From an uncultured Bacilli bacterium (GTDB lineage Bacteria; Bacillota_I; Bacilli_A; RF39; UBA660), in assembly GCA_947629135.1 (NCBI GenBank), contig CANRCN010000001.1, positions 411 to 64,410 of the forward strand: a stretch of 64,000 bases of DNA. Direction: 5' to 3'. Shown one piece after another: positions 1 to 64,000 of the stretch. A program made the translations under genes and the position numbers. Positions within the stretch are counted from its first letter, which is position 1, and each line of letters starts with the position of its first letter. The notes beneath the pieces are model-generated. The model had not been told where the DNA came from. It did not search any database and saw nothing but the letters and a program-made list of their open reading frames with translations.

Positions 1-457
1 AATTGCTATTTTATTGATGGCTGTTGGTTATTCTTCTTTTACATCAGAACTTACGATAAATGGAAATGCCACTGTAACTGGAGAATGGGGAGTAAAAATT
101 ACTAAAGTTGATATAGATTTTGTAAGTGAAGGTTGTGATCCAGGTTATCCGACATTCACGAATACAACAGTAAATTTTGATGCTAAACTAGAAAAACCAG
201 GTGATAAAATTAACTACTTAATTACAATCGAAAATACTGGTACAATCGATGCAACATTAGTTAGTATGGCTTTTATTCCTGATGATATGAATGGTTCATC
301 AGCTATCCAATATGAAATAATAGGACCTGATAAAGAACTTCCTGGAGGTGCTACTACAACATTAGAAGTTGCTGCTACCTATTTAAAAGATGTAACTGAA
401 GTTCCTGAAATAAAATCTAAAACTATTATGGGCATAATCGAATATGAACAAAAGTAA
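1..457 (+). CDS. TasA/camelysin-family secreted matrix protein, 5' end outside window
   Basis: Frame is open from base 2 and a hydrophobic signal-peptide H-region runs off the left edge; block 'EKPGDKINYLITIENTG' resembles the conserved TasA/CalY 'LKPGDK..F.NNG' region; a SipW-type signal peptidase gene follows directly. Confidence 0.55.
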   Translation, partial: IAILLMAVGYSSFTSELTINGNATVTGEWGVKITKVDIDFVSEGCDPGYPTFTNTTVNFDAKLEKPGDKINYLITIENTGTIDATLVSMAFIPDDMNGSSAIQYEIIGPDKELPGGATTTLEVAATYLKDVTEVPEIKSKTIMGIIEYEQK

Positions 458-1640
458 AAAAATAAGTGGAGATAAAATGATTATCAAGAACAAATATTTC
501 TTTAGTATTTTAATAATCTATTTAATATTAACAATTACTTTAAATATTATTAATAATAATTTATATATAAATATAATCAATCCTATTTTTTGGACATTTA
601 TGTTAATTATAACTACTATTTACTTAAAAAAGAATTATATTAGAATAAATACTAATAAAAAATACTTACTAAATTTAATTACTATAACAATTATTTTCTT
701 ATTACTATATTTTTATCTAGGTTTTATAATAGGTTTTACTAATAATTCTTATAATCATAATTTAATAACAATTTATATAAATATAGTTCCCATTATTTCA
801 ATTGAAATATTAAAAGGAATATTAATAAAAAATCATAAAAAAAGTAAACTTATAGTAGCTTTGATAACAATTCTCTTTATCTTATTAGAAATAGATTATC
901 ATAGTATTACTAAGTTATACTTTACAAAAGAATTATTATTTAAATATGATTTCAGTAAACTTATATCTTTAATAGTATTTAGTCTTATCTCTTCTTTCTT
1001 TTCCTTAAATTATTCTTATAAATTATCACTCTTTTTTCGAACTATCTTAAGGTTGACTTATATACTATTACCAATCTTACCATCATTAAATTGGTATATG
1101 ATGGGAAGTATTAGTTTAATAGGTGTTACTATAATTTATCTTATTTTTAAATATAAGCTTAGAAGGGATTTTAAAATAAAAAAAATTAATTCTTTTGCAT
1201 TAATAAGTTATGCATTTACCCTTGTTTTTGCCACTTTTCTAATAACTTTTATGTCTGGATTTTTAAAATATGAACCAATTGCTATCCTTTCCAATAGTAT
1301 GGTACCAACTTTATCTAAAGGAGACATTTTAGTATATAAAAAATTAAATAGTCAAGAATTAACTAGCCTAAAAATAGGTGATATAATTGTTTATAAAAAA
1401 GCTGATATTTATATAGCTCATCGTATTTATAAAGTAATCAAACAAGATAATAAAACATTCTATTTAACAAAAGGTGATAATAATAAATCAGTTGATAATT
1501 TAGAAGTAGAACCTAATGATATTAAAGGTTTAGTTAAACTGAAAATTAAATACTTTGGATATCCATCTGTTTATTTACATGAATATTTTAATAAATATGA
1601 AAAAGATAATTTTGTATATAACTTTAATGCTTGGAATTAG
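444..1640 (+). CDS. sipW: SipW-type (ER/archaeal-type) signal peptidase I with a long N-terminal polytopic membrane extension
   Basis: C-terminal ~130 aa carry S26 boxes 'SNSMVPTL', 'GDIIVYKK', 'IAHRIYK' (His of the Ser/His dyad, no Lys) and 'KGDNN'; the first ~270 aa are 7-8 predicted TM helices. Confidence 0.7.
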   Translation: MNKSKKISGDKMIIKNKYFFSILIIYLILTITLNIINNNLYINIINPIFWTFMLIITTIYLKKNYIRINTNKKYLLNLITITIIFLLLYFYLGFIIGFTNNSYNHNLITIYINIVPIISIEILKGILIKNHKKSKLIVALITILFILLEIDYHSITKLYFTKELLFKYDFSKLISLIVFSLISSFFSLNYSYKLSLFFRTILRLTYILLPILPSLNWYMMGSISLIGVTIIYLIFKYKLRRDFKIKKINSFALISYAFTLVFATFLITFMSGFLKYEPIAILSNSMVPTLSKGDILVYKKLNSQELTSLKIGDIIVYKKADIYIAHRIYKVIKQDNKTFYLTKGDNNKSVDNLEVEPNDIKGLVKLKIKYFGYPSVYLHEYFNKYEKDNFVYNFNAWN

Positions 1641-2490
1641 TATAATTATTTTAAATTATGCTATTATAAATAAACCTAGTTATTCTTATAAAATAGATAG
1701 AAATAGTAGTTATTTAATTAATTTAAAATCTAATCTTTATTATTTAGATAAATCTGTTAATAATGAATTAATACCAGCTAATTTAATAAATAATTTAAAA
1801 GTAAACTATAGTTATAAATATTTAACTACTAAAAAAAATAATCTTAATTATCATTATAAAGTAGAATTATTTATTATAAGCTATAATAAAGATAATATTG
1901 AAGTATGGAAAAAGAACTATTTATTAAAAGAAAAAAATTTAAATAAATTTAGTGATTCTTTTAATATAAATGAAAGTATTGATATAGATTATAATTATTA
2001 TAATAACTTAGCAAAATCTTTTATAAGAGAATTTAATTTAAATTTAAATACTATTTTAAAAATAAGATTAAGTGTTGATATAAAAAATAATAATATTAGT
2101 CTTAATGATTATTTAGAATATAATATTAGTTTAACTAATAATTTAACTAGTATAAATAAGTATTTTAATGATATAGACACTAATAAAGATATTTATTTAA
2201 AATATAATAATATATATTATATAATAGGTAGCATTTTTATAATTCTAAGTATTAGTTTATTAATTTATGATAAATATAATAAAATGGATAAATTGTTGAA
2301 TAATTATCAAGATATAATAGTTAATATTAATAAAGATATTGATACTGATTTAGATATTATATATTTAAAAAATATAGAAGATTTAATAAATATTGCTGAA
2401 GTTAATAATACTAATATATTATTATATAAGAATAAATTTTATGTAATACTTAATAATTATATTTATCTTTATGTTAAAAAAAGTGAATAA
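1597..2490 (+). CDS. hypothetical Asn/Ile-rich membrane protein (TM at N-terminus and near aa 225)
   Basis: ORF with ATG at 1597 (MKKIILYITLMLGISIIIL TM helix) overlapping the sipW 3' end; no recognisable catalytic motif. Confidence 0.35.
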   Translation: MKKIILYITLMLGISIIILNYAIINKPSYSYKIDRNSSYLINLKSNLYYLDKSVNNELIPANLINNLKVNYSYKYLTTKKNNLNYHYKVELFIISYNKDNIEVWKKNYLLKEKNLNKFSDSFNINESIDIDYNYYNNLAKSFIREFNLNLNTILKIRLSVDIKNNNISLNDYLEYNISLTNNLTSINKYFNDIDTNKDIYLKYNNIYYIIGSIFIILSISLLIYDKYNKMDKLLNNYQDIIVNINKDIDTDLDIIYLKNIEDLINIAEVNNTNILLYKNKFYVILNNYIYLYVKKSE

Positions 2491-2596
2491 GATAATTTAT
2501 ATTTTAATCAAAGAAAAAAATTAATTTTATTTAAAAAAAGTAATGACAAATTATATTAAAAAGAAGTATAATAGTTTTGATAAAAAAATTAGGAGT

Positions 2597-4006
2597 ATGG
2601 TAGTAGTGAAATGGTTAAAAAAGAATAAAATAAAAATTATTACAATTGGTTTAATTCTAGTTATAGTTGTTTCTTTAGGTTTAGTTATTTTCTTAACTTT
2701 ACCTAAAATTGAATTAAATGGGGAAGATAATGTAGTTATTAATGTTGATAGCAAATATAAAGAGTTAGGAGCAACAGCTTTTTATCTAGGTGAAGATGTA
2801 TCTGATTCTGTTAAGATAGAAGGAAATGTTGATGTTCATAAATTAGGTACTTATAAGTTAACATATGTTCTTAATAAAGGATTAGCTAAGAAAAAAGTAT
2901 CTAGAACTGTAGTTGTTAAAGATATTGAGGCTCCAGTTATTACTTTAGAAGGAGAAGAGGAAGTTAATGTTTGCCCTAATACAAAATTTAAAGAATTAGG
3001 TTTTAAAGCTCTTGATAATGTAGATGGAGATTTAACTGATAAAGTTGAAACTGAAGAAAAAGAAGATGCTATTATATATAAAGTTAAAGATAAAGAGGGA
3101 AATGAGAGTAAAATAGAAAGAAAAATAGTTTATAAAGATATTGAAAACCCTAAAATAGAGTTATCAGGAGGAGCTGATTATACAACTTATTTAGGTGGTA
3201 AATACATTGAACCTGGTTATAATGTTACAGATAATTGTAGTCAAGAATTAAAAGCTAAAGTAAAAGTTACTAATAATGTTAATATGAATCAGGCTGGAAC
3301 TTATACGGTTACTTATGAAGTTTCAGATGAAGCAGGAAATACAGCTAGTATTAAAAGAACAGTTAGAGTAGTATCAAGACCTAAAGGAGGAACAATTTAT
3401 TTAACTTTTGATGATGGACCTCAAGAGGGAACTACTAATAAAATTCTAGATATTTTAAAAGAAGAAGGAGTTAAAGCAACGTTTTTTGTAACTTCAAATG
3501 GACCTGATTATTTAATCAAGAGAGAAGCAGATGAGGGACATACAGTTGCTCTTCATACTGCGACTCATAATTATGCTAAAGTATATTCATCAGTTGATAA
3601 TTATTTTAATGATTTAAAAATAGTTCATGATAGAGTACAAAGAATAACAGGTCAAGATGCAAGAATTATTAGATTTCCAGGAGGAAGTAGTAACACAATA
3701 AGTAGGAATTACTCAAGAGGTATTATGTCTACTTTAACAAAGGAAGTAATTAATCGTGGCTATCGTTATCATGATTGGAATGTTGATTCTAATGATGCAG
3801 GAGGAGCAAACTATTCATCAGCTGTTTACAATAATGTTATAAGAGGATTATCATCATCAAGTACTAACATGGTCTTAATGCATGATATAAAACCTCAAAC
3901 AAGAGATGCTTTAAGAGATATAATTAGATATGCTAAAAACAATGGATTTACTTTTGCACCTATTACTATGTCAACTCCTATGGTAAGGCATGGAGTAAAT
4001 AATTAA
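2597..4006 (+). CDS. membrane-anchored polysaccharide deacetylase (NodB/CE4 domain) with Ig-like DUF5011-type repeats
   Basis: AGGAG RBS 5 nt before ATG 2597; N-terminal TM; repeated Ig-like modules; C-terminal NodB signature 'YLTFDDGP' ... 'HTATH' ... 'RFPGG'. Confidence 0.75.
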   Translation: MVVVKWLKKNKIKIITIGLILVIVVSLGLVIFLTLPKIELNGEDNVVINVDSKYKELGATAFYLGEDVSDSVKIEGNVDVHKLGTYKLTYVLNKGLAKKKVSRTVVVKDIEAPVITLEGEEEVNVCPNTKFKELGFKALDNVDGDLTDKVETEEKEDAIIYKVKDKEGNESKIERKIVYKDIENPKIELSGGADYTTYLGGKYIEPGYNVTDNCSQELKAKVKVTNNVNMNQAGTYTVTYEVSDEAGNTASIKRTVRVVSRPKGGTIYLTFDDGPQEGTTNKILDILKEEGVKATFFVTSNGPDYLIKREADEGHTVALHTATHNYAKVYSSVDNYFNDLKIVHDRVQRITGQDARIIRFPGGSSNTISRNYSRGIMSTLTKEVINRGYRYHDWNVDSNDAGGANYSSAVYNNVIRGLSSSSTNMVLMHDIKPQTRDALRDIIRYAKNNGFTFAPITMSTPMVRHGVNN

Positions 4007-4079
4007 AAGTTAATAAAAATTTAAAAAAATACTTGATTTTTTTGAGTAAATATATTATTCTTATTATGAGGTATAGATA

Positions 4080-4175
4080 ATGAATAAAAAAATGGAAATG
4101 AAAAAAACTGAATTTAAAAAAATTGAAATTATTCATGAAATGGATGTTCTTTTTCAATTTTCATTTTTTAGATAG
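4080..4175 (+). promoter_or_regulatory. 31-codon leader peptide ORF (MNKKMEMKKTEFKKIEIIHEMDVLFQFSFFR) whose stop codon sits inside the 5' arm of the downstream terminator: putative translation-coupled attenuator
   Basis: GAGG RBS 8 nt upstream of ATG 4080; TAG at 4173-4175 overlaps stem start at 4174. Confidence 0.35.
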
Positions 4176-4210
4176 AAGATACTTAGTTATATAGGTATCT
4201 TCTTTTTTTT
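4174..4210 (+). terminator. Rho-independent terminator/attenuator hairpin upstream of the permease gene
   Basis: 9-bp stem 'agaagatac'/'gtatcttct' (4174-4182 / 4195-4203), 12-nt loop, followed by T8. Confidence 0.55.
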
Positions 4211-4236
4211 AATCAATACCTAGAATGGAGGATTTG

Positions 4237-5547
4237 ATGAAAAATCAAAAAATGACAATTGACATCAATGAGAAACCACCAGTTGCCAAATGGATTGTTT
4301 TGGCATTTCAACATGTATTTGCTATGTTTGGAGCAACGATACTTGTTCCGATTTTAGTAAATGCAGCCGCAGGAAAGGAGGTTTTAACAATACCAGTTGC
4401 TTTAGTTACTTCAGGTATTGGTACTTTGATTTACATTTTATGTACAAAAGGAAAATCTCCAGTTTATTTAGGATCTTCATTTGCTTTTATTACTCCTATT
4501 GCAGCTGCTTACTTAAAGGGAGGAGTAGGTGGAGCTATGACAGGGATTATGGCTGTTGGTTTAATCTATGTTATAGTTGCAATTATTATTAAGTTTGTTG
4601 GAACTAATTGGCTTAATAAGTTATTACCACCTGTTATTATAGGACCTATGATTATGGTAATAGGACTAGGACTTGCTCCAAATGCTATTAGTCAGATTGG
4701 GCTTGCAAGTGGAACCCCACTTGACTATAAAGTAATTGTTGTTGCTTTAGTTTCATTTTTAGTAACAGCTCTTGTTATGACAAGATGTAAAGGATTTTTA
4801 AAAATTATACCTTTTTTAGTAGGAATTATTGCTGGTTATATTATGGCAGTTATCTTCGGAATGATTGATTTCAAACCAGTTGTTGATGCAGCTTTCTTCA
4901 GTATGCCTCATTTCTTAATCCCATTTGCATCATACAAACCAACCTTTAGTGCTATTCTAACAATTGCTCCAATTGCTCTTGTTACAATGTGTGAACATAT
5001 TGGAGATCATACGTCACTTAGTAATATAATAGGACGTGATTTAATAAAAGATCCAGGACTTGACAGAACTTTACTTGGTGATGGTATTGCAACTTTTGTA
5101 GCTGGTGCTTTAGGAGGACCTGCTAATACTACATATGGTGAAAATACTTCAGTTGTTGGACTTACAAAAGTAGCATCAGTTTGGGTAATTGGCCTTGCGG
5201 CTATTATTGCAATCATAATTGGCTTCTTAGGTAAATTTACAGCTTTAGTATCTACTATTCCTGATGCTGTACTTGGAGGTGTATCTTTACTTCTTTATGG
5301 ATTTATAGCAGTTAATGGATTAAAAGTTTTAATAAAAAATCAAATAGATTTTGAAAAACCTAAAAATGTTGTAGTAGCATCATCTATGTTAGTACTTGGA
5401 TTAGGAGGAGCTGCTGTTGCTATTGTAAGTGGAGATTTATCAATTACAATCTCTGGTATGAGTTTAGCAGCTATTGTAGGTATTATTTTAAATCTAATAT
5501 TACCAGATGAAAAAGAATCTAAAGAAAGTAAATCAAAAAGAAAATAA
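4237..5547 (+). CDS. pyrP: uracil permease, NCS2 family
   Basis: 'VAKWIVLAFQHVFAMFGATILVPILV' matches the UraA/PyrP N-terminal signature 'LQHLFAMFGATVLVP'; 12-14 TM helices; GGAGG RBS 5 nt before ATG 4237 (ORF track start 4225 lacks an RBS). Confidence 0.85.
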   Translation: MKNQKMTIDINEKPPVAKWIVLAFQHVFAMFGATILVPILVNAAAGKEVLTIPVALVTSGIGTLIYILCTKGKSPVYLGSSFAFITPIAAAYLKGGVGGAMTGIMAVGLIYVIVAIIIKFVGTNWLNKLLPPVIIGPMIMVIGLGLAPNAISQIGLASGTPLDYKVIVVALVSFLVTALVMTRCKGFLKIIPFLVGIIAGYIMAVIFGMIDFKPVVDAAFFSMPHFLIPFASYKPTFSAILTIAPIALVTMCEHIGDHTSLSNIIGRDLIKDPGLDRTLLGDGIATFVAGALGGPANTTYGENTSVVGLTKVASVWVIGLAAIIAIIIGFLGKFTALVSTIPDAVLGGVSLLLYGFIAVNGLKVLIKNQIDFEKPKNVVVASSMLVLGLGGAAVAIVSGDLSITISGMSLAAIVGIILNLILPDEKESKESKSKRK

Positions 5548-5582
5548 ATTTATATTATTCATATTAAAAAGTATAAAAAAAG

Positions 5583-5606
5583 GATAGTTTATGTACTATC
5601 TTTTTT
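5583..5606. terminator. bidirectional Rho-independent terminator between convergent pyrP (+) and lipoprotein operon (-)
   Basis: stem 'gatagt'/'actatc' with 6-nt loop, A7 upstream and T6 downstream. Confidence 0.5.
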
Positions 5607-5681
5607 CGACATTTAAAGTAACAATTATAGTTATTTTAAATTGATTTAATAATAAAATAATTTTAAAAAAGAGATAAGTAT

Positions 5682-6152
5682 CTATTCAATATCAATATAG
5701 TATTCAATACTAGAAATTGTATCTCCAACAACGATAAATTCAAGATGTGTATTATCTAGAGTATAGGTATAAGCATTATCTCTTTTTTCATAGTCATTAC
5801 CATAGGTTTTAGTTAAATTTTCTAAACTATCTCCAATTTTAATACCTTCAGTAGTTTTAACAGAATCATCAGTTAAATAAATAGTATATATTTTATCTTT
5901 ATCACCATCAGGAGTAGTTGTTATTTCATAATGATCATATGTATAAGTTTTATCAACACCTTGTCCTGCACAACTAGGAACTTCTGCATACCGAACTTCT
6001 TTACCATATTTAGAAGTTGAAAATTCTTCTCCTAAAATAAAATTCTTATCATTATAAGTAAAACTATAGACTTTATTTTCTTCTTTTTTTACTTCACTAC
6101 ATCCTGTAATTAATATACCTATTAGTAATAGAATAATTAATTTTTTCATCAT
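5682..6152 (-). CDS. lipoprotein (lipobox LITGC), last gene of the minus-strand acylation operon
   Basis: Signal peptide MMKKLIILLLIGILITGC with lipobox Cys; AGGAGA RBS; start overlaps the upstream gene stop (ATGA). Confidence 0.6.
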   Translation of the reverse strand: MMKKLIILLLIGILITGCSEVKKEENKVYSFTYNDKNFILGEEFSTSKYGKEVRYAEVPSCAGQGVDKTYTYDHYEITTTPDGDKDKIYTIYLTDDSVKTTEGIKIGDSLENLTKTYGNDYEKRDNAYTYTLDNTHLEFIVVGDTISSIEYYIDIE

Positions 6153-7159
6153 TCATCTCCTTTATTTTTATTATACACGGATAATTTCTGATTGTAAATA
6201 TTACTTATATGATTATCTAATCTATAATCAGTTAAATTATAATTATTTTTCAAAATATCCCCAAAATATGTGGATAATTTTTCAGCACCATATAAATTTA
6301 AATGTAAACCACCATCATAGGTATCATGATTATAATCTATACCTATTTCTTGAGCTTTTTCTAGAAGATTATAATAATCAAGATTATATGTATTAGCATA
6401 TTCAATTACTTGATCATTATATTCAGAATACCAATAAGGATAAACACTTGGAGCTTTTATTAAAACTAGTTTAATATGATTATTTTCACAAAGTTGTCTT
6501 ATTTTATCTAAGTATGATATAACATTATCTTTAAAAGTATAACTTCCTAATATCTTTTTAGTTGGTAAATTAGTAACTGGTTTTATATTTTTATTCATTA
6601 AATATCCATTATAAGTAACATTATTATCTGTAAATAAATTTTTAAAATCTTCACTAGTTAAAGAAGAAAATCTTGAATGATATCTAACAATTGGAAATAT
6701 ATAATCAAATATCGATTCTTCTTCTAACATAGAATTGTTTATCATTTCTATTTTTTCTTGAGACCATTTCATTTTATCAAGTGTTAAATGATTATAAGCT
6801 TCACTTACAGGTTCATTATATCTTAAAGCATTAACATTTAAGACTACTACCTTAGGAATTTCATATTTTAAAGTTTCTTTTAAAATTCCATAAGATTGCC
6901 AAATTAATTGTTGACTAGTTCCTCTAACATATGATGTTATTCCATAATTCTTATACATTATAAGAGGAGAGAAATTAGCATAAACTTCACAATCTCCAAT
7001 AAATATTACTTCATGATTTTTTTCTTCTTTATAATACTCTTTTATCATATGTCCTTCAATTAAATTTGTTTGGTATTTTGGAGAGACTAATTTATTTAAG
7101 AAAATAAAACATAGTATAAAAACAATTATAATTATTAATATTTTAAAATATTTTTTCAT
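6149..7159 (-). CDS. membrane-anchored DltD/AlgX-like SGNH-fold protein, partner of the adjacent MBOAT
   Basis: N-terminal TM anchor, 'IFIGDCE' GDS-like block, C-terminal 'DGGLHLNLYG' block shared with the paralogues at 37641 and 43171; sits immediately downstream of an MBOAT gene. Confidence 0.5.
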   Translation of the reverse strand: MKKYFKILIIIIVFILCFIFLNKLVSPKYQTNLIEGHMIKEYYKEEKNHEVIFIGDCEVYANFSPLIMYKNYGITSYVRGTSQQLIWQSYGILKETLKYEIPKVVVLNVNALRYNEPVSEAYNHLTLDKMKWSQEKIEMINNSMLEEESIFDYIFPIVRYHSRFSSLTSEDFKNLFTDNNVTYNGYLMNKNIKPVTNLPTKKILGSYTFKDNVISYLDKIRQLCENNHIKLVLIKAPSVYPYWYSEYNDQVIEYANTYNLDYYNLLEKAQEIGIDYNHDTYDGGLHLNLYGAEKLSTYFGDILKNNYNLTDYRLDNHISNIYNQKLSVYNKNKGDE

Positions 7160-7167
7160 AATCCCTC

Positions 7168-8448
7168 CTAAAACTTACTATAGATAAAATCTTGAACATT
7201 AAAACCTAATCCATATACTCCAAATAGTAAGATTAAAAGTATCATACTTCCTAAAAAAATTAGTTTAACTTCATCAGATTTATTATAAAGATAAGTTTTT
7301 ATTTTTTCATGTTTAATATCAACAATAATTAAAATTATTAAGGTTATAATAAGAACGATTATATTTACTAAATCAAGACCTAACTTTAAAATATTATTAA
7401 ATAAATTTAAATAATTTAAATTAGTAAATATACTTCCTAACATTTTAAAGGATGTTAAAGTATCTGGATAAATAAAGAAAATCCAAAGTAAAGAAACTAT
7501 TACAAAGTTTAAAATAATTTTTAGAGTTTTATATTTATCATTAGGTTTTCCTTGAAAAGCAACGATTATTCCATGAAATAATCCCCAGAAAAAGTAATTA
7601 ATTCCATGCCAAAGTCCTGAGATAATAAAAGTTATAATAATATTTATTTTAGCTCTAATTTTACTACAATGATTTCCTCCAAGAGGGATATAAAGATAAT
7701 CTCTAAACCATGAAGAAAGACTTATATGCCATCTTCTCCAAAATTCTTTTAAATTACGTGATAGGTAAGGACTATCAAAGTTTTCAGCAAGTTCGATTCC
7801 AATCATTTTACTAAAACCAATTACAATATCAATTCCACCTGAAAAATCAGCATATAACTGGAAAGAGTAGAGTAGTAGTGCTAGTAATACGTAAGCTCCT
7901 TGATAATTTAAATTAGAAGTAATTGTCGTAACAATTAAAGCAATTCTTGATGCTATTACATATTTTTTAAATAATCCCCAAGATATTCTAATTAATCCGT
8001 TAAAAAGATTATCTTTTTTGAGTTTCTTCTTTTTATATAAAGTTTTACTTAAATCATTATATCTATTGATAGGGCCTATTATTAAATAAGGAAAATAGAA
8101 AACAAAAAGTAAATAATTTAAAAGATTTTTTTCGGGTTTAATTTTTCCTCTATAAACATCTATTAAATAGGCCAATACTTGAAATGTATAATAAGATATT
8201 CCTAAAGGAATTAAAATATTTTTATTATTAACTAAGTTAAAAAAATTATTAAAAGTTACAACCTTAAAAAAAACTAAGATAGAAACATTTAAAATAATAG
8301 TTCCTATAAATATTAGTTTTTTATGCTTATTTTTGTGATTAATAGCAGCTAAATATGTTGTTAAAGCTGATATTAAAATATAAATTAGATTAGAAAGTCC
8401 AAAAGAAGCAATTAAGATAATACTAAAAATTAAAATAATTATATTCAT
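7168..8448 (-). CDS. MBOAT-family membrane O-acyltransferase (DltB/AlgI/PatA-like)
   Basis: Polytopic protein with MBOAT His motif 'WRRWHISLSSWFRDYLYIPLGGN'; translationally coupled to the upstream gene. Confidence 0.85.
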   Translation of the reverse strand: MNIIILIFSIILIASFGLSNLIYILISALTTYLAAINHKNKHKKLIFIGTIILNVSILVFFKVVTFNNFFNLVNNKNILIPLGISYYTFQVLAYLIDVYRGKIKPEKNLLNYLLFVFYFPYLIIGPINRYNDLSKTLYKKKKLKKDNLFNGLIRISWGLFKKYVIASRIALIVTTITSNLNYQGAYVLLALLLYSFQLYADFSGGIDIVIGFSKMIGIELAENFDSPYLSRNLKEFWRRWHISLSSWFRDYLYIPLGGNHCSKIRAKINIIITFIISGLWHGINYFFWGLFHGIIVAFQGKPNDKYKTLKIILNFVIVSLLWIFFIYPDTLTSFKMLGSIFTNLNYLNLFNNILKLGLDLVNIIVLIITLIILIIVDIKHEKIKTYLYNKSDEVKLIFLGSMILLILLFGVYGLGFNVQDFIYSKF

Positions 8449-10265
8449 TAGTTAGCCTCCGGCCATTTTGAATGATCCCAATCACGTCCTTGTAAATGAG
8501 CAAGTCTTTCAGCATCAGTTGCAGCACTGATCATATTATGTAAGTTAGTAGGAGTTGCATCACTATGTCTCCATTTACCATTAATTTTTACTAAACACCA
8601 ATAATGAGATCTATTAGTTGTATAAATAATTTGAACTTCATAACCAGCTTTTTGAAGTAAAGCTTTGTATATTTCAGCATGAACCATACAATTTCCTCGC
8701 CAGTTTGTAAGACCAAACCAGATCTTATCGCTTCCTCCATCTTCATGGGTGTATCGAATATTTTTCATAATCCATTGTCTAATAGATTCATAGTTTGAAC
8801 CAGTTTTAGCAAAGGCAGAGTTTAATTTAGCATTTCTATCTGAAGCATCATATCTTACATAAATTTGTCTTTTGGAAGTTACTTTGTTACCAGATTTGTC
8901 AACCGCTGTATAATAAGCATAGTAAGTACCAGTAGCATTAGTATTAACTTTGCTTGAATCAACACTAAATTGAACATTACCATCTTTTGCATCATAAGCT
9001 GATACTCCATAAGTATAATTAATCTTTGAATATTTATTAACACTCATATAAGATAATCCTCTAAATACAGGTGGTTTTTTATCTTCAATTATTGATAAAG
9101 TAGCTTTTTTTTCTATTTTATTTCCATATTTATCTACGGCTTCAATAGTTATTTCTTGATTCCCTAATTTCTTATAAGTAATTTTTGTTTTTAAAGTTGT
9201 AGTAAATTCTGATGCATCTTTACAACTTTTAATAAACTTATCCTTAGAAACACTAGTTTGATCATTATAAATTGTAACATTTTGAAGCTCTAATTCTGGA
9301 GCTTTAGTATCTTGAACTTTAATCTTTGTTTTAAATTCTAAATCATTATTTTTAATAATTATTTCATATTCTCCAACACCTTGTTTATTTATATTGTCTA
9401 TTTCTTCTTGATTTAAAAATTCTCCTGTTTCTTTAACATTGAATAAGATATCTTCTTTGGTTAAAGGACTTCCAAGTTCTTTAATAACTTCTTGCTTTGA
9501 CATAGCTATTCTTAAAGTTTTAGTAGTTTCTGTTATATTGTTATATTTATCTTTTACTTGTATTTTAACTTTATAATCACCATATTTAGTTATATTAGGT
9601 TTAGTAAGAGATGTAACTTTTGTTTCTGATATGTCTTCAATACTCTCAATAAAGTCTTCAGGATTAAATTCATAATCAATATTAGCATAGTAATCTTTAA
9701 ATTTAACTTTAGGCTTAGTTGTATCAACTAATTTAAGCTTAATTGTTTTGGTTTGGTTAAAAACTTTAAGTTTGATATCATAACTTCCTACTTTAGTTAA
9801 ATCTATCTTTTTAATGTCAGTTATGAAGCTTGTTTTGTAGACAACTTTACCACGTTTATAAAAATCGCTTACATCTATTTTTTTAACTCCAGCTTCTAAA
9901 GTAACACTTGGCTTTAATCCGAATAATATAATAAATAAAATTGTAGAAATACAAAGTAATGAACAAATAGAACTTAGTATTATCAAGACAATCTTTTTTT
10001 TAGATTTTCTTTTAGGTTCATCTTTTTTAGAATTAATATCTATTTTTATTTCCTTTACAGCTTCTTTAGTTTTTTTCTTTTCTTTAATATTAGTAGTTTC
10101 CTTTTTTTCGACTTTTTCTACTTCATTTTTAGGAGTTTTATTTTGAGTCTTTTTTTCAGAATTAGTTATTTTAGAAGTATTTTTAGAGGTTACTTTTTTT
10201 GAATTATTCTTTTTTTTAGTTTGTGAATTTTTATTTTTTACATTTTTTTCTTTTTTTGCACTCAT
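8448..10265 (-). CDS. membrane-anchored surface protein: Lys-rich N-terminus, TM, Ig-like repeats, C-terminal transglutaminase-like Cys/His/Asp domain
   Basis: C-terminus 'GNCMVHAEIY...SHYWCLVK...RHSD' fits a transglutaminase-like cysteine-protease core; AAGGTGG RBS 8 nt before ATG at 10265 (GTG at 10277 is the alternative start). Confidence 0.5.
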   Translation of the reverse strand: MSAKKEKNVKNKNSQTKKKNNSKKVTSKNTSKITNSEKKTQNKTPKNEVEKVEKKETTNIKEKKKTKEAVKEIKIDINSKKDEPKRKSKKKIVLIILSSICSLLCISTILFIILFGLKPSVTLEAGVKKIDVSDFYKRGKVVYKTSFITDIKKIDLTKVGSYDIKLKVFNQTKTIKLKLVDTTKPKVKFKDYYANIDYEFNPEDFIESIEDISETKVTSLTKPNITKYGDYKVKIQVKDKYNNITETTKTLRIAMSKQEVIKELGSPLTKEDILFNVKETGEFLNQEEIDNINKQGVGEYEIIIKNNDLEFKTKIKVQDTKAPELELQNVTIYNDQTSVSKDKFIKSCKDASEFTTTLKTKITYKKLGNQEITIEAVDKYGNKIEKKATLSIIEDKKPPVFRGLSYMSVNKYSKINYTYGVSAYDAKDGNVQFSVDSSKVNTNATGTYYAYYTAVDKSGNKVTSKRQIYVRYDASDRNAKLNSAFAKTGSNYESIRQWIMKNIRYTHEDGGSDKIWFGLTNWRGNCMVHAEIYKALLQKAGYEVQIIYTTNRSHYWCLVKINGKWRHSDATPTNLHNMISAATDAERLAHLQGRDWDHSKWPEAN

Positions 10266-10299
10266 ATTATTAACCACCTTACATTAATTTCTTGAGAAA

Positions 10300-10328
10300 A
10301 TTATATCACTTTATTTTTAGAAAGTAAA
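10300..10328 (-). promoter_or_regulatory. sigma-A type promoter for the minus-strand operon 10265..5682
   Basis: On the minus strand: TTTACT -17 nt- TGaTATAAT (extended -10), about 25 nt upstream of the RBS. Confidence 0.5.
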
Positions 10329-10514
10329 CTAATATAATAGTAAGTATATTCATGTTTATTGTATTTGTGATAGTTAAATAGTGTTTCTTTTGATTATTTA
10401 ATATAAATAATTAAAGTATAGAATTTAATGATTGCTTATTTTGACAATTTATGATATTATAAAGCACTGAATTGAACTTTTTCTAAGCATATGTAGTTAA
10501 TAAAGCGATAGGAT

Positions 10515-11411
10515 GTGAGATGTATGTACAATTACAAAAAAATAAAAAAAGAGATTGAAAAAATAAGAACAGAAAAATTTGATTATGAAATTAAGGAAAT
10601 ATTACCTGGAATAGAATTAATTATTTCACCATTATTAAGAAAAGTTTTGCTATTATATAATGATATTAATTATTCTTATAAAGATGGTGAAAAAATTGAA
10701 TTACTTGAAATTTTGGATGAGATAATGAAAAATAAATTTTTAGAAATTAATCCTAATCTTAATGATATAGTATTAAATCAATTTCTTGCGGTTCTAAAAA
10801 GAAATTCTTGCATATATCCTTTAGATTTTTATGTTATATCAAATGCTGTTATTTTTAAAGAAATGATTTTAGATGATGATAATCCATCTTTTATAAGAAC
10901 TAGTATGCTTAGTAATAATGGTAAGTATTTTAATGTTTTAGATAATATATATTTTACACTTAAACCATGTTTTGATAGTGATGAAGAAGAAAAAAAATAT
11001 TTAGAAGAAGAAAAGAAGATTTTAAGTTTTGTTGTTGAAAATATAAATAATTTATTAAATTTTCTATATAAAGATATTAGAATTAATCAATCATTCAAAT
11101 TTGATAAACCACATTTAGAATTAAATAAAAATGCTGAAAACTTAAATATTTATTTGAATAAATGCTTATATGAATTAATTTTTGGCTTAATCTTGAATCA
11201 AGAGTTAGATATAGAATTGATAATTCAAAATGGTGATAATATAACTTTATATAAAATTGTACAGAAAAAATGCATGAACGAACTTAATTGGATTATTTTG
11301 AACAGTAATAATGATGTTTGGACATTATCAAAATCAACTATTGAATATGAAAAAGAAAGTAAAGAAGAAAATGATAGTAAAGCAAAATTAAGAAAATTAA
11401 ATAAATATTAG
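10515..11411 (+). CDS. hypothetical cytoplasmic protein (no recognisable motif)
   Basis: 298-aa ORF, GTG 10515 or ATG 10524 with AGGA RBS; divergent from the acylation operon. Confidence 0.3.
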   Translation: MRCMYNYKKIKKEIEKIRTEKFDYEIKEILPGIELIISPLLRKVLLLYNDINYSYKDGEKIELLEILDEIMKNKFLEINPNLNDIVLNQFLAVLKRNSCIYPLDFYVISNAVIFKEMILDDDNPSFIRTSMLSNNGKYFNVLDNIYFTLKPCFDSDEEEKKYLEEEKKILSFVVENINNLLNFLYKDIRINQSFKFDKPHLELNKNAENLNIYLNKCLYELIFGLILNQELDIELIIQNGDNITLYKIVQKKCMNELNWIILNSNNDVWTLSKSTIEYEKESKEENDSKAKLRKLNKY

Positions 11412-11564
11412 TTTGTCAAATTTTGTTAATATTTTGCGACAAATTAAAAATAAGTCTTTTCAAAATGTTGTTTTTAGTTTATAATGGAAATGTTAAGTAG
11501 TTTAATTTGAAAAATAAAAACTTTATGTTTTCTTATCTAAATTAGGAAATTCAATAAAAAAACT

Positions 11565-11595
11565 TGACAATTTTATAATTTATGGTATTATAATG
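11565..11595 (+). promoter_or_regulatory. capsule locus promoter
   Basis: TTGACA (11565-11570) -16 nt- TGgTATTAT extended -10; 30 nt upstream of the cpsC-like start. Confidence 0.55.
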
Positions 11596-11621
11596 AGGCC
11601 TATGAAAAGGGGAGATGATCT

Positions 11622-12287
11622 GTGAAAGAAATTAATTTAGAAGAATTGTGGCATTATTTTATATCGAAAATTCATTTATTATTTATTATTACAGCTGTGA
11701 TATTATTATTTGGAAACATTTACCTGGTATTTTTGAAAACCCCACTTTATAACAGTTATACGACATTATCATTAATTAATGATCAAAATGTTAATTCAGG
11801 AAGTATTTCTTTAATTAATAGTATGGTACCAACTTATAGAGAACTTATTAAAAGTCGTAATTTATTATCAAAAGTAGTAAAAAATTTAGACTTGAATGTA
11901 AGTGTTGAAAGCTTGAGCAGTCAAATTGATGTTGTATCAATTGAGAGTACTTTGATGATTAAAATATCTGTTAATAATCAAAGTGCAAGTGCAGCTAAAA
12001 AAATTGCTGATGAAGTAGGAGAAATTTTTGCAGAAGAGGCTAAGGAAAAATATGCACTTAATAATATAATGGTAATTGATGCAGCTAAAGAAGCAACAAC
12101 ACCTTATAATATTAATATTGTAAGACAAAATATGATCTATCTTATGGTAAGCTTAATACTTGGATTTGGAACAATATTTATAATGTTCTATTTCGATACG
12201 TCTGTTAAGGATACAGAAATTATTGAAGATAAATTTAATTTGACTGTACTTGGTACAGTTCCTAGGGTAGGTGATAAAAATGACTAA
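11622..12287 (+). CDS. cpsC: Wzz/CpsC-family polysaccharide chain-length determinant (BY-kinase membrane activator)
   Basis: Two TM helices flanking a periplasmic Wzz-type domain; precedes the BY-kinase gene as in cps/cap loci. Confidence 0.8.
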   Translation: MKEINLEELWHYFISKIHLLFIITAVILLFGNIYLVFLKTPLYNSYTTLSLINDQNVNSGSISLINSMVPTYRELIKSRNLLSKVVKNLDLNVSVESLSSQIDVVSIESTLMIKISVNNQSASAAKKIADEVGEIFAEEAKEKYALNNIMVIDAAKEATTPYNINIVRQNMIYLMVSLILGFGTIFIMFYFDTSVKDTEIIEDKFNLTVLGTVPRVGDKND

Positions 12288-13011
12288 GAAAAACACAGAA
12301 GTTCAAACATCAAGCTTATTAATAAATGATAGTCCAAAATCATCTTTTAGTGAAGCTATTAAAGGAATTAGAACTAATTTACAATTTGCAGCTATTGATA
12401 AAGATACTAAAGTAATTCTTGTAACATCTCCAAATCCTGGAGATGGAAAAAGTTTAGTATCTTCTAATTTAGCAGGTGCATATGCTCAAGAAAACAAAAA
12501 AGTTTTAATAATTGATTGTGATTTAAGAAAAGGAAGACAAGCAGAGATTTTTGGAATAAAGAAGACTCAAACAACTGGCTATACTAATTTAATTTTGAAT
12601 TATACAAATGCTTCTTTAGGAATAATTCAAACAGAAAAAATTGAATTAAAAGATTATATATGTAAAACAGGAACAAAAAATGTTCATTTAATTCCAAATG
12701 GACCAATTCCTCCTAATCCTATTGAATTATTAGGTGCAACTAAAAATAAAGAATTAATTGAGGCTTTAAAGAAAATATATGACGTAGTTATTTTAGATTG
12801 TCCTCCAGTTTTAGGATTAAGTGATACTTTAGTTATGACTCGTTATAGTGATATTAATATTGTAGTAGTTTCCTATGGAAAAACCAAAGTTGATGATTTA
12901 GGTGAAGTTAAGAAGTCTTTTGAAAAGGCTAATGCTAAAATAACAGGTGTTATTTTAAATAAAGTTAAGAAATCAAATAATTCTTATTATTATGGATATT
13001 ATGGTGACTAG
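12271..13011 (+). CDS. cpsD: bacterial tyrosine kinase CpsD/CapB (Walker ATPase, C-terminal Tyr cluster)
   Basis: Walker A 'TSPNPGDGKS', Walker A' and B boxes, C-terminal 'YYYGYYGD' tyrosine-rich tail. Confidence 0.85.
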   Translation: MIKMTKKNTEVQTSSLLINDSPKSSFSEAIKGIRTNLQFAAIDKDTKVILVTSPNPGDGKSLVSSNLAGAYAQENKKVLIIDCDLRKGRQAEIFGIKKTQTTGYTNLILNYTNASLGIIQTEKIELKDYICKTGTKNVHLIPNGPIPPNPIELLGATKNKELIEALKKIYDVVILDCPPVLGLSDTLVMTRYSDINIVVVSYGKTKVDDLGEVKKSFEKANAKITGVILNKVKKSNNSYYYGYYGD

Positions 13012-13737
13012 GTGAAAGATTTACATTCACATATCCTAATGGGAATTGATGATGGTAGTAAATCACTTGAAGAAAGTATTGCAATATTAAAAAAAGCTCA
13101 AAAAGAAGGAGTTACTGATATTATGTTAACTCCACATTATATTAAAAATAGTAAATTTGCTTGTAACAATAAGAAAAAAGAAGAGTTATTAGAGAGCCTT
13201 AAAACAAAAATGAAAAAAGAAAAGATCAAGATAACTCTTTATTTAGGTAATGAAGTTTATATAGATTCAGATATAATTTCTTTAATTGAAGAAAATGAAA
13301 TAAAAACACTTAATAATTCCAAGTATATCTTAATTGAACTTCCAATGACAGTAGAGTTTAATGCTGCATCTAAAATTTTTTTGAAGCTAATAAAGAAAGG
13401 TTATTATCCAATTCTTGCACATCCTGAGCGATATACATATGTTCAAGATGATATTAGTAAGCTTGATGAATTTATTGATATGGGAGTTTTGCTACAAGGA
13501 AATTATATGAGTTTATATGGTAAATATGGTAGTGATGCTAAAGAGGTTTTAAAAGAACTATTAAAAAAAGGCTTGATTCATTTTTTAGCAAGTGATATTC
13601 ATCATGAAAAAAGTGAATTTCATTTAAAAAAAATTGAAAAAGATCTTTTGAAAATAGTAAAAAATCAAGAAATTGTTAAAGATTTATTAGAAAGAAATTT
13701 TGATAAGGTAGTAAATAATATAAAATTAGAAAAATAA
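13012..13737 (+). CDS. cpsB: PHP-family protein-tyrosine phosphatase CpsB/YwqE
   Basis: N-terminal 'DLHSHILMGIDDGS' metal-binding motif typical of CpsB; GTG start abutting the cpsD stop. Confidence 0.85.
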   Translation: MKDLHSHILMGIDDGSKSLEESIAILKKAQKEGVTDIMLTPHYIKNSKFACNNKKKEELLESLKTKMKKEKIKITLYLGNEVYIDSDIISLIEENEIKTLNNSKYILIELPMTVEFNAASKIFLKLIKKGYYPILAHPERYTYVQDDISKLDEFIDMGVLLQGNYMSLYGKYGSDAKEVLKELLKKGLIHFLASDIHHEKSEFHLKKIEKDLLKIVKNQEIVKDLLERNFDKVVNNIKLEK

Positions 13738-13777
13738 TACAAAAGATATATTAGGGGAAAAGATGGGAGTATAAATA

Positions 13778-15637
13778 ATGAAAAAAAAACTTACTAAAAA
13801 AAGAAATAGAATTATATTTTTTATTGTGCTAGATATTTTAACTTTAGCATTTTGCTCATATTTTGCTTTAGCACTTCGATTTGATTTCTTTGGAATAAGC
13901 GAAGTTTTTTTGCGTAATGTATATAATTATATTCCGCTTGATATAATTGCATTTTTACTTCTTTTCTTATTTTTTAAGTTATATGCTAGTATGTGGAGTT
14001 ATGCTTCGATTATTGAATTATTAAATATAGGCTTTGCTTGTACTAGCTATGAATTATTTGAATTATTTTATAAAACTCTATTAGATATTAATATGCCTAG
14101 AAGTTATTATCCACTTAAATGGCTATTATTGTTATTTTTTGTTGCATTCTTTAGATATTCTTACAGAATTGTAAGAACTATAAGAGAAAATGCAAGAAAT
14201 AAACATGCTGATGTAAATACAATGATAGTTGGAGCAGGAGAAGCTGGAAGGCTATTGATTAATGAGATTCACATTAATCAATCGCAATTTTCTAATAGAG
14301 TTTTATGTGTTATTGATGATGATGCAAATAAAATTAAATCATACATTATGGGAATTCCAATTGTAGGTGGTAGAACTTCTATTAAAGAAGAATGTAAAAA
14401 AAGAGATATTAAGGAAATAATAATAGCTATTCCTTCAGCTTCAAAAGAAGAAATTGCTAAAATTGTCGAAGAATGTCAAAAAACTGATTGTAAGATAAAA
14501 ACATTACCAAATGTTTACGAGATGATTGATCAACCTACAATGAAAAGTTTAAGACCATTATCTTATGAAGACTTTTTAGGTCGTGGTGAGATTGTTATTG
14601 ATACTGAGGATATTTCTTATAGTATTAAAGATAAAGTTGTCTTAGTAACAGGTGGAGGAGGTTCCATCGGAAGTGAGTTATGTCGTCAAATTGCTAAATT
14701 CGAGCCTACCCAATTGATTATCTTTGATATATATGAAAACAATGCTTATGATATTCAACAAGAATTAATTAGAAATTATCCTGAATTAAATTTAGAAACA
14801 ATTATTGGTTCCGTTCGAGATTATGATAGAATGGAAGTAGTCTTCAAAAAGTATAAGCCAGAGCTTGTATTTCATGCTGCTGCACACAAACATGTTCCTT
14901 TAATGGAAGATAGTCCTAACGAAGCAATTAAAAATAATTGCTTTGGAACACTTAATGTTGTAAAACTTGCAGACTTATATCAAGTTAAAAAATTCGTTCT
15001 TATTTCATCAGATAAAGCTGTTCGTCCTACAAACATTATGGGGGCAACAAAAAGAATATGTGAAATGATAGTTCAAACTTATAATAAAAAATCTAAAACT
15101 GACTTTGTAGCCGTTAGATTTGGAAATGTATTAGGTTCAAATGGCTCAGTTATTCCACTATTCTTAAAACAAATAGATGCAGGTGGTCCTGTTACCGTAA
15201 CTGATAAAAATATAACAAGATTCTTTATGACAATCCCAGAAGCCGTTTCATTGATACTTCAAGCAGAGACTTATGCAGAGGGTGGTGAAATATTTGTTCT
15301 TGATATGGGACAACCTGTTAAGATATATGAACTTGCTAAAAAGATTATTAGATTTAAAGGGTATGAACCTAATGTTGATATGAAAATTAAGATTACAGGT
15401 TTAAGACCAGGAGAAAAACTATATGAAGAATTATTAATGGAAGAAGAGGGGTTAAAAGATACACCAAATAAATTAATTCATATAGGACATCCAATTCAAT
15501 TTGATGAAGAGAAATTTCTAAGTAAACTAGAAAAATTAATTGAAGATTCTTATAAAAATCAAGATGATATTAAAGATAAAGTTTTAAGTATAGTTGATAA
15601 TTATACAATAGATAGGAGAGAAAAAAATGAGAAGTAA
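13778..15637 (+). CDS. membrane-bound UDP-GlcNAc 4,6-dehydratase (CapD/PglF/WbpM family)
   Basis: 4 N-terminal TM helices, then SDR Rossmann 'VLVTGGGGSIGSEL' and catalytic 'ATK' region; 619 aa as for CapD/PglF. Confidence 0.85.
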   Translation: MKKKLTKKRNRIIFFIVLDILTLAFCSYFALALRFDFFGISEVFLRNVYNYIPLDIIAFLLLFLFFKLYASMWSYASIIELLNIGFACTSYELFELFYKTLLDINMPRSYYPLKWLLLLFFVAFFRYSYRIVRTIRENARNKHADVNTMIVGAGEAGRLLINEIHINQSQFSNRVLCVIDDDANKIKSYIMGIPIVGGRTSIKEECKKRDIKEIIIAIPSASKEEIAKIVEECQKTDCKIKTLPNVYEMIDQPTMKSLRPLSYEDFLGRGEIVIDTEDISYSIKDKVVLVTGGGGSIGSELCRQIAKFEPTQLIIFDIYENNAYDIQQELIRNYPELNLETIIGSVRDYDRMEVVFKKYKPELVFHAAAHKHVPLMEDSPNEAIKNNCFGTLNVVKLADLYQVKKFVLISSDKAVRPTNIMGATKRICEMIVQTYNKKSKTDFVAVRFGNVLGSNGSVIPLFLKQIDAGGPVTVTDKNITRFFMTIPEAVSLILQAETYAEGGEIFVLDMGQPVKIYELAKKIIRFKGYEPNVDMKIKITGLRPGEKLYEELLMEEEGLKDTPNKLIHIGHPIQFDEEKFLSKLEKLIEDSYKNQDDIKDKVLSIVDNYTIDRREKNEK

Positions 15638-16748
15638 AAAAATATTTTTAGCTTCCCCTCATATGATGGGTAAAGAATTAGATTATGTAAAGGAAGCTTT
15701 TGAAACTAATTGGGTAGCACCACTTGGACCATTTGTTAATAAATTAGAAGATTTATTCAAAGAATATATGGGTGTTGATGGAGCTTGTGCCCTTGCAAGT
15801 GGAACAGCGGCTTTACATCTTGCTATGAAACTTGCAGGAGTCAAAAAAGGGGATTATGTATTTTGCTCAGATTTAACGTTCTCAGCAAGTTGTAATCCAA
15901 TTATATATGAAGGGGCAACTCCTGTATTCATTGATAGTGAACCTGGAAGTTATAATATGAGTCCTGTTGCTTTAGAAAAGGCATTCCTGAAATATACACC
16001 TAAGGCAGTTGTAATAGTATCTTTATATGGAATGCCTGCAACAATGGATAAATTAGTTGAAATTTGTAAAAAACATAATGTTCCAGTTATCGAAGATTCA
16101 GCTGAATCTTTAGGATCAACATATAAAGGTCAAAAACTTGGGACATTTGGAGAATACAATGTTATTAGTTTTAATGGTAATAAAATTATTACTACATCAG
16201 GTGGTGGAATGTTATTAACTAAGAGAGCAGAGGATGCTAAGAAAGCTTTATTTTGGGCAACTCAATCAAGAGAACCAGAAAGACATTATGAACATAAAGA
16301 AATTGGTTATAACTATCGTTTATCAAATGTATGTGCTGCAATTGGATGTGGTCAATTCGAACATTTAGATGAACTAATTAAGATTAAACAAGATATTTTT
16401 AATCGCTATGTAGAAGGATTTAAAGATATTCCTGAAATAGAAATGCTAAAGGAAGATAATGATAGAGTATCAACTCATTGGTTAAGTATTATGAGACTTA
16501 ATAATAGTAAAGTTAAACCTTTAGAAATAATTGAAGAGTTAGAAAAAAATAATATTGAATCTCGTCCAATTTGGAAGCCAATGCACATGCAACCAATTTT
16601 TAAAGAATATCCATTCTTTAATCATAATGAAAGTGGATTATCAGTTGGAGAAGAATTATTCCAAAATGGTTTATGTTTACCAAGTGATACCAATATGACC
16701 AAGGAAGAACAGGAAGAAGTAATTGGAGTAATTAAAAGTTTATTTTAA
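15627..16748 (+). CDS. DegT/DnrJ/EryC1-family PLP aminotransferase (UDP-4-keto-6-deoxy-HexNAc 4-aminotransferase, PglE/WbpE-like)
   Basis: Fold-type I sugar aminotransferase signature incl. 'SFNGNKIITTSGGGML' (PLP-Lys region); located between the dehydratase and the initiating transferase. Confidence 0.85.
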   Translation: MRSKKIFLASPHMMGKELDYVKEAFETNWVAPLGPFVNKLEDLFKEYMGVDGACALASGTAALHLAMKLAGVKKGDYVFCSDLTFSASCNPIIYEGATPVFIDSEPGSYNMSPVALEKAFLKYTPKAVVIVSLYGMPATMDKLVEICKKHNVPVIEDSAESLGSTYKGQKLGTFGEYNVISFNGNKIITTSGGGMLLTKRAEDAKKALFWATQSREPERHYEHKEIGYNYRLSNVCAAIGCGQFEHLDELIKIKQDIFNRYVEGFKDIPEIEMLKEDNDRVSTHWLSIMRLNNSKVKPLEIIEELEKNNIESRPIWKPMHMQPIFKEYPFFNHNESGLSVGEELFQNGLCLPSDTNMTKEEQEEVIGVIKSLF

Positions 16749-16764
16749 AAAGGGGGAAAGTAAT

Positions 16765-17379
16765 ATGTATCAAAAATACATAAAACGATTATTGGATATT
16801 ATATTGTCATTACTTGCCATTATCATTCTTTCTCCTATTTATATTATATTAGGTATTCTTGTTTTAATATTTCTAGGATATCCAATCATATTTAAGCAAG
16901 AGCGGCCTGGTAAAAATGAAAAAATATTTACTTTGTATAAATTTAGAACGATGACCGATAAAAAAGATAAGAAAGGTAACTTATTATCAGATGAAGAAAG
17001 ACTTACCAAATTCGGTAAATTTTTAAGAAGTACAAGTTTAGATGAATTACCAGAGTTGTTTAATATTTTAAATGGTGATATGTCAATTATCGGCCCTAGG
17101 CCTTTACTTATCAAATATCTACCTTATTATACGAAAGAAGAACATCATAGGCATGATATAAGACCTGGATTAACAGGACTTGCTCAAGTTAATGGTAGAA
17201 ATACTGTTGACTGGGATAGTAGATTTAAAATAGATTTAGAGTATGTAAATAATATCAGTTTTAAACAAGATATTAAAATTATATTTTTAACAATAAAAAA
17301 AGTAATAAAAAGAGATGATATTTTAGTTGGTAAAGATCAAATAATGGATTTAGATGTAGAAAGGAAGAACAAGAAATAA
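16765..17379 (+). CDS. bacterial sugar transferase, PglC/WbaP C-terminal type (undecaprenyl-phosphate amino-sugar-1-phosphate transferase)
   Basis: Single N-terminal TM and conserved 'RPGLTGLAQVNGRN' block of the PglC-like polyprenyl-phosphate transferases. Confidence 0.85.
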   Translation: MYQKYIKRLLDIILSLLAIIILSPIYIILGILVLIFLGYPIIFKQERPGKNEKIFTLYKFRTMTDKKDKKGNLLSDEERLTKFGKFLRSTSLDELPELFNILNGDMSIIGPRPLLIKYLPYYTKEEHHRHDIRPGLTGLAQVNGRNTVDWDSRFKIDLEYVNNISFKQDIKIIFLTIKKVIKRDDILVGKDQIMDLDVERKNKK

Positions 17380-18086
17380 TGAAAAAAATTTGTTATATGG
17401 GATTTAATGAGGATATAATATTAGAATTACTTGATAGTAAAGATTTTGAATTATGTTATGTTATAACTCAAAAGGATAGACTTTCAAAAACTATGTTAAA
17501 ACTTCTTAAAATATCAAAAATACCTTATTATATTGTTGAAAATAAAAATGATTTATTAAAGTATGAAGAAATGTATGATAATGTAGATTTTATACTTTCA
17601 TATTGTTTTGGAATAATTATACCAACTTCAATAGTTGAAAAACATAAATGTTTTAATATACATCCAGGAGATTTAAAAACTAATAGAGGTCCATATCCAT
17701 TAGTAAGAAATATTCTAAATAATGATAAAGAAGCGATGATAACGTTACATAAAATCGGCAAAGAAATAGATACAGGAACAATAATTGGATATTATAAAGT
17801 TTTAATAGAAAATGATGATGATAATGTTACTTTACTTACTAAATTAAATGAGGGACTTGCTAATTTATTAAATGAATTAGCAAATTACAGTGATGAAAAA
17901 GAATATCCAATAATTGAAAATGGAACATATTATAAGATGGTTAATCAAGAACAGATTTTAATAAATGAAAATGATAATTATCAAGAAATAAATAAAAAAA
18001 TAAGAGCTCAAAAGTCATATGGTGGCGCATTATATAGGTATAAAGATTATCTTGTAAGGATATCTAAAATTGAAAGCATTGAATGA
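17379..18086 (+). CDS. sugar N-formyltransferase (formyl_trans_N fold)
   Basis: 'NIHPGDLKTNRG' matches the N-x-H-x-S/G-L-L-P-x-x-R-G formyltransferase motif and 'EIDTGTIIG' matches the catalytic Asp loop (D-x-G-x-I); no tRNA-binding C-terminal domain, so not an Fmt. Confidence 0.6.
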   Translation: MKKICYMGFNEDIILELLDSKDFELCYVITQKDRLSKTMLKLLKISKIPYYIVENKNDLLKYEEMYDNVDFILSYCFGIIIPTSIVEKHKCFNIHPGDLKTNRGPYPLVRNILNNDKEAMITLHKIGKEIDTGTIIGYYKVLIENDDDNVTLLTKLNEGLANLLNELANYSDEKEYPIIENGTYYKMVNQEQILINENDNYQEINKKIRAQKSYGGALYRYKDYLVRISKIESIE

Positions 18087-18103
18087 AAGGATAATTTAAG
18101 ATT

Positions 18104-19162
18104 ATGGAATTTGAAGTAATAGATTTTTTGAGTAAGGATAAATGGCATGATATAGTTAAAGATAAGGAAGTATATTACCAATGGGAATATATTGATGCTT
18201 TTTATCAAAATAAAGAGGGCGAACCATTTTTAGCTTATGCAAAATACAATAACGATTATGTATTCAATGTATATTTTAAAAGAGACATTGCTGATGACAA
18301 ATTATTCAAAAATAAAATAGAAGCAAATAAGCATTTTGATTTAATAACTCCTTATGGCTATGGAGGAATAGACATAATAGGAAATGAAAACCAGGAATTA
18401 TTAGAATTTTATTTTAAGGAATTCGAAAATTATTGTATAGAAAACAATATAGTATCAGAATTTGTGAGATTGAATCCATTAAGTGATAATTATCGTTTTT
18501 ATTCTAATACAGATTATGAACTAATTCAATTTTCTAAAACAATATATATGAGATTAGATAATGAAGAACAAATATGGAACGATATGGAAAGTAGTTGTAG
18601 AAATAAAATTAGAAAAGCTCAAAAAAATGGATTAACTATTAAAACTGGATTTGATAAAGAAATGTTTGAGGAGTTTATCAAAATATATAAAGAAACTATG
18701 AGGAGAGATAATGCAATAGATTATTATTATTTTGGAAACAATTTTTTTGATAGCATATTTGAAAATATGAAAGATTATTCTACAATATATACAGTTTATT
18801 TTGAAAATCAACCAATAAATTCTGTAATGGTAATTTATAACAATGAAAATTGTCATTATCATTTAAGTGGGACTTTATCAGAATATATGAAGTTAGGTTC
18901 TAATAACCTATCTTTATATGAAATTGCCAAAGATTGTTGTAAAAAAGGATATAAAAGGTTTCATTTAGGTGGTGGTTATGGTGGAGATGAGAGTCCATTA
19001 TTAAATTTTAAAAAATCATTTAATAAAAATGGTGAATTAGATTTTTATCTTGCTAAAAAAATCTTCAATAAAGAAATTTATGATAAATTAGTTCTTATAA
19101 GGGAGAAAGAAGAAAATTTTGATAAAAATTCAAATTACTTTCCATTATATAGAAGTATCTAA
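18104..19162 (+). CDS. FemAB-like/GNAT-fold (Acetyltransf_6-type) transferase, putative aminoacyl or acyl transfer to a sugar amine
   Basis: ~350-aa soluble protein with the two-lobed Fem/GNAT-like pattern ('ITPYGYGGI', 'FHLGGGYGG'); located next to the aminotransferase and formyltransferase. Confidence 0.4.
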   Translation: MEFEVIDFLSKDKWHDIVKDKEVYYQWEYIDAFYQNKEGEPFLAYAKYNNDYVFNVYFKRDIADDKLFKNKIEANKHFDLITPYGYGGIDIIGNENQELLEFYFKEFENYCIENNIVSEFVRLNPLSDNYRFYSNTDYELIQFSKTIYMRLDNEEQIWNDMESSCRNKIRKAQKNGLTIKTGFDKEMFEEFIKIYKETMRRDNAIDYYYFGNNFFDSIFENMKDYSTIYTVYFENQPINSVMVIYNNENCHYHLSGTLSEYMKLGSNNLSLYEIAKDCCKKGYKRFHLGGGYGGDESPLLNFKKSFNKNGELDFYLAKKIFNKEIYDKLVLIREKEENFDKNSNYFPLYRSI

Positions 19163-19187
19163 ATAGTAGGAGGTTGAGATTAATATT

Positions 19188-20285
19188 ATGAAAAAAATAT
19201 TAATTATATGTAATTCAACAACAGGATTAATAAATTTTAGAAAAGAATTATTAATTAAATTAATAGAAGATAATAAAGTTTATATAATAGCACCAGATAC
19301 CAGTTATAAAAAAGATATTTCTAGTTTAGGATGTAGTTTTATAAATATTCAATTTGATAGACGAGGAGTTAATATTGTTAATGATTTGAAATTAATAAAT
19401 AATTTAAAGAAAAAAATAAAGGAAATTAAACCAGATGTAGTATTAACTTATACTATTAAACCAAATGTTTATGGTGGCTATATATGTAAGAAGCTAAAGA
19501 TTCCATATATTGTAAATATCACAGGTTTAGGAAGTGCTGTTGAAAATCCAGGATTACTTCAAAAATTAACTTTATTTTTGTACAAAATAGGATTAAAAAA
19601 AGCAAAATGTGTATTTTTTCAAAATAAAGAAAATCTAGATTTTATGATATCTAAGAAAATAGTTAAAGATAATTATAAATTAATTCCTGGTTCAGGTGTT
19701 AATTTAGAATATCATAAGTTGTTACCTTATCCAAATAATAAAAAAATAGTATTTCTATTTATATCAAGAATTTTATATGAAAAAGGAATTGAGGAGTATT
19801 TAAATACAGCAAATGAAATTAAAAAGAAATATCCAAATACTGAATTCCATATTTTAGGTTCTTGTGATGATAATAAATATTTGCCAAAAATTAAAGAGTT
19901 AGAGAAGAAAAAAATAGTTATTTATCATGGTGAGGTAAAAGATATTAGAGAATATCAAAAAATATCTAATTGTACAATTCATCCATCTTTTTATCCAGAA
20001 GGAATGAGTAATGTTTTACTTGAAAGTTGTGCAGCGGGGAGACCTATTATAACTACTAATCGACCTGGTTGTAAAGAAATAGTTGATGATGAAGTAAATG
20101 GCTATTTAATTAATATTAAAGATACTGATATGTTAATAGAAAAAGTAGAAAAATTTATTAATTTGCCTTATGAAGAAAAAAAACAGATGGGATTAAATGG
20201 TAGAAAGAAAGTTGAAAAAGAATTTGATAGAAATATTGTAATAGAAGCTTATATGAAAGAGATAATGGAGGTTGAAAATGTTTAG
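19188..20285 (+). CDS. GT4-family glycosyltransferase
   Basis: GT-B retaining GT4 EX7E region 'YPEGMSNVLLESCAAGRPIITTN'; AGGAGG RBS. Confidence 0.8.
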   Translation: MKKILIICNSTTGLINFRKELLIKLIEDNKVYIIAPDTSYKKDISSLGCSFINIQFDRRGVNIVNDLKLINNLKKKIKEIKPDVVLTYTIKPNVYGGYICKKLKIPYIVNITGLGSAVENPGLLQKLTLFLYKIGLKKAKCVFFQNKENLDFMISKKIVKDNYKLIPGSGVNLEYHKLLPYPNNKKIVFLFISRILYEKGIEEYLNTANEIKKKYPNTEFHILGSCDDNKYLPKIKELEKKKIVIYHGEVKDIREYQKISNCTIHPSFYPEGMSNVLLESCAAGRPIITTNRPGCKEIVDDEVNGYLINIKDTDMLIEKVEKFINLPYEEKKQMGLNGRKKVEKEFDRNIVIEAYMKEIMEVENV

Positions 20286-20865
20286 ACTAGCAATAGAAGG
20301 TTTTAACTGTGTTATTATCAATAATATAAAATTTTTCTTTATTAAATTATTTCATTTTAAGCATTTTATTTATGATATTTCAAATTTAATTTCGCCTTTC
20401 ACAACAATTGATATTAGAGATAAAGGAACAATCAATTTAGGAAGGAAAGTTAGAATAACAAAAGGTACTTTATTGAGGGTTAGACAAAATGGAAAGTTAA
20501 ACATTGGTAATAAAGTTTATATGAATAAAAATTGTCATATAGTATGTTACGATGAAATAAAAATTGGAGATAATACTGGTTTTGGGCCAAATGTCATGAT
20601 TTTTGATCATGATCATATATATCCTGTTAATGAATTAAATCATAAAAAATATAAAACAAGTAAAATAGAAATTGGAAAAAATGTTTGGATTGGTGCTGGG
20701 ACAATAATATTAAGAGGAACTAAAATAGGAGATAATTCTGTAATAGGTGCAGGCTCTGTGATTAAAGGAATTATTCCTAGTAATTCGATTATTATTCAAA
20801 AAAGAGAAAATACTATAGTTACAATCAAAGAAGAGGTAAAAGATGAAAAGCAAAAGTCAGATTAG
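20272..20865 (+). CDS. hexapeptide-repeat (LbH) O/N-acetyltransferase
   Basis: Left-handed beta-helix repeats 'IGKNVWIGAGTIILRGTKIGDNSVIGAGSVI'. Confidence 0.75.
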   Translation: MKMFRLAIEGFNCVIINNIKFFFIKLFHFKHFIYDISNLISPFTTIDIRDKGTINLGRKVRITKGTLLRVRQNGKLNIGNKVYMNKNCHIVCYDEIKIGDNTGFGPNVMIFDHDHIYPVNELNHKKYKTSKIEIGKNVWIGAGTIILRGTKIGDNSVIGAGSVIKGIIPSNSIIIQKRENTIVTIKEEVKDEKQKSD

Positions 20866-21961
20866 AATATTACATTATATAGGAAGTTTAAATATTGGTG
20901 GCTCACAAACTATGATTATGGAATTATATAGACATATTGATAAGAGTAAAATTCAATTTGATTTTATTGTTGATCGAAAAGATGATTTATTTTATAAAGA
21001 GGAAATTGAAAATTTAGGTGGAAAAGTTTATATTTTTGAAAATTTTAAAGGATACAATTATATAAAATATATTAAACAATTAAAAACTTTTTTTAAAGAG
21101 CATCCAGAATATAAAATTATACATGGTCATGTTAGAAGTGTTGCTTCTATTTATTTAAAAATTGCTAAAAAATACGGTTTAGTTACAATATCTCATAGTC
21201 ATAGTACATCAAATGGTAATGGGGTTGCATCTTTAGTAAAAAAAATATTACAATATAAAATTAGATATATTGCGGATTATTTTATTGGTTGCTCAAAAAT
21301 TTCGGCAGTATGGTTATTTGGAAAAAAAATAGCAAATTCCAAAAGATGTTTTATTCTTAATAATGCTATAGATACTAAAAAATTTTGTTTTAATGAAAAA
21401 ATTAGAGAAAAAATTCGTAAAGAATATAATTGGGATAATAAATTAGTTATTTGTCAAGTTGGTAGATTTGTTGATGTTAAAAATCATGAATTCACTTTGG
21501 AATTATTTGAAAAATATTTTAAAACAAATAATAATGCACTTTTATTACTTATTGGTAATGGACCTCTTGAAGAAAACATAAAAAATAAAATAAAAAAATT
21601 AAATATTGAATCTAATGTAATTATTTTAAAAAATAGAAATGATATTTATGATTTATTGCAAGGAGCTGATATATTTTTGATGCCATCGTTATATGAAGGG
21701 TTACCTCTTACTTTAGTAGAAGCTCAAGCATCATCTCTGCCTTGTGTAATTTCAAATAAAATTTTGGCTGGTTTTTTAATAGATGAATTAATAAATAAAG
21801 TTGATTTAAATTCTTCTTATGAAGAATGGATTAATGTTATTAATGAAAATAAAAATAATATTAGAAAAAATCGTCAAAAAGAAATTATTGAATCAGGATT
21901 TGATATAGAAAAAAATGTTGAATGGTTGGAAAAATTTTACTTAAATGTATTAGATAAGTAG
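20843..21961 (+). CDS. GT4-family glycosyltransferase
   Basis: 'MPSLYEGLPLTLVEAQASSLPCVISN' GT4 EX7E region. Confidence 0.8.
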   Translation: MKSKSQIRILHYIGSLNIGGSQTMIMELYRHIDKSKIQFDFIVDRKDDLFYKEEIENLGGKVYIFENFKGYNYIKYIKQLKTFFKEHPEYKIIHGHVRSVASIYLKIAKKYGLVTISHSHSTSNGNGVASLVKKILQYKIRYIADYFIGCSKISAVWLFGKKIANSKRCFILNNAIDTKKFCFNEKIREKIRKEYNWDNKLVICQVGRFVDVKNHEFTLELFEKYFKTNNNALLLLIGNGPLEENIKNKIKKLNIESNVIILKNRNDIYDLLQGADIFLMPSLYEGLPLTLVEAQASSLPCVISNKILAGFLIDELINKVDLNSSYEEWINVINENKNNIRKNRQKEIIESGFDIEKNVEWLEKFYLNVLDK

Positions 21962-21969
21962 GTGATATT

Positions 21970-23049
21970 GTGAAATTAATGTTTTGCTGTGGTTCGATGA
22001 GAAAAGGTGGAGCAGAAAGAGTCATTGCATCTTTAAGCAATGAATTTATAAAAAAAAATGATGTTTCAATAGTTACTACTATAGTTTGTGAATATGCATA
22101 TGATATTGATTCTAAAATAAATAAATATAGTTTAGATGATAACAAAACTAGTAAAAATTTTATTTCAAAAAATATTTTTAGAATAAAAAAATTAATAAAT
22201 ATTATAAAAAAAGAAAGCCCTGATATTATTATTTCATTTTTACCAGAGCCAAGTTATAGGGTTTTATTTGCTAATATATTTTTAAAAAAGAAAGTTATTG
22301 TTTCAGTTAGAAATGATCCAAATAGAGAATATAATAGTTTTTTTAAAAAATTACTAGTTAAAATTTTATATAAAAAAGCAAATGGTTTTGTTTTTCAAAC
22401 TGAAGATGCAAAAAATTGGTTTTCTAAGGATATTCAAGATAAATCAATTGTTATACCTAATCCAATTAATTCAGAATTTGTATGTAAACCTTTTGCTGGA
22501 GAAAGAGAAAAATCTATTGTAACAGTAGGAAGATTAAATTCTCAAAAGAATCAAAAATTATTGATTTCGGCATTTTCCAAAATAAGTTCAGAATATCCAG
22601 AATATATATTAAAAATATATGGGGATGGAAATTTAAAAGAAGAGTTAGTTTCATATACTAAAGAATTAAATATATCTGATAAGGTAAAATTTATGGGTAA
22701 TTCTAATAATATTAAAAATGATATATATAAAACAAGTTTATTTGTATTATCTAGTGATTATGAAGGAATGCCTAATGCTTTAATGGAAGCAATGAGTTTA
22801 GGACTTCCATGTATATCAACCGATTGTCCTTGTGGTGGGCCTAAAATGCTTATAGAAAATGAAGTTAACGGAATTTTAGTTAAAGTTAATGATATTGAAG
22901 ATATGGAAAATGCAATAAAAAAAGTCCTAAAAGATAAAAAATATGCTAAAATATTAGGAGATAATGCTAATAAAATTAATCAAAAATATGATATATTAAC
23001 TATTAGTAATATTTGGGAAAAATATATTAAAAATATTTTAAATAAATAA
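21970..23049 (+). CDS. GT4-family glycosyltransferase
   Basis: 'SSDYEGMPNALMEAMSLGLPCISTD' GT4 EX7E region. Confidence 0.8.
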   Translation: MKLMFCCGSMRKGGAERVIASLSNEFIKKNDVSIVTTIVCEYAYDIDSKINKYSLDDNKTSKNFISKNIFRIKKLINIIKKESPDIIISFLPEPSYRVLFANIFLKKKVIVSVRNDPNREYNSFFKKLLVKILYKKANGFVFQTEDAKNWFSKDIQDKSIVIPNPINSEFVCKPFAGEREKSIVTVGRLNSQKNQKLLISAFSKISSEYPEYILKIYGDGNLKEELVSYTKELNISDKVKFMGNSNNIKNDIYKTSLFVLSSDYEGMPNALMEAMSLGLPCISTDCPCGGPKMLIENEVNGILVKVNDIEDMENAIKKVLKDKKYAKILGDNANKINQKYDILTISNIWEKYIKNILNK

Positions 23050-23099
23050 TTGTGAATTGAAAATTATATAAATAAATTTATTTAAAAGGAGGAAAAGAA

Positions 23100-24329
23100 A
23101 TGAAAATTACTTTTAAAAAATATGTACCAATTTTTTATGTAATGTCAGCATTAATTATTTTATTGGCTCCTTATGCTGGTGATAGCACTTTAGGTACTGA
23201 TGGAATGAGAAAGATTTTAAAATTTTTACTTTATTTTTTTGCTATCTTTAATTTAGTAATTGTTCTTATTTCGTTTTTTACTAAGAAGAAAATCACTTTA
23301 TCTCAAATAATGTTTTTATTGTCATTTGCTGTTTATTTTATTATAAATTCTTTTCATATATATGATTATAGTATGCAGATACAAAAAATATTAACTTTGC
23401 TTTTATGTATAGGATTTGGATTAGCAGATGATGAAAGTCAATTAGAAGCTTTTACGTTGTTTAGAAAAATATGGATTATAATATCAACAATATCTGTTAT
23501 ATGTTATCTATCTTATATGTTTAAATTACCTATTCCATATACCGAGGTTAGTTATTATAATCATAGTGCTGTTCAATCGTATATAAGTTATGGATTAGTT
23601 TATATATATAAAGTAGGTGCTTCTTTAAGATTATGTGGCATTTGTAATGAACCAGGTTATTTTGGAACAGTAACAGCTTTTGTTTTATGTGCTGATAGGC
23701 TAAATTTAAAAAAATTAAGTAATATTATAATGTTAATAGCAGGTTTATGTTCCTTTTCCTTAGCTTATGTATTAATAATATTTATTTATCTAATAATTAA
23801 AAGTTTTAAAAATATTAAGATTTTATCCTTTCTTTTAGTTTTAATAGGAATTTACATATTTATATTGCCAAATATTCAGTTTGAAAATAAAAATATAAAT
23901 CTACTTATTGATAGGCTATCCTTTATTTATGATGGAAGTATTAAAACAGCTAGAGGTAATAGTGTATTAGAGGATGCTTTTAAAGAAGCAGTTGATAAAC
24001 ATCCTATCTTTGGCTTTGGAGAATATTATACTAGTACTTTGGAATTAAATGGCTCAGCAAACTATAAAATAAACGTTGTTAATTGGGGAATAGGTGGCTG
24101 TTTATTGATATGGGGATCGTTATTATTAAGTGCATTATTTAAAAGAAAAATAAGCATAAATTCGATAGCATTTCTAGTTGCATTTTTAGCTAGTATATAT
24201 CAACGTTCGGGAATTATGACTATAGTGTATATTCTTTTGTTAATAGGTGGTATTCAATTTATTGCTAATAATGATAAAGAAGCAGAAAAAGAAAGTAAAA
24301 AGATTCAAGAAGCAAAGTTAAGTAACTAA
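23100..24329 (+). CDS. wzy: Wzy-type O-antigen/capsule repeat-unit polymerase (O-antigen ligase-like polytopic membrane protein)
   Basis: ~10-12 TM helices with a large external loop, no catalytic soluble domain, located between GTs and Wzx. Confidence 0.55.
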   Translation: MKITFKKYVPIFYVMSALIILLAPYAGDSTLGTDGMRKILKFLLYFFAIFNLVIVLISFFTKKKITLSQIMFLLSFAVYFIINSFHIYDYSMQIQKILTLLLCIGFGLADDESQLEAFTLFRKIWIIISTISVICYLSYMFKLPIPYTEVSYYNHSAVQSYISYGLVYIYKVGASLRLCGICNEPGYFGTVTAFVLCADRLNLKKLSNIIMLIAGLCSFSLAYVLIIFIYLIIKSFKNIKILSFLLVLIGIYIFILPNIQFENKNINLLIDRLSFIYDGSIKTARGNSVLEDAFKEAVDKHPIFGFGEYYTSTLELNGSANYKINVVNWGIGGCLLIWGSLLLSALFKRKISINSIAFLVAFLASIYQRSGIMTIVYILLLIGGIQFIANNDKEAEKESKKIQEAKLSN

Positions 24330-24363
24330 TAAATTAGAAAAAATACAGAAAGGAAGGATAAAA

Positions 24364-25449
24364 ATGTCAAAAAAAATAGGAATACTAACTTTTCATACTA
24401 CAACAAATTATGGAGCTATTTTACAAGCATTTGCATTAGAAAAGAAAATAATTGAACTCGGATATGATTGTGAGATAATAAACTATCATGGATATATAGA
24501 ATATAAAGAGTTTTTTAAGTTTCCAAAGTTTGAAAAAAATATTATAAATTATCTTAAGAATATTAGATATTATTTTATATTTTTAAATAAGAGGAAGCCA
24601 CTTCGAAAATTTATAAATCAAAATATTATTTTATCTGAAAAAGATTATGATAAAAAAAATATTAGTTTATCTAATAATGTATATGATAAGATAATAGTTG
24701 GTAGTGATATGGTATTTAATTTAGTTGTCACTAAATATGATACTACATATCTTTTGGATTTTGCAAACAATTCTAAAAAATTTTCTTATGCTGCCAGTTT
24801 GGGTATTAATAAAATTGATGATAAAGATTTAGATTTATATAAAAATAACTTAAATAGTTTTAGATATCTATCAGTTAGAGAAATACAAACACAAGAATAT
24901 TTAAATACTATTTTGGAAAATGATGTTAATATTGACATAGATCCTACCTTGTTGTATGATAGCACTTTTTGGGAAAAGTTTGAAGAAAAACCTTCTCAAT
25001 TGCTTAATAAAAAATATATTGTATTATATTTTATAGATCCTGAAGGAGTTGAATTAGAAACAGCATTAAAAATTGCAGAAGAAAAAGATTATCAAATTAT
25101 TATTTTAGGAAATTTAAAGAAAAATGGTGAACGTTTTACTTGTATATCTAATGCTTCAATAGGTGAGTTTTTATATTATATACACTATGCTGAATTAGTA
25201 ATTACAGCTTCATATCATGGAATGCTTTTTTCGATGAATTATAATACTAATTTTATGTATTATAATAAATCTAATTCTCCTAGACTTGAAAGTATTGCAA
25301 AACTAACTGATACAATGGATAGAAGATTAACAAAAACTTATATTCCTGAAATAGAATTTGATTTTAACAATACAAATAAATTAATTTCTGATTTACGTAA
25401 TAAATCAATAAAGAATTTAAAAAAAATTTTAGAATCTAATGATAAATAG
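24364..25449 (+). CDS. polysaccharide pyruvyl transferase (CsaB/WcaK family)
   Basis: N-terminus 'KKIGILTFHTTTNYGAILQAFAL' is the hallmark start of PS pyruvyl transferases. Confidence 0.75.
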   Translation: MSKKIGILTFHTTTNYGAILQAFALEKKIIELGYDCEIINYHGYIEYKEFFKFPKFEKNIINYLKNIRYYFIFLNKRKPLRKFINQNIILSEKDYDKKNISLSNNVYDKIIVGSDMVFNLVVTKYDTTYLLDFANNSKKFSYAASLGINKIDDKDLDLYKNNLNSFRYLSVREIQTQEYLNTILENDVNIDIDPTLLYDSTFWEKFEEKPSQLLNKKYIVLYFIDPEGVELETALKIAEEKDYQIIILGNLKKNGERFTCISNASIGEFLYYIHYAELVITASYHGMLFSMNYNTNFMYYNKSNSPRLESIAKLTDTMDRRLTKTYIPEIEFDFNNTNKLISDLRNKSIKNLKKILESNDK

Positions 25450-25480
25450 ACTATTTTAGATTAGAAAGGAATTATACTAT

Positions 25481-27013
25481 ATGAAAAAAGACTCTAGAAC
25501 AAATAATGTAATAAAAAATACAACCATAACAACATTATGTTATATTATGTATTTAATAGTTTCTTTTGTATGTAGAACAATATTTACTAAAAAGTTAGGT
25601 GCTGAATATTTAGGAATAAGTGGTTTATTTTCTAATATATTAACTATACTATCTTTTGCTGAGTTAGGTCTTGGTAGTAGTTTAGTTTATCACTTATATA
25701 AACCATTAGCCGAAGATGATCATAATAAAGTAAATTTGTATATTAGATTATATAAAAAAATTTATAATGTTATAATTTTAGTTATATTAGTTTTAGGTAT
25801 TGGTGTAATTCCTTTTTTGAAATATTTAGTAGAAGCTCCAAATGTTAAAGAAAGCTTGATATTGTTGTATGTATTATATTTAATTCAAACATTAACTTCT
25901 TATTTATTTGTTTATAAAAAAACATTGCTTACAGCTGATCAAAAAGATTATGTTGTAAGTTTGTTTACAGAAATAACTAACTTATTCATGAATATATTTC
26001 AATGTATAATATTAATTGTTTTTGAAAATTTTGTATTTTATTTTTTGTTATCAATAATATTTGGAATTTTAAATAATGTTATTTGTTCTATTTATGTTTC
26101 AAGAAAATATAAATATTTGAATGATAAAGTAAAAGGTAATCTTACAAAAAAAGAAATTCAAGATTTAAAATCCGATACTAAAGGATTAGTAATGACAAAG
26201 GTTGCAAGTGTTGCTTTTGGTGGTACTGACAATATATTTATATCATCGTTTATAGGAATAAGGTATGTTGGAATATTATCAAATTATTCTTTGATTGTTA
26301 CCATGGTAAATTCATTGATGAATAAAATATTTGCATCTATAACTGCTTCAATTGGGAATCTTGGGGTTTCTAAAGATAGTTCTTCAAAAACTGAGAGTGT
26401 GTTATTTAAAATGTTTTTTATTAATGCTACTATATATACATATATTTGTGTTGGAATGATAATTCTATTACAAGAATTTGTAACAGTTTTTTGGCTTAGT
26501 AATGAATATTTTTTAAGTAATTCTGTAATTATGATATTAATAATTGAATTATATATAAGATCATTGCATTTTCCTTTACATACAACAAGGTCTGCTTTAG
26601 GGTTATTTTCTCAATATAAGATATTTTTTGTGTTTGCTGCTATTTTAAATATTGTTTTAGATTTTCTATTAGTTAAACCTTTCGGAATCGCTGGACTTTT
26701 GTTTGCAACTATTTTATGTCGTGGATGGACTTATGTTGTAGATATATATTCTGTTTATAAATTTGGATTCAAAAGTTCTTCTATAAAATATTATAAATTA
26801 TTATTTAAATGGTTTTTCTTTTTCATTATCTGTTATGCTATATCAATTTTAATAATTCAAAAAATAGTTGCAGTTAGTATATTAAATTTCATAATTAAAA
26901 TATTAATAATATCAATAGTATATTTAATTTTATTTATAGTATTTTTTGGCAAAACAGAAGAGATGAATTACTTTATACAGCTATTCAAAACTAAATTAAT
27001 AAAAAAGAAATAA
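25481..27013 (+). CDS. wzx: Wzx-type flippase (MOP/PST family polysaccharide biosynthesis protein)
   Basis: 510 aa, ~14 TM helices, PST-family pattern. Confidence 0.75.
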   Translation: MKKDSRTNNVIKNTTITTLCYIMYLIVSFVCRTIFTKKLGAEYLGISGLFSNILTILSFAELGLGSSLVYHLYKPLAEDDHNKVNLYIRLYKKIYNVIILVILVLGIGVIPFLKYLVEAPNVKESLILLYVLYLIQTLTSYLFVYKKTLLTADQKDYVVSLFTEITNLFMNIFQCIILIVFENFVFYFLLSIIFGILNNVICSIYVSRKYKYLNDKVKGNLTKKEIQDLKSDTKGLVMTKVASVAFGGTDNIFISSFIGIRYVGILSNYSLIVTMVNSLMNKIFASITASIGNLGVSKDSSSKTESVLFKMFFINATIYTYICVGMIILLQEFVTVFWLSNEYFLSNSVIMILIIELYIRSLHFPLHTTRSALGLFSQYKIFFVFAAILNIVLDFLLVKPFGIAGLLFATILCRGWTYVVDIYSVYKFGFKSSSIKYYKLLFKWFFFFIICYAISILIIQKIVAVSILNFIIKILIISIVYLILFIVFFGKTEEMNYFIQLFKTKLIKKK

Positions 27014-27056
27014 GAAATAATCTTAAATTTAATTTATGAAATTTGTTTTAATTTAA

Positions 27057-27085
27057 TTGTTTTATATAGGCAATTATGATATAAT
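27057..27085 (+). promoter_or_regulatory. internal sigma-A promoter
   Basis: TTGTTT -17 nt- TGaTATAAT extended -10 just upstream of the GT4 gene at 27108. Confidence 0.45.
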
Positions 27086-27107
27086 ATTTTCAAATTGGTG
27101 GTGCATT

Positions 27108-28271
27108 ATGAAAAAAAAGATATGTTTTTTAACTAGTTCAATATTTACAATAGGTGGAATTCAAAGAGCAGTTACTGTTGTTGCAAATGCTTTGTATCTA
27201 AAAGAATATGATGTTCATGTTATTTGCATTACTAATAACCATAAAAGAGATAATTCTTTATATGGATTAAATGAGAATATAAAAGTTAAATTTATTTCAC
27301 CAGGTATACTTGATAAAATATTGTTTTTTTGGGCTTATCTTATAAAAAAGATAATTATAAAAAATAAAAATTTACATAAAAAAAATAAGTTAGTATCTTT
27401 TTGCTTTTTTAAAGTTAGAGTTTTTCAAAATAGAAAAATAATAAAGTATATTAATGAAAACAAAATAGATGATGTTGTTGGAGTAGCTTCTTTTTATACT
27501 ATGTTAGTATGTGTATTAAAGGATAAAATTTCATCGAAAATAATTGGATGGCAACACAGTACTTGTGAATCATATTTTGAAATAGCTTTAAATTGTAGAT
27601 GTTTAAAATATTTATTTAAAGAAAAAATAAATTTGTTATCTAGTTATGTAGTTCTAAATAACAATGATGCTAAATGGATAAAAGAAAACTTTAATTATAA
27701 AGCTACTTGTATATATAATCCTAAAAGTTTTACTTCAAAAGAAAAATCAAATTTAAAATCTAAAAATTTTATTGCAGTAGGACGATTTGTTAAAGAAAAG
27801 GGGTTTGATAGATTAATAGATTCTTTTAATATATTTAGTAAAAGTAATAAGGATTGGAATTTAATGATAATAGGAGAAGGTAGTTTAAAAGAACAATTGG
27901 AAAATAAAATCAAAAATTTAGCTTTAGAAAATAGAATAAAATTATTACCAAGAACTAATGAAATTCAAAAATTTTATTTAAAATCATCGATTTATCTTCT
28001 TCCTTCTTATTTTGAAGGATTGGGGATAGTGTTAGTAGAAGCCTGTGAATGTGGACTTCCAATTATTTCGTATGATTTACCAAGCTCAAAAGAGCAATTT
28101 AATACTTGTTCAATATTAGTTAAAAATAATGATATTGAAGGATATGCCAAAGCAATGTTAGACTTAGTTAATGATAAAAAAACTTTGGAAAGTTTAGCTA
28201 AGAAAGCCATTCAAAATGCTGATAATTATTCTATTGAAAAAATTGTTGCAGAGTGGGAAAAAGTATTATAA
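27108..28271 (+). CDS. GT4-family glycosyltransferase
   Basis: 'LPSYFEGLGIVLVEACECGLPIISYD' GT4 region; ATG 27108 (MKKKICFLTSS) preferred over the track start. Confidence 0.8.
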   Translation: MKKKICFLTSSIFTIGGIQRAVTVVANALYLKEYDVHVICITNNHKRDNSLYGLNENIKVKFISPGILDKILFFWAYLIKKIIIKNKNLHKKNKLVSFCFFKVRVFQNRKIIKYINENKIDDVVGVASFYTMLVCVLKDKISSKIIGWQHSTCESYFEIALNCRCLKYLFKEKINLLSSYVVLNNNDAKWIKENFNYKATCIYNPKSFTSKEKSNLKSKNFIAVGRFVKEKGFDRLIDSFNIFSKSNKDWNLMIIGEGSLKEQLENKIKNLALENRIKLLPRTNEIQKFYLKSSIYLLPSYFEGLGIVLVEACECGLPIISYDLPSSKEQFNTCSILVKNNDIEGYAKAMLDLVNDKKTLESLAKKAIQNADNYSIEKIVAEWEKVL

Positions 28272-28291
28272 TTATTTAAGAGGTATTAATT

Positions 28292-29419
28292 ATGATAAAA
28301 AAAATATTTAAAAATAAAATAATAGATTGTTGTATTATTTTATTGGATTTGGTTATAATTGCTTTAGTATGTTATTTTAGTCATAATAAAATATTTGGTA
28401 TTTCATTAATAATAATTATTCATTTATTCTTGTTAATAATTTTTTTCTTGTTTGTATTAAAATTACCAATAATTAATTATCAAAAAATTCGTACTAAAAA
28501 AATAATAAATGAGAAAAGAAAGCAACTTAAAAATGGTGAGATTTATTCTAAAGAATTAGATATTAAGACTTTTGATGGTTCAGGTTCATTAACACATCCA
28601 TCTGTATTATATTTTGAAAATGGCTTTAATGGTTATAAATTTTGGATGGCTTTTACACCTTACGATAATGAAGATGTAGAATTAGAAAATCCATGTATAG
28701 TTGTTTCAAATGATGGTATTAATTGGAAGATACCAGATAAAATTAAAAATCCGTTATTAAAAATAATAAAAATACGAACACCTCTTAGTTATTATAATGA
28801 TCCATTTCTAATGTATACTGATAGATTAGAATTATGGTATAGATATACAATAGAAGATAAAAAAGTTAAAAACTATATTTATCGTATCTGTTCAAATGAT
28901 GGAATTAATTGGTCTAAACCAGAACTTATGATTAATGATAATAAATCTTATTATATGAGTTTAAGTATAGTTAAGAAAAATAATCAATATTATATGTATT
29001 ATTTTGATATTGATTCCACTTTAAATGTTAGAACTAGTAATGATTTAATTAGTTGGAAAAAAGAATCTAAAATAAATGTAGAAGGTTTTAATGGTAAGTT
29101 TTGGCATGGAGAAGTTAGATTAGTAGAAGATTATTTTGAATTATTGCTTATGGATAGAAGTAATAATTTATATTTTGCCAAATCAAAAGATGGTGAAAAG
29201 TTTAAAAATTTAACAAATTTAAATCTTTATTATACACCTAGAGAATATTTATATAAAAATCAACATTTATATAAATCAAGTTTTGTATATATAGAAAATA
29301 AGATTTATTTATATGTACCATATGTTATAACTAAATTAAATTATTCTATAAAAAGAGTATTTCATAAAAAATGGAGATTAACTATTTCTATATTTTCAAA
29401 AGAAAGAGTTATGAAATAA
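28292..29419 (+). CDS. membrane-anchored BNR/Asp-box repeat beta-propeller protein (possible extracytoplasmic glycoside hydrolase/transglycosylase)
   Basis: Two N-terminal TM helices; four Asp-box-like repeats S-x-D-G-x-x-W ('SNDGINWKIP', 'SNDGINWSKP', 'SNDLISWKKE', 'SKDGEKFKNL'). Confidence 0.4.
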   Translation: MIKKIFKNKIIDCCIILLDLVIIALVCYFSHNKIFGISLIIIIHLFLLIIFFLFVLKLPIINYQKIRTKKIINEKRKQLKNGEIYSKELDIKTFDGSGSLTHPSVLYFENGFNGYKFWMAFTPYDNEDVELENPCIVVSNDGINWKIPDKIKNPLLKIIKIRTPLSYYNDPFLMYTDRLELWYRYTIEDKKVKNYIYRICSNDGINWSKPELMINDNKSYYMSLSIVKKNNQYYMYYFDIDSTLNVRTSNDLISWKKESKINVEGFNGKFWHGEVRLVEDYFELLLMDRSNNLYFAKSKDGEKFKNLTNLNLYYTPREYLYKNQHLYKSSFVYIENKIYLYVPYVITKLNYSIKRVFHKKWRLTISIFSKERVMK

Positions 29420-29443
29420 TGAAGAAAGGGAGGTAAATTAATT

Positions 29444-30409
29444 ATGAAAACGTATTTTATAACAGGAGGAGCTGGTTTTATTGGCTCTACATTAACTGAA
29501 AGGTTATTGAAAGAAGGAAATAAAGTAGTTACAATAGATAACTTTTGTAATTTTTATGATCCTAAAATAAAGGAAGGAAATATTAAAGAGTTTTTAAACA
29601 ATCCTAATTATAGGTTATATCGAGGAGATATTAGAAATAGGGAAGATGTAAAGAAAGTCTTTGATGAAAATAAAATAGATGTAGTTATGCATCTTGCAGC
29701 AATGGCAGGTGTTAGACCTTCAATTGAAGATCCACTTTTATATCAAAATGTAAATGGAGTAGGGACAGGCAATATTTTAGAAGAAGCAAAACTTCATGGA
29801 GTAAAGAATCTAGTTATGGCATCATCTAGTAGTGTTTATGGAAATACGAAAGAAGTACCATTCAGAGAAGATATGATAGTTGATTTTGCAATTAGTCCAT
29901 ATGCAGCAACCAAAAAGGCTAATGAAGTAATGGCTCATGTTTATCATAAACTAAATAATATGAATATTATTATGTTAAGATTCTTTACAGTATATGGGCC
30001 AAAGCAAAGACCAGATTTAGCTATTAATAAATTTACAAGATTAATGTTAAATAATGAAGAAATTCCAATGTTTGGAGATGGCACAACCTCAAGAGATTAT
30101 ACTTATGTTGATGATATAGTAGATGGTATTTGTAAATCATGTAATTATGTTATGAATCATGATGATGTATATGAAATAATTAATCTTGGAAGCAATAATC
30201 CAATTAGTTTAAAGGAAATGATTAATATTATAGGTAAAACTTTAGAAGTTGAACCTAAAATTAAACAACTAGGAATGCAACCAGGTGATGTTGATAGAAC
30301 ATATGCTGATATAAGTAAAGCAAAAGAATTATTAGGATATAAACCAAGTATTACTTTTGAAGAAGGTATTAAGAAGTTTATTGACTGGTATAAAGAAAAG
30401 GAGCAGTAA
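29444..30409 (+). CDS. NAD-dependent nucleotide-sugar epimerase/dehydratase (UDP-hexose/HexNAc 4-epimerase-like SDR)
   Basis: 'ITGGAGFIGSTL' Rossmann motif, 'YAATK' catalytic motif. Confidence 0.8.
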   Translation: MKTYFITGGAGFIGSTLTERLLKEGNKVVTIDNFCNFYDPKIKEGNIKEFLNNPNYRLYRGDIRNREDVKKVFDENKIDVVMHLAAMAGVRPSIEDPLLYQNVNGVGTGNILEEAKLHGVKNLVMASSSSVYGNTKEVPFREDMIVDFAISPYAATKKANEVMAHVYHKLNNMNIIMLRFFTVYGPKQRPDLAINKFTRLMLNNEEIPMFGDGTTSRDYTYVDDIVDGICKSCNYVMNHDDVYEIINLGSNNPISLKEMINIIGKTLEVEPKIKQLGMQPGDVDRTYADISKAKELLGYKPSITFEEGIKKFIDWYKEKEQ

Positions 30410-30412
30410 AAG

Positions 30413-31375
30413 ATGAAAAAGACTTCTAAAGTATCTAAAATTAAGATTTTTTTAAAAGAGCCTTCAAAGATAATAAAATATTTAATGAATAAAAATTGTT
30501 TCTGGTTTTTAAGTGATAAAACTTATGTAAAAATGTTGTATAGACTAGAAATGGGGAAAAAGTTAGATTTAACTAGTCCTCGAACATTTAATGAAAAGTT
30601 GCAGTGGTTAAAGTTATATAATAGAAAACCTGAATATACGAATATGGTTGATAAATATGAGGTAAAGAAATATATAGAAAAAGTTATTGGAAAAGAATAT
30701 ATTATTCCAACACTTGGAATATATGATAAATTTGATGATATAGATTTTTCTAAATTACCTAATCAATTTGTAATTAAATGTACTCATGATGGTGGTAGTA
30801 TTTTTATCTGTAAGAATAAAAAAGATTTTGATATTGAATCAGCAAGAAAAAAAATCAATAAAAAATTGAAAATGAATTATTATTATCATGAGAGAGAATG
30901 GCCATATAAAAATGTAAAGCCTAGAATAATAATTGAAAAATATATGGAAGATAAAAATGACAAAGAGTTAAGGGATTATAAATTTTATTGTTTTGATGGA
31001 TATGTAAAAGCTCTATTGGTTGCAACTAATAGACAAAGTGAAACTGAAGAACTTGCTTTTGATTATTTTGATAATAAATATAATCATTTAAAATTAACAA
31101 ATCATTGGCATCCTAATGCAAAGACAATTCCTCATAAACCTAAACAATTTGAAAAAATGGTTGAATTAGCAAGTAAATTATCAAAAGGTTTTCCACATAT
31201 TAGAGTTGATTTCTATGAAGTTAATGGAGAAATTTATTTTGGTGAATTAACGTTCTTTGATATGGGAGGAACGTTAAAAATACATCCAGATGATTGGGAA
31301 TTAGAATGGGGAAATCTAATAAAATTACCAGATAAAAAAATAAATGGAAAGGAAGTTAAATTAAAAAATCTATAA
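30413..31375 (+). CDS. TupA-like ATP-grasp enzyme (teichuronopeptide-type amino acid ligase)
   Basis: Characteristic N-terminal block 'PRTFNEKLQWLKLYNRKPEYTNMVDKYEVKKYI' of the ATPgrasp_TupA family. Confidence 0.7.
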   Translation: MKKTSKVSKIKIFLKEPSKIIKYLMNKNCFWFLSDKTYVKMLYRLEMGKKLDLTSPRTFNEKLQWLKLYNRKPEYTNMVDKYEVKKYIEKVIGKEYIIPTLGIYDKFDDIDFSKLPNQFVIKCTHDGGSIFICKNKKDFDIESARKKINKKLKMNYYYHEREWPYKNVKPRIIIEKYMEDKNDKELRDYKFYCFDGYVKALLVATNRQSETEELAFDYFDNKYNHLKLTNHWHPNAKTIPHKPKQFEKMVELASKLSKGFPHIRVDFYEVNGEIYFGELTFFDMGGTLKIHPDDWELEWGNLIKLPDKKINGKEVKLKNL

Positions 31376-31466
31376 CAAGTATGTTTTTTATTAACAGATG
31401 ATTAGGTGAAACCGAAGAATTAAATAAAAGAATTGTGGATGGTTATGTATAAAAAATAATTATAAC

Positions 31467-31495
31467 TTGACAAAATTGTGATTAATTTTTATAAT
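31467..31495 (+). promoter_or_regulatory. consensus sigma-A promoter inside the capsule locus
   Basis: TTGACA (31467-31472) -17 nt- TATAAT (31490-31495), 35 nt upstream of GTG 31531. Confidence 0.6.
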
Positions 31496-31530
31496 ATAGT
31501 AAATTTTTAATTTAGGATGGAGGAATTATT

Positions 31531-32649
31531 GTGAATAAAATATTTTTATTTATGAATAAAATTTATAAATATCTTTTTGAAAAGTATTTGTTTTATAGTC
31601 GTATTCATGCAGAAAAGAAGAATATAAAAAAGAAGAAAAATTTAATTAATAAAGTAAATTTAACTGATGAACAGGTGTTAGAAGTTGATAAGTTATGGTT
31701 AGAAAATTATGGTAAAAAAATTCCAAAAGATTGGCATAGATTATATACTTCTTATACAGGAAAGTTTGATAAAAACTATTTTCCAGAAATATTATTTACT
31801 GCAAATATACTAAATAAATTAAATCCGAGAGATATAAAGAGGTTTTTTTCCGATAAAACATTAGCTCAATATTTTTATAGTTCACTTGATGAAAAAAAAT
31901 ATAAGGTTGTAAAAAATTATGTGTATAATTGTAATGGCTTTTATTATGATGAAACAGGAGTTATTACTTATGAAAAAACTATTGAAATTTTACAAAATAT
32001 TGGCGAAGTAATTATAAAGCCTACTCTTGATACATGTTCTGGAATTGGAGTAGCATTATTGAATATAAAAGATGGTATAGACATTATTTCAGGAAAAAAT
32101 ATAAAGCAAATTTTTGAAGAATATAATAAAAACTTTGCGATTCAAGAAAAAATAATACAGCATGAAGATTTTGCTAAATTGAATCCTAGTTCTGTTAATA
32201 CGATTAGATTACATACTTATATATGTGATGGTAAGGTGTATTCTACACCATTGTTATTGAGAGTTGGTAGAGCAAATAGTGTTGTTGATAATTTTCATGC
32301 AGGTGGTATTGGTGTAGGGATTACAAAAGATGGCTATTTAATGAGAGAAGGGTTTAAAGAGTATGGTGAAAGTTTTTTAAAACATCCAGATACAGGAATT
32401 GTCTTTGAAAAATATCATTTACCAAAAATACCTGAAATGATTGATTTTACTATTAAATATCATTATAGAATTCCCCATATAGGTGTAATCGCTTGGGATT
32501 TAACAGTTGATAATGATAATCGAATAGTTATAATTGAGACAAATATTTCTTGTCCTGGAATTTGGTTACCACAAATGATAACTGGAGAGTCATTTTTTGG
32601 TGAAAATACTAAAAAAATGATTAGAATGTTAAATGAAAATAAAAAGTAA
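31531..32649 (+). CDS. sugar-transfer-associated ATP-grasp protein (ATPgrasp_ST type)
   Basis: GTG start with GGATGGAGG RBS; ATP-grasp-like core 'GRANSVVDNFHAGGIGVGI'; second ATP-grasp next to the TupA-like gene. Confidence 0.5.
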   Translation: MNKIFLFMNKIYKYLFEKYLFYSRIHAEKKNIKKKKNLINKVNLTDEQVLEVDKLWLENYGKKIPKDWHRLYTSYTGKFDKNYFPEILFTANILNKLNPRDIKRFFSDKTLAQYFYSSLDEKKYKVVKNYVYNCNGFYYDETGVITYEKTIEILQNIGEVIIKPTLDTCSGIGVALLNIKDGIDIISGKNIKQIFEEYNKNFAIQEKIIQHEDFAKLNPSSVNTIRLHTYICDGKVYSTPLLLRVGRANSVVDNFHAGGIGVGITKDGYLMREGFKEYGESFLKHPDTGIVFEKYHLPKIPEMIDFTIKYHYRIPHIGVIAWDLTVDNDNRIVIIETNISCPGIWLPQMITGESFFGENTKKMIRMLNENKK

Positions 32650-32678
32650 TATTCATATAGAAAGAAGGTGTTTATAAT

Positions 32679-33710
32679 ATGATGAATAATAAAAATAAAG
32701 AAATAAAAAATGATGAAATAATATTTATAAGGAAAAATAAATATTATGATAGTGCAAAGCCATTAGTTTCGCTATATACTCCTAATTATAATGGAAGAGA
32801 TACTATTCAAAGAACATTTGACTCAGTAAAAAATCAAGTGTTTAAAAATTTTGAATATATAATAATCGATGATGGTTCTACTGATGGTGTTGAAAAAATA
32901 ATAAATAAATTTATGGATAATGTGGATATACCAGTAATATTTATAAAGAAAAAAAATGGTGGTTTACATACAGTAAGAAATTTAGGTGTTAAATATGCAA
33001 GAGGGAAATATTGTACTTGTGTAGATAGTGATGATGAATTATTACCTGAGGCTTTATCTACATGTGTTGCTGCTTGGGATAGCATACCTAAAAATAAAGT
33101 TCATAGATATCGAGAAGTTGTAGCATTATGTGAAGATGAGAATCACAATATTGTTGGAAGTTATTTTCCAGACAATATAAATTCTGTCGATATGAAAACT
33201 GCACGAAAATTATGTAGAGCTACCAAAGGAGAGCATTTTGGGATGGATATTACAAAGGTAAGAAAAGAAAATTTATTACCTGAGCCTAAAGGTGTTAAAT
33301 ATGTTGTAGAAGATATTGTTTGGCGTAAGCTAGATTTAGAATATGATTCATATTATATTAATAAAGTGCTTAGAGTTTATCATTTAGAAGGCGAAAATCG
33401 TATGAGTAAGAATAAAAACAAAAATATTCAAAATGTTATAAATATGTTATATAATTCACACTACTATTTAAATAATGATAAATTATATATTGATTCTTTT
33501 AAACAAAAAATAGTTATAATTATTAGATATCAAGTTGCTAAAAATATTGTAAATCGTGCAAAAATAAAAGTAGAGTTTGATAATACCATAAAACATATTA
33601 AAAATAAGTTTTTAATATGTATATTATATATTCCATGTTTCTTTTATACGTATATTTACATTAATAAAAATAAGCCAATACGTGAAATTTTAAAACATAA
33701 AAAAGATTAA
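32679..33710 (+). CDS. GT2-family glycosyltransferase
   Basis: 'SLYTPNYNGRDTIQRTFDSVKNQVFKNFEYIIIDDGSTDG' GT-A N-terminal signature with DxD. Confidence 0.75.
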   Translation: MMNNKNKEIKNDEIIFIRKNKYYDSAKPLVSLYTPNYNGRDTIQRTFDSVKNQVFKNFEYIIIDDGSTDGVEKIINKFMDNVDIPVIFIKKKNGGLHTVRNLGVKYARGKYCTCVDSDDELLPEALSTCVAAWDSIPKNKVHRYREVVALCEDENHNIVGSYFPDNINSVDMKTARKLCRATKGEHFGMDITKVRKENLLPEPKGVKYVVEDIVWRKLDLEYDSYYINKVLRVYHLEGENRMSKNKNKNIQNVINMLYNSHYYLNNDKLYIDSFKQKIVIIIRYQVAKNIVNRAKIKVEFDNTIKHIKNKFLICILYIPCFFYTYIYINKNKPIREILKHKKD

Positions 33711-33799
33711 TAAAAATAATATAATATTTTTTACAGAAATATTATCGTATGATTATCAACTAATGAGTTCAAAACTAAAAATGAAAGGAGAATTTTTGT

Positions 33800-34966
33800 A
33801 TGAAAATAGCAGTAGCGGGAACTGGATATGTTGGATTATCAATGGCAACATTATTAAGTGGAAAGAATGAAGTAGTTGCACTTGATATAGTTCCTGAAAA
33901 AGTTGAAATGATTAATAAAAGAATTTCACCAATTAAAGATGAATATATAGAAAGATATTTTAAAGAGAAAAATCTTAATTTAAGAGCAACTTTAGATTAT
34001 AAAGATGCTTTTAATGGTGCAGATTTTATTATAATTAGTACACCAACTAATTATGATGATGAAAAGAATTTCTTTGATACTTCAAGTGTTGAAGATATTA
34101 TAAAAAAAGTAAAAGATATGGGAATTAATGCAACAATGGTTGTAAAATCAACAATACCTGTTGGTTTTATTGAAGATGTGAAGAAAAGGTATGATATAGA
34201 TAATATTATGTTTTCACCAGAGTTTTTAAGAGAAGGACATGCTTTATATGATAATCTATATCCATCTAGAATAATTGTAGGTGAAAAAAGCGATAGGGCT
34301 AAAGTATTTGCTGATTTATTGAAAGATAGTGCTTTAAAATCTGATATAGAGATTAGATTCATGAATCCTACTGAAGCTGAAGCTGTTAAATTATTTGCAA
34401 ATACTTATTTAGCACTTAGAGTATCTTATTTTAATGAATTAGATACTTATGCTGAATTAAAAGGATTAAATACAAAAGATATAATAGAAGGAGTATGTTT
34501 AGATCCAAGAATAGGAGATCATTATAACAATCCATCATTTGGATATGGAGGATATTGTTTACCTAAGGATACTAAACAATTACTTGCTAATTATGATAAT
34601 ATTCCTCAAAATCTTATTTGGGCAATAGTTGAGTCTAATAATACTAGAAAACAACATATTACTAATATGATTATGAAGAGAAAACCTAAAGTTGTTGGAA
34701 TATATAGATTAACTATGAAAACAAATTCTGACAACTTTAGAGCAAGTGCTATTCAAACTATAATAGAGAATTTAAAAGAGCATAATGTCGAAATAGTTAT
34801 ATACGAACCAACAATTGATAAAAAAGAATTTGCTGATTGTAAAGTAGTCAAGGATTTAGATAAGTTTAAAAGTATTAGTGATGTTATAGTAGCTAATAGA
34901 ATTGATGCTAATCTTGAAAATATAAGAGATAAAGTATATACAAGAGATTTATATAGTAGGGATTAA
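33800..34966 (+). CDS. ugd: UDP-glucose 6-dehydrogenase
   Basis: 'MKIAVAGTGYVGLS' NAD-binding start, catalytic Cys region 'GGYCLPKDT'. Confidence 0.9.
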   Translation: MKIAVAGTGYVGLSMATLLSGKNEVVALDIVPEKVEMINKRISPIKDEYIERYFKEKNLNLRATLDYKDAFNGADFIIISTPTNYDDEKNFFDTSSVEDIIKKVKDMGINATMVVKSTIPVGFIEDVKKRYDIDNIMFSPEFLREGHALYDNLYPSRIIVGEKSDRAKVFADLLKDSALKSDIEIRFMNPTEAEAVKLFANTYLALRVSYFNELDTYAELKGLNTKDIIEGVCLDPRIGDHYNNPSFGYGGYCLPKDTKQLLANYDNIPQNLIWAIVESNNTRKQHITNMIMKRKPKVVGIYRLTMKTNSDNFRASAIQTIIENLKEHNVEIVIYEPTIDKKEFADCKVVKDLDKFKSISDVIVANRIDANLENIRDKVYTRDLYSRD

Positions 34967-35130
34967 AGAAAATGTAAAAGAGAAAATTTGAATGTAATTA
35001 TCTTTTAATGTATACCAAAAGATAAAATATATGAATACCCTTGATAGTGAAGGAGAGTAAAATATATTTCAGAAAATATTATATGATGAAGATTATATAG
35101 ATAAAAGCAAAAAGAGGAGGTGACTTTAAA

Positions 35131-36373
<1,243 letters not shown>

Positions 36374-36469
36374 AGATAATAATAAAATTTAATTTAATCA
36401 CGTGAATAATATTAATAATTACTTATTTAATTATTATAAAATTTAGTTTATATATTAAATAAGGAAAGG

Positions 36470-37474
36470 GTGATTAAATTGAAAACTAAATTAAAAGAAA
36501 GATTAAAAAAGTATGCAATAGTTAAAAAAATAATAAAGATTAGAGAAAAACGTCGTATAAGAAAAGAATTTCTAAAAGAGTATAAATATTTTTATGAATA
36601 TTATAATATGCCAAATCCAACTAATTTAAAAAAGCAATATAAAATGTTACTTAATATCCATGCTTTAGAAAAGGGAATGTTGAATAAAAAAATGCGACCT
36701 TTTGGAGTAGAGAAAGTAAATCAATTAATTGAGTTATTTAATGAAGTTGATGATAAAGACTCATATGCTTGTACTTTAACAATAGGAATATTAAAAGCAT
36801 ATGTTGATGTTTATGAAAAAAATGGATGGTCTTCAAATGAAGAATATATTAAAGTAAAGAATTTTCTAGATGAGCATATAAGTAATGACTTTAAAAAAGC
36901 AGGAACATATAATTTAAGTAAAAAAGAAATAATGAAAGATTCGGAAATTAATTATTTAGCCTTTTTATCAGGTAGACATTCTGTAAGAAGTTTTAAAAAT
37001 ATACCTTTAAAAGAGGAAGATATCAAAAATGCAGTAAATATGGCTATTATGTCACCTTCCGCTTGTAATAGACAGATGTGCAAAATTTGGCATATTATTG
37101 ATGATAATAAAATAGATGTGTTGAAAAAACATTTATCTGGTTTAGGTAATTTTAATTTAGATAATAAAATAAGTTTCTTTATTATTACGTTTGATATGAA
37201 TAATTGCTTATTTCTTAGTGATAGACATGATGGAAGGTTTAATGCTGGTTTGATGGCAATGAATTTTGTAAATGGTTTACATTCACTTGGAATAGGTTCA
37301 TGTTTTCTTCAATTTGGAAATACTATAGATGATGAAATAGAAGTTAAAAAAGTACTTGGAATACCAAATAATGATCGTATTGCAATAGTAATTGCAGCTG
37401 GTTATTATGAAGATGAGGTTAAAGTAACATATAGTGTTAGAAAAGATATAAATGATATTTTTTTTGAAAAATAG
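36470..37474 (+). CDS. nitroreductase-family flavoprotein with ~150-aa N-terminal extension
   Basis: 'LSGRHSVRSFKNIPL' nitroreductase FMN-binding signature; GTG 36470 or TTG 36479 start with AGGAAAGGG RBS. Confidence 0.65.
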   Translation: MIKLKTKLKERLKKYAIVKKIIKIREKRRIRKEFLKEYKYFYEYYNMPNPTNLKKQYKMLLNIHALEKGMLNKKMRPFGVEKVNQLIELFNEVDDKDSYACTLTIGILKAYVDVYEKNGWSSNEEYIKVKNFLDEHISNDFKKAGTYNLSKKEIMKDSEINYLAFLSGRHSVRSFKNIPLKEEDIKNAVNMAIMSPSACNRQMCKIWHIIDDNKIDVLKKHLSGLGNFNLDNKISFFIITFDMNNCLFLSDRHDGRFNAGLMAMNFVNGLHSLGIGSCFLQFGNTIDDEIEVKKVLGIPNNDRIAIVIAAGYYEDEVKVTYSVRKDINDIFFEK

Positions 37475-37521
37475 GAAGGAAAATTAGGCAGTAAAATTTG
37501 CTGTTTTGAAAGGTGTTATTT

Positions 37522-38600
37522 ATGAATAAAAAGTTAACTAATTGTAAACACGGGGGGGGGGTTATTCCACAGAAAAGTTCACTTCTAAAAAATATAAAAA
37601 TTATTGCTTTAAAATTTTAATATCTGGTATTTTTGCTTTTTTGATATTAAATGTTATTTTTAGTTTTTATTTTAATCCTCCAACTTCTGATAAGGAATAT
37701 GAAAAATCTTCTTTTTTAGTAACTCCCTTTAAATATGAACCAATGGAAAGGTTTACATATGCTCTTGAAGGACATGGTCATGGAAGAGTTAATAATGATG
37801 GATATATAAATGTAGAGGATTATGATTCTAATAAAGAAGTTAATATATTAATGGTAGGGTCATCACAGTTTGAAGCTTTTCAAGTTGATATTAAAAATTC
37901 TGTTACCTATAGATTAAATGAACTGTTGAAAAATAAGTTTGTTTATAATATAGGAGTATCAGGTAATGCATTTCCAGAAAGTATAACTAATATAGCCCCT
38001 GCTATTATTAAATATAAACCTACTGATTACATAATTTTAGAAATGTCAGATGTTAAATATTCAGATCAAGAACTTAGCAAAGTTCTCGAAGAAGAAGATA
38101 ATAAAAAAGATTCTGAAAGTTCTTCAGGTTCAAAATCAGTTAAAAATAACAATGTTATTAGAAAATTTTATAGAAATAGTTCATTTTTAAGATTGTTATG
38201 GAGAAAATTAGAAGAGTTAACCGATAATCGAGAGGCAAATTTACCTGAAGCAAAAGAAGAATTTAATGAAAAACTTACAGGAGAAGTTTTAAATAAAATA
38301 CGTACTATAGTTGAAAATAAAGTTAAAGTAATAATTGTATACCATCCTTCTGTTTCTTTAGAATCTGATGGTAATTTGATACTTTTAAATAATGAAAATG
38401 TAGAAAAATTTTCAAAGTTATGTACAGAAAATGGAATATATTTTCTTGATATGAGTGATAGATTTAGTGCAGAATATAAAAAAAATAATATTTTACCATA
38501 TGGATTTAGTAATACATCAGTAGGAAAAGGACATTTAAATAAATACGGACATGAAATGATAGCTGAAGAATTATATAAATTAATCAAGGAGGAAAAGTAG
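37522..38600 (+). pseudogene. DltD/AlgX-like SGNH-fold membrane protein (MBOAT partner) with a poly-G tract between the predicted start codon and the TM anchor; out of frame in this sequence (phase-OFF)
   Basis: ATG 37522 reads MNKKLTNCKHGGG into G10 and stops at 37620; the long ORF (37548 onward, track 37641..38600) is in the +2 frame and encodes the K-rich/TM anchor, 'MVGSSQ' and C-terminal 'GKGHLNKYGHEM' blocks; G11 or G8 would fuse them. Confidence 0.5.
37552..37561. repeat. poly-G homopolymer (G10)
   Basis: direct read; exceptional in ~25% GC DNA. Confidence 0.95.
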
Positions 38601-38601
38601 T

Positions 38602-39993
38602 ATGTCGTTTGCATCAATAGATTTTTTAATATTTTTTATAGTTGTAATATTGGGAACATTAATTATTCAAAAATTTTTCTCTAAAAGAGTGAAAGAAGTA
38701 TTCTTACTTATTGCAAGTTACTTTTTTTATGGATATTGGGATTGGAGATTTTGTTTCCTATTATTATTTGTAACCTTATCTTCGTATTTTACAGCAAAAT
38801 ATAAAGATAAAAAAGGAATATATATAATAGGAATAGTTATACCATTAATTGTACTAGGATTCTTTAAATATTTTAATTTCTTTTTGGAATCAGTATCAAG
38901 TATAATAGGTCATGATTTAGGAATATTAAATATAATTTTACCAGTTGGAATATCATTTTATACATTTCAAGCTTTAAGTTATGTAATTGATGTAAAAAGA
39001 GAAAAGATAGAAGTTGAAGATGACTTTATAAGATTAGCTTTATATTTAAGTTTCTTTCCACAACTTGTTGCGGGACCAATTGTAAGGGCAGCTGATTTCT
39101 TACCTCAATTAAAAGAAGAAAGAAAAGTAAGTTCAGAAAATTTTAAATATGGTATTCAGCTAATGGCATTTGGATTATTCAAGAAGATTGTAATAGCTGA
39201 TCATTTATCAGTTTTTGTAGATGATGTATTTAAAGTACCAGTAGCATTCCATTGGGCAACGATAGTTCTAGCCGTAATTGCTTATTCAATTCAAATATAT
39301 TTTGATTTTTCAGGATATTCTGATATAGCAATTGGATGTGCTAAATGTTTAGGATATGATTTTAATTCTAACTTTAATTTACCATATATTTCTCAAAATG
39401 TAACAGAATTTTGGAGAAGGTGGCATATAAGTCTATCAACATGGTTAAAAGAATATTTATATATTCCTCTAGGAGGAAATAGAAAAGGTAAAGTTAGACA
39501 ATATATCAATTTATTTATAACTATGTTACTTGGTGGATTATGGCATGGAGCAAGTTGGACATTTGTATTTTGGGGTGGTTTAAATGGATTAGCTTTGTGT
39601 ATAGATAAAATGATACCTAAGAAAAAAGAAAAGAATTTATTTGATAAGGTTATTGGTGTAATATTAACTTATACATTTATATGTTTTACATGGATATTCT
39701 TCAGGGCAGATAACTTTACAAATGCATGGGATATAATAAAAGGAATATTTACTTTACAAAAAGGGATAAGTCAACCTTTTGTATGGGCTTTTGTTGCAAT
39801 TATATTATTAGTTATATTTACAATAGGAGCAATTATAAAATCTCATAAGAATAAAGATAAATATGTAGATGGGTATTATCCAATAGTTAATTTAAATACT
39901 GTATTTGGATTAACAATATTCTTTGTTGTAATAGGATTAATTTTTTGTTTAGCTTTTACAGGCGAACAACCATTTGTATATTTTCAATTTTAA
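38602..39993 (+). CDS. MBOAT-family membrane O-acyltransferase (second copy)
   Basis: 'WRRWHISLSTWLKEYLYIPLGGN' MBOAT His motif; start 1 nt after the DltD-like stop. Confidence 0.85.
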   Translation: MSFASIDFLIFFIVVILGTLIIQKFFSKRVKEVFLLIASYFFYGYWDWRFCFLLLFVTLSSYFTAKYKDKKGIYIIGIVIPLIVLGFFKYFNFFLESVSSIIGHDLGILNIILPVGISFYTFQALSYVIDVKREKIEVEDDFIRLALYLSFFPQLVAGPIVRAADFLPQLKEERKVSSENFKYGIQLMAFGLFKKIVIADHLSVFVDDVFKVPVAFHWATIVLAVIAYSIQIYFDFSGYSDIAIGCAKCLGYDFNSNFNLPYISQNVTEFWRRWHISLSTWLKEYLYIPLGGNRKGKVRQYINLFITMLLGGLWHGASWTFVFWGGLNGLALCIDKMIPKKKEKNLFDKVIGVILTYTFICFTWIFFRADNFTNAWDIIKGIFTLQKGISQPFVWAFVAIILLVIFTIGAIIKSHKNKDKYVDGYYPIVNLNTVFGLTIFFVVIGLIFCLAFTGEQPFVYFQF

Positions 39994-40082
39994 ATATATG
40001 AAAAATATTTTAAATTATTATTAGAATTTAATTAGAAAAAATATAAATGAAATTTATTAAAAAATAGAAAGGTATTTAAAAT

Positions 40083-41099
40083 ATGAAAAAAAAGTTAACA
40101 ATTAGTCAATCTAGGGGGGGGCATAGTAAAAAAGAGTATAAAGGTATTGATATAACAAAATTTATTATGGCAATTCTAGTAATTGCTTGTCATGCAAATT
40201 TATATACCAATTATGATGGAACAATAGGAACAATCTATCTTTTGGTACTTAGTTGTGTTGTTCCATATTTCTTTATAACTAATGGTTTCTTTATGTATAA
40301 AGATGAAGAAACCTTTGAAAATAAACTTTGGGATAATCTAAAAAAAATTATTAAATTATATATAATTTGGAATATAATTTATTTACCTATTAGTATTTAT
40401 GATTATGCTGTAAATGGGTATTCTGTTATAAAAGCAATAATTCTTTATATTCGAGATTTTCTGTTTATAGGTGATCACTTTTTTTCTTGGCCACTTTGGT
40501 ATTTACTAGGATTTATATATGCCTTGATAGCATTAATTATATTAAAAAAATTAAAATTAAATGATAAAAAAATATTTATAATTACGATGTTAACCTATAT
40601 ATTTGCAAATGTAATGGAATATTTAACATCTATTGGTTCTAATAATATTGTTGTAAAATTATTTAGTTATGTCTTTGGTGATGGAAGAGTATTTACTGGA
40701 ATATTTTTAGTTACACTTGGAATACTTATAAAAAAATACAATGATAAAATTAAGATATCTAAAAAAATATTATTATTGCTAATTATAGTGTGCTTTGCAA
40801 TATCAGTTATAATTCCAAATAAGATAAGCGAAGTTGGATTATATATATTTCTATTTTTATTAGTCAAAGAACTTAATAATATTAAATTTAATACAATTAA
40901 CTTTAGAAGGTGTAGTACAATATTTTATTTTGTACACATGATTAATTTATTTATATATATGTTAATTGTTGGGATAGATAATACTTATGGTGTTTATGGG
41001 TTTCTAATAACAATAGTTGCTTGTATGGTAGAATCTATTATTATAATATTTATTCAAAATAAGTGGAATCCAAAAATTTTAAAGGAATTGTTTAATTAA
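40083..41099 (+). CDS. acyltransferase-3 (OatA/WecH-like) family membrane O-acyltransferase with in-frame poly-G (G8) at codons 11-13
   Basis: 'KGIDITKFIMAILVIACHA' acyl_transf_3 N-terminal motif, ~10 TM; G8 at 40114-40121 encodes Arg-Gly-Gly in frame (phase-ON). Confidence 0.6.
   Translation: MKKKLTISQSRGGHSKKEYKGIDITKFIMAILVIACHANLYTNYDGTIGTIYLLVLSCVVPYFFITNGFFMYKDEETFENKLWDNLKKIIKLYIIWNIIYLPISIYDYAVNGYSVIKAIILYIRDFLFIGDHFFSWPLWYLLGFIYALIALIILKKLKLNDKKIFIITMLTYIFANVMEYLTSIGSNNIVVKLFSYVFGDGRVFTGIFLVTLGILIKKYNDKIKISKKILLLLIIVCFAISVIIPNKISEVGLYIFLFLLVKELNNIKFNTINFRRCSTIFYFVHMINLFIYMLIVGIDNTYGVYGFLITIVACMVESIIIIFIQNKWNPKILKELFN
40114..40121. repeat. poly-G homopolymer (G8) within coding sequence
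   Basis: direct read. Confidence 0.95.
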
Positions 41100-41118
41100 G
41101 TTTTGTGTATAAGAAGGA

Positions 41119-42300
41119 GTGATAGAAATGATATATATATATGAAGCAAAAAGAAGTCCAATAGGGAAGTTTAAAAAAGGTTTTATAAATACTGATTGCA
41201 GTATGCTTGGAATGCAAGTTGCTAAAAGTATTATTGAAAATACGAAAATTGATGTAAACAAAATTGATAAAGTTATATTAGGAAATGTTTTATCGGCTGG
41301 TTTAGGACAAAATATTGCAAGACAAATATTAATAAATAGTGGAATACCTGATGATAAAACAGCTTATTCTATTAATATGGTTTGTGGAAGTGGAATGAAA
41401 GCTGTTCATGATGCTTTTAATGATATAAAATTAGGAAATGCTCATTGCATTTTAGCAGGTGGAGTTGAAAATATGAGTATGGCTCCATTATTAAAAGATA
41501 AGTACGATGATAATAAAGAGTTAAAGGATAGTATGTTATATGATGCTTTAACGGATGTATTTTCAAATGAGCATATGGGGATAACGGCTGAGAATGTTGC
41601 AGAAAAATATAATGTAACTAGAGAAGATCAAGATAAATTTGCATATGATTCACAACATAAAGTACAAACGGCAATTGAAAATAAAAAGTTTGATGATGAG
41701 ATAGTTCCAATAAAGACTTTTGAAGGAGAAGTAATAAGTTTAGATGAATTTCCAAGATTTAATACTGAAATGGAAAAACTATCAGCTTTAAAACCAGCTT
41801 TTAAAGAAAATGGAACAGTAACTGCTGGAAATGCTTCTGGAATTAATGATGGCTGTGCTTTGTTATTAATTGGAGATGAAACAATTAGTTTAAAACCTAA
41901 AGCTGAAATTATAGATTTTGCTGAAGCTGGATGTGATCCTAATTATATGGGAATGGGACCATTATATGCAATATCTAAATTATTAGAAAAAAATAATTTA
42001 AATATTAATGATATTGATTTATTTGAAATAAACGAAGCCTTTGCTTCTCAAAGTATAGCAGTTATAAGAGAATTATCTAAAAAATACAATATTAATTTAG
42101 AAGAATTTAACTCTAAAATTAATGTCAATGGTGGAGCAATTGCTTTAGGACACCCAGTTGGTGCATCAGGTGCAAGAATTATAACTACTTTAGTTCATGA
42201 AATGAAAAGAAGAAATTCAAAATATGGTGTAGCTTCACTTTGTATAGGTGGTGGTATGGGAATAGCTGTATTATTAAAAAATATGTGTGAGGAGGATTAA
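41119..42300 (+). CDS. acetyl-CoA C-acetyltransferase (thiolase II, PhaA/ThlA-like)
   Basis: Thiolase signatures: N-terminal 'EAKRSPIGKF', catalytic Cys 'NMVCGSGMKAV', C-terminal 'NVNGGAIALGHPVGASGARI' and 'SLCIGGGMG'. Confidence 0.85.
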   Translation: MIEMIYIYEAKRSPIGKFKKGFINTDCSMLGMQVAKSIIENTKIDVNKIDKVILGNVLSAGLGQNIARQILINSGIPDDKTAYSINMVCGSGMKAVHDAFNDIKLGNAHCILAGGVENMSMAPLLKDKYDDNKELKDSMLYDALTDVFSNEHMGITAENVAEKYNVTREDQDKFAYDSQHKVQTAIENKKFDDEIVPIKTFEGEVISLDEFPRFNTEMEKLSALKPAFKENGTVTAGNASGINDGCALLLIGDETISLKPKAEIIDFAEAGCDPNYMGMGPLYAISKLLEKNNLNINDIDLFEINEAFASQSIAVIRELSKKYNINLEEFNSKINVNGGAIALGHPVGASGARIITTLVHEMKRRNSKYGVASLCIGGGMGIAVLLKNMCEED

Positions 42301-42301
42301 T

Positions 42302-43015
42302 ATGTTAGAAGGAAAAATTGCAATAGTAACTGGAGCATCTCGTGGTATCGGATTAGAAATAGCAAAGTTGTTTACAAAAGAGGGAGCAAAAGTTATTGGT
42401 ACATATAATCATAATAAAACAGATATAGATGGTGTAGATTTTTATAAATTAGATGTTTCTAACAGAGAAGAAGTTAAAACATTTGTAGATACTATTATTA
42501 ACAAGTATAATAAAATAGATATTCTTGTTAATAATGCTGGAATAACAGCTGATGCATTAACTAAAAAAATGTCTGATGAAATGTTTGATAAGGTAATAAA
42601 TACTAATCTTACAGGAACCTATAATATAACTAAACTAATTGGTCCAATTATGCAAGATAATCATAGTGGTAGTATAATTAATATTACATCAATAGTTGGT
42701 ATATATGGAAATATTGGACAAGTAAATTATGCAGCTTCAAAAAGCGGTATTATAGGAATGACCCATACTTGGGCAAAAGAATTTGCTATGAAAGATGGAA
42801 ATGTTAGAGTTAATGCAATAGCACCAGGATATACAATGACAGAGATGCTTAAAACAGTTCCAGAAGAATTATTAGACAAGTTTAAAAGTATGACTTTATT
42901 GAAAAGATTAGCTGAACCTGAAGATATAGCTAATGCAGCATTATTTTTAGCAAGTGACATGGCTAGTTATATAACAGATGAAATATTAAATGTTAATGGT
43001 GGCATGAAATTATAA
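42302..43015 (+). CDS. SDR-family 3-oxoacyl reductase (FabG/PhaB-like acetoacetyl-CoA reductase)
   Basis: 'TGASRGIG' cofactor motif, 'NAG' and 'YAASK' catalytic motif; GAGGAGG RBS 6 nt before ATG 42302. Confidence 0.85.
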   Translation: MLEGKIAIVTGASRGIGLEIAKLFTKEGAKVIGTYNHNKTDIDGVDFYKLDVSNREEVKTFVDTIINKYNKIDILVNNAGITADALTKKMSDEMFDKVINTNLTGTYNITKLIGPIMQDNHSGSIINITSIVGIYGNIGQVNYAASKSGIIGMTHTWAKEFAMKDGNVRVNAIAPGYTMTEMLKTVPEELLDKFKSMTLLKRLAEPEDIANAALFLASDMASYITDEILNVNGGMKL

Positions 43016-43051
43016 AAATATATACTTGAAAAAAAGGAAAGTGATTATATT

Positions 43052-44094
43052 GTGAAAAAGAATATAGAAAAAGTTAACAATAAGTCACCTCGGGGGGGGG
43101 GGCTTATAAAAAATATATAATAATATTTAAATTAATATTATCTTGCTTTATTGCATTTATAATATTAAATTTGTTTTGTATTTTTTATTATAATATACCA
43201 GTACATTCTACTTCTAAAGATGGTGCAACTGATTACGTTTGGGAACCAAACAAGTTTTATTCACGTTGGACTGAAGGCTTTGGATATGGAAGAACGAACA
43301 ATGAAGGTTATTATGATTATAAAAAATATAAAAAGAGCGATAATGTTGATATATTAGTTATGGGATCTTCACATATGGAAGCAGCTCAAATACAACAAAA
43401 TAAATCTACATCAGGATTGCTTGATAATATGTTAAAAGATTATTATGTTTATAATATAGGAATATCGGGTCATACATTTATAACCTGTGTTAGTAATCTT
43501 GAAGCTGCTATTACTAAATATAATCCAAATAAATATATTATTATTGAAACTAACACAGTTACTTTTTCAGATAGTGATTTGAACAATGCATTGAACAATT
43601 CAGTTGAAGAAATTCCTTCTTATGATGGAGGTGTAATTGGTATACTACAGCAAAATCAACTTTTAAGATTATTATATCATCAAGCAGAGTCTTTTCTTAA
43701 TTTAGAAAATGAAGGAGATATAATTCCAAATAGTCAAACTAACTTTGATACTAATTTTAACTTATTAAATCAACTTTTTATAAAAATGCAAGAAAAAGCA
43801 GAAAAAAATAATATTAAAATAATAATAATGTATCATCCAAGTACAACTTTGAATAAAGATGGAAGTTTAAATTTGTCAAGTGAAAATGAAAATATAGAAG
43901 AATTTTCGAAATTATGTAAAGAAAATGGAATATATTTTCTTGATATGAGTGATAGATTTAGAGAAGAATATGAAAAGAATTATATTCTACCATATGGATT
44001 TAGTAATACATCAGTAGGCACAGGTCATTTAAATAAATATGGACATGAAATGATTGCTGAAGAATTATATAAATTAATCAAGGAGGAAAAGTAG
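43052..44094 (+). pseudogene. second DltD/AlgX-like SGNH-fold paralogue, again with a poly-G tract between the predicted start (GTG 43052) and the TM anchor, out of frame in this sequence
   Basis: GTG 43052 reads VKKNIEKVNNKSPRGGG into G11 and stops at 43120; the long ORF (open from 43084, track 43171..44094) is in the +2 frame; the C-terminal 60 aa are near-identical to the 37641 paralogue; G12 or G9 would fuse them. Confidence 0.45.
43092..43102. repeat. poly-G homopolymer (G11)
   Basis: direct read. Confidence 0.95.
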
Positions 44095-44275
44095 AGTATC
44101 GCTTTTATCAATAGACTTTTTAATATTTTTTATAGTTATAATACTAGGAACATTTATTATTTAAATATAGAAGTATTCTTACTTATTGCAAGTTACTTTT
44201 TTTTAATATTGGATTTAATATTTTGTTTTCTATTTCATATTTTACAGCAAAATATATGTATATTTCAAATTTTAA
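44095..44275 (+). pseudogene. degenerate 5' remnant of an MBOAT gene (partial duplicate of 38602-38800)
   Basis: Nucleotide-level similarity to the start of MBOAT 38602 ('atcaatagactttttaatattttttatagtt', 'gaagtattcttacttattgcaagttacttttttt', 'tattttacagcaaaatata') with internal deletions and stops. Confidence 0.55.
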
Positions 44276-44534
44276 TTTGTCTTGTATAAAATAAAAGTTA
44301 TTTTAAGTTAATATTATGATGATTTAGAATGATGTTAAAGGAATCTTAACTTATATTTCTTAGAAATTATTAGACGTTAATAACTATAAGGATTTATTAA
44401 AAAAACTTCCAAATGATAATAAATATGATTACAGAAGTATATATTTTTTAGGTACTAATTATTGCTTTATAATAGAAAAAAATATAAGTCTTTTATATGT
44501 TCGTTATAACTGAAAAATTATGTATGTTTTTCAG

Positions 44535-44563
44535 TTTACTTTTTTTATTAGACGTGTTAGAAT
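44535..44563 (+). promoter_or_regulatory. promoter, copy 1 of a duplicated promoter
   Basis: TTTACT -17 nt- TGtTAGAAT extended -10; same 'acgtgttagaatatt' core as at 50704-50725. Confidence 0.5.
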
Positions 44564-44588
44564 ATTGTTTGGAAGGTAAGTTTGGAGT

Positions 44589-46625
44589 ATGAAAACTATA
44601 TTAAAAAAAATTGATATCAAATTAGTTATTGCAGTTATTATACATTTTTTAATAACGTTTATTACAGATAGAAATATATTTATTTTTAAAGAAATAAATA
44701 TTACTAATTATATTTTGTGTAAAGTAGTATTGTTAGGATTATTAATATTATTATGGAAGTTTATATTTAAATTAATTCATAAAGATAAGAATGCTGTTGA
44801 TTATTTTAAAAAGTTTTTAATATACATAATTCCAATTTCTATTTTATTAGTTTTGTGTTGGCCAGGTAATTGGTTTGGACCAGATGTTGCTAATTTTTAT
44901 CAATTTGCAATTCGTGGCAATTTTGTATATTATCTTAATTACTTATCATCAGTTTTTTATATTATAGGTTTAATGTTCTTTCCAGTTCCAAGTGGTCCTA
45001 TTATTCTTTTAGCTATTTTATTTGGAATTGTATTTTCTTATTTAACTAAAAATCTATATGATATTTATAAAAGTAAACTTGTTTATTTAATGTTAATTCC
45101 ATTCTTTATGTTAAATACTTTATTTTATACTTTTTATGCTAATAGACCAATTATTTTTGGAATTATTTATTTATTATTAATTAGTATTATTTTACTTGAT
45201 AAAATTAAAAATAATAAATTAACTAATAAAAAAATTTTAGCTTTAATTATTTTAACAGGAGTCGCAGCCTATTGGAGAACTGAGAGTATTTATTTAATTC
45301 TTGCTATTCCTTTATTTATTTTTATAGTCTATAAATTAAAAGTAAATTTTAAAAACATTGCTAAGATCTTTGGTTTTACTATTTTAAGTTTTCTAGCTAT
45401 ATCATTACCTCAAAAAATATATGAATATAATTTTCATGATTATCCATTATCATCACGTAATGCAGCTATATATATTTTACCTTTATCTTATATGTTAACT
45501 AAAGATTTAAAGGGGAAAAATTTAGAAAGTAATTTAGCTAAAATTGATAAAGTTATAGGAATAGAAGAAATGAAAAAATATCCATCCTATAATGATACTT
45601 ATTGTATTTGGGAAAGTAATTGTAAAAAATTAGATTATACTAAAGAAGAATATAAAGAGTTTCAAAAAGCTTATTTTGATGTAATAATTAATAATTTTCC
45701 TGAATATTTAAAAACAAGAATGTTAACATTTGTAGGTGCAAGTGGTCTTTATAATAATACTTTTACAACTAAGAATTTATATAATGAAAATATAGAGACT
45801 TTATTTGAAAGAAAAGATACTAAACCATTTATTAATTATAAAATAAGGAAAGTTGTTTATTCAATTTTAGAAGGAAGAATTTCTGATAAAGGAAGATCTA
45901 TTCTTCCATATAATCTAACTAATAATTTAATAATACCTTTGTTATTTATTGGAATATTATTTATATATTCAATTGTAAAAAAGAAGTTATTTTACTTTTT
46001 GTTATCTGGGATGTTGATTGGTCATACTACGATAGTTTTCTTTACAGCTCCTGCTAACTATGCAATGTATTATTTTAATATTTATTTAACTGGATTAGTA
46101 GTTGGAGTTATGTTTATAATTGATTATATATATTATAAAAAGAATAAAAAATGTTATTTATTAGATATAAAGAAAAAAAATAAAAAGAAAGTAAAAAGGG
46201 AGGAATCAAAGATAAAAAAATTAATAGTTCAAGCTTTTAAGTTCTTTGGAATATCTGGAATAGGATGGTTAATTGATTTTACAACTTATACAGTTATGAC
46301 AAGTTTACTAAAAATAGATATCATGATTGCTAATATTATAAGTTCATTTTTAGGAATTACTTTTGTCTATTTAGTTTCAACGAGAAAATTATTTCAGAAT
46401 AATAGTAAATATAATTTAAAAGTAAAATATATTGCTTATATTTTATATCAAGTTGTTTTTGTATTATTAGTTTCTTATATAATGACATTTTTAAAAGAAT
46501 ACTTATTAGGATTTGATGTTAAATTAATAAGTGATTATGTCAATATAATAACTAAAATTGTAGTAACTCCATTTACAATGGTAATAAATTTTATAGTTAT
46601 GAAAAATTTAATAGAGAGGATTTAA
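44589..46625 (+). CDS. large polytopic GT-C-like membrane protein (GtrC/YfhO-like by context) fused to a C-terminal GtrA-family domain
   Basis: ~14 TM helices; first 520 aa paralogous to 50747..52330 (identical blocks 'WPGNWFGPDVANFY', 'PVPSGPIILLAILFGIVFSYLTKNLYDIYKSKLVYLMLIPFFMLNTLFYTFYANRPII'); last ~140 aa have 4 TM with GtrA-like pattern; a GT2 gene follows immediately. Confidence 0.5.
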   Translation: MKTILKKIDIKLVIAVIIHFLITFITDRNIFIFKEINITNYILCKVVLLGLLILLWKFIFKLIHKDKNAVDYFKKFLIYIIPISILLVLCWPGNWFGPDVANFYQFAIRGNFVYYLNYLSSVFYIIGLMFFPVPSGPIILLAILFGIVFSYLTKNLYDIYKSKLVYLMLIPFFMLNTLFYTFYANRPIIFGIIYLLLISIILLDKIKNNKLTNKKILALIILTGVAAYWRTESIYLILAIPLFIFIVYKLKVNFKNIAKIFGFTILSFLAISLPQKIYEYNFHDYPLSSRNAAIYILPLSYMLTKDLKGKNLESNLAKIDKVIGIEEMKKYPSYNDTYCIWESNCKKLDYTKEEYKEFQKAYFDVIINNFPEYLKTRMLTFVGASGLYNNTFTTKNLYNENIETLFERKDTKPFINYKIRKVVYSILEGRISDKGRSILPYNLTNNLIIPLLFIGILFIYSIVKKKLFYFLLSGMLIGHTTIVFFTAPANYAMYYFNIYLTGLVVGVMFIIDYIYYKKNKKCYLLDIKKKNKKKVKREESKIKKLIVQAFKFFGISGIGWLIDFTTYTVMTSLLKIDIMIANIISSFLGITFVYLVSTRKLFQNNSKYNLKVKYIAYILYQVVFVLLVSYIMTFLKEYLLGFDVKLISDYVNIITKIVVTPFTMVINFIVMKNLIERI

Positions 46626-46629
46626 TTGT

Positions 46630-47439
46630 ATGGAAAAGATAATGGTTTTTATACCAATGTATAATTGTGAAAAACAAATAGTTAGAGTTTTAAAGCAATT
46701 TGATAAAGAGGTTTTAAAATATATTGAAGAAATTGTAATTATTAATAATAGAAGTACTGATAATGGAGAAGAAGCAGTTATTAATTTTAGTAAAGAAAAT
46801 AAAATAGATAAGAAACTAACTTTACTTAGAAATGATGAAAATTATAATTTAGGTGGATCTCACAAAGTAGCTTTTGATTATGCAATTAAGAATAACTATG
46901 ATTATTTAATTGTTTTACATGGTGATGATCAAGGAAGTATTCATGATTTGTTACCATATCTTAAAAATAAAGAATATGAAAATTATGATTCTTTACTTGG
47001 TTCAAGATTTTTAAAAGAATCTAAACTAGAAGGATATTCTAAGTTTAGAACTTTTGGAAACATTGTTTATAATTTTGCTTTTTCCATATTACTTGGGAAT
47101 AAAGTAAAAGATTTAGGTGCAGGATTAAATATGTATAAAGTTGAATCTTTAAAAAATAAATATTATATTAAATATCCTGATAGATTAACTTTTAATTGTT
47201 ATATGTTACTTGCTATTAAATCTTATAAACAAAATGTAAAATATTTTCCAATAACATGGAGAGAAGATGATCAAGTTTCTAATGTTAAAATGGTATCACA
47301 AGCTTTTAAAACAATAATGATACCAATTAAATATTTTTTTAGAAGAAGTAAGTATTTAGAAAGTGAGCATAGAGATAAGATAATAGAAGATTATACTGCA
47401 AGTTGTATATATAGTATTGGAGGTAAAAATGGAAAATAA
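46630..47439 (+). CDS. GT2-family glycosyltransferase, GtrB/DPM1-like without C-terminal TM helices
   Basis: 'MVFIPMYNCEKQIVRVLKQF' GT-A start, 'LHGDDQGS' DxD-type motif. Confidence 0.65.
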   Translation: MEKIMVFIPMYNCEKQIVRVLKQFDKEVLKYIEEIVIINNRSTDNGEEAVINFSKENKIDKKLTLLRNDENYNLGGSHKVAFDYAIKNNYDYLIVLHGDDQGSIHDLLPYLKNKEYENYDSLLGSRFLKESKLEGYSKFRTFGNIVYNFAFSILLGNKVKDLGAGLNMYKVESLKNKYYIKYPDRLTFNCYMLLAIKSYKQNVKYFPITWREDDQVSNVKMVSQAFKTIMIPIKYFFRRSKYLESEHRDKIIEDYTASCIYSIGGKNGK

Positions 47440-48175
47440 GGTACATTTAATCATGCCTATGGGAGGAGCAGGCTCAAGATTCTTTAAAAATGGATATGTT
47501 ATGCCTAAACCATTAATTGAAATAAATGGTAAACCATTTTTATATTGGTCAACTATGTCAATTAAAAAATATATAGATTTAGAAGATATAACTTTTGTTA
47601 TTCTTCAAGAACATATTGATAATTTTGAAATTGATAAAGTTATTTTAAAATATTTTCCTGATGCAAAATTTGTAGTATTGAAGGAAATGTTTAAAGAAGG
47701 ACCTGTATTAACTTGTAAGGCAGGACTCGAGAATATTAATGATGATCTTCCAATTATTTTTAATGATTGTGATCATTATTTTAAGAGTAGTAGTTTTAAT
47801 GATTTTTGCAATAGTGAAGATAAAAGTTTGGTTGATGGAGCTTTAGTAACTTTTGAAGCTGATGATCCTAAGTTTAGCTATGTTGAATTAGACGAAAATG
47901 GAAATGCTAAACGAACTGTTGAAAAAGAAGTTATTAGTAATGATGCGATTTGTGGAGCATATTATGTTAAAAATAAAAAAATATTCTTAGATAGTGTTTC
48001 AGAGTACATGGATAATTGTAATTACAAAGAATTTTTTGTAAGTGGTATTTATAACATTATGATAAAAAATGGTTTAACTGTAAAAAACTTTAGAGTAGAT
48101 TTTCATATTCCATTTGGAACTCCTGAAGAATATGAACTTGCTAAAGAAAAAGTAGAATTTGAGGAAATAAAATGA
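47429..48175 (+). CDS. sugar-phosphate/alcohol-phosphate nucleotidyltransferase (NTP_transferase fold, LicC/RmlA-like)
   Basis: 'LIMPMGGAGSRF...MPKPLIEINGKPFL' nucleotidyltransferase G-rich loop; GGAGG RBS 5 nt before ATG 47429. Confidence 0.6.
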   Translation: MENKVHLIMPMGGAGSRFFKNGYVMPKPLIEINGKPFLYWSTMSIKKYIDLEDITFVILQEHIDNFEIDKVILKYFPDAKFVVLKEMFKEGPVLTCKAGLENINDDLPIIFNDCDHYFKSSSFNDFCNSEDKSLVDGALVTFEADDPKFSYVELDENGNAKRTVEKEVISNDAICGAYYVKNKKIFLDSVSEYMDNCNYKEFFVSGIYNIMIKNGLTVKNFRVDFHIPFGTPEEYELAKEKVEFEEIK

Positions 48176-50061
48176 TTTACTTCACATTAATTCTTGCAAT
48201 TATCTTCATGGTAATTGGTCATTATTTTAAAGTTTATAGGTTAAAACAATTTATAGAAATTTATGAAAAGCCAAATACTCCTAGATTACTTCAAGCTTTA
48301 TCTATAAGTTATGTTATCAATTTCTTTGTTCCGTTTAGATTAGGAGACATCTTTAGAGCTTGGTGGGCTGGAAGAAAGATGAAAAATGGAGTATCATTTT
48401 CTTTGACAACGGTTATTGTTGATAGAATTTTAGATGTTATAGTAGTTGCTTTAATCTTTTTTAGTTTTTATCTATTAGGCTTTAAAGAAAAAGTAATTGA
48501 AAGTTCTATTTATTTTTATATAATAGGTGGTTCAGTTTTATTAATATTATTATTTTTAGGAATGAAATTTAGTAAATATATAAAAATATCAATTATGAAA
48601 TTTGCTAGAATATTTAATACTAATATTGAACTTAGGATATTAAAATTTACTTGGTATATTATCACAGCCTTTAAAGACTTAATATCAAAACTTAAAAAAA
48701 GCGAATTGTTAATTAATACAATTGTTATGTGGTTCTTTTATTTAGGTTCATATTCTTTATTTGCTTTAACAATGCGATTTTCAGGAAGTAATACAAGTTT
48801 AGTTGATATATTTACTTTATTATTTTCAAAGAATAGTTTTGATCTTTCAACTGGTGCTTTTTCAATTAGTAATTATTATATGGTAATTTATTTATTAGTG
48901 CCATTAGTTATTTTGTTAATTTTATCTTTATTTAAGACTAAAGAAAAAGGTAAAAATTATGTAAAAAATAAATATTTAGAGTTATTACCTCAATTAAATT
49001 CTTCAGATAAATTAGTTTTTTTAGAAGGATATTTCAGTGCTCGTTCTAGAGAATATTTTAATAATTATGTTATGTTAAATCGAGATATTTCTATTATTCA
49101 AGATTTTTCAGCAGGTAGTAATGCTACAACTATGCTTTGTACTTATGATAATAAAATGTTTTTTAGAAAATATAGTTTTGGTAAAGATTCTTCTAAATTA
49201 TATGAACAAATTAAATGGTTAAAAGAACATCAAAAAGTTATACCTTTAACTAAGGTTTTAAATGTTAAAAGAGGCAATGAATATTGTTCTTATGATATGC
49301 CATATTTTAATAATGCTATTAGTTGCTTTAACTATGTTCATTCTACACCTATTAATAAATCATGGCCAGTTCTTGAAAAGGCTCTTAATACTATAGGTGA
49401 AAATTTACATACTAAAAATTTAGTAAATGCTGATATTAAAAAAATAGATGAATATATAGAAAGTAAAGTTATAAATAATTTAAAAAAAATTGAAAATGGT
49501 AATTATATTAAACCTTTACTTAAATATAATTATTTAATTATAAATGGTAAAAAGTATCATAATTTAAATTATTTTATGAAATATTTAACAAAAGAATACT
49601 TAGAAGAGTTGTTTAAAAATGATATGTATTCTGATATTCATGGGGATTTTACAATTGAAAATATTATTTGTTTTAATGATAAAGATGATTTTTATATAAT
49701 AGATCCAAATACTGGTAATGTTCATGATTCTCCAAATCTTGATTATGCTAAGTTATTACAATCTTTACATGGTGGATATGAATTTTTAATGAATACAAAA
49801 AGTGTTTCAGTTTCTGAAAATAATATTAATTATTTATTTACTAAATCAGCTGTATATGATGAATTGTATAATAAATATCATAAGTATTTATGTGATAAGT
49901 TTGATAGAATAAAAGTAAAAAGTATTTATTTTCATGAAATTATTCATTGGTTAAGGTTATTACCTTATAAAATAGAAAAAAATGGTGAAAGACAAGTATT
50001 ATTTTATGCAGGACTTATTATAGTATTAAATGATGTAATAGAAATGTTTGGTGATGATTAA
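48172..50061 (+). CDS. fusion protein: N-terminal flippase-like (LPG-synthase-TM/UPF0104) membrane domain + C-terminal choline/aminoglycoside-kinase-fold (APH/ChoK) kinase
   Basis: N-terminus 'RLGDIFRAWWAGRK' with ~8 TM; C-terminus 'DIHGDFTIENIICFNDKDDFYIIDPN' matches the H-G-D-x-x-x-x-N ... D-x-N catalytic/Mg loops of ChoK/APH kinases. Confidence 0.55.
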   Translation: MIYFTLILAIIFMVIGHYFKVYRLKQFIEIYEKPNTPRLLQALSISYVINFFVPFRLGDIFRAWWAGRKMKNGVSFSLTTVIVDRILDVIVVALIFFSFYLLGFKEKVIESSIYFYIIGGSVLLILLFLGMKFSKYIKISIMKFARIFNTNIELRILKFTWYIITAFKDLISKLKKSELLINTIVMWFFYLGSYSLFALTMRFSGSNTSLVDIFTLLFSKNSFDLSTGAFSISNYYMVIYLLVPLVILLILSLFKTKEKGKNYVKNKYLELLPQLNSSDKLVFLEGYFSARSREYFNNYVMLNRDISIIQDFSAGSNATTMLCTYDNKMFFRKYSFGKDSSKLYEQIKWLKEHQKVIPLTKVLNVKRGNEYCSYDMPYFNNAISCFNYVHSTPINKSWPVLEKALNTIGENLHTKNLVNADIKKIDEYIESKVINNLKKIENGNYIKPLLKYNYLIINGKKYHNLNYFMKYLTKEYLEELFKNDMYSDIHGDFTIENIICFNDKDDFYIIDPNTGNVHDSPNLDYAKLLQSLHGGYEFLMNTKSVSVSENNINYLFTKSAVYDELYNKYHKYLCDKFDRIKVKSIYFHEIIHWLRLLPYKIEKNGERQVLFYAGLIIVLNDVIEMFGDD

Positions 50062-50615
50062 TGAAAAAATTAGCAATGATTGATTTAGATGGAACTTTGT
50101 TTGATACTAACGAAGTAAATTATTATGCTTATAAAGAATCTTTAAATGAAAAAGGATTTGATCTTGAGTATGAACATTATAAAAATGAATGTAATGGTAG
50201 ATATTATAAAGTATTTTTACCTGATATAGTTAATAATGATGAAGAGGTTATGGAATATGTTCATAAAAGAAAAAAAGAATTATATGAAAAATATTTGGAT
50301 AAGGCTATTGTAAATGAACATTTATTTAATATTTTAGAAAGTATAAAAGATAAATACTATTTAGCTTTAGTTACAACAGCTTCTAAAAAGAATACTTATG
50401 ATATTTTAAAATATTTTAAAAAAGTTGAATTATTTGATTTAATTTTAACTCATGATGATATTGAAAAGCCAAAGCCAGATCCTGAAGGATTCAAAAAAGC
50501 TTTAGATTATTTTAAGATTGATGCTAAAGATGCAATCGTTTTTGAAGATTCTAATGTTGGAATAGAAGCAGCTAAGAAAGTTGGAGCTACAATTTTTAAA
50601 ATAGAAAATTTTTAG
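50061..50615 (+). CDS. HAD-IA hydrolase (beta-phosphoglucomutase/phosphatase-like)
   Basis: 'MIDLDGTLFDT' HAD motif I and 'FEDSNVGIEAAKKVG' motif IV. Confidence 0.7.
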   Translation: MKKLAMIDLDGTLFDTNEVNYYAYKESLNEKGFDLEYEHYKNECNGRYYKVFLPDIVNNDEEVMEYVHKRKKELYEKYLDKAIVNEHLFNILESIKDKYYLALVTTASKKNTYDILKYFKKVELFDLILTHDDIEKPKPDPEGFKKALDYFKIDAKDAIVFEDSNVGIEAAKKVGATIFKIENF

Positions 50616-50694
50616 AAATAGATATTAGAAAGATATAAAAATTAACAATGTTCTTTTTTAGAATTTGTTAATTTTTTTATTTAAAAAAGATTAG

Positions 50695-50723
50695 TTTACA
50701 ATTTCTTTTATACGTGTTAGAAT
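50695..50723 (+). promoter_or_regulatory. promoter, copy 2 of the duplicated promoter
   Basis: TTTACA -17 nt- TGtTAGAAT; identical core to the copy at 44558. Confidence 0.5.
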
Positions 50724-50746
50724 ATTACTAGAAGGGTAAGGTAGAA

Positions 50747-52330
50747 ATGAAAAAAAAATTAAAAAAAATTAATTTTAAATTGATAATTATTGTTTTAATA
50801 CATTTTGTAATAACATTTTTTACAGATAAAAATATATTTGTTTTTTCTGATATAAATATTATTAATTATATTTTTTGTAAAATTATATTTTTATTAGTTT
50901 TATATTTATTTTGGAAATTTATCTTTAAATTAATAGACAAAGATAAAGTAATGATTAGTTATTTTAAAAAGTTTTTAATATATATGATACCTATTAGTAT
51001 ATTATTAATTTTATGTTGGCCAGGTAATTGGTTTGGGCCAGATGTTGCTAATTTTTATGAATATGCAATTCATGGTAATTTCTTATATTATCTTAATTAT
51101 TTATCATCAGTTTTTTATATGATAGGTTTTATGTTTTTTCCAGTTCCAAGTGGACCTATTATTCTTTTAGCTATTTTATTTGGAATTGTATTTTCTTATT
51201 TAACTAAAAATCTATATGATATTTATAAAAGTAAACTTGTTTATTTAATGTTAATTCCATTCTTTATGTTAAATACCTTATTTTATACTTTTTATGCTAA
51301 TAGACCAATTATATATGGAGTTTTTTACTTGCTATTAATTAGTATTATTTTACTTGATAAAATTAGAAATAACAAATTAACAAATAAAAAATTTCTTGTA
51401 TTAATGATTTTAACAGGAATATCTTCCTATTTTAGAAGTGAAAGTATTTATTTAATTCTTGCTATTCCTTTATTTATTTTTATAGTTTATAAATTAAAAG
51501 TAAATGTTAAAAACATTGCTAAGATATTTGGATTTACAGTTTTAGCTTTTTTAATAGTTGCAATGCCTCAAAAGATATATGAATATAAAAATGTTGAAGA
51601 TCAATATACTCGTAATTTACCAATATATATTACACCTTTATCTTATATGTTAACTAAGGATTTAAAAGGTAAAAATTTAGAAAGTGATTTAGCTAAAATC
51701 GATAAAGTTATTGGAATAGAGGAGATGAAAGAATATCCATCTTATATAGATGCTTTTTGTGTTTGGAATAATGATTGTTTAAAGACAGGCTATACTAAGG
51801 AAGAATATAAGGAGTTTCAAAAAGCTTATTTTGATGTAATAAAAAATAATATACCAGAATTTATAATGACTAAAACTTTAACTTTTGCTAATGCAAGTGG
51901 GGTTTATGGAAGTACTTTTACAACTAAAAATTTATATAATGAAGATAATCAAATGTTATATAAGAGAAAAGATACTAAACCTTTTATAAATTATAAAGTA
52001 AGAAGATTTACATATTCACTTCTTGAAGGAAGATTAACTGATAAATGGCAACCTAATATTTTATATAGAATTTTTAATAATTTATTTGTATCATTCTTAA
52101 TCATTGGAATAATATTTATATATTCAATTATTAAAAAGAAATTATTTTACTTTTTATTATGTGGAATGTTAATTGGACATGCTGTTATAGTTTTCTTTAC
52201 AGCACCAGCTAGTTATTTTATGTATTATTTTAATGTTTATTTATGTGGGTTAGTTCTTGGAGTAATATTTGTAATAGATTATATATATTATAAAAAACAT
52301 AAAAAAAGTTATGTTTTAAAGAACAAGTAG
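50747..52330 (+). CDS. GT-C-like polytopic membrane protein, paralogue of 44589 without the GtrA fusion
   Basis: 527 aa, long identical blocks with the 44589 product. Confidence 0.5.
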   Translation: MKKKLKKINFKLIIIVLIHFVITFFTDKNIFVFSDINIINYIFCKIIFLLVLYLFWKFIFKLIDKDKVMISYFKKFLIYMIPISILLILCWPGNWFGPDVANFYEYAIHGNFLYYLNYLSSVFYMIGFMFFPVPSGPIILLAILFGIVFSYLTKNLYDIYKSKLVYLMLIPFFMLNTLFYTFYANRPIIYGVFYLLLISIILLDKIRNNKLTNKKFLVLMILTGISSYFRSESIYLILAIPLFIFIVYKLKVNVKNIAKIFGFTVLAFLIVAMPQKIYEYKNVEDQYTRNLPIYITPLSYMLTKDLKGKNLESDLAKIDKVIGIEEMKEYPSYIDAFCVWNNDCLKTGYTKEEYKEFQKAYFDVIKNNIPEFIMTKTLTFANASGVYGSTFTTKNLYNEDNQMLYKRKDTKPFINYKVRRFTYSLLEGRLTDKWQPNILYRIFNNLFVSFLIIGIIFIYSIIKKKLFYFLLCGMLIGHAVIVFFTAPASYFMYYFNVYLCGLVLGVIFVIDYIYYKKHKKSYVLKNK

Positions 52331-52357
52331 TTATAATTGAAGTTAAGGTGAGTTTGT

Positions 52358-53338
52358 ATGAAAGAAGTAAAAAAAGAATATAAAGGTATAGACATAATGA
52401 AATTTTTATTAGCTATAGTTATTATAATTTATCATACTCGTTTATATACTGGTAATAATCATACTTTAAAAACGATTTATGATCTTTTGTTAAGTTCTGC
52501 TGTTCCTTTATTTTTTATAACAAGTGGATTTTTTGTATATGATAAATATAAACAAGAAGAAAGGATAACTAAGTTATTAAAGAAAAATATTAAATTATAT
52601 CTCATTTGGAATCTTATTTATCTTCCAATTGCTATATATGGAGATGTTATTAATAATTATTCAGTTGGAAAATCAATTTTGTTATATATACGTGAATTTT
52701 TATTCTTAGGAGAACATTATTTTAGTTGTCAAATTTGGTATTTATTGTCATTTATATATTCTTTAATAATATTATTGGTGTTAAAAAAATTAAAATTAAA
52801 TGATATAAAAATATTTATAATAACTATTTTAATATATGTTTTTGCAACGGTGATGGTATATTTAACTTCTAATAATTTTGATTATAAATTTGTTAAATTA
52901 TTTAGTAGTATTTTTTCAACAGGAAAAGTATTTTTAGGACCAGCTATAGTTACACTTGGAATGTTTATTAATAAGTATAAAGATAAGATAAAAATATCTA
53001 AAATTGTATTATTATTAATGATTGTTTTATGTACTGTTGTATCAATTATATTTCCAAATAAAATAAGTAGAATAATGCTTTATATATTTGTATTCTTGTT
53101 AGTTATGAATTTGAATAATATTAAATTTAATACTGTTAATTTTAGAAAGTGTAGCATTATATTTTATTTTATTCATATGATTAATTTGTTTATTTATATG
53201 TTAATAGTTGGTATAAATAATACATATGGAATATATAGTTTTATATTTACACTTATTACTTGCATAATAGAATCAGTTATTATAATAGCAATTCAAAATA
53301 AATGGAATCCTAAAGTGTTAAAAGAAATATTTAGTTGA
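52358..53338 (+). CDS. acyltransferase-3 family membrane O-acyltransferase, paralogue of 40083 lacking the poly-G N-terminal extension
   Basis: 'KGIDIMKFLLAIVIIIYHT' motif; near-identical C-terminus ('NIKFNTVNFRKCSIIFYFIHMINLFIYMLIVGINNTYG'). Confidence 0.6.
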   Translation: MKEVKKEYKGIDIMKFLLAIVIIIYHTRLYTGNNHTLKTIYDLLLSSAVPLFFITSGFFVYDKYKQEERITKLLKKNIKLYLIWNLIYLPIAIYGDVINNYSVGKSILLYIREFLFLGEHYFSCQIWYLLSFIYSLIILLVLKKLKLNDIKIFIITILIYVFATVMVYLTSNNFDYKFVKLFSSIFSTGKVFLGPAIVTLGMFINKYKDKIKISKIVLLLMIVLCTVVSIIFPNKISRIMLYIFVFLLVMNLNNIKFNTVNFRKCSIIFYFIHMINLFIYMLIVGINNTYGIYSFIFTLITCIIESVIIIAIQNKWNPKVLKEIFS

Positions 53339-53359
53339 TACGTTAAGTATTAACTTTTT

Positions 53360-53866
53360 TTACCAATATTTACTGATATAATCTTTAATTAAATTATAAC
53401 GTTCAAATACTGATAATACTATTTTTTTATCACTTGTAATTGTTAAAAATTCTTTTTTAGTAACAAATTTAATATCTGAAACTTCTTGAGTTTGTAATTT
53501 TAATTTAGTAAGATCTACTTTGATATTGCTAATATAAATATCAACAAATTGGTGTTTATAAAGTGTAGTAGTTATTAGTTTAAAATCTTTATTAGTTAAA
53601 TTTAAACCAATTTCTTCTTGTATTTCTCGAATTAGAGTTTCTTGACTTTCTTCATTTGCTAATGAACATCCACCTGGAACTTCCCATTCTAAAGGATGAG
53701 ATTTATTTATACTTCTCTTAGTAATTAATAACTTATGATTATTAAATATCCAAATTTCAACTCCAACGTTATATTCTTCTTGAAGTAAAAGAGTATTTCT
53801 TTCTTTAGTATAGTTTAATTTTTCACGATTACTATTATAAACATCAAATAATTCCATTAAAATCAC
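53360..53866 (-). CDS. Nudix hydrolase
   Basis: Nudix box 'PGGCSLANEESQETLIREIQEEIGL' (G-x5-E-x7-R-E-x2-E-E-x-G). Confidence 0.7.
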   Translation of the reverse strand: MILMELFDVYNSNREKLNYTKERNTLLLQEEYNVGVEIWIFNNHKLLITKRSINKSHPLEWEVPGGCSLANEESQETLIREIQEEIGLNLTNKDFKLITTTLYKHQFVDIYISNIKVDLTKLKLQTQEVSDIKFVTKKEFLTITSDKKIVLSVFERYNLIKDYISKYW

Positions 53867-53929
53867 CTAAATATATCTTATCATAAATAGGAAAATATGA
53901 TAAGATAAATATGAAAGGAATTAATACTT

Positions 53930-54361
53930 ATGGATATAATTGTTAAAACTCGTGTTGGATCTTATGGAATTATTATTCACGAAGAGAAAATAGCTTTAGT
54001 AAAAAAAGCTAAAGGTGGTTATAAAGGAAAGCTTGATTTACCTGGTGGGGGAGTAGAGCATGATGAAAATTTAGTTGAAGCTTTAAAAAGAGAAATTAAG
54101 GAAGAAGCTGGAATAGATATTAGTAGTTATAAATTACTTGATGCTACCACTACTAATATTAAATGGAAAATGGCTGAAGAAGTAATGGAAGATTTACAAC
54201 AAATAGGAATTTTATATGTATGTGAGACTAAAGATTTTAATTTAAAAAGTGATGCTGATGGATTGGATTCAGAAGGTGCTAATTGGTATGTAATAAAAGA
54301 TTTAAATAAAGATAATTTAACCCCTTTTGCTAGATATGCTTTAGAGATGTTAGGATATTAA
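53930..54361 (+). CDS. Nudix hydrolase
   Basis: Nudix box 'PGGGVEHDENLVEALKREIKEEAGI'. Confidence 0.7.
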   Translation: MDIIVKTRVGSYGIIIHEEKIALVKKAKGGYKGKLDLPGGGVEHDENLVEALKREIKEEAGIDISSYKLLDATTTNIKWKMAEEVMEDLQQIGILYVCETKDFNLKSDADGLDSEGANWYVIKDLNKDNLTPFARYALEMLGY

Positions 54362-54362
54362 G

Positions 54363-54839
54363 ATGGATATAAAAATAGAAACTGAAGAATTTAATTTTAA
54401 ATTTAGAGTGTCTGGAGTAATTATAAATAACGATAAAGTTTTATTAGTTGATATGGATAAAAGTGGATTTCTTTGCTTTCCTGGGGGATATGTTGAATTA
54501 GGCGAAGAAAGTCAAAAAGCTATTGAAAGAGAAGTTTTAGAAGAAGTAAATATTAAAGTTAAAGTTTTGAAATATTTAGGTGTTATAGAGAACTATTTTA
54601 TTAATAAGTATCAAAGAAAAATTCATGAAATTTGTTTTTATTATTTATTAGAACCTGTTGATGAAATAGAAACTTTAAATTTTAGTTTAGTAGAAAAAGG
54701 TGAATATCGTGATACAATGCTAGATTTTAAGTGGATTAATATAGAAAATTTAGATAAATATGATATAAGGCCTAAAATTATGAAAGATATCTTAAAGGAA
54801 AATAAGATAGAGTTTAAACATTTAGTAGTAAAAGAATAA
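54363..54839 (+). CDS. Nudix hydrolase
   Basis: Nudix box 'PGGYVELGEESQKAIEREVLEEVNI'. Confidence 0.7.
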   Translation: MDIKIETEEFNFKFRVSGVIINNDKVLLVDMDKSGFLCFPGGYVELGEESQKAIEREVLEEVNIKVKVLKYLGVIENYFINKYQRKIHEICFYYLLEPVDEIETLNFSLVEKGEYRDTMLDFKWINIENLDKYDIRPKIMKDILKENKIEFKHLVVKE

Positions 54840-54866
54840 AGATTAAATAAGTTGTGGTGATGTTAT

Positions 54867-56510
54867 ATGCTTGAAATAAATATGAGCAAGGTTATAAAAA
54901 ATTATGGATTTAAAAATATTTTAAATGGATTTGATTTAGAAGTAACAACAGGAGAAAAAATAGGATTAATTGGACAGAATGGTTGTGGTAAAACCACATT
55001 ATTTAAATTAATCACAAAAGAGGAAAATATAGATGATGGTAATATAAGTGTTAGAAAAGGTGCTAATATACGATTACTTTCTCAAATGCCTCCAGTAGTT
55101 AATGATAGTTGCAGTGTTAAAGATATTTTAACGAGAGATTTTAAAATAATATTTGATATTGAAAAAACTATGAAAGAATTAGAAAAACAAATGTCTCTTG
55201 TAGATTCTAAAGAAATGGATAAAATTCTTGATAAATATGGAAAATTACAAATTAAATTTATGAATTTAGATGGTTATAATGTTGATGCTAAGATAAGTGA
55301 ATTATGTAATAAATTTCGAATAGATGAAGACATGTTAGAAAGAAAGTTTAATACATTATCAGGTGGAGAAAAGACTATTGTTAATTTAGCTTCGATTATG
55401 CTATCTAGTCCAGATATTTTACTTTTAGATGAACCTACTAATAATTTAGATATAGATACTTTAGAGTGGTTAGAATCTTTTTTAAAAAATTATCCTGGAA
55501 CGATTATCTTGTGTTCACATGACAGATATTTTTTAGATAAAATAGTTTCTAAAATTGTATTAATGGAAAGAGGAAAATCTGAAATATTTCATGGAAATTA
55601 TTCCTATTATTTAAAAGAAAATGAGAAAAGAATTTTAGCAGAATTTCAAGATTATAAAGATCAACAGAAAATGATAGAAGCAATGAAAAGAAAGATTAAA
55701 CAGTTACAAGAATTTGGTAAATTAGCATATCCTGGAGGAGAATCTTTCTTTAAAAGAGCTGCTAGTATTCAAAAAAGGCTAGATAAAATAGAATTATTGG
55801 ATAGACCTGAAATTAAAAAAGAAGTACCTTTAAATTTTCAAATGAATGATAGATCTGGAAAACAAGTGTTGTTAGTTAGAAATTTTGATTTAAATATTCA
55901 AGATAAAGAGTTATTAAAAAATATTTCTTTTGATATTACCTTTAAAGATAGAATTTGCCTAATGGGAAAAAATGGAAGTGGTAAATCAACTTTAATTAAA
56001 TATATAATGAATATTTATGAAAATAATATAGAAAATGAAAAAGTTAAAATTGGGAGTAATGTATTAATAGGATATATTCCTCAAACAATCACTTTTGAAA
56101 ATGATAATGCAACTATCTTGGAAATAGCAAGAAAATATTTTGATGGATCTGAAACTTATTTAAGAGCATCTTTAGCAAAGTTCATGTTTAATGGGGAAAA
56201 TGTATTCAAAAGAGTAGGAAAATTATCTGGTGGTGAGAAAGTTAGATTAAAATTATTTGAATTAATGCAAAAAAATGTTAATTTATTAATTATGGATGAA
56301 CCAACTAATCATATTGATATTACAACAAGGGAGGTTTTAGAAGATGCTTTGAAAGATTATCATGGTACAATTTTGTTTATTTCACATGATAGATATTTTA
56401 TAAATGAAATAGCTAAAAAGATATTTTATATTGAAGATAAAAAAATTAAAGAATATTTAGGAAATTATGATGATTATTATCAAAAAAATAAAAATAATTA
56501 TAATTTGTAG
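54867..56510 (+). CDS. ABC-F family ATPase (tandem ABC domains, no TM domain)
   Basis: Two Walker A motifs ('GQNGCGKTT', 'GKNGSGKST'), two ABC signatures ('LSGGEKT', 'LSGGEKV'), linker between them, no membrane domain. Confidence 0.8.
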   Translation: MLEINMSKVIKNYGFKNILNGFDLEVTTGEKIGLIGQNGCGKTTLFKLITKEENIDDGNISVRKGANIRLLSQMPPVVNDSCSVKDILTRDFKIIFDIEKTMKELEKQMSLVDSKEMDKILDKYGKLQIKFMNLDGYNVDAKISELCNKFRIDEDMLERKFNTLSGGEKTIVNLASIMLSSPDILLLDEPTNNLDIDTLEWLESFLKNYPGTIILCSHDRYFLDKIVSKIVLMERGKSEIFHGNYSYYLKENEKRILAEFQDYKDQQKMIEAMKRKIKQLQEFGKLAYPGGESFFKRAASIQKRLDKIELLDRPEIKKEVPLNFQMNDRSGKQVLLVRNFDLNIQDKELLKNISFDITFKDRICLMGKNGSGKSTLIKYIMNIYENNIENEKVKIGSNVLIGYIPQTITFENDNATILEIARKYFDGSETYLRASLAKFMFNGENVFKRVGKLSGGEKVRLKLFELMQKNVNLLIMDEPTNHIDITTREVLEDALKDYHGTILFISHDRYFINEIAKKIFYIEDKKIKEYLGNYDDYYQKNKNNYNL

Positions 56511-56522
56511 ATTGGAGTTATT

Positions 56523-57209
56523 ATGGAAAGAATAAAATTAGAAAATGTTAAGAATTTTAGAGATTTAGGTGGATATTTAACAATTGATAATAAAATAACT
56601 AATTTTAATAAAATTTATAGAAGTTCTTTACCAACTTATTTAACAGATAAGGAAATAGAATTTTTTAGAAGAAATAATTTAACAACAATTATAGATTTGA
56701 GAACTAAAGAAGAATTGTCTAAGAAAAAGAATATTTTTAGTACTTTAAAGGAATTTAATTATTATAATATTCCTTTAAGAGGAGGAGATTTTCCTAAAAA
56801 AGAAAAAGATATTCCTTATGGATATTTAGATATAATAGATGATTTAGATAGTGTAAATTTGGTGTTTAAAACTATAAGGGATAGTAAGGGAAGTATTTTA
56901 ATAAATTGTAATGCTGGTAAAGATAGAACTGGGGTTATTTGTATGTTAATTCTATTATTATGTAATGTTTTAGAAGATGAAATTTTAGTAGATTATCAAG
57001 TTTCATATACTTATTTAAGAGAGGTTATTAGAAAAATGCATCTTGATAATCCTAAAATGCCTAAGTATTTAGGAAATTCTAAAATGGAATATATGGAAGA
57101 TACATTAAAATTATTTAATTATAAATATGAATCTATTAATAAATATATGTCATTGCTTGGATTTAATAAAGATGATATGGATAAAATAGTTAAAAAATTA
57201 ATGGATTAA
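56523..57209 (+). CDS. protein tyrosine/dual-specificity phosphatase-like (Y_phosphatase3-type)
   Basis: CX5R P-loop 'CNAGKDRTG'. Confidence 0.6.
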   Translation: MERIKLENVKNFRDLGGYLTIDNKITNFNKIYRSSLPTYLTDKEIEFFRRNNLTTIIDLRTKEELSKKKNIFSTLKEFNYYNIPLRGGDFPKKEKDIPYGYLDIIDDLDSVNLVFKTIRDSKGSILINCNAGKDRTGVICMLILLLCNVLEDEILVDYQVSYTYLREVIRKMHLDNPKMPKYLGNSKMEYMEDTLKLFNYKYESINKYMSLLGFNKDDMDKIVKKLMD

Positions 57210-57235
57210 AAAAATATAAAGAGAGATGATTATTT

Positions 57236-57667
57236 ATGAATAGATTGATAGCTCATGGTTTAATAAAAATAAATGGTAAGTATTTATTGATTAAAAGAAC
57301 TAAAGAAAAAAGAGAAAAAGCTAATTTGTTACCTGATTATTGGGATATACCAGGTGGAATGGTAGAATTAGGGGAGTTACCAAGGGAGGCTGTTGTTAGA
57401 GAAACCAAAGAGGAAGTTAACTTGGATATTGAAGTTAAAGATATTTTGCATGAAGATAGTAATTATGATAAAGAAAAGGATATTGTATTTACTAGATTAG
57501 TATATTGGTGTGAATTATTGGATAGCGAAGATGCTTCTAATATTGTTTTACAAGAAGATGAGCATAGTGAATATAGACTTGTTAATGATTTAGAAGAAAT
57601 GAAAAATGAAAAAATAGTAGATTATTTAATTGATACTATTAGAAATTTAAATAAAAAATATAAGTAA
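57236..57667 (+). CDS. Nudix hydrolase
   Basis: Nudix box 'PGGMVELGELPREAVVRETKEEVNL'. Confidence 0.7.
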   Translation: MNRLIAHGLIKINGKYLLIKRTKEKREKANLLPDYWDIPGGMVELGELPREAVVRETKEEVNLDIEVKDILHEDSNYDKEKDIVFTRLVYWCELLDSEDASNIVLQEDEHSEYRLVNDLEEMKNEKIVDYLIDTIRNLNKKYK

Positions 57668-57710
57668 CCAAATTTGGGTAAATACATAGATTAAAGTAGG
57701 GTGAATATGA

Positions 57711-57992
57711 ATGAATAATAATGGATATCGTATAGTTGTAGATGCAGGACATGGAGGAAGCGATCCTGGTGCTGTATCAGGTGGCTTACGAGAAAAAGAT
57801 TTTACTTTACAAGCAGCTAATTATATGTATAATAGATTTAAAGAACTTGGTGTTCCTGTTGCAATTACAAGAGATGATGATACTACTTTAACTAGAGCTG
57901 AAAGATTATCTACTATGACAGATACTTTTGGAAATGATTCTAAAGTTATAGTTTTATCTAATCACATAAATGCAGGAGGTCGGGATGCATAA
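57711..57992 (+). pseudogene. 5' fragment (93 codons) of an N-acetylmuramoyl-L-alanine amidase (Amidase_3, CwlD-like); the rest of the gene is absent here
   Basis: 'IVVDAGHGGSDPGAVSG...EKDFTL' and 'LSNHINAGG' match the first two zinc-ligand regions of Amidase_3, which are normally followed by ~130 more residues; the ORF stops right after HINAGG and unrelated AT-rich DNA follows. Confidence 0.55.
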
Positions 57993-58078
57993 TATGTGAT
58001 TAAATTACTTTGATAAGCTCCTATTTTACTGTTCCATCTGGAAAAATTAATGTAAAAATGCTAAAATTTTAGTAGGAG

Positions 58079-58300
58079 TTGTTAACTATGAAAATCAAAT
58101 GTAAGAAGTGTAATGATATAATAGAAAATAAAGAATTCAATAAAGAAGCCTGGTGTTCTTGTAAAAATGTGGGATTATTTAATGACTACATTCTTTATGG
58201 AAAAAATAATAAGTTAAAAAAAGATAGTTATATTGATTTAACACCTAAAAAATCTATAGAAGAAGTAATTGAACAAATAAATAATTTAGAAAACAAATAA
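58079..58300 (+). CDS. small zinc-ribbon protein (CxxC...CxC)
   Basis: 73-aa ORF 'KCKKCNDII...WCSCKN'; followed by a terminator. Confidence 0.3.
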   Translation: MLTMKIKCKKCNDIIENKEFNKEAWCSCKNVGLFNDYILYGKNNKLKKDSYIDLTPKKSIEEVIEQINNLENK

Positions 58301-58303
58301 ACT

Positions 58304-58328
58304 GAATTGTGGAAACACAATTTTTTTA
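58304..58328 (+). terminator. Rho-independent terminator
   Basis: stem 'aattgtg'/'cacaatt', GAAA loop, T7. Confidence 0.45.
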
Positions 58329-58647
58329 TGCAAATGAAATGATAAAAATATGAAATAATAATATAAAAATAAAAATTACATTTTAATGAGGTGATTAACT
58401 TTTAAATGTAAAGGATTATTTAAAAGTAGAAGAAAAGAAAAAATAAGCTATCTTATAAATAAAGACTATTTAAGTAGTTTAGATTATATTTTACAAATTT
58501 AAAATAATTTAATAATAAAATACAAAATAGCGAAGATAAGTTATATAAAATTTAAAGAATTATTAATTAAATAATCGAGTTTTTTAGATAATTATGGTAT
58601 AATATGATAAAAATTAAATTAATTTTTAAAATTTTTGAGGTAGTTTT

Positions 58648-58856
58648 ATGAAAAATGAGATTAATATGACAAAAGATGAATTAATAAAAAAGATATTAAG
58701 ATATGATTTAACAGATGATGAAAAAAAAAGCTTTTGATAAAATTGTAGCATCATTTGATGAAATTTATGATTTAGATAGTGATGAATCTAAAACAAAGAT
58801 TTCTAGATCTATTGCTATATATATGATATATAAGGAAAAAGTGTATAAGTAGGTAT
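58648..58856 (+). pseudogene. ~69-codon small ORF interrupted by an A9 homopolymer (frameshift)
   Basis: TGgTATAAT extended -10 at 58595-58603, GAGG RBS, ATG 58648; frame stops at 58735-58737 after A9 (58721-58729); the -1 frame continues to TAG at 58854-58856. Confidence 0.25.
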
Positions 58857-59101
58857 GTGAAAATGTAAACATATATGAGTATTTAATACTTTAAAGTCGT
58901 TCTTGAGATAAAAAATAATGAATGATAAATTATTAGTTAGAATAGCAAAGAGTTAATTAATGAAAATTAAACTTTAAATATCTAAAAAATAGGAGATGCA
59001 ATTTGTTATAATTATTTTCTTGTAAAAATAGTTGAAGCTAGTGATAAATTTATAAGAAGTAAATTTAAAATATTAAAATAATTAGAAGGAGTGATGATAA
59101 A

Positions 59102-60835
59102 TTGGCTACAAAATTTGAAAGAATTTACAATGATATTAAAATCGAATTAAAAGAGATTAAGGATAATAACAAATATAATAATATTTCTCAAGCATATGGT
59201 CATTTTATTTTAAAAATGCTATTTGATTTAACTGATGAAGAAGCATACGATTGCTGCACGGATGGTTCTAATGATAATGGTATAGATGCAATATATATTG
59301 AGCCAGATAAAAGAGTACACTTTTTTCAATTTAAATTTCCAGAAACTGAGAAAAATATCTCGAAAGGTGTATCAGAAGATGAAATATTAAAATTGTGTCA
59401 TGGTGTTCAATCGTTTGTTTCACCAGAAGAAATTTTTAATGAAAATATTTGGAATGATTTATTGAAAGATAAAAGGCAGGAATTTTTAGCTGCTGATTTA
59501 TGTGATATAAAATTGTGGATAGTAAGGTATTCTAATCAGGAAATTAGTAATTCAGCGGAATCTATTATTAATAATTATATGATCGGATACAAAAGAGAGA
59601 CTGGTAATAAAATCGATAAAGAAATTTTTTTAGCAATGGAATGCTTGAATTTATATGAATCAAGAGCTAAAAACATTTGGCCTGATTTTACATTGCCTTA
59701 TGTAAAATCTTTGACTCCATTTAATGATGAAAAAACTAGTATTGCGAGTGCATATGTTTCTTTAAATAGCATATACAATACATTTAGTAAAATTCAAAAT
59801 ACAGTGTTTGAAGGAAATGTAAGATTTTTAAATCCAAATTCTAAAATAAACGATGGAATTAGGGAAACTATATTAAATGTACCTGAGAACTTCCATTTGT
59901 TAAATAATGGAATAACTATTGTATGTAATGAATGTTTAGATATAAATGCAAAATCATATTATAATGTTAAGTGTGGCTCAATTATTAATGGAGCCCAAAC
60001 TGTCGGAACTATAATAAATACTTTATCATCATTAACTGAAGAACAAAGATGTGTATATGAGAAATCTTTTGTATTTGTTAAAATTGTTTCTTTTAATAAA
60101 GATACTAAATTAATAAATGACATGGTATATACTTTAAATACCCAAAATCAAATGAAAAATTCTTATACTTTAGCTAATGATATGATAGTAAAAAATTTAC
60201 AAACAAAAATAAATAAGGAAACTCCTTATTTTCTTGAAGTTAAAAATAACGAATATAATTATTGTAAAAGTAGTTATAAATCGTTTGATAAACTATCTAA
60301 AAACAAAATTGATATTGAAACATTTATTCAAGTTTATACTACATTTTATAATATAAATGATATGGCAGCATTATCTAAAAATAATAAAGCAATTTTATTT
60401 ATGAATGAAAACATACAAAAAATTATTAATGAATTAAAATATGAAGAATCTTTATTATCCTATAAAGTATATGTGCAATTAATGAATATAATAAAAGAAT
60501 ATAGGGCTTATAGAAAAAAATCAGAGAAAATTGAAATATTAAATATTTTAGATATAGATGAAAATGATATAGATGAATATAGATATTTAAATACTGGCAA
60601 TTTTATCATATTATATGCTTTGGGAATAATTTATTGTGAAAAGGGATTAGATCCAGAAAAGAATATGATTCCTGTTATTAAAGCTTTAAGATTATTATTT
60701 AAAAAAGAAAAAAATATTTCTAATGCAACAAGAATAAAAGAAACCTTTGATAGAGTTGAACGTTTTGTTAAAAAATTTAAAATAGATAATGATATTATAG
60801 TTGTGCCAACAAAAGTGGTACTATCGAAATTATAG
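59102..60835 (+). CDS. AIPR-family abortive infection (phage resistance) protein
   Basis: 577 aa; AIPR hallmark 'SIINGAQTVGTIIN' (I-N-G-a-Q-T) mid-protein and N-terminal nuclease-like region with 'DGSNDNGIDAIYIE'. Confidence 0.6.
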   Translation: MATKFERIYNDIKIELKEIKDNNKYNNISQAYGHFILKMLFDLTDEEAYDCCTDGSNDNGIDAIYIEPDKRVHFFQFKFPETEKNISKGVSEDEILKLCHGVQSFVSPEEIFNENIWNDLLKDKRQEFLAADLCDIKLWIVRYSNQEISNSAESIINNYMIGYKRETGNKIDKEIFLAMECLNLYESRAKNIWPDFTLPYVKSLTPFNDEKTSIASAYVSLNSIYNTFSKIQNTVFEGNVRFLNPNSKINDGIRETILNVPENFHLLNNGITIVCNECLDINAKSYYNVKCGSIINGAQTVGTIINTLSSLTEEQRCVYEKSFVFVKIVSFNKDTKLINDMVYTLNTQNQMKNSYTLANDMIVKNLQTKINKETPYFLEVKNNEYNYCKSSYKSFDKLSKNKIDIETFIQVYTTFYNINDMAALSKNNKAILFMNENIQKIINELKYEESLLSYKVYVQLMNIIKEYRAYRKKSEKIEILNILDIDENDIDEYRYLNTGNFIILYALGIIYCEKGLDPEKNMIPVIKALRLLFKKEKNISNATRIKETFDRVERFVKKFKIDNDIIVVPTKVVLSKL

Positions 60836-60867
60836 TTTAGTAAAAAATTATAAATAAGTGTTTGAAA

Positions 60868-60890
60868 GGGAATAAAAATTCTCTTTTTTT
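60868..60890 (+). terminator. possible Rho-independent terminator after the AIPR gene
   Basis: stem 'gggaat'/'attctc' (one G-U), AAAA loop, T7. Confidence 0.35.
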
Positions 60891-61169
60891 ATACTTTTTA
60901 GAAAAAATTTAAACCATTAAGATAGTTTTTAAATGGTATTAGAGCTATTACCTAACAAGAAAATGAGTAGTCTTTTAATCAAATATAAACATAAAATTTA
61001 TGGAGGTGAATTTTAAAAAATGAATATAAAAGAAACTTTCGATAATGATAAAAATTTGGTTGATTTGATAGAAGAATATTTAAAAATAATGCTATTTAAA
61101 GAGAGAGACTCCTAGTTATGAATTATAGTGAATATACTTGTGAAGTTATGCATTTAAAAGGAGTTGTAA

Positions 61170-62756
61170 GTGTATAGCAATATAATACAATCGCCAAATT
61201 TTTATAGAGTAGGTTTATATATAAGATTATCAGAAAGTGATGAAGGTAAGTCTTATGAATCAGAAAGTGAAAGTATTATTAATCAAAGAAATTTATTAAT
61301 GAGTTTTGTAAAGCAAAATGAATTTACCTTTGTTGATGAGTATATTGATGATGGATTTACTGGTACTAATTTTGATAGACCTGGCTTTAAAAGATTACTT
61401 GAAGATATTGAAAACGGAAGAATAAATTGTGTCATAACAAAGGATTTATCTAGACTTGGTAGAAATTATGTTACTTGTGGTTATTATGTAGATGAATATT
61501 TTCTTCTAAAAAAAGTTAGATATATTGCTGTACTTGATCAAGTAGATACTTTTTTAAATAATGTTGGTAACGAAATGATACCTTTTAAATCAGTATTTAA
61601 TGATATGACAAGTAGAGATAATTCTAAAAAGATACGTTCTATTTTAAGAAATAAAAAAGAGGATGGAAAATTTATTGGAAGTGAACCTAGCTTTGGTTAT
61701 ATGCGAGATCCAGAAGATAAAGGACATTTATTACCAAATCCCGAAACTGCTTTTATTGTTAAAAAAATATTTGAAATGGCAAATAGTGGTATAAGTGTTA
61801 GTGATATTGCAAGTTATCTTAATGATTGTAAATATCCAACACCAAGTTTATACAAAAAGAAAGAAGGCTCAAAGCAAAAAATTAATCCAATATGGACTGT
61901 TTCATCAGTAAAAAAAATACTAAGAAATCAAATGTATACAGGTGATATGGTACAAAATGTCCAAACTAAAATATCATACAAATCTCAAAAGAAAGTTGCT
62001 CTTAATAAAGAAGCATGGATAATTGTTCCAGATACTCATGAACCATTAGTTAGTAAAGAAATATTTAATAAAGTTCAAAGTAATGTTAAAAGAAAGCAGA
62101 AAACACAAACTGATAGAGAAAAAAGATTATTTGAAAATCTTATTTATTGTCAGGAATGTGGTAATACTTTAACAGTTACTTACCGAAAAAATCATGATTA
62201 TTGGACTGTTAATTGTAATAGATATTCAAGAGATCCAAGAAGACATTTATGTTATCCTCATTTTATGCCTTATGATAAATTAGAAGAAGCACTATTAAGT
62301 ACTATTAAAAGTACTTGTAAGAAATATTTGGATGAGATTGATGTTAAATCGTTAGCACAGCTTATAAATGATAAAAACATTTCTAAAGAAAGTTCAACAG
62401 AAGAAATTAATTTTTTAAATAAAAAAATTAAAGAATACAATACTAAAATTGATATGCTATATGATGATAAATTTAAAGGTAATATTTCGGAAGATACTTA
62501 TAAAAGATTATCAAGAGAAACAGAAATATTATTAAATCAATCTAAATCTAGAATAGAAGAATTACAAAAAGTAGATAAAAAGAAAAAAGAATCTACAAAG
62601 GAAGTGCAAAACTATGAAGAAAAGATTAAGAAATTAATAAATCTTGATAATCCAAGTAGAGAATTATTACAATCCATTATTGACAAGATAGTAATTGATA
62701 AAGATAGAAACATTGAAATTTTATATAAATTTAGTTTATTAAATGACTTTGATTAA
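61170..62756 (+). CDS. large serine recombinase (resolvase/invertase catalytic domain + recombinase domain + zinc ribbon + coiled coil)
   Basis: N-terminal 'RVGLYIRLSESDEG' with the catalytic Ser, 'DLSRLGRN' motif, zinc-ribbon 'CQECGNT...C..C', long C-terminal coiled coil; AAAGGAG RBS 6 nt before GTG 61170. Confidence 0.85.
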   Translation: MYSNIIQSPNFYRVGLYIRLSESDEGKSYESESESIINQRNLLMSFVKQNEFTFVDEYIDDGFTGTNFDRPGFKRLLEDIENGRINCVITKDLSRLGRNYVTCGYYVDEYFLLKKVRYIAVLDQVDTFLNNVGNEMIPFKSVFNDMTSRDNSKKIRSILRNKKEDGKFIGSEPSFGYMRDPEDKGHLLPNPETAFIVKKIFEMANSGISVSDIASYLNDCKYPTPSLYKKKEGSKQKINPIWTVSSVKKILRNQMYTGDMVQNVQTKISYKSQKKVALNKEAWIIVPDTHEPLVSKEIFNKVQSNVKRKQKTQTDREKRLFENLIYCQECGNTLTVTYRKNHDYWTVNCNRYSRDPRRHLCYPHFMPYDKLEEALLSTIKSTCKKYLDEIDVKSLAQLINDKNISKESSTEEINFLNKKIKEYNTKIDMLYDDKFKGNISEDTYKRLSRETEILLNQSKSRIEELQKVDKKKKESTKEVQNYEEKIKKLINLDNPSRELLQSIIDKIVIDKDRNIEILYKFSLLNDFD

Positions 62757-62758
62757 TA

Positions 62759-63016
62759 GAAGTTAGTTTATACTAACTTCGTACATATAGAGGCGAAATA
62801 CAAAGAATTATGTGCAAAATTTTATAAATAACTTCTGTTCAACTTGGGGAGAAGTTAATATTAAAAAACATATTATTGTTATATTTAATTAAAGTTTAAC
62901 TTCGTGACAGGCTGGCACGAAGTTAAAAAAAATATATTTTAAAATTTAGTACATTATAATAATGGTGTAATAATTTTTAAAAATCAAAAGTTATTACGCT
63001 TAATCGTAATAACTTT
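62759..63016. repeat. cluster of four palindromes sharing AAGTT/AACTT outer arms immediately 3' of the recombinase gene
   Basis: IR1 62759-62780 'gaagttagt-ttat-actaacttc'; IR2 62841-62856 'aactt-ggggag-aagtt'; IR3 62886-62916 'ttaacttcgtg-acaggctgg-cacgaagttaa'; IR4 62987-63016 'aaagttattacg-cttaat-cgtaataacttt'. Confidence 0.5.
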
Positions 63017-63060
63017 ACAAAAATATGAAAATGATATATAATGTAATCAGAGGTGATTTA

Positions 63061-64000
63061 TATGCTTTTAAGAGAAGATTACTTATCTAAAATAAGAGGA
63101 TTTTATGATTCAGATTTAATTAAAATATTAGTAGGTATAAGAAGATGTGGAAAATCAGTTATTTTAAATCAAATAATAGAAGAATTAAAAGAAAAAAGGA
63201 AAATAGATGAAGAGCATATAATATTTATTAATTTTGAATTTATTGAATTTGAAGAATTATTAGATTATAAAAAATTAAATAAATATATAAAAGATAAAAT
63301 TAAAGATGATAAGATTTATTATTTGTTTTTGGATGAAATTCAGAATGTAGATAATTTTGAAAAAGTTGTTAATTCTTTGCGTGCTCAGATAAAAAATATA
63401 AGTATATTTTTGACTGGATCTAATAGTAAAATGTTATCAGATGAGTTATCATCAGTTTTATCTGGTAGATATGTTTTATTTAATATAAATCCTCTATCTT
63501 ATAAAGAATATGTGTCTTTAACCAAAAAAGATGGAAAGGACTTAAATACTTTTTGGGATTATGCTAAATGGGGAGGACTTCCAAATAGATGTGAATTTAC
63601 AAATGAAATAGATATTAAAAATTATCTTCATAGTGTATATGATTCTATTATTTTAAGAGATGTTGTAAAAAGATTAAATTTAAAGGATACTATTCTTTTT
63701 GATATTATTTTACAATATTTGATTGAAACCGCCGGTCGTGAATTTTCTGCTGATAATATTATAAAATATTTAGATAAAGAAAATAAGAAAATATCTAATG
63801 AAACACTTTACAATTATATAGATGCTTTGTGTAAGGCATTAATACTTAAAAAGGTGTATAGATATGATATTGCTGGTAAAAGTGTATTAAAAACATTAAA
63901 TAAGTATTATGCAACTGATTTAGGAATTGCTCAAATTAAAAATAATAATCCTGAATTTAAAAGTTATGTTGTTTTAGAAAATATTGTTTATAATGAATTA
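63061..64000 (+). CDS. AAA/DUF4143-type ATPase (P-loop NTPase), 3' end outside window
   Basis: Open frame from ATG 63061 to the window edge; Walker A 'GIRRCGKS', Walker B 'LFLDEIQ'; AGAGGTGA RBS; TATATAAT -10 upstream. Confidence 0.55.

Follow-up and report, generated by a model that had tools for sequence, protein, structure and literature searches.

The window analyzed here is a 64,000-nucleotide stretch of DNA from an uncultured Bacilli bacterium, in which three translationally coupled open reading frames on the plus strand (47429–50615) encode a nucleotidyltransferase (NT), a fusion of a membrane domain to a kinase domain, and a HAD hydrolase. The NT and fusion genes meet in an ATGA overlap, and the start of the HAD gene overlaps the stop codon of the fusion (TAATG). 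The mechanical NT reading frame is 47417–48175; judging from a GGAGG 7 nt upstream, the true start is likely the ATG at 47429, where an initial annotation had also placed it. That annotation had described the trio as an APH/choline-kinase-fold kinase, an NTP-transferase and a beta-phosphoglucomutase (beta-PGM)-like HAD. Domain, profile and fold matches bear out the composition; the trio does not stand alone, however, but is the core of a larger conserved cassette that spans 44589–50615, or extends to 52330 (Table 1). The five window cassette genes, which overlap or are closely spaced, follow a 495-bp gap and close a Wzy-type capsule locus at its distal end. The membrane O-acyltransferase encoded further downstream is possibly associated with the cassette, though outside its conserved core; no orthologue adjoining the cassette was detected in the 82 loci described below.

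Table 1. Genes and domains of the cassette and its 3' neighbor, in window positions
Feature	Position	Strand	Basis
Polytopic membrane protein with C-terminal GtrA, 678 aa, first cassette gene	44589..46625	+	PF04138
Family-2 glycosyltransferase (GT2), 269 aa	46630..47439	+	PF00535
Sugar-1-phosphate-type nucleotidyltransferase (NT), 248 aa	47429..48175	+	PF00483
PplT-kinase fusion, 629 aa	48172..50061	+	PF03706 and AlphaFold2 model
Fusion, N-terminal membrane domain, aa 1 to ~264	48172..48963	+	PF03706 / UPF0104 / "PplT"
Fusion, C-terminal APH/choline-kinase-fold domain, aa 265–629	48964..50061	+	AlphaFold2/Foldseek; no Pfam model
HAD-IA hydrolase, beta-PGM/YqaB group, 184 aa	50061..50615	+	HAD_2 (PF13419)
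Polytopic membrane protein, 527 aa	50747..52330	+	Paralogue of N-terminal part of 678-aa protein
Acyl_transf_3 membrane O-acyltransferase, 326 aa	52358..53338	+	PF01757, 64.2 bits

Recurrence and variation of the cassette across genomes

This gene order was seen again in 82 loci of other genomes, a repetition of the trio arrangement far beyond chance. Complete loci, defined by at least 5 kb on both flanks, number 51; alongside the kinase fusion, NT, the HAD and a small GT2 are present in all of them (51/51 each), with the GT2 adjoining the trio being either the orthologue of the window protein or a second small GT2 type, and GtrA is present in 31. The 527-aa family is recognizable in 25 of the 51; in each of the other 26 the large polytopic membrane protein encoded close by, often directly next to the cassette, is of another kind. 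Conserved donor genes combined with a variable acceptor-specific transferase are the pattern of Gtr systems. In four loci an ArnE/ArnF-like pair of small EamA proteins is encoded 3' of the HAD gene; L001, L021 and L035 among these have no detectable GtrA, and neither flippase type is found in 17 of the 51 complete loci. Orthologues of the 527-aa protein are encoded 3' of the HAD gene in L005, L007, L009, L014 and L037; an Acyl_transf_3 gene also lies 3' of the HAD gene in a Clostridium locus (L002).

A GalE-like SDR is encoded directly 5' of NT in 22 of the 82 loci, with one instance (L051) of fusion between the two. The SDR contains T...YxxxK and lacks the Asp-Glu dehydratase pair, and its model ranking ran GalE, LegB, RmlB, TviC and then, fifth and weaker, ADP-heptose 6-epimerase. 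Carriers are gut Firmicutes, the family being concentrated in gut bacteria, and a Pseudochrobactrum plasmid on which the genes for GtrA-GT2-NT-fusion-HAD and a divergent 532-aa hypothetical protein adjoin rfbACBD, an IS3 transposase and an integrase. Culturable bacteria with the cassette include Clostridium beijerinckii, C. saccharoperbutylacetonicum, Paenibacillus and Pseudochrobactrum algeriensis. Cassettes are located within polysaccharide, O-antigen or rhamnan loci. This five-to-six-gene cassette appears to be widespread and previously uncharacterized.

The nucleotidyltransferase, the kinase fusion and the HAD hydrolase

NT matches PF00483 (28.5 bits; cut-off 21.2), and its NCBIfam matches are RmlA-long, HddC and GlmU, each below its cut-off. 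The top PDB match is an NDP-sugar pyrophosphorylase (4evw, E 1e-13), with HddC (6jq8) next. The family motifs MPMGGAGSRF...PKPLI, NDCDH and FGTPEEY are kept in 78 orthologues, including a proteobacterial one. By these profiles NT resembles sugar-1-phosphate nucleotidyltransferases, not LicC.

For the C-terminal domain of the fusion, an AlphaFold2 model of residues 265–629 (pLDDT 91.9, pTM 0.90) gave 391 Foldseek matches in the PDB at E ≤ 1e-3, including APH(3')-Ia, FN3K-like proteins (fructosamine-3-kinase), maltokinase, LicA and NahK (E ~1e-7, TM 0.45–0.50). The model assigns this domain, with high confidence, to the APH/choline-kinase-like small-molecule kinase fold. Sequence searches of the PDB and Pfam yielded no match except a weak one to TCAD9; at the sequence level the domain weakly matches the atypical kinase-like families TCAD9 and YrbL, matches no sugar kinase and no AmgK/NahK-type model, and has no similarity to choline kinase models. 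Its key residues (G-loop SAGSN at 313–317, K333, H490-G-D492-x4-N497 and D511-P-N513) are invariant in 118 homologues, giving the catalytic motif HGDxxxxN...D, and are kept in the Pseudochrobactrum homologue at 26% identity. The catalytic Asp/Asn pair on which the kinase assignment had been made to depend is thus present and invariant (D492 and N497, together with D511 and K333). Because the kinase model is as close to LicA, which acts on choline, as to sugar kinases, the preference for a sugar substrate comes from context alone.

The HAD matches PF13419 (HAD_2) with 103.5 bits. Among NCBIfam models TIGR02009, for beta-PGM family hydrolases, scores highest but falls short of its curated cut-off (87.5 of 153 bits), as does the bPGM model TIGR01990 (73.4 bits). 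PDB matches include sugar phosphatase TM_1254, the MtlD phosphatase domain, beta-PGM and the BT2127 pyrophosphatase. With the DxD nucleophile D8/D10, motif II VTTASKKN, K138 and E162-D163, the protein is predicted to be of the beta-PGM/sugar-phosphatase type. In a comparison of 81 orthologues with beta-PGM, the residues that we take to bind the distal phosphate are mostly retained (K71 for K76, S108-K-K-N111 for S116-K117-N118), and what are presumably H20 and R49 of beta-PGM are an invariant N and Y in this family, which counts against the preferred reading given below. The HAD gene lies immediately 3' of the kinase gene in 81 of 82 loci, that is, in all where a HAD was detected.

The initial annotation had left the pathway between a LicA/LicC route to phosphocholine and a salvage route to an NDP-sugar. 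On the former, the kinase would act on choline, ethanolamine or another small alcohol, NT would make a CDP-alcohol, and the phospho-alcohol would be placed on the polymer. The kinase–NT pairing follows that logic, the kinase model has LicA (4r7b) as one of its closest structural neighbors (TMq 0.50), and NT weakly matches MobA-like and IspD-type cytidylyltransferase models. We nevertheless regard this route as very unlikely: NT scores best with sugar-1-phosphate enzymes, choline kinase models lack sequence similarity to the kinase, 22 loci place an NDP-sugar-type epimerase next to NT and one fuses the two, the universal co-located transferase is a DPMS/ArnC-like GT2 that would use NDP-sugars, and the HAD is left without a role. 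Neither LicB nor LicD, the latter already noted as lacking nearby, was found among 48 ORFs scanned from 10.5 to 62.8 kb. The NDP-sugar half of the earlier proposal is thus favored, by the NT type, the GalE-like epimerase and the GT2, and the phosphocholine half is disfavored.

The N-terminal part of the fusion (aa 4–217) matches PF03706, LPG_synthase_TM, with 49 bits (cut-off 33.4), and 72 of 73 homologues match the same model. The reported attachment of an LPG-synthase-TM-type domain to the kinase is real. It had been called unusual; the PplT-kinase fusion is not confined to this genome, however, but is the dominant architecture across a family of ~900 clusters at 50% identity. For PF03706/PplT domains, flipping of lipids received from an inner-leaflet partner enzyme is known or has been proposed (bioRxiv 10.1101/2022.03.11.483950; PMC12713373). 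Hydrophobic segments reach residue 260 and are followed by a K-rich stretch, KTKEKGKNYVKNKY; this basic linker, together with the requirement for ATP, puts the kinase domain on the cytoplasmic side. Where the kinase is standalone (~330–360 aa), as in L083 and L088, the gene order is still SDR-NT-kinase-HAD or NT-kinase, which argues that the pathway is soluble and the membrane domain an add-on.

These observations bear on whether the kinase might instead act on a lipid or glycan, in the manner of undecaprenol kinase or WaaP/POMK, with the membrane domain presenting the substrate and NT and HAD loosely connected. Fusion to a lipid-handling domain would suit such an enzyme, as would weak sequence matches to TCAD9 and YrbL and none to sugar kinases. 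We hold it to be exceedingly improbable, since standalone soluble kinases retain the NT-kinase-HAD order, the coupling of the kinase with NT and HAD is universal and translational, and the charged linker and ATP requirement put the kinase domain in the cytoplasm.

Membrane partners and a proposed route for the sugar

The 269-aa GT2 matches PF00535 (57.9 bits), and a profile of 30 orthologues searched against the PDB found Pyrococcus Dol-P-Man synthase first (5mlz, E 9e-8), then ArnC and GtrB. From these matches it is predicted to be a polyprenyl-phosphate sugar synthase performing a GtrB/DPMS/ArnC-like step. It contains no TM segment (maximum 19-aa hydropathy 0.91); unlike GtrB, ArnC and CsbB, it has no C-terminal TM helices, and it could alternatively be an ordinary cytoplasmic glycosyltransferase.

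The 678-aa protein has ~15 hydrophobic segments and GtrA at residues 551–674 (PF04138, 36.9 bits against a cut-off of 26.1), an arrangement also found in the orthologues of L003 and L006, and its N-terminal part has no Pfam match. We consider it a candidate for an extracytoplasmic transferase, GT-C-like, that is joined to a small flippase. The 527-aa protein aligns with that N-terminal part at 75% identity and is a putative second extracytoplasmic transferase sharing the lipid-linked sugar; P92, G93, D99, R186, R230 and E232 are invariant in its family. Sequence and profile searches returned no matches that would point to a GT-C fold in these two proteins. Foldseek likewise found no significant PDB match for the 527-aa model (pLDDT 92; every E-value >0.3), and the matches of highest probability are GT-C proteins: ALG12 (0.69), PIG-U (0.60), ALG3 (0.51) and AftA (0.33). 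The fold search thus lends weak support to the GT-C label that the initial annotation had given these neighbors, while conserved synteny backs its suggestion that the adjacent GT2 and membrane genes carry out the acceptor step.

A GT2 that is short, lacks TM segments and is weakly similar to DPMS/ArnC (E 9e-8 to 2e-3) might add the trio's NDP-sugar to a lipid-linked repeat unit inside the cell, leaving the membrane proteins as polymerase, ligase or acyltransferase helper. The unproven GT-C fold of the neighbors and a standalone-kinase locus without an obvious membrane relay (L083) are in keeping with such a purely cytoplasmic pathway. It is nonetheless unlikely, given the fusion of GtrA to the polytopic protein in the window, L003 and L006, the swapping of GtrA and ArnE/F-like flippases between loci, and co-varying polytopic proteins that are difficult to account for unless a lipid-linked monosaccharide crosses the membrane.

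A GT2 without its own TM segment would also be compatible with glycosylation of a membrane glycerolipid by means of the trio's NDP-sugar, followed by flipping by PplT, the product being a membrane lipid and not a capsule side chain. This would parallel MprF, Pseudomonas GpgSDF and C. difficile HexSDF; PplT domains are known or proposed lipid flippases (bioRxiv 10.1101/2022.03.11.483950; PMC12713373), and 17 of the 51 complete loci lack both GtrA and the ArnE/F-like pair. We give this proposal little credence: most loci have GtrA or ArnE/F-type flippases, typical of undecaprenyl-phosphate-sugar systems, every locus has a large polytopic membrane protein, cassettes sit within polysaccharide, O-antigen or rhamnan loci, polyprenyl-phosphate glycosyltransferases are nearest to the GT2 profile, and GpgS, the Pseudomonas partner enzyme, is a GT4, not a GT2.

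Our preferred reading, which we hold with reasonable though guarded confidence, is that the trio is the NDP-sugar supply arm of a self-contained, horizontally mobile Gtr-type cassette that decorates a surface polysaccharide from outside the membrane. Folds, motifs, conserved synteny and modular variation between loci are observed here, whereas any enzymatic activity, any identity of sugar and nucleotide, the order of the kinase and HAD steps, and the function of PplT are inferred. In the proposed scheme, the cytoplasmic kinase domain would phosphorylate a sugar, most probably at its anomeric position, given that known APH-fold sugar kinases all act there. The HAD would preferably remove the second phosphate from a sugar bisphosphate in a GmhB-like step; alternatively, it may act on a sugar-6-phosphate before the kinase (MupP-like), as a mutase, or in pyrophosphate removal. 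NT would convert the sugar-1-phosphate to an NDP-sugar, which the GalE-like epimerase would alter in about a quarter of cassettes. At the membrane's inner face, the GT2 would load the sugar onto undecaprenyl phosphate, with the PplT domain of the kinase possibly serving as a dock or scaffold, or as a flippase. GtrA, fused here to the 678-aa protein, would flip the lipid-linked sugar, and the 678-aa and 527-aa proteins would place it on the capsule that the Wzy-type locus upstream produces. Two points count against this supply-arm reading: common sugars would not call for a kinase, HAD and NT of their own, and no precedent explains why the flippase-type domain is fused to the kinase rather than to the GT2.

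Comparison with known systems

LicA/LicC likewise pairs an APH/ChoK-fold kinase with a nucleotidyltransferase, and LicA is a top structural neighbor; the cassette differs in its sugar-1-phosphate-type NT, its associated epimerase and GT2, its obligatory HAD, and its lack of LicB and LicD. HddA-GmhB-HddC forms the GDP-D-glycero-alpha-D-manno-heptose pathway, with a kinase of the GHMP type (HddA) and a HAD-IIIA enzyme without a cap (GmhB). It shares the logic of kinase, HAD phosphatase and NT acting through a sugar bisphosphate, HddC provides the second-best matches of NT, and the optional SDR has its weaker ADP-heptose 6-epimerase match, but here the kinase is APH-fold, the HAD is a capped HAD-IA enzyme, no GmhA isomerase is present, and model scores are far below cut-offs. 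In Bacteroides Fkp fucose salvage and in the Bifidobacterium LNB/GNB route with NahK, a free sugar becomes a nucleotide sugar via a kinase (GHMP in Fkp, APH-fold in NahK) and a pyrophosphorylase, with an optional 4-epimerase, feeding surface glycans or UDP-HexNAc pools. The kinase, pyrophosphorylase and optional epimerase are common to the cassette, whose family is concentrated in gut bacteria; however, NahK has no detectable sequence similarity to the kinase domain, and these routes are not known to have a membrane fusion, a HAD or a link to a three-component relay.

PF03706 links the fusion to the flippase domain of MprF and to other PplT proteins such as GpgF and YbhN, a family whose domains are known to be fused or adjacent to inner-leaflet enzymes (bioRxiv 10.1101/2022.03.11.483950; PMC12713373). 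In the cassette the partner is a small-molecule kinase without a Pfam model instead of an enzyme that modifies lipids; there is no evident lipid substrate, and many loci encode small flippases of their own. MupP-AmgK-MurU, which recycles peptidoglycan sugars in Pseudomonas (PMC5371407, PMC5371409), likewise combines a HAD-IA phosphatase, an APH-fold anomeric kinase and a sugar-1-phosphate NT to reach an NDP-sugar without a phosphomutase. The cassette HAD scores only 27.7 bits on the MupP model (cut-off 359), with no sequence-level membership; moreover, the cassette genes form an operon, the kinase is membrane-fused, and the product would pass to a GT2 and not to MurA-F-type peptidoglycan synthesis.

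The cassette also compares closely with the Gtr-type three-component extracytoplasmic glycosylation systems, represented by GtrA/GtrB/GtrV of Shigella and Salmonella phages, CsbB/GtcA/YfhO, GacI-L and Lactococcus Csd (reviewed in PMC8035078, PMC9574508), and by a pentofuranose variant (PMC11127046). Whereas known systems use housekeeping UDP-sugars, or PRPP in the pentofuranose case, the cassette carries its own kinase, NT, HAD and sometimes epimerase; its GT2 lacks TM helices, the PF03706 domain is an obligatory extra in most members, and the polytopic partner falls outside recognized GT-C families. Both combine a GtrA-family small flippase with a large polytopic protein that varies and with a small GT2 akin to the polyprenyl-phosphate glycosyltransferases, and they share mobility, a position in or beside polysaccharide loci, and donor genes that are conserved while the acceptor-specific membrane protein varies.

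A compact five-gene unit in a capsule locus

About 10.5-53.3 kb of the window, which has a GC content of ~23%, is a long same-strand Wzy-type polysaccharide locus. Its genes encode regulation and initiation proteins (Wzz/CpsC, CpsD, CpsB, CapD, DegT, and a Bac_transf initiating transferase), several GT4 glycosyltransferases, a pyruvyl transferase, a Wzx flippase, two ATP-grasp enzymes, UDP-glucose dehydrogenase, MBOAT and Acyl_transf_3 acyltransferases, and a thiolase with a ketoreductase. At its distal end lie the genes for a nucleotidyltransferase (NT), a 629-aa fusion of a flippase-like PplT domain to a kinase, and a HAD protein, which ORF calling placed exactly where the initial annotation had them. 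The NT and fusion genes share an ATGA overlap and the fusion and HAD genes a TAATG overlap, while a GT2 glycosyltransferase gene overlaps NT and itself starts 4 bp past the gene for a 678-aa membrane protein. Given these overlaps and spacing, 44589-50615 forms a single tightly packed five-gene unit, flanked by a 495-bp gap before and a 131-bp gap after. At 23% GC a promoter and terminator scan was uninformative, with 94 promoter-like sites where 98.5 were expected and not a single terminator.

Features of the window and of related loci
Sequence	Feature	Position	Strand	Remarks
Window	ORF without Pfam match	23100-24329		candidate Wzy polymerase
Window	ORF without Pfam match	28292-29419
Window	FrhB-like ORF, first part	35131-35526		Fer4 and FrhB N-terminal domain
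Window	FrhB-like ORF, second part	35474-36373		FrhB C-terminal domain
Window	ORF without Pfam match	37641-38600
Window	Acyl-decoration candidates	38602-43015		MBOAT, Acyl_transf_3, thiolase (41119-42300), ketoacyl-reductase-type SDR (42287-43015)
Window	ORF without Pfam match	43171-44094
Window	678-aa membrane protein	44589-46625	+
Window	GT2	46630-47439	+
Window	NT	47429-48175	+	mechanical ORF from TTG 47417; GGAGG 7 nt before ATG 47429
Window	PplT-kinase fusion	48172-50061	+
Window	HAD, 184 aa	50061-50615	+
Window	527-aa membrane protein	50747-52330
Window	NUDIX hydrolase	53360-53866	-
Window	NUDIX hydrolase	53930-54361
Window	NUDIX hydrolase	54363-54839
Window	NUDIX hydrolase	57236-57667
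Window	AIPR protein and large serine recombinase	59102-62756
L001	EamA-type pair	10606-11302
L021	EamA-type pair	9789-10473
L035	EamA-type pair	9765-10449
L042	EamA-type pair	9673-10339
L051	SDR-NT fusion, 586 aa	5425-7185
L019	Cassette with different small GT2	9674-13616
L091	Complete cassette, plasmid NZ_CP075350.1	6125-10529

A 90%-clustered database contains over 1000 full-length homologues of the fusion, whose annotations go no further than 'flippase-like' or 'LPG synthase TM domain'. We collected 82 related loci (80 from a scan of one genome per species and two by exact look-up), called their ORFs, and searched these with the window proteins; 51 loci flanked by at least 5 kb on either side were treated as complete. 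All 51 have NT, HAD, and a small GT2. Across the whole set the HAD gene was found in 81 of 82 loci, always directly after the fusion, and the lone exception is a contig that ends right past the fusion. GtrA occurs in 31 of the 51 complete loci and a recognizable member of the 527-aa membrane family in 25; all 26 others have a different large polytopic protein nearby, often adjacent (380-1100 aa, 7-21 hydrophobic segments).

Several neighboring features were recorded alongside the cassette. Within the capsule locus, the MBOAT, Acyl_transf_3, thiolase, and SDR genes suggest acyl decoration of the polymer, possibly of a 3-hydroxybutyryl type. Two overlapping ORFs in different frames, which may together represent one FrhB-like gene that was split or frameshifted, adjoin a nitroreductase-family gene, with the pyruvyl transferase in the same locus. 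Four ORFs of 307-409 aa have no Pfam match, and the one with ~10 hydrophobic segments may encode the Wzy polymerase. The four NUDIX genes just downstream of the polysaccharide locus were rejected as part of the cassette, as they are not conserved beside it in the 82 related loci; in one locus with a standalone kinase (L083), a NUDIX gene directly follows HAD. The AIPR (abortive-infection-type) protein and recombinase at the window's end look like a mobile or defence islet.

Candidate sugar-activation enzymes

An AlphaFold2 model of the kinase domain, the C-terminal 365 residues of the fusion (pLDDT 91.9, pTM 0.90), returned 391 PDB matches at E<=1e-3 in Foldseek. The top matches are APH(3')-Ia/IIIa, a fructosamine-3-kinase homologue, mycobacterial maltokinase (4u94), pneumococcal LicA, and NahK (4wh1), all at E ~1e-7 and TM ~0.45-0.50 with none clearly nearest. 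The model firmly places the domain in the APH/choline-kinase branch of the protein-kinase-like fold. Pfam APH (PF01636) and Choline_kinase (PF01633) found no match in the window protein at E<=0.01 or in 73 homologues at E<=1; these homologues matched TCAD9 and YrbL weakly, and for the window domain itself a faint Bud32 hit was all that Pfam and NCBIfam returned. Against PDB, neither phmmer nor a 73-sequence profile recovered a kinase. The predicted fold is settled by structure prediction only, not by sequence search.

The catalytic signature is strongly preserved. Invariant in 118 full-length homologues are SAGSN 313-317, K333, which we infer to be the ATP-binding lysine of strand beta3, H490-G-D492-x4-N497 (FTIE between), and D511-P-N513, and the signature is also kept in a 26%-identical Pseudochrobactrum homologue. 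The catalytic Asp/Asn pair, whose loss the initial annotation had named as its refutation test for the kinase, is thus in place as D492 and N497.

Searched on its own, the kinase domain yielded 892 clusters at 50% identity (E<=1e-3), and 15 of the best 150 matches are standalone kinases of 322-362 aa. Among those with genomic context, the gene order is SDR-NT-kinase-HAD in L083 and NT-kinase in L088. Because standalone kinases keep the cassette order, the NT-kinase-HAD chemistry appears soluble and modular, and the membrane domain frequent yet dispensable. These soluble forms also speak against a kinase directed at a lipid or glycan, which we consider most improbable. To our knowledge, all known APH-fold sugar kinases (NahK, AmgK, MtnK, maltokinase) are anomeric kinases, and we therefore propose that the domain would make a sugar-1-phosphate. 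If this model holds, its ~900 clusters at 50% identity represent a new sugar-kinase family without a Pfam model.

The sugar-1-phosphate would then be turned into an NDP-sugar by NT, which matches PF00483 (28.5 bits; cut-off 21.2) and has the G-x-G-x-R ... K signature of sugar-1-phosphate nucleotidyltransferases. The motifs GGAGSRF...PKPLI, NDCDH, and FGTPEEY are kept in 78 orthologues, and the best curated-model and PDB matches are RmlA-long, HddC, GlmU, and the Vibrio NDP-sugar pyrophosphorylase 4evw, not a LicC-type cytidylyltransferase. Directly upstream of NT, 22 of the 82 loci carry an extended SDR of ~340 aa that scores best as GalE, with LegB and RmlB (both dehydratases) and TviC (an epimerase) next. 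Its motifs are T...YxxxK and, where 4,6-dehydratases have 'TDEVYG', 'NAMYEN', and so it looks like an NDP-sugar epimerase, an optional enzyme that would diversify the NDP-sugar. A single ORF in L051 fuses a GalE-like SDR to the cassette NT, direct evidence that both enzymes act in one pathway.

These observations separate the two routes that the initial annotation had offered, LicA/LicC phosphocholine activation or an anomeric-kinase path to an NDP-sugar. The APH/choline-kinase fold is by itself compatible with the former, but NT is of the sugar-1-phosphate type and an epimerase and GT2 are associated with it. Moreover, a Pfam scan of 48 ORFs (10.5-62.8 kb) found neither LicB nor LicD, bearing out the earlier remark that no LicD-type transferase is nearby, and neither was found in the related loci inspected. 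We retain the NDP-sugar part and regard the phosphocholine route as very unlikely.

Since the kinase-HAD pair is universal and translationally coupled, HAD needs a role in the pathway. The protein is a capped HAD-IA member nearest the beta-PGM/YqaB group and sugar phosphatases, and it scores under every equivalog cut-off, including those of the beta-phosphoglucomutase model TIGR01990 (73.4 bits; cut-off 189.4) and the MupP model NF009696 (27.7 bits; cut-off 359). Compared with a beta-PGM reference sequence, 81 HAD orthologues keep D8, D10, T16, K76, the (S)ASK(K)N motif at S114-N118, K145, E169, and D170, and have an invariant N at H20 and an invariant Y at R49. In beta-PGM the distal phosphate is held by K76 and the S116-K117-N118 motif, and their being largely kept speaks for a bisphosphate substrate. 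Our tentative first choice is that HAD strips the non-anomeric phosphate from a sugar bisphosphate that the kinase made from a sugar-6-phosphate, for which HddA-GmhB-HddC is a precedent. A phosphomutase role modeled on beta-PGM is unlikely, and we give similarly little weight to the minor alternative of a pyrophosphatase that pulls the NT reaction forward, as in BT2127, whose marker residues are reportedly Glu47 and Tyr76. Possible, if doubtful, is that HAD frees the sugar from sugar-6-phosphate ahead of the kinase, as in MupP-AmgK-MurU (PMC5371407).

Membrane components and proposed transfer to the polymer

The N-terminal 217 residues of the fusion match PF03706, the flippase domain of the MprF type that also goes by UPF0104 or PplT (49 bits; cut-off 33.4), as do 72 of 73 fusion homologues; simple hydropathy gave no reliable TM topology for this PplT domain. 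PplT domains partner inner-leaflet enzymes in MprF, GpgF, and many other fusions (bioRxiv 10.1101/2022.03.11.483950; PMC12713373). Here the domain may anchor the soluble enzymes and the TM-less GT2 at the membrane, or alternatively act as a translocase of the lipid-linked sugar; 17 of the 51 complete loci show no other small flippase (neither GtrA nor an ArnE/F-like pair). A role as an uptake device is less likely. It is conceivable, with considerable doubt, that the fusion is a new membrane-coupled sugar-activation machine, which captures or imports an exogenous sugar for immediate phosphorylation or is a true undecaprenyl-P-sugar translocase, and that a metabolon with NT and HAD channels an otherwise unavailable sugar onto the capsule. 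Such a sugar may come from the host, the diet, or cell-wall turnover. Were this the case, the MprF/PplT family would extend from phospholipids to polyprenyl-linked glycans, and a new sugar-kinase family would be defined, possibly along with a non-canonical route via a sugar 1,x-bisphosphate.

The GT2 protein, which would hand the sugar from the NDP-sugar to a lipid carrier, belongs to PF00535. Weak PDB matches of a 30-orthologue profile were led by the Pyrococcus Dol-P-Man synthase 5mlz, then ArnC and GtrB, and the weak NCBIfam matches were AglJ, Dol-P-hexose transferase, ArnC, and PpgS. Unlike GtrB and ArnC, which typically have C-terminal TM helices, the protein has no TM segment. We consider a purely cytoplasmic GT2 step quite unlikely.

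The 678-aa protein carries a GtrA domain (PF04138) at residues 551-674, and its N-terminal ~530 aa are 75% identical to the 527-aa protein. Judged by sequence, the two are copies from a recent duplication, one of which carries the GtrA fusion. Both forms occur in the window; among related loci, L003 and L006 have the upstream GtrA-fused form, and L005, L007, L009, L014, and L037 the downstream unfused one. Thirty members of the 527-aa family gave no Pfam match and a family profile no PDB match. An AlphaFold2 model (pLDDT 92) had no significant Foldseek match in PDB, and its highest-probability, non-significant matches are the GT-C proteins ALG12 (0.69), PIG-U (0.60), ALG3 (0.51), and AftA (0.33). 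As these top matches are GT-C yet non-significant, we treat a GT-C identity as plausible and no firmer. Of the GT2/GT-C genes that the initial annotation had suggested for the acceptor step, the GT2 membership holds and the GT-C label is plausible.

HAD is directly followed in four loci (L001, L021, L035, and L042) by two small EamA-type proteins (~115-120 aa), an ArnE/ArnF-like pair. In three of these loci, from Paenibacillus (L001, L021, and L035), GtrA was not detected, an indication that one flippase component can replace another. The donor genes stay constant, the small flippase is interchangeably GtrA or an ArnE/F-like pair, and the large polytopic protein varies; this combination corresponds to the three-component signature of Gtr-type systems. 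In those systems a GT2 loads the sugar of an NDP-sugar onto undecaprenyl phosphate, the product is flipped, and a GT-C transfers the sugar to the finished polymer (PMC8035078, PMC9574508, PMC11127046). The new element here is most likely a dedicated sugar-activation supply arm. A glycolipid module resembling GpgSDF or HexSDF would leave the GtrA or ArnE/F genes and the polytopic partners unexplained and is improbable. We infer the mechanism of the cassette as a whole from folds, motifs, and conserved gene order.

Distribution, mobility, and known counterparts

The nearest relatives are uncultured Bacilli MAGs from rabbit gut, at 90-93% identity, and the window probably stems from an organism of this kind. 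Other carriers include Lachnospiraceae, Oscillospiraceae, Clostridium, Paenibacillus, Gemmiger, and Johnsonella, with a few Treponema, Spirochaetaceae, and Desulfovibrionaceae MAGs. The cassette is common among gut Firmicutes, including MAGs of rabbit, ruminant, and human origin, and it reaches Proteobacteria via a plasmid: the 33.6-kb plasmid NZ_CP075350.1 of the alphaproteobacterium Pseudochrobactrum algeriensis carries a complete copy in the order 532-aa hypothetical membrane protein, GtrA, GT2, NT, PplT-kinase fusion, and HAD. Next to this copy lie rfbACBD, an IS3 transposase, and an integrase; plasmids of three isolates share the cassette. Phages seldom carry it: one unannotated 6.6-kb 'Bacteriophage sp.' record and 3 of 2.9 million IMG/VR contigs were found. 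Mobility shows more clearly in the plasmid-borne copy.

Some genomes have two copies, namely the MAG CANPZX01 (L011 and L056) and Clostridium chromiireducens, where the homologues P0066 and P0076 lie on one 1.32-Mb contig. In CANPZX01 an epimerase accompanies one copy and not the other. Two copies per genome imply two different decorating sugars or two acceptors. Loci of the 'Mycoplasma sp. CAG:956' type (L019) have a different small GT2 (236 aa); past the cassette come an LtaS/sulfatase-like protein and a YidC-TagF-like fusion, neighbors that point tentatively to acceptors of the teichoic-acid type.

In gut bacteria, the side chains of surface glycans determine serotype, host recognition, and sensitivity to phages, and the parts of this cassette all carry only generic annotations. 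If our model is correct, it is a portable serotype-conversion module that could install a sugar the recipient cannot otherwise activate, since the nucleotide-sugar supply comes along. It would offer a genetic handle on the new sugar-kinase family, on a non-phospholipid role of PplT/MprF, and on an unrecognized polytopic family of putative glycosyltransferases, and might serve glycoengineering as a self-contained decoration unit.

A literature search found no paper describing the cassette, which contains a kinase family and a polytopic membrane family that both lack a Pfam model. Its proteins belong to generic families (PF00483, PF00535, PF03706, PF04138, HAD_2, and the PKL fold) and to none of the specific families examined (LicC, MupP, beta-PGM, HddC, and APH/ChoK). 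Compared with NahK/AmgK-MurU-MupP salvage, the likeness to NahK (4wh1) and maltokinase (4u94) is at the level of fold only, and the HAD protein falls outside MupP. Functionally the cassette resembles a Gtr-type system coupled to sugar activation along the lines of MupP/AmgK/MurU or HddA/GmhB/HddC.

Follow-up and report, generated by a model that had tools for sequence, protein, structure and literature searches.

The right end of the window (the whole 64,000-nucleotide stretch of DNA from an uncultured Bacilli bacterium that was analyzed) contains the left 6 kb of an integrative element of about 7.7 kb that is neither a phage nor a plasmid. The insertion, which is in frame, falls on the Gly codons of the HINAGGGEGAE motif and splits the gene for an amidase with an Amidase_3 domain and LysM repeats. 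The features of this region are the following:

57667-57693, plus strand: putative sigma-K-type promoter motif 5' of the amidase (AC at 57667-57668, 16-nt spacer, CATAGATTA at 57685-57693; sequence)
57711-57992, plus strand: amiN, 5' half of the split amidase gene, 93 aa (Pfam Amidase_3 positions 1-78 of 174, E 3.6e-17)
57975-58009, plus strand: attL, core GGAGGT at 57975-57980, then the non-canonical P'-type arm TCGGGATGCATAATATGTGATTAAATTACT (junction alignment across loci)
58088-58300, plus strand: DUF7695 small zinc-ribbon protein, cargo (Pfam E 4.7e-7)
58649-58852, plus strand: small ORF with a frameshift at an A9 run (sequence; A9 identical in contig L001)
59102-60835, plus strand: AIPR/AbiU-like abortive-infection gene, 577 aa, predicted defense cargo (Pfam AIPR 5.7e-28, PADLOC AbiU 1.3e-22)
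60990-61008, plus strand: -10-like element CATAAAATT, then RBS GGAGGTG, before the next small ORF (sequence)
61020-61115, plus strand: 31-aa ORF, candidate recombination directionality factor or recombinase partner (positionally conserved homologues)
61157-64000, plus strand: recombinase-ATPase module, mosaic breakpoint at 61157 (blastn, 91-92% DNA identity to loci L002-L009)
61170-62756, plus strand: large serine recombinase, 528 aa, GTG start (Pfam Resolvase, Recombinase, Zn_ribbon_recom)
63062-64000, plus strand: AAA_14/DUF4143 ATPase, cut by the window end, candidate single-gene defense system PDC-S01 (Pfam AAA_14 8e-34, DUF4143 1.5e-6)

The amidase fragment, with its RBS AGGGTG at 57698-57703, ends as ...LSNHINAGG-RDA*, that is, right after HINAGG, in agreement with the original prediction of an Amidase_3 gene that stops past its HxNA region. 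Host-derived sequence extends to about 57979, with the shared GG of the attL core probably at 57978-57979, and the final four codons (RDA*) belong to the element. To call the DNA past the amidase AT-rich is a weak description, its GC content (16-20%) being just modestly lower than that of the genome at large, itself very low (about 22-28%). The zinc-ribbon protein predicted in this region is identified as DUF7695, with weak homologues inside several related elements, and the ORF thought to be disrupted by an A9 run (near 58721-58729, within the GATGATGAAAAAAAAAGC stretch) indeed consists of two segments, 58649-58735 and 58715-58852, that form one ORF except for the frameshift. The A9 run is present also in L001, an independent metagenome contig that is 99.9% identical over 1.7 kb.

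Assignment of the 59102-60835 ORF to the AIPR family is borne out by the Pfam match and the IINGAQT motif, and the match to AbiU agrees with the proposed abortive-infection function; homologues with 70-77% identity are found also apart from the amidase and the recombinase. The domain assignments in this region clear the curated thresholds by a wide margin and are not due to chance. The predicted serine integrase exceeds the Pfam cut-offs for all three of its domains, and the P-loop ATPase described as running off the window is the AAA_14/DUF4143 protein, which is 408 aa long in relatives; the PADLOC match to the candidate system PDC-S01 (6e-138) pertains to its full-length homologue in locus L005, not to the window fragment. 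Across the related elements, the cargo recognized by PADLOC includes AbiU/AIPR, PDC-S01, Gabija, type II RM, DUF4238-Pers, Ppl-like and HEC-01 proteins, accompanied by AbiEi and Fic proteins, and judging from these matches, the cargo is predicted to function in anti-phage defense.

A radiation of elements in one codon

The window element is one of a large radiation in uncultured gut Bacilli, all inserted in one codon. The comparison covered 80 genomes, each representing one species of uncultured gut Bacilli, and at least some of these belong to RF39; homologues of the recombinase (44-94% identity) were found at 80 loci. The 5' half of the amidase gene (amiN) lies upstream of the recombinase in 34 of the 80, and the 3' half (amiC), together with LysM repeats, is located 0.1-7 kb downstream, on the same strand, in 60; both ends are visible in 28 loci, with element lengths of 4.2-14.4 kb. 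At least 100 of the best 120 amiN homologues in a database of 5.8 billion proteins diverge right after HINAGG, and about 15-20 different tails or element arms are represented among these 120. The att arms are inverted repeats (P/P') around an AGGTGG core that is common to the junctions, and the sequence of the arms changes in step with the recombinase clade. No relative of the element was detected in IMG/VR, no phage recombinase exceeds 34% identity, and plasmid matches are limited to 150-nt domain-level stretches, the sole recombinase DNA match being to tndX (150 nt).

The prediction that the element interrupts an amidase gene is supported by L005, the relative analyzed in detail among those sharing the recombinase-ATPase module, where the missing 3' half begins about 2.9 kb past the recombinase stop (GG-EGAEVVY..., then LysM repeats). 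Thus, the second boundary that had been predicted beyond 64000 is well founded, and the right end of the window element is expected near 65.7 kb. When the two halves are joined in silico, an intact protein of 410-516 aa is obtained, and the joined attL/attR junction HINAGGGEGAEV is identical to the uninterrupted alleles in L058, L091 and L092. From what is established for Amidase_3 enzymes, the zinc ligands reside in amiN and the catalytic Glu in amiC, and neither half is able to function alone. Both halves are subject to purifying selection: there are no premature stops in 35 amiN and 60 amiC halves, and the dN/dS of the window amiN is 0.078 and 0.089 in the closest pairs, with L016 and L077, respectively.

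The putative excision module and sporulation-type promoter motifs

The 31-codon ORF that had been noticed just upstream of the recombinase is present, although the coordinates originally given (61021-61116) are one base off. Its suggested similarity to recombination directionality factors (RDF) gains weight from the presence of homologous ORFs of 25-40 aa just 5' of nearly every recombinase class, with identity down to 46% and the motif [FL]x[DE][LI][IV]xx[YF][LI]; the small protein is a candidate RDF or recombinase partner. In 61 of 74 loci, CATA-N3-T[AT] followed by an RBS and ATG occurs about 200 nt 5' of the recombinase, against an expectation of 0.014 per 300 nt. No consistent -35 element was found before the small ORF.

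A related motif precedes the amidase itself. The complete sequence AC-N16-17-CATA-N3-TA is found 5' of amiN in 23 of 35 species, against a background of 1.5% among 1152 other ORFs, and its -10 part alone, CATA-N3-TA, in 32 of the 35 (3.4% of the 1152). The amidase promoter is likely to be of the sigma-K/E type, by a consensus that is established for B. subtilis and is borrowed here. A SleB/CwlJ-type Hydrolase_2 gene flanks the amidase in 24 loci and is preceded by the same promoter motif in 11 of these. Two host bins are tied to RF39: Faecisoma, which has been assigned to RF39/CAG-822, and CAG-433, a family within RF39 (PMC8035907); RF39 bacteria have been predicted, from genomes alone, to form spores (PMC10868615). 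The host of the window is itself presumed to belong to this order. No sporulation gene was found in the window or in the examined flanks.

In our judgment, the element is probably a skin/gin-like intervening element whose excision in the sporulating mother cell, as we infer, restores the amidase. Under this scenario, the amidase would belong to the late sporulation genes of the mother cell and be driven by a sigma-K/E-type promoter. In vegetative cells, the gene would be harmlessly split, which would make the site a free parking place for defense cassettes. In the sporulating mother cell, both the small ORF and the recombinase gene would be expressed from their own CATA-N3-T promoter, and the small protein would give the recombinase excision directionality, such that attL and attR are recombined. 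The element would leave as a circle, the amidase ORF would be restored and expressed, and the element would be retained in the forespore genome.

Mosaic structure of the window copy and alternative explanations

The window copy itself is a mosaic of two lineages, one contributing the left arm along with the cargo and the small ORF, and the other the recombinase and the ATPase. None of the 80 loci is homologous at the DNA level to the left 3.2 kb, homology beginning abruptly at 61157 (blastn), and the small ORF is only about 50% identical to the usual companion of its recombinase type, with no -35 element found 5' of it. The left arm differs from that of the ten closest elements with a visible left junction (recombinases 88-94% identical), and no canonical P' arm was found anywhere in the window. 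The genes for TnpV (Pfam 1.7e-36 for the protein in relatives), a 99-aa protein and HTH_36, which are conserved in 28, 26 and 58 loci, respectively, were not found in the window copy. Given the non-canonical arm and these missing genes, this copy may be degenerate and locked in, its cognate left arm and accessory genes replaced through deletion or recombination and the amidase permanently split, an outcome to which we assign a substantial but clearly minor probability. On the other hand, the window arm agrees with the canonical P' consensus at 14 of 26 positions (null mean 7.7) and so is closer to the canonical half-site than 99.5% of the element positions, 0.5% being equal to it; related junctions are present in the metagenome contigs L089 and L090; neither the recombinase nor the small ORF is disrupted; and amiN, likewise intact, is identical in the independent sample L001.

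Somewhat less probable is a selfish, safe-harbor scenario in which the elements are site-specific integrative defense islands, their recombinases recognizing a conserved amidase codon merely by happenstance, with excision serving transfer rather than development, and the amidase is dispensable or only intermittently restored. The 61157-64000 module is 91-92% identical at the DNA level to L002-L009, from other species in which the host amidase DNA is about 76% identical to that of the window (blastn), and the recombinase class does not follow amidase similarity (94% for the recombinase and 46% for amiN in L002; 60% and 84% in L077). Hence these elements spread by horizontal movement, for which excision or transfer has to take place outside a terminal mother cell. 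Many arm lineages compete for the single site, the cargo is typical for defense islands, and TnpV is common to these elements and Tn4451-type mobilizable transposons. However, an inactivated gene should decay, yet the amidase halves are stop-free, with dN/dS of about 0.08 in close pairs, and the sporulation-type promoter motif is kept 5' of the amidase, as is the -10-like element before the small ORF and the recombinase. Moreover, selfish spread is compatible with developmental excision, given that SPbeta does both.

Reversible control of an autolysin in vegetative cells, an on/off switch of the 'active lysogeny' type with no link to sporulation, has a precedent in the comK-integrated Listeria prophages, and uninterrupted attB contigs do occur in metagenomes (L091, L092). 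Such a switch nevertheless appears quite unlikely given that large serine recombinases are strongly directional (PMC3783163). Furthermore, the amidase has LysM repeats but no signal peptide, so that unaided access to the wall of a living cell would be impossible, and the promoter motif is not of the sigma-A type and is shared with the SleB/CwlJ-like gene. Finally, we consider it extremely improbable that there is no true split and the fragment is a short paralogue, a prophage endolysin remnant or an assembly artifact: although Amidase_3 with LysM and without a signal peptide is the architecture also of phage endolysins, and the right end of the element is beyond the window, the same junction is present in L001 and analogous ones in 34 other species, matching 3' halves are found in 60 species, the flanks are housekeeping rather than phage genes (NUDIX, ABC-F, dnaE), and the fragment, confined to profile positions 1-78 of 174, is missing the part of the domain that contains the catalytic Glu.

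Comparison with known elements

The preferred reading, developmental excision, has close parallels. The skin element in sigK (SpoIVCA in B. subtilis; CD1231 in C. difficile) also interrupts the frame of a late mother-cell gene and encodes its own large serine recombinase, the ORF being restored once the element is precisely excised; in C. difficile, the small RDF CD1234, under sigma-E/SpoIIID, limits excision to the mother cell (PMC5025042). In contrast to skin, the target here is a cell-wall amidase rather than a sigma factor, the element bears predicted defense genes and does not resemble a prophage, many recombinase/att lineages share one site, and excision is inferred from sequence. The gin element in gerE of B. 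cereus, with GirC and GirX, a 42-aa protein required for excision, the two being expressed at mid-sporulation (PMC5595907), is likewise a non-phage intervening element combining a large serine recombinase with a very small partner, but the host clade and the target gene differ, the cargo here is predicted anti-phage defense, and the 25-40 aa small ORF is unrelated to GirX in sequence as far as tested. SPbeta in spsM (SprA/SprB) functions as a developmental switch while also being mobile, with a 58-aa RDF, SprB, expressed from a sigma-E/K promoter (PMC4191935, PMC5499854); it is, however, an active 134-kb phage, whereas the present elements are 4-14 kb long, without virion genes and without relatives in the viral collection.

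The Anabaena fdxN element is also developmental: its large serine recombinase, XisF, excises it in cells that are terminally differentiated. The NCBIfam model of XisF is the second-best match of the window recombinase (105.7 bits, under its cut-off). The fdxN element differs in residing in cyanobacterial heterocysts, in its target and in its accessory proteins, XisH/XisI. Transposons of the Tn4451/Tn5397 type (TnpX/TndX with TnpV) also rely on a large serine recombinase, and TnpV is encoded by relatives of the present element; these transposons are not strict in their choice of target and bear a Mob gene and resistance cargo, whereas the target here is one codon and the window copy is without TnpV. 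With integrative defense islands, the elements share swappable defense systems (AbiU/AIPR, PDC-S01, Gabija, RM and others), but the insertion here is within a coding frame that is maintained by purifying selection and is associated with sporulation-type promoter motifs. If developmental excision indeed occurs, the logic of these elements would be that of skin/sigK, SPbeta/spsM and gin/gerE.

The split amidase gene

ORF and Pfam analysis recovered all the features named in the original prediction, in a window that is very AT-rich (GC ~22%):

57711-57992, Amidase_3 fragment of 93 aa, covering profile positions 1-78 of 174, with the C-terminus ...SNHINAGG-RDA-stop
58088-58300, DUF7695 zinc-ribbon ORF
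58649-58852, small ORF with a frameshift at an A9 run
59102-60835, AIPR gene
61020-61115, 31-codon ORF
61170-62756, large serine recombinase (LSR) with Resolvase, Recombinase and Zn_ribbon_recom domains
63062 to beyond the window end, AAA_14/DUF4143 ATPase

The original prediction had allowed that the amidase truncation might be an assembly artefact; this is excluded because the junction recurs in an independent metagenome contig (L001) that is 99.9% identical to the window over 1.7 kb spanning the amidase junction, with an identical A9 run. Exact-sequence look-ups of the recombinase, AIPR and amiN (5' amidase half) proteins returned no match, the DUF7695 protein alone being on record, in a 1.7-kb contig.

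We show that the insertion is an integrated element and that the amidase split is family-wide. The 93-aa amiN fragment was compared with 5.8 billion proteins and the best 120 matches (71-93% identity, nearly all 87-140 aa) were inspected; in at least 100 of these, according to their C-termini, the amidase homology ends directly after HINAGG. Among the same 120 matches, some 15-20 unrelated types of tail follow this motif, and only 2 continue as GEGAEV... Scanning GTDB representatives (one genome per species) with the recombinase yielded 80 loci at 44-94% identity, all in uncultured gut Bacilli labeled as Bacilli, Erysipelotrichaceae, Tenericutes or Mollicutes, and the amidase halves were then located by tblastn. 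Of the 80 loci, 34 have the 5' half upstream of the recombinase in the same orientation, and 60 have the 3' half (amiC) 0.1-7 kb downstream; where both ends are visible (28/80), the element is 4.2-14.4 kb long. The amiC half starts with GG-EGAEVVY..., continues through the remaining catalytic domain and ends with 3-6 LysM repeats.

No stop codons occur in 35 amiN and 60 amiC halves, and dN/dS is 0.078 and 0.089 for the window compared with loci L016 and L077, respectively; only the closest pairs were used because saturation of AT-rich third positions inflates the ratio in more distant ones. In Amidase_3 enzymes, the N-terminal half holds the zinc ligands and the C-terminal half the catalytic Glu. 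As these residues are divided between the halves, selection on both implies that the gene is reassembled at some point. In silico joining produced intact proteins of 410-516 aa at seven of eight loci (L007 being a technical failure), which consist of Amidase_3 and LysM repeats, without a signal peptide. In the relatives, the insertion is accordingly in frame and the two halves can be fused into an intact ORF, as in skin and gin; the 3' half of the window copy lies beyond the data.

Attachment sites, recombinase and its small upstream ORF

The recombinase has a catalytic domain (Pfam Resolvase, 2.2e-20, residues 16-167) with the motif YIRLSESD and the serine nucleophile in place, followed by Recombinase (4.2e-24) and Zn_ribbon_recom (2.6e-10) domains with the Cys-ligand stretch CQEC...NCN...HLC, and a C-terminal coiled-coil region that was assigned by eye only; no score against NCBIfam reached an equivalog cut-off. 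Inverted half-sites around a short core, typical of this class, are present in the relatives, and the window shows only attL, with a non-canonical arm.

Junction alignment gives, for the commonest class, an attL of ...AATCACATAAATGCAGGAGGT joined to GGCGATGGTCAAAGTGTAAC and an attR of GTTACAYWTTGACYATCRCCAGGTGG joined to YGAAGGTGCNGAAGT... In the relatives, the element-side arms P (GTTACAYWTTGACYATCRCC) and P' (GGCGATGGTCAAAGTGTAAC) are imperfect inverted repeats that flank a common AGGTGG core, which is, as read from the alignments, serine-integrase attP architecture. Two further arm classes (TAACCACTAGAGCC... and TGCAGTAATC..GGGAGGGC...) accompany recombinase clades of 48% identity, and the host position is unchanged. 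When the host sides are joined, they read AAT GCA GGA GGT GGT GAA GGT GCN GAA, that is, NAGGGEGAE, and the expected attB junction is AATGCAGGAGGTGGTGAAGGTGC. Comparison with alleles lacking the insertion, which the original prediction had proposed, bears this out: three uninterrupted alleles (L058, L091 and L092) carry exactly the junction deduced from the att sites.

Locus L058 (2014-2050 and 13775-13885) also contains a canonical element (TnpV ... recombinase) flanked solely by ~20-bp remnants of the amidase target, with an intact amidase paralogue ~90 bp downstream under its own promoter motif, CATAtacTA; this arrangement resembles a target site that has decayed or been relocated, beside a replacement gene. 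In the metagenome scaffold L091 (1239-1975), the attB junction is uninterrupted, the ORF departs from amidase homology after ...KRKYYQRVL, and the contig end is a tRNA-like sequence, so that either there is a second insertion site in the amidase gene or the scaffold is chimeric.

The 31-codon ORF noticed in the original prediction turned out to be real and conserved, with homologues upstream of the recombinase in relatives. Where the recombinase is 94%, 88% or 57-60% identical, the ORF encodes 30-31 aa of the form MFNI(K/T)ETFK... and ends ~80 nt short of the recombinase start; in the 44-52% classes, an ORF of 25-40 aa with the core [FL]x[DE][LI][IV]xx[YF][LI] occupies the equivalent position, and none is listed for L081 (44% identity) and a few short contigs. 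CATA-N3-T[AT], a ribosome-binding site (RBS) and ATG precede the small ORF in 61/74 loci, compared with 0.014 of these composites expected per 300 nt; in the window, CATAAAATT lies at 60990-60998 and GGAGGTG at 61002-61008. We claim only a -10-like element here: no consistent -35 element was found across the loci, and the candidate ATATT-N14 fits some classes, among them those of L005 and L016, and fails to fit the window and other classes. In three known systems, control is exerted through a small excision factor with a mother-cell promoter: SprB of SPbeta (58 aa, sigma-E/K promoter; PMC5499854), CD1234 of skinCd (regulated by sigma-E and SpoIIID; PMC5025042) and GirX of gin (42 aa; PMC5595907). 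By analogy, the small ORF is the best candidate for the recombination directionality factor (RDF).

A 36-nt direct repeat (75% identical) occurs at 60734-60769 in the region encoding the AIPR C-terminus (IKETFDRVERFV) and at 61026-61061 at the small-ORF start (IKETFDNDKNLV); it may be due to chance or a trace of mosaic-building recombination.

Defense cargo, transfer and the mosaic copy in the window

PADLOC and Pfam annotate the cargo as anti-phage defense. The window AIPR protein scores 98.9 bits in Pfam (cut-off 25; profile positions 1-296 of 308) and matches AbiU in PADLOC (1.3e-22, positions 10-515 of 537), which on profile evidence places it in the AIPR/AbiU abortive-infection family. 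The DUF4143 ATPase reaches residue 312 at the window edge; its full-length counterpart in L005, the closest element studied in detail (~91% DNA identity to the window part), matches PDC-S01 (6.1e-138, positions 10-409 of 412), itself a candidate system. Additionally, L005 carries Gabija (GajA/GajB), a type II restriction-modification pair and DUF4238-Pers; other elements encode Ppl-like and PDC-S02 proteins (L058), a HEC-01-like ATPase (L089), or AbiEi, Fic and Bro-N proteins. A metagenome scan with AIPR found seven loci with 70-77% homologues, none of them beside an amidase or recombinase and none revealing the right end of the element, and AIPR is therefore independent cargo. In the metagenome contig L089, a JetD_C (Wadjet) gene (187-1386) is located directly upstream of the split amidase, so that at the amidase locus defense genes gather outside the element, too.

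The conserved non-cargo genes of the relatives encode an HTH_36 protein (58 loci), TnpV (28 loci) and a 99-aa protein (26 loci). Upstream of the HTH_36 gene, ~40 loci have a non-coding block of ~130 nt (L005, ~9150-9280) with the palindrome AAAAGTGCACTTTT; the block is highly conserved within element classes and absent from the window, and may act as an origin, oriT or operator.

A prophage or plasmid origin was considered and rejected, because no recombinase relative was found in IMG/VR viral contigs, phage recombinases are at most 34% identical to that of the element, and plasmid and phage DNA searches gave only domain-level matches of 145-270 nt. The elements clearly transfer between species, judging by DNA comparison, since the DNA of 61157-64000 shares 91-92% identity with elements of species in which the amidase DNA is only ~76% identical, and the recombinase class does not track amidase similarity.

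By its sequence, the window copy is a mosaic. This follows from the point at which DNA homology to the 94% relatives abruptly sets in (61157, 13 nt ahead of the recombinase start); from the left 3.2 kb (DUF7695, the frameshifted ORF and AIPR), which has no match among the 80 loci; from the small ORF, only ~50% identical to the one usually paired with this recombinase; from the absence of TnpV, the 99-aa protein and HTH_36 in the window; and from the left arm, TCGGGATGCATAATATGTGATTAAATTACT, which is not the canonical P'. A search for the canonical P' arm through the window gave nothing above chance. The left arm agrees with the canonical consensus at 14/26 positions (null mean 7.7; 0.5% of element positions are as good), and by this measure is not random; it resembles the junctions of the metagenome contigs L089 and L090. 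In L005, the ATPase (408 aa) is followed by the DUF4238 gene, with attR/amiC ~2.94 kb past the recombinase stop. From this spacing, the right boundary of the window copy is predicted near 65.7 kb, where a P arm of type GTTACAYWTTGACYATCRCCAGGTGG would be joined to GAAGGTGCNGAAGT... and LysM repeats, for a total size near 7.7 kb; the ATPase would end at about 64290, possibly with a DUF4238 gene after it.

Elsewhere in the window (35131-36373), an (AT)19 repeat at 35477-35514 lies where two overlapping ORFs meet (translation ...IYIYIYIY...) within a capsule/exopolysaccharide locus and is a candidate slipped-strand phase-variation switch. The polysaccharide locus at 37641-53338 contains three diverged paralogue pairs, which suggests a duplicated cassette:

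44589-46625 with 50747-52330, pair 1
40083-41099 with 52358-53338, pair 2
37641-38600 with 43171-44094, pair 3

A proposed sporulation link and comparison with known elements

A conserved motif lies a few bases before the amiN RBS within otherwise unalignable intergenic DNA. CATA-N3-TA is present upstream of amiN in 32/35 species vs 3.4% of 1152 other ORFs in the same loci, and the full AC-N16-17-CATA-N3-TA in 23/35 vs 1.5%; the window has AC at 57667-57668, a 16-nt spacer and CATAGATTA at 57685-57693. The full form is the B. subtilis sigma-K consensus, with a CATA core common to sigma-E, and by analogy the amiN motif is a putative sigma-K/E-type promoter. The only gene repeatedly adjoining the amidase, in flanks whose gene content otherwise varies among species, encodes a SleB/CwlJ-type Hydrolase_2 protein (24 loci; Pfam 1.1e-15), and 11 of these 24 genes are preceded by an amiN-type motif. 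The reconstituted amidase (70.9 bits vs the spore_cwlD cut-off of 221.6) and the neighboring hydrolase (45.4 bits vs the spore_SleB cut-off of 236.5) do not reach the respective NCBIfam equivalog cut-offs and, at the level of profile scores, are family-level relatives only of CwlD and SleB.

Spore formation has been predicted for RF39 from gene content (PMC10868615); locus L015 belongs to Candidatus Faecisoma, which is placed in the order RF39, and this order includes a CAG-433 family (PMC8035907). The sporulation link is circumstantial because no classical sporulation genes were found in the 64-kb window or in the flanks of the comparison loci. A tblastn search of 1.47 Mb of loci with approximate SpoIIID, SpoVT and SspA queries gave no match, which in so small a sample is uninformative. 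In the metagenome contig L093 (1-9871), with an amidase half 93% identical to that of the window, an FtsW/RodA/SpoVE-family gene lies directly upstream of the amidase, and the left flank contains type IV secretion/conjugation genes (VirB4-like, VirD4/TraG-like).

Tn4451-type elements combine TnpV and Mob with a TnpX-like recombinase and loose target choice; in contrast, the window lacks TnpV (present in 28 related loci), the conserved gene set includes no relaxase, and the target is one codon. The anatomy of the amidase element matches that of the sporulation-specific gene-intervening elements skin/sigK, SPbeta/spsM, vfbin, vrin and gin/gerE (PMC4191935, PMC5595907). Members of the skin/gin class encode their own recombinase and usually a small RDF; the amidase element encodes a recombinase and, in the conserved upstream small ORF, a candidate RDF. 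Compared with known intervening elements, three traits are unusual: one codon is occupied almost universally, and by many recombinase/att lineages; the cargo is defensive; and a micro-ORF partner is conserved. A full-text literature search found no report of an amidase as the target and none of intervening elements in RF39, although absence there is not proof.

Excision in the mother cell is the most likely mechanism, and we consider it somewhat probable. A broader reading, for which we see an even chance, treats one codon of a late-sporulation amidase gene in uncultured gut Bacilli (RF39 and relatives) as a common docking slot that is hardly ever empty. At least 15 diverged LSR/attP lineages, each with a micro-protein of 25-40 aa, would use this slot and ferry interchangeable anti-phage systems; only the mother cell, which is disposable, would bear the cost of insertion, and excision coupled to sporulation would rebuild the gene there.

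If the docking-slot reading is true, no developmental DNA rearrangement would have been described earlier in this lineage, and the elements would provide a natural library of recombinases with one common attB and differing attP sites. For genome engineering, att-site recognition could be studied in a ready-made comparative series of diverged serine recombinases, which recognize one 40-bp attB through differing attP arms and each come with a very small candidate directionality factor. Programmed recombinase-mediated gene reconstitution, as in skin, SPbeta and gin, would be extended to a reduced-genome uncultured gut lineage in which sporulation is only predicted, and the split amidase would give a concrete, PCR-testable indication that a sporulation program works. 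Defense-island biology would be tied to sporulation: a gene needed only in a doomed cell is an ideal place to integrate at no cost, and many competing element lineages use it here.
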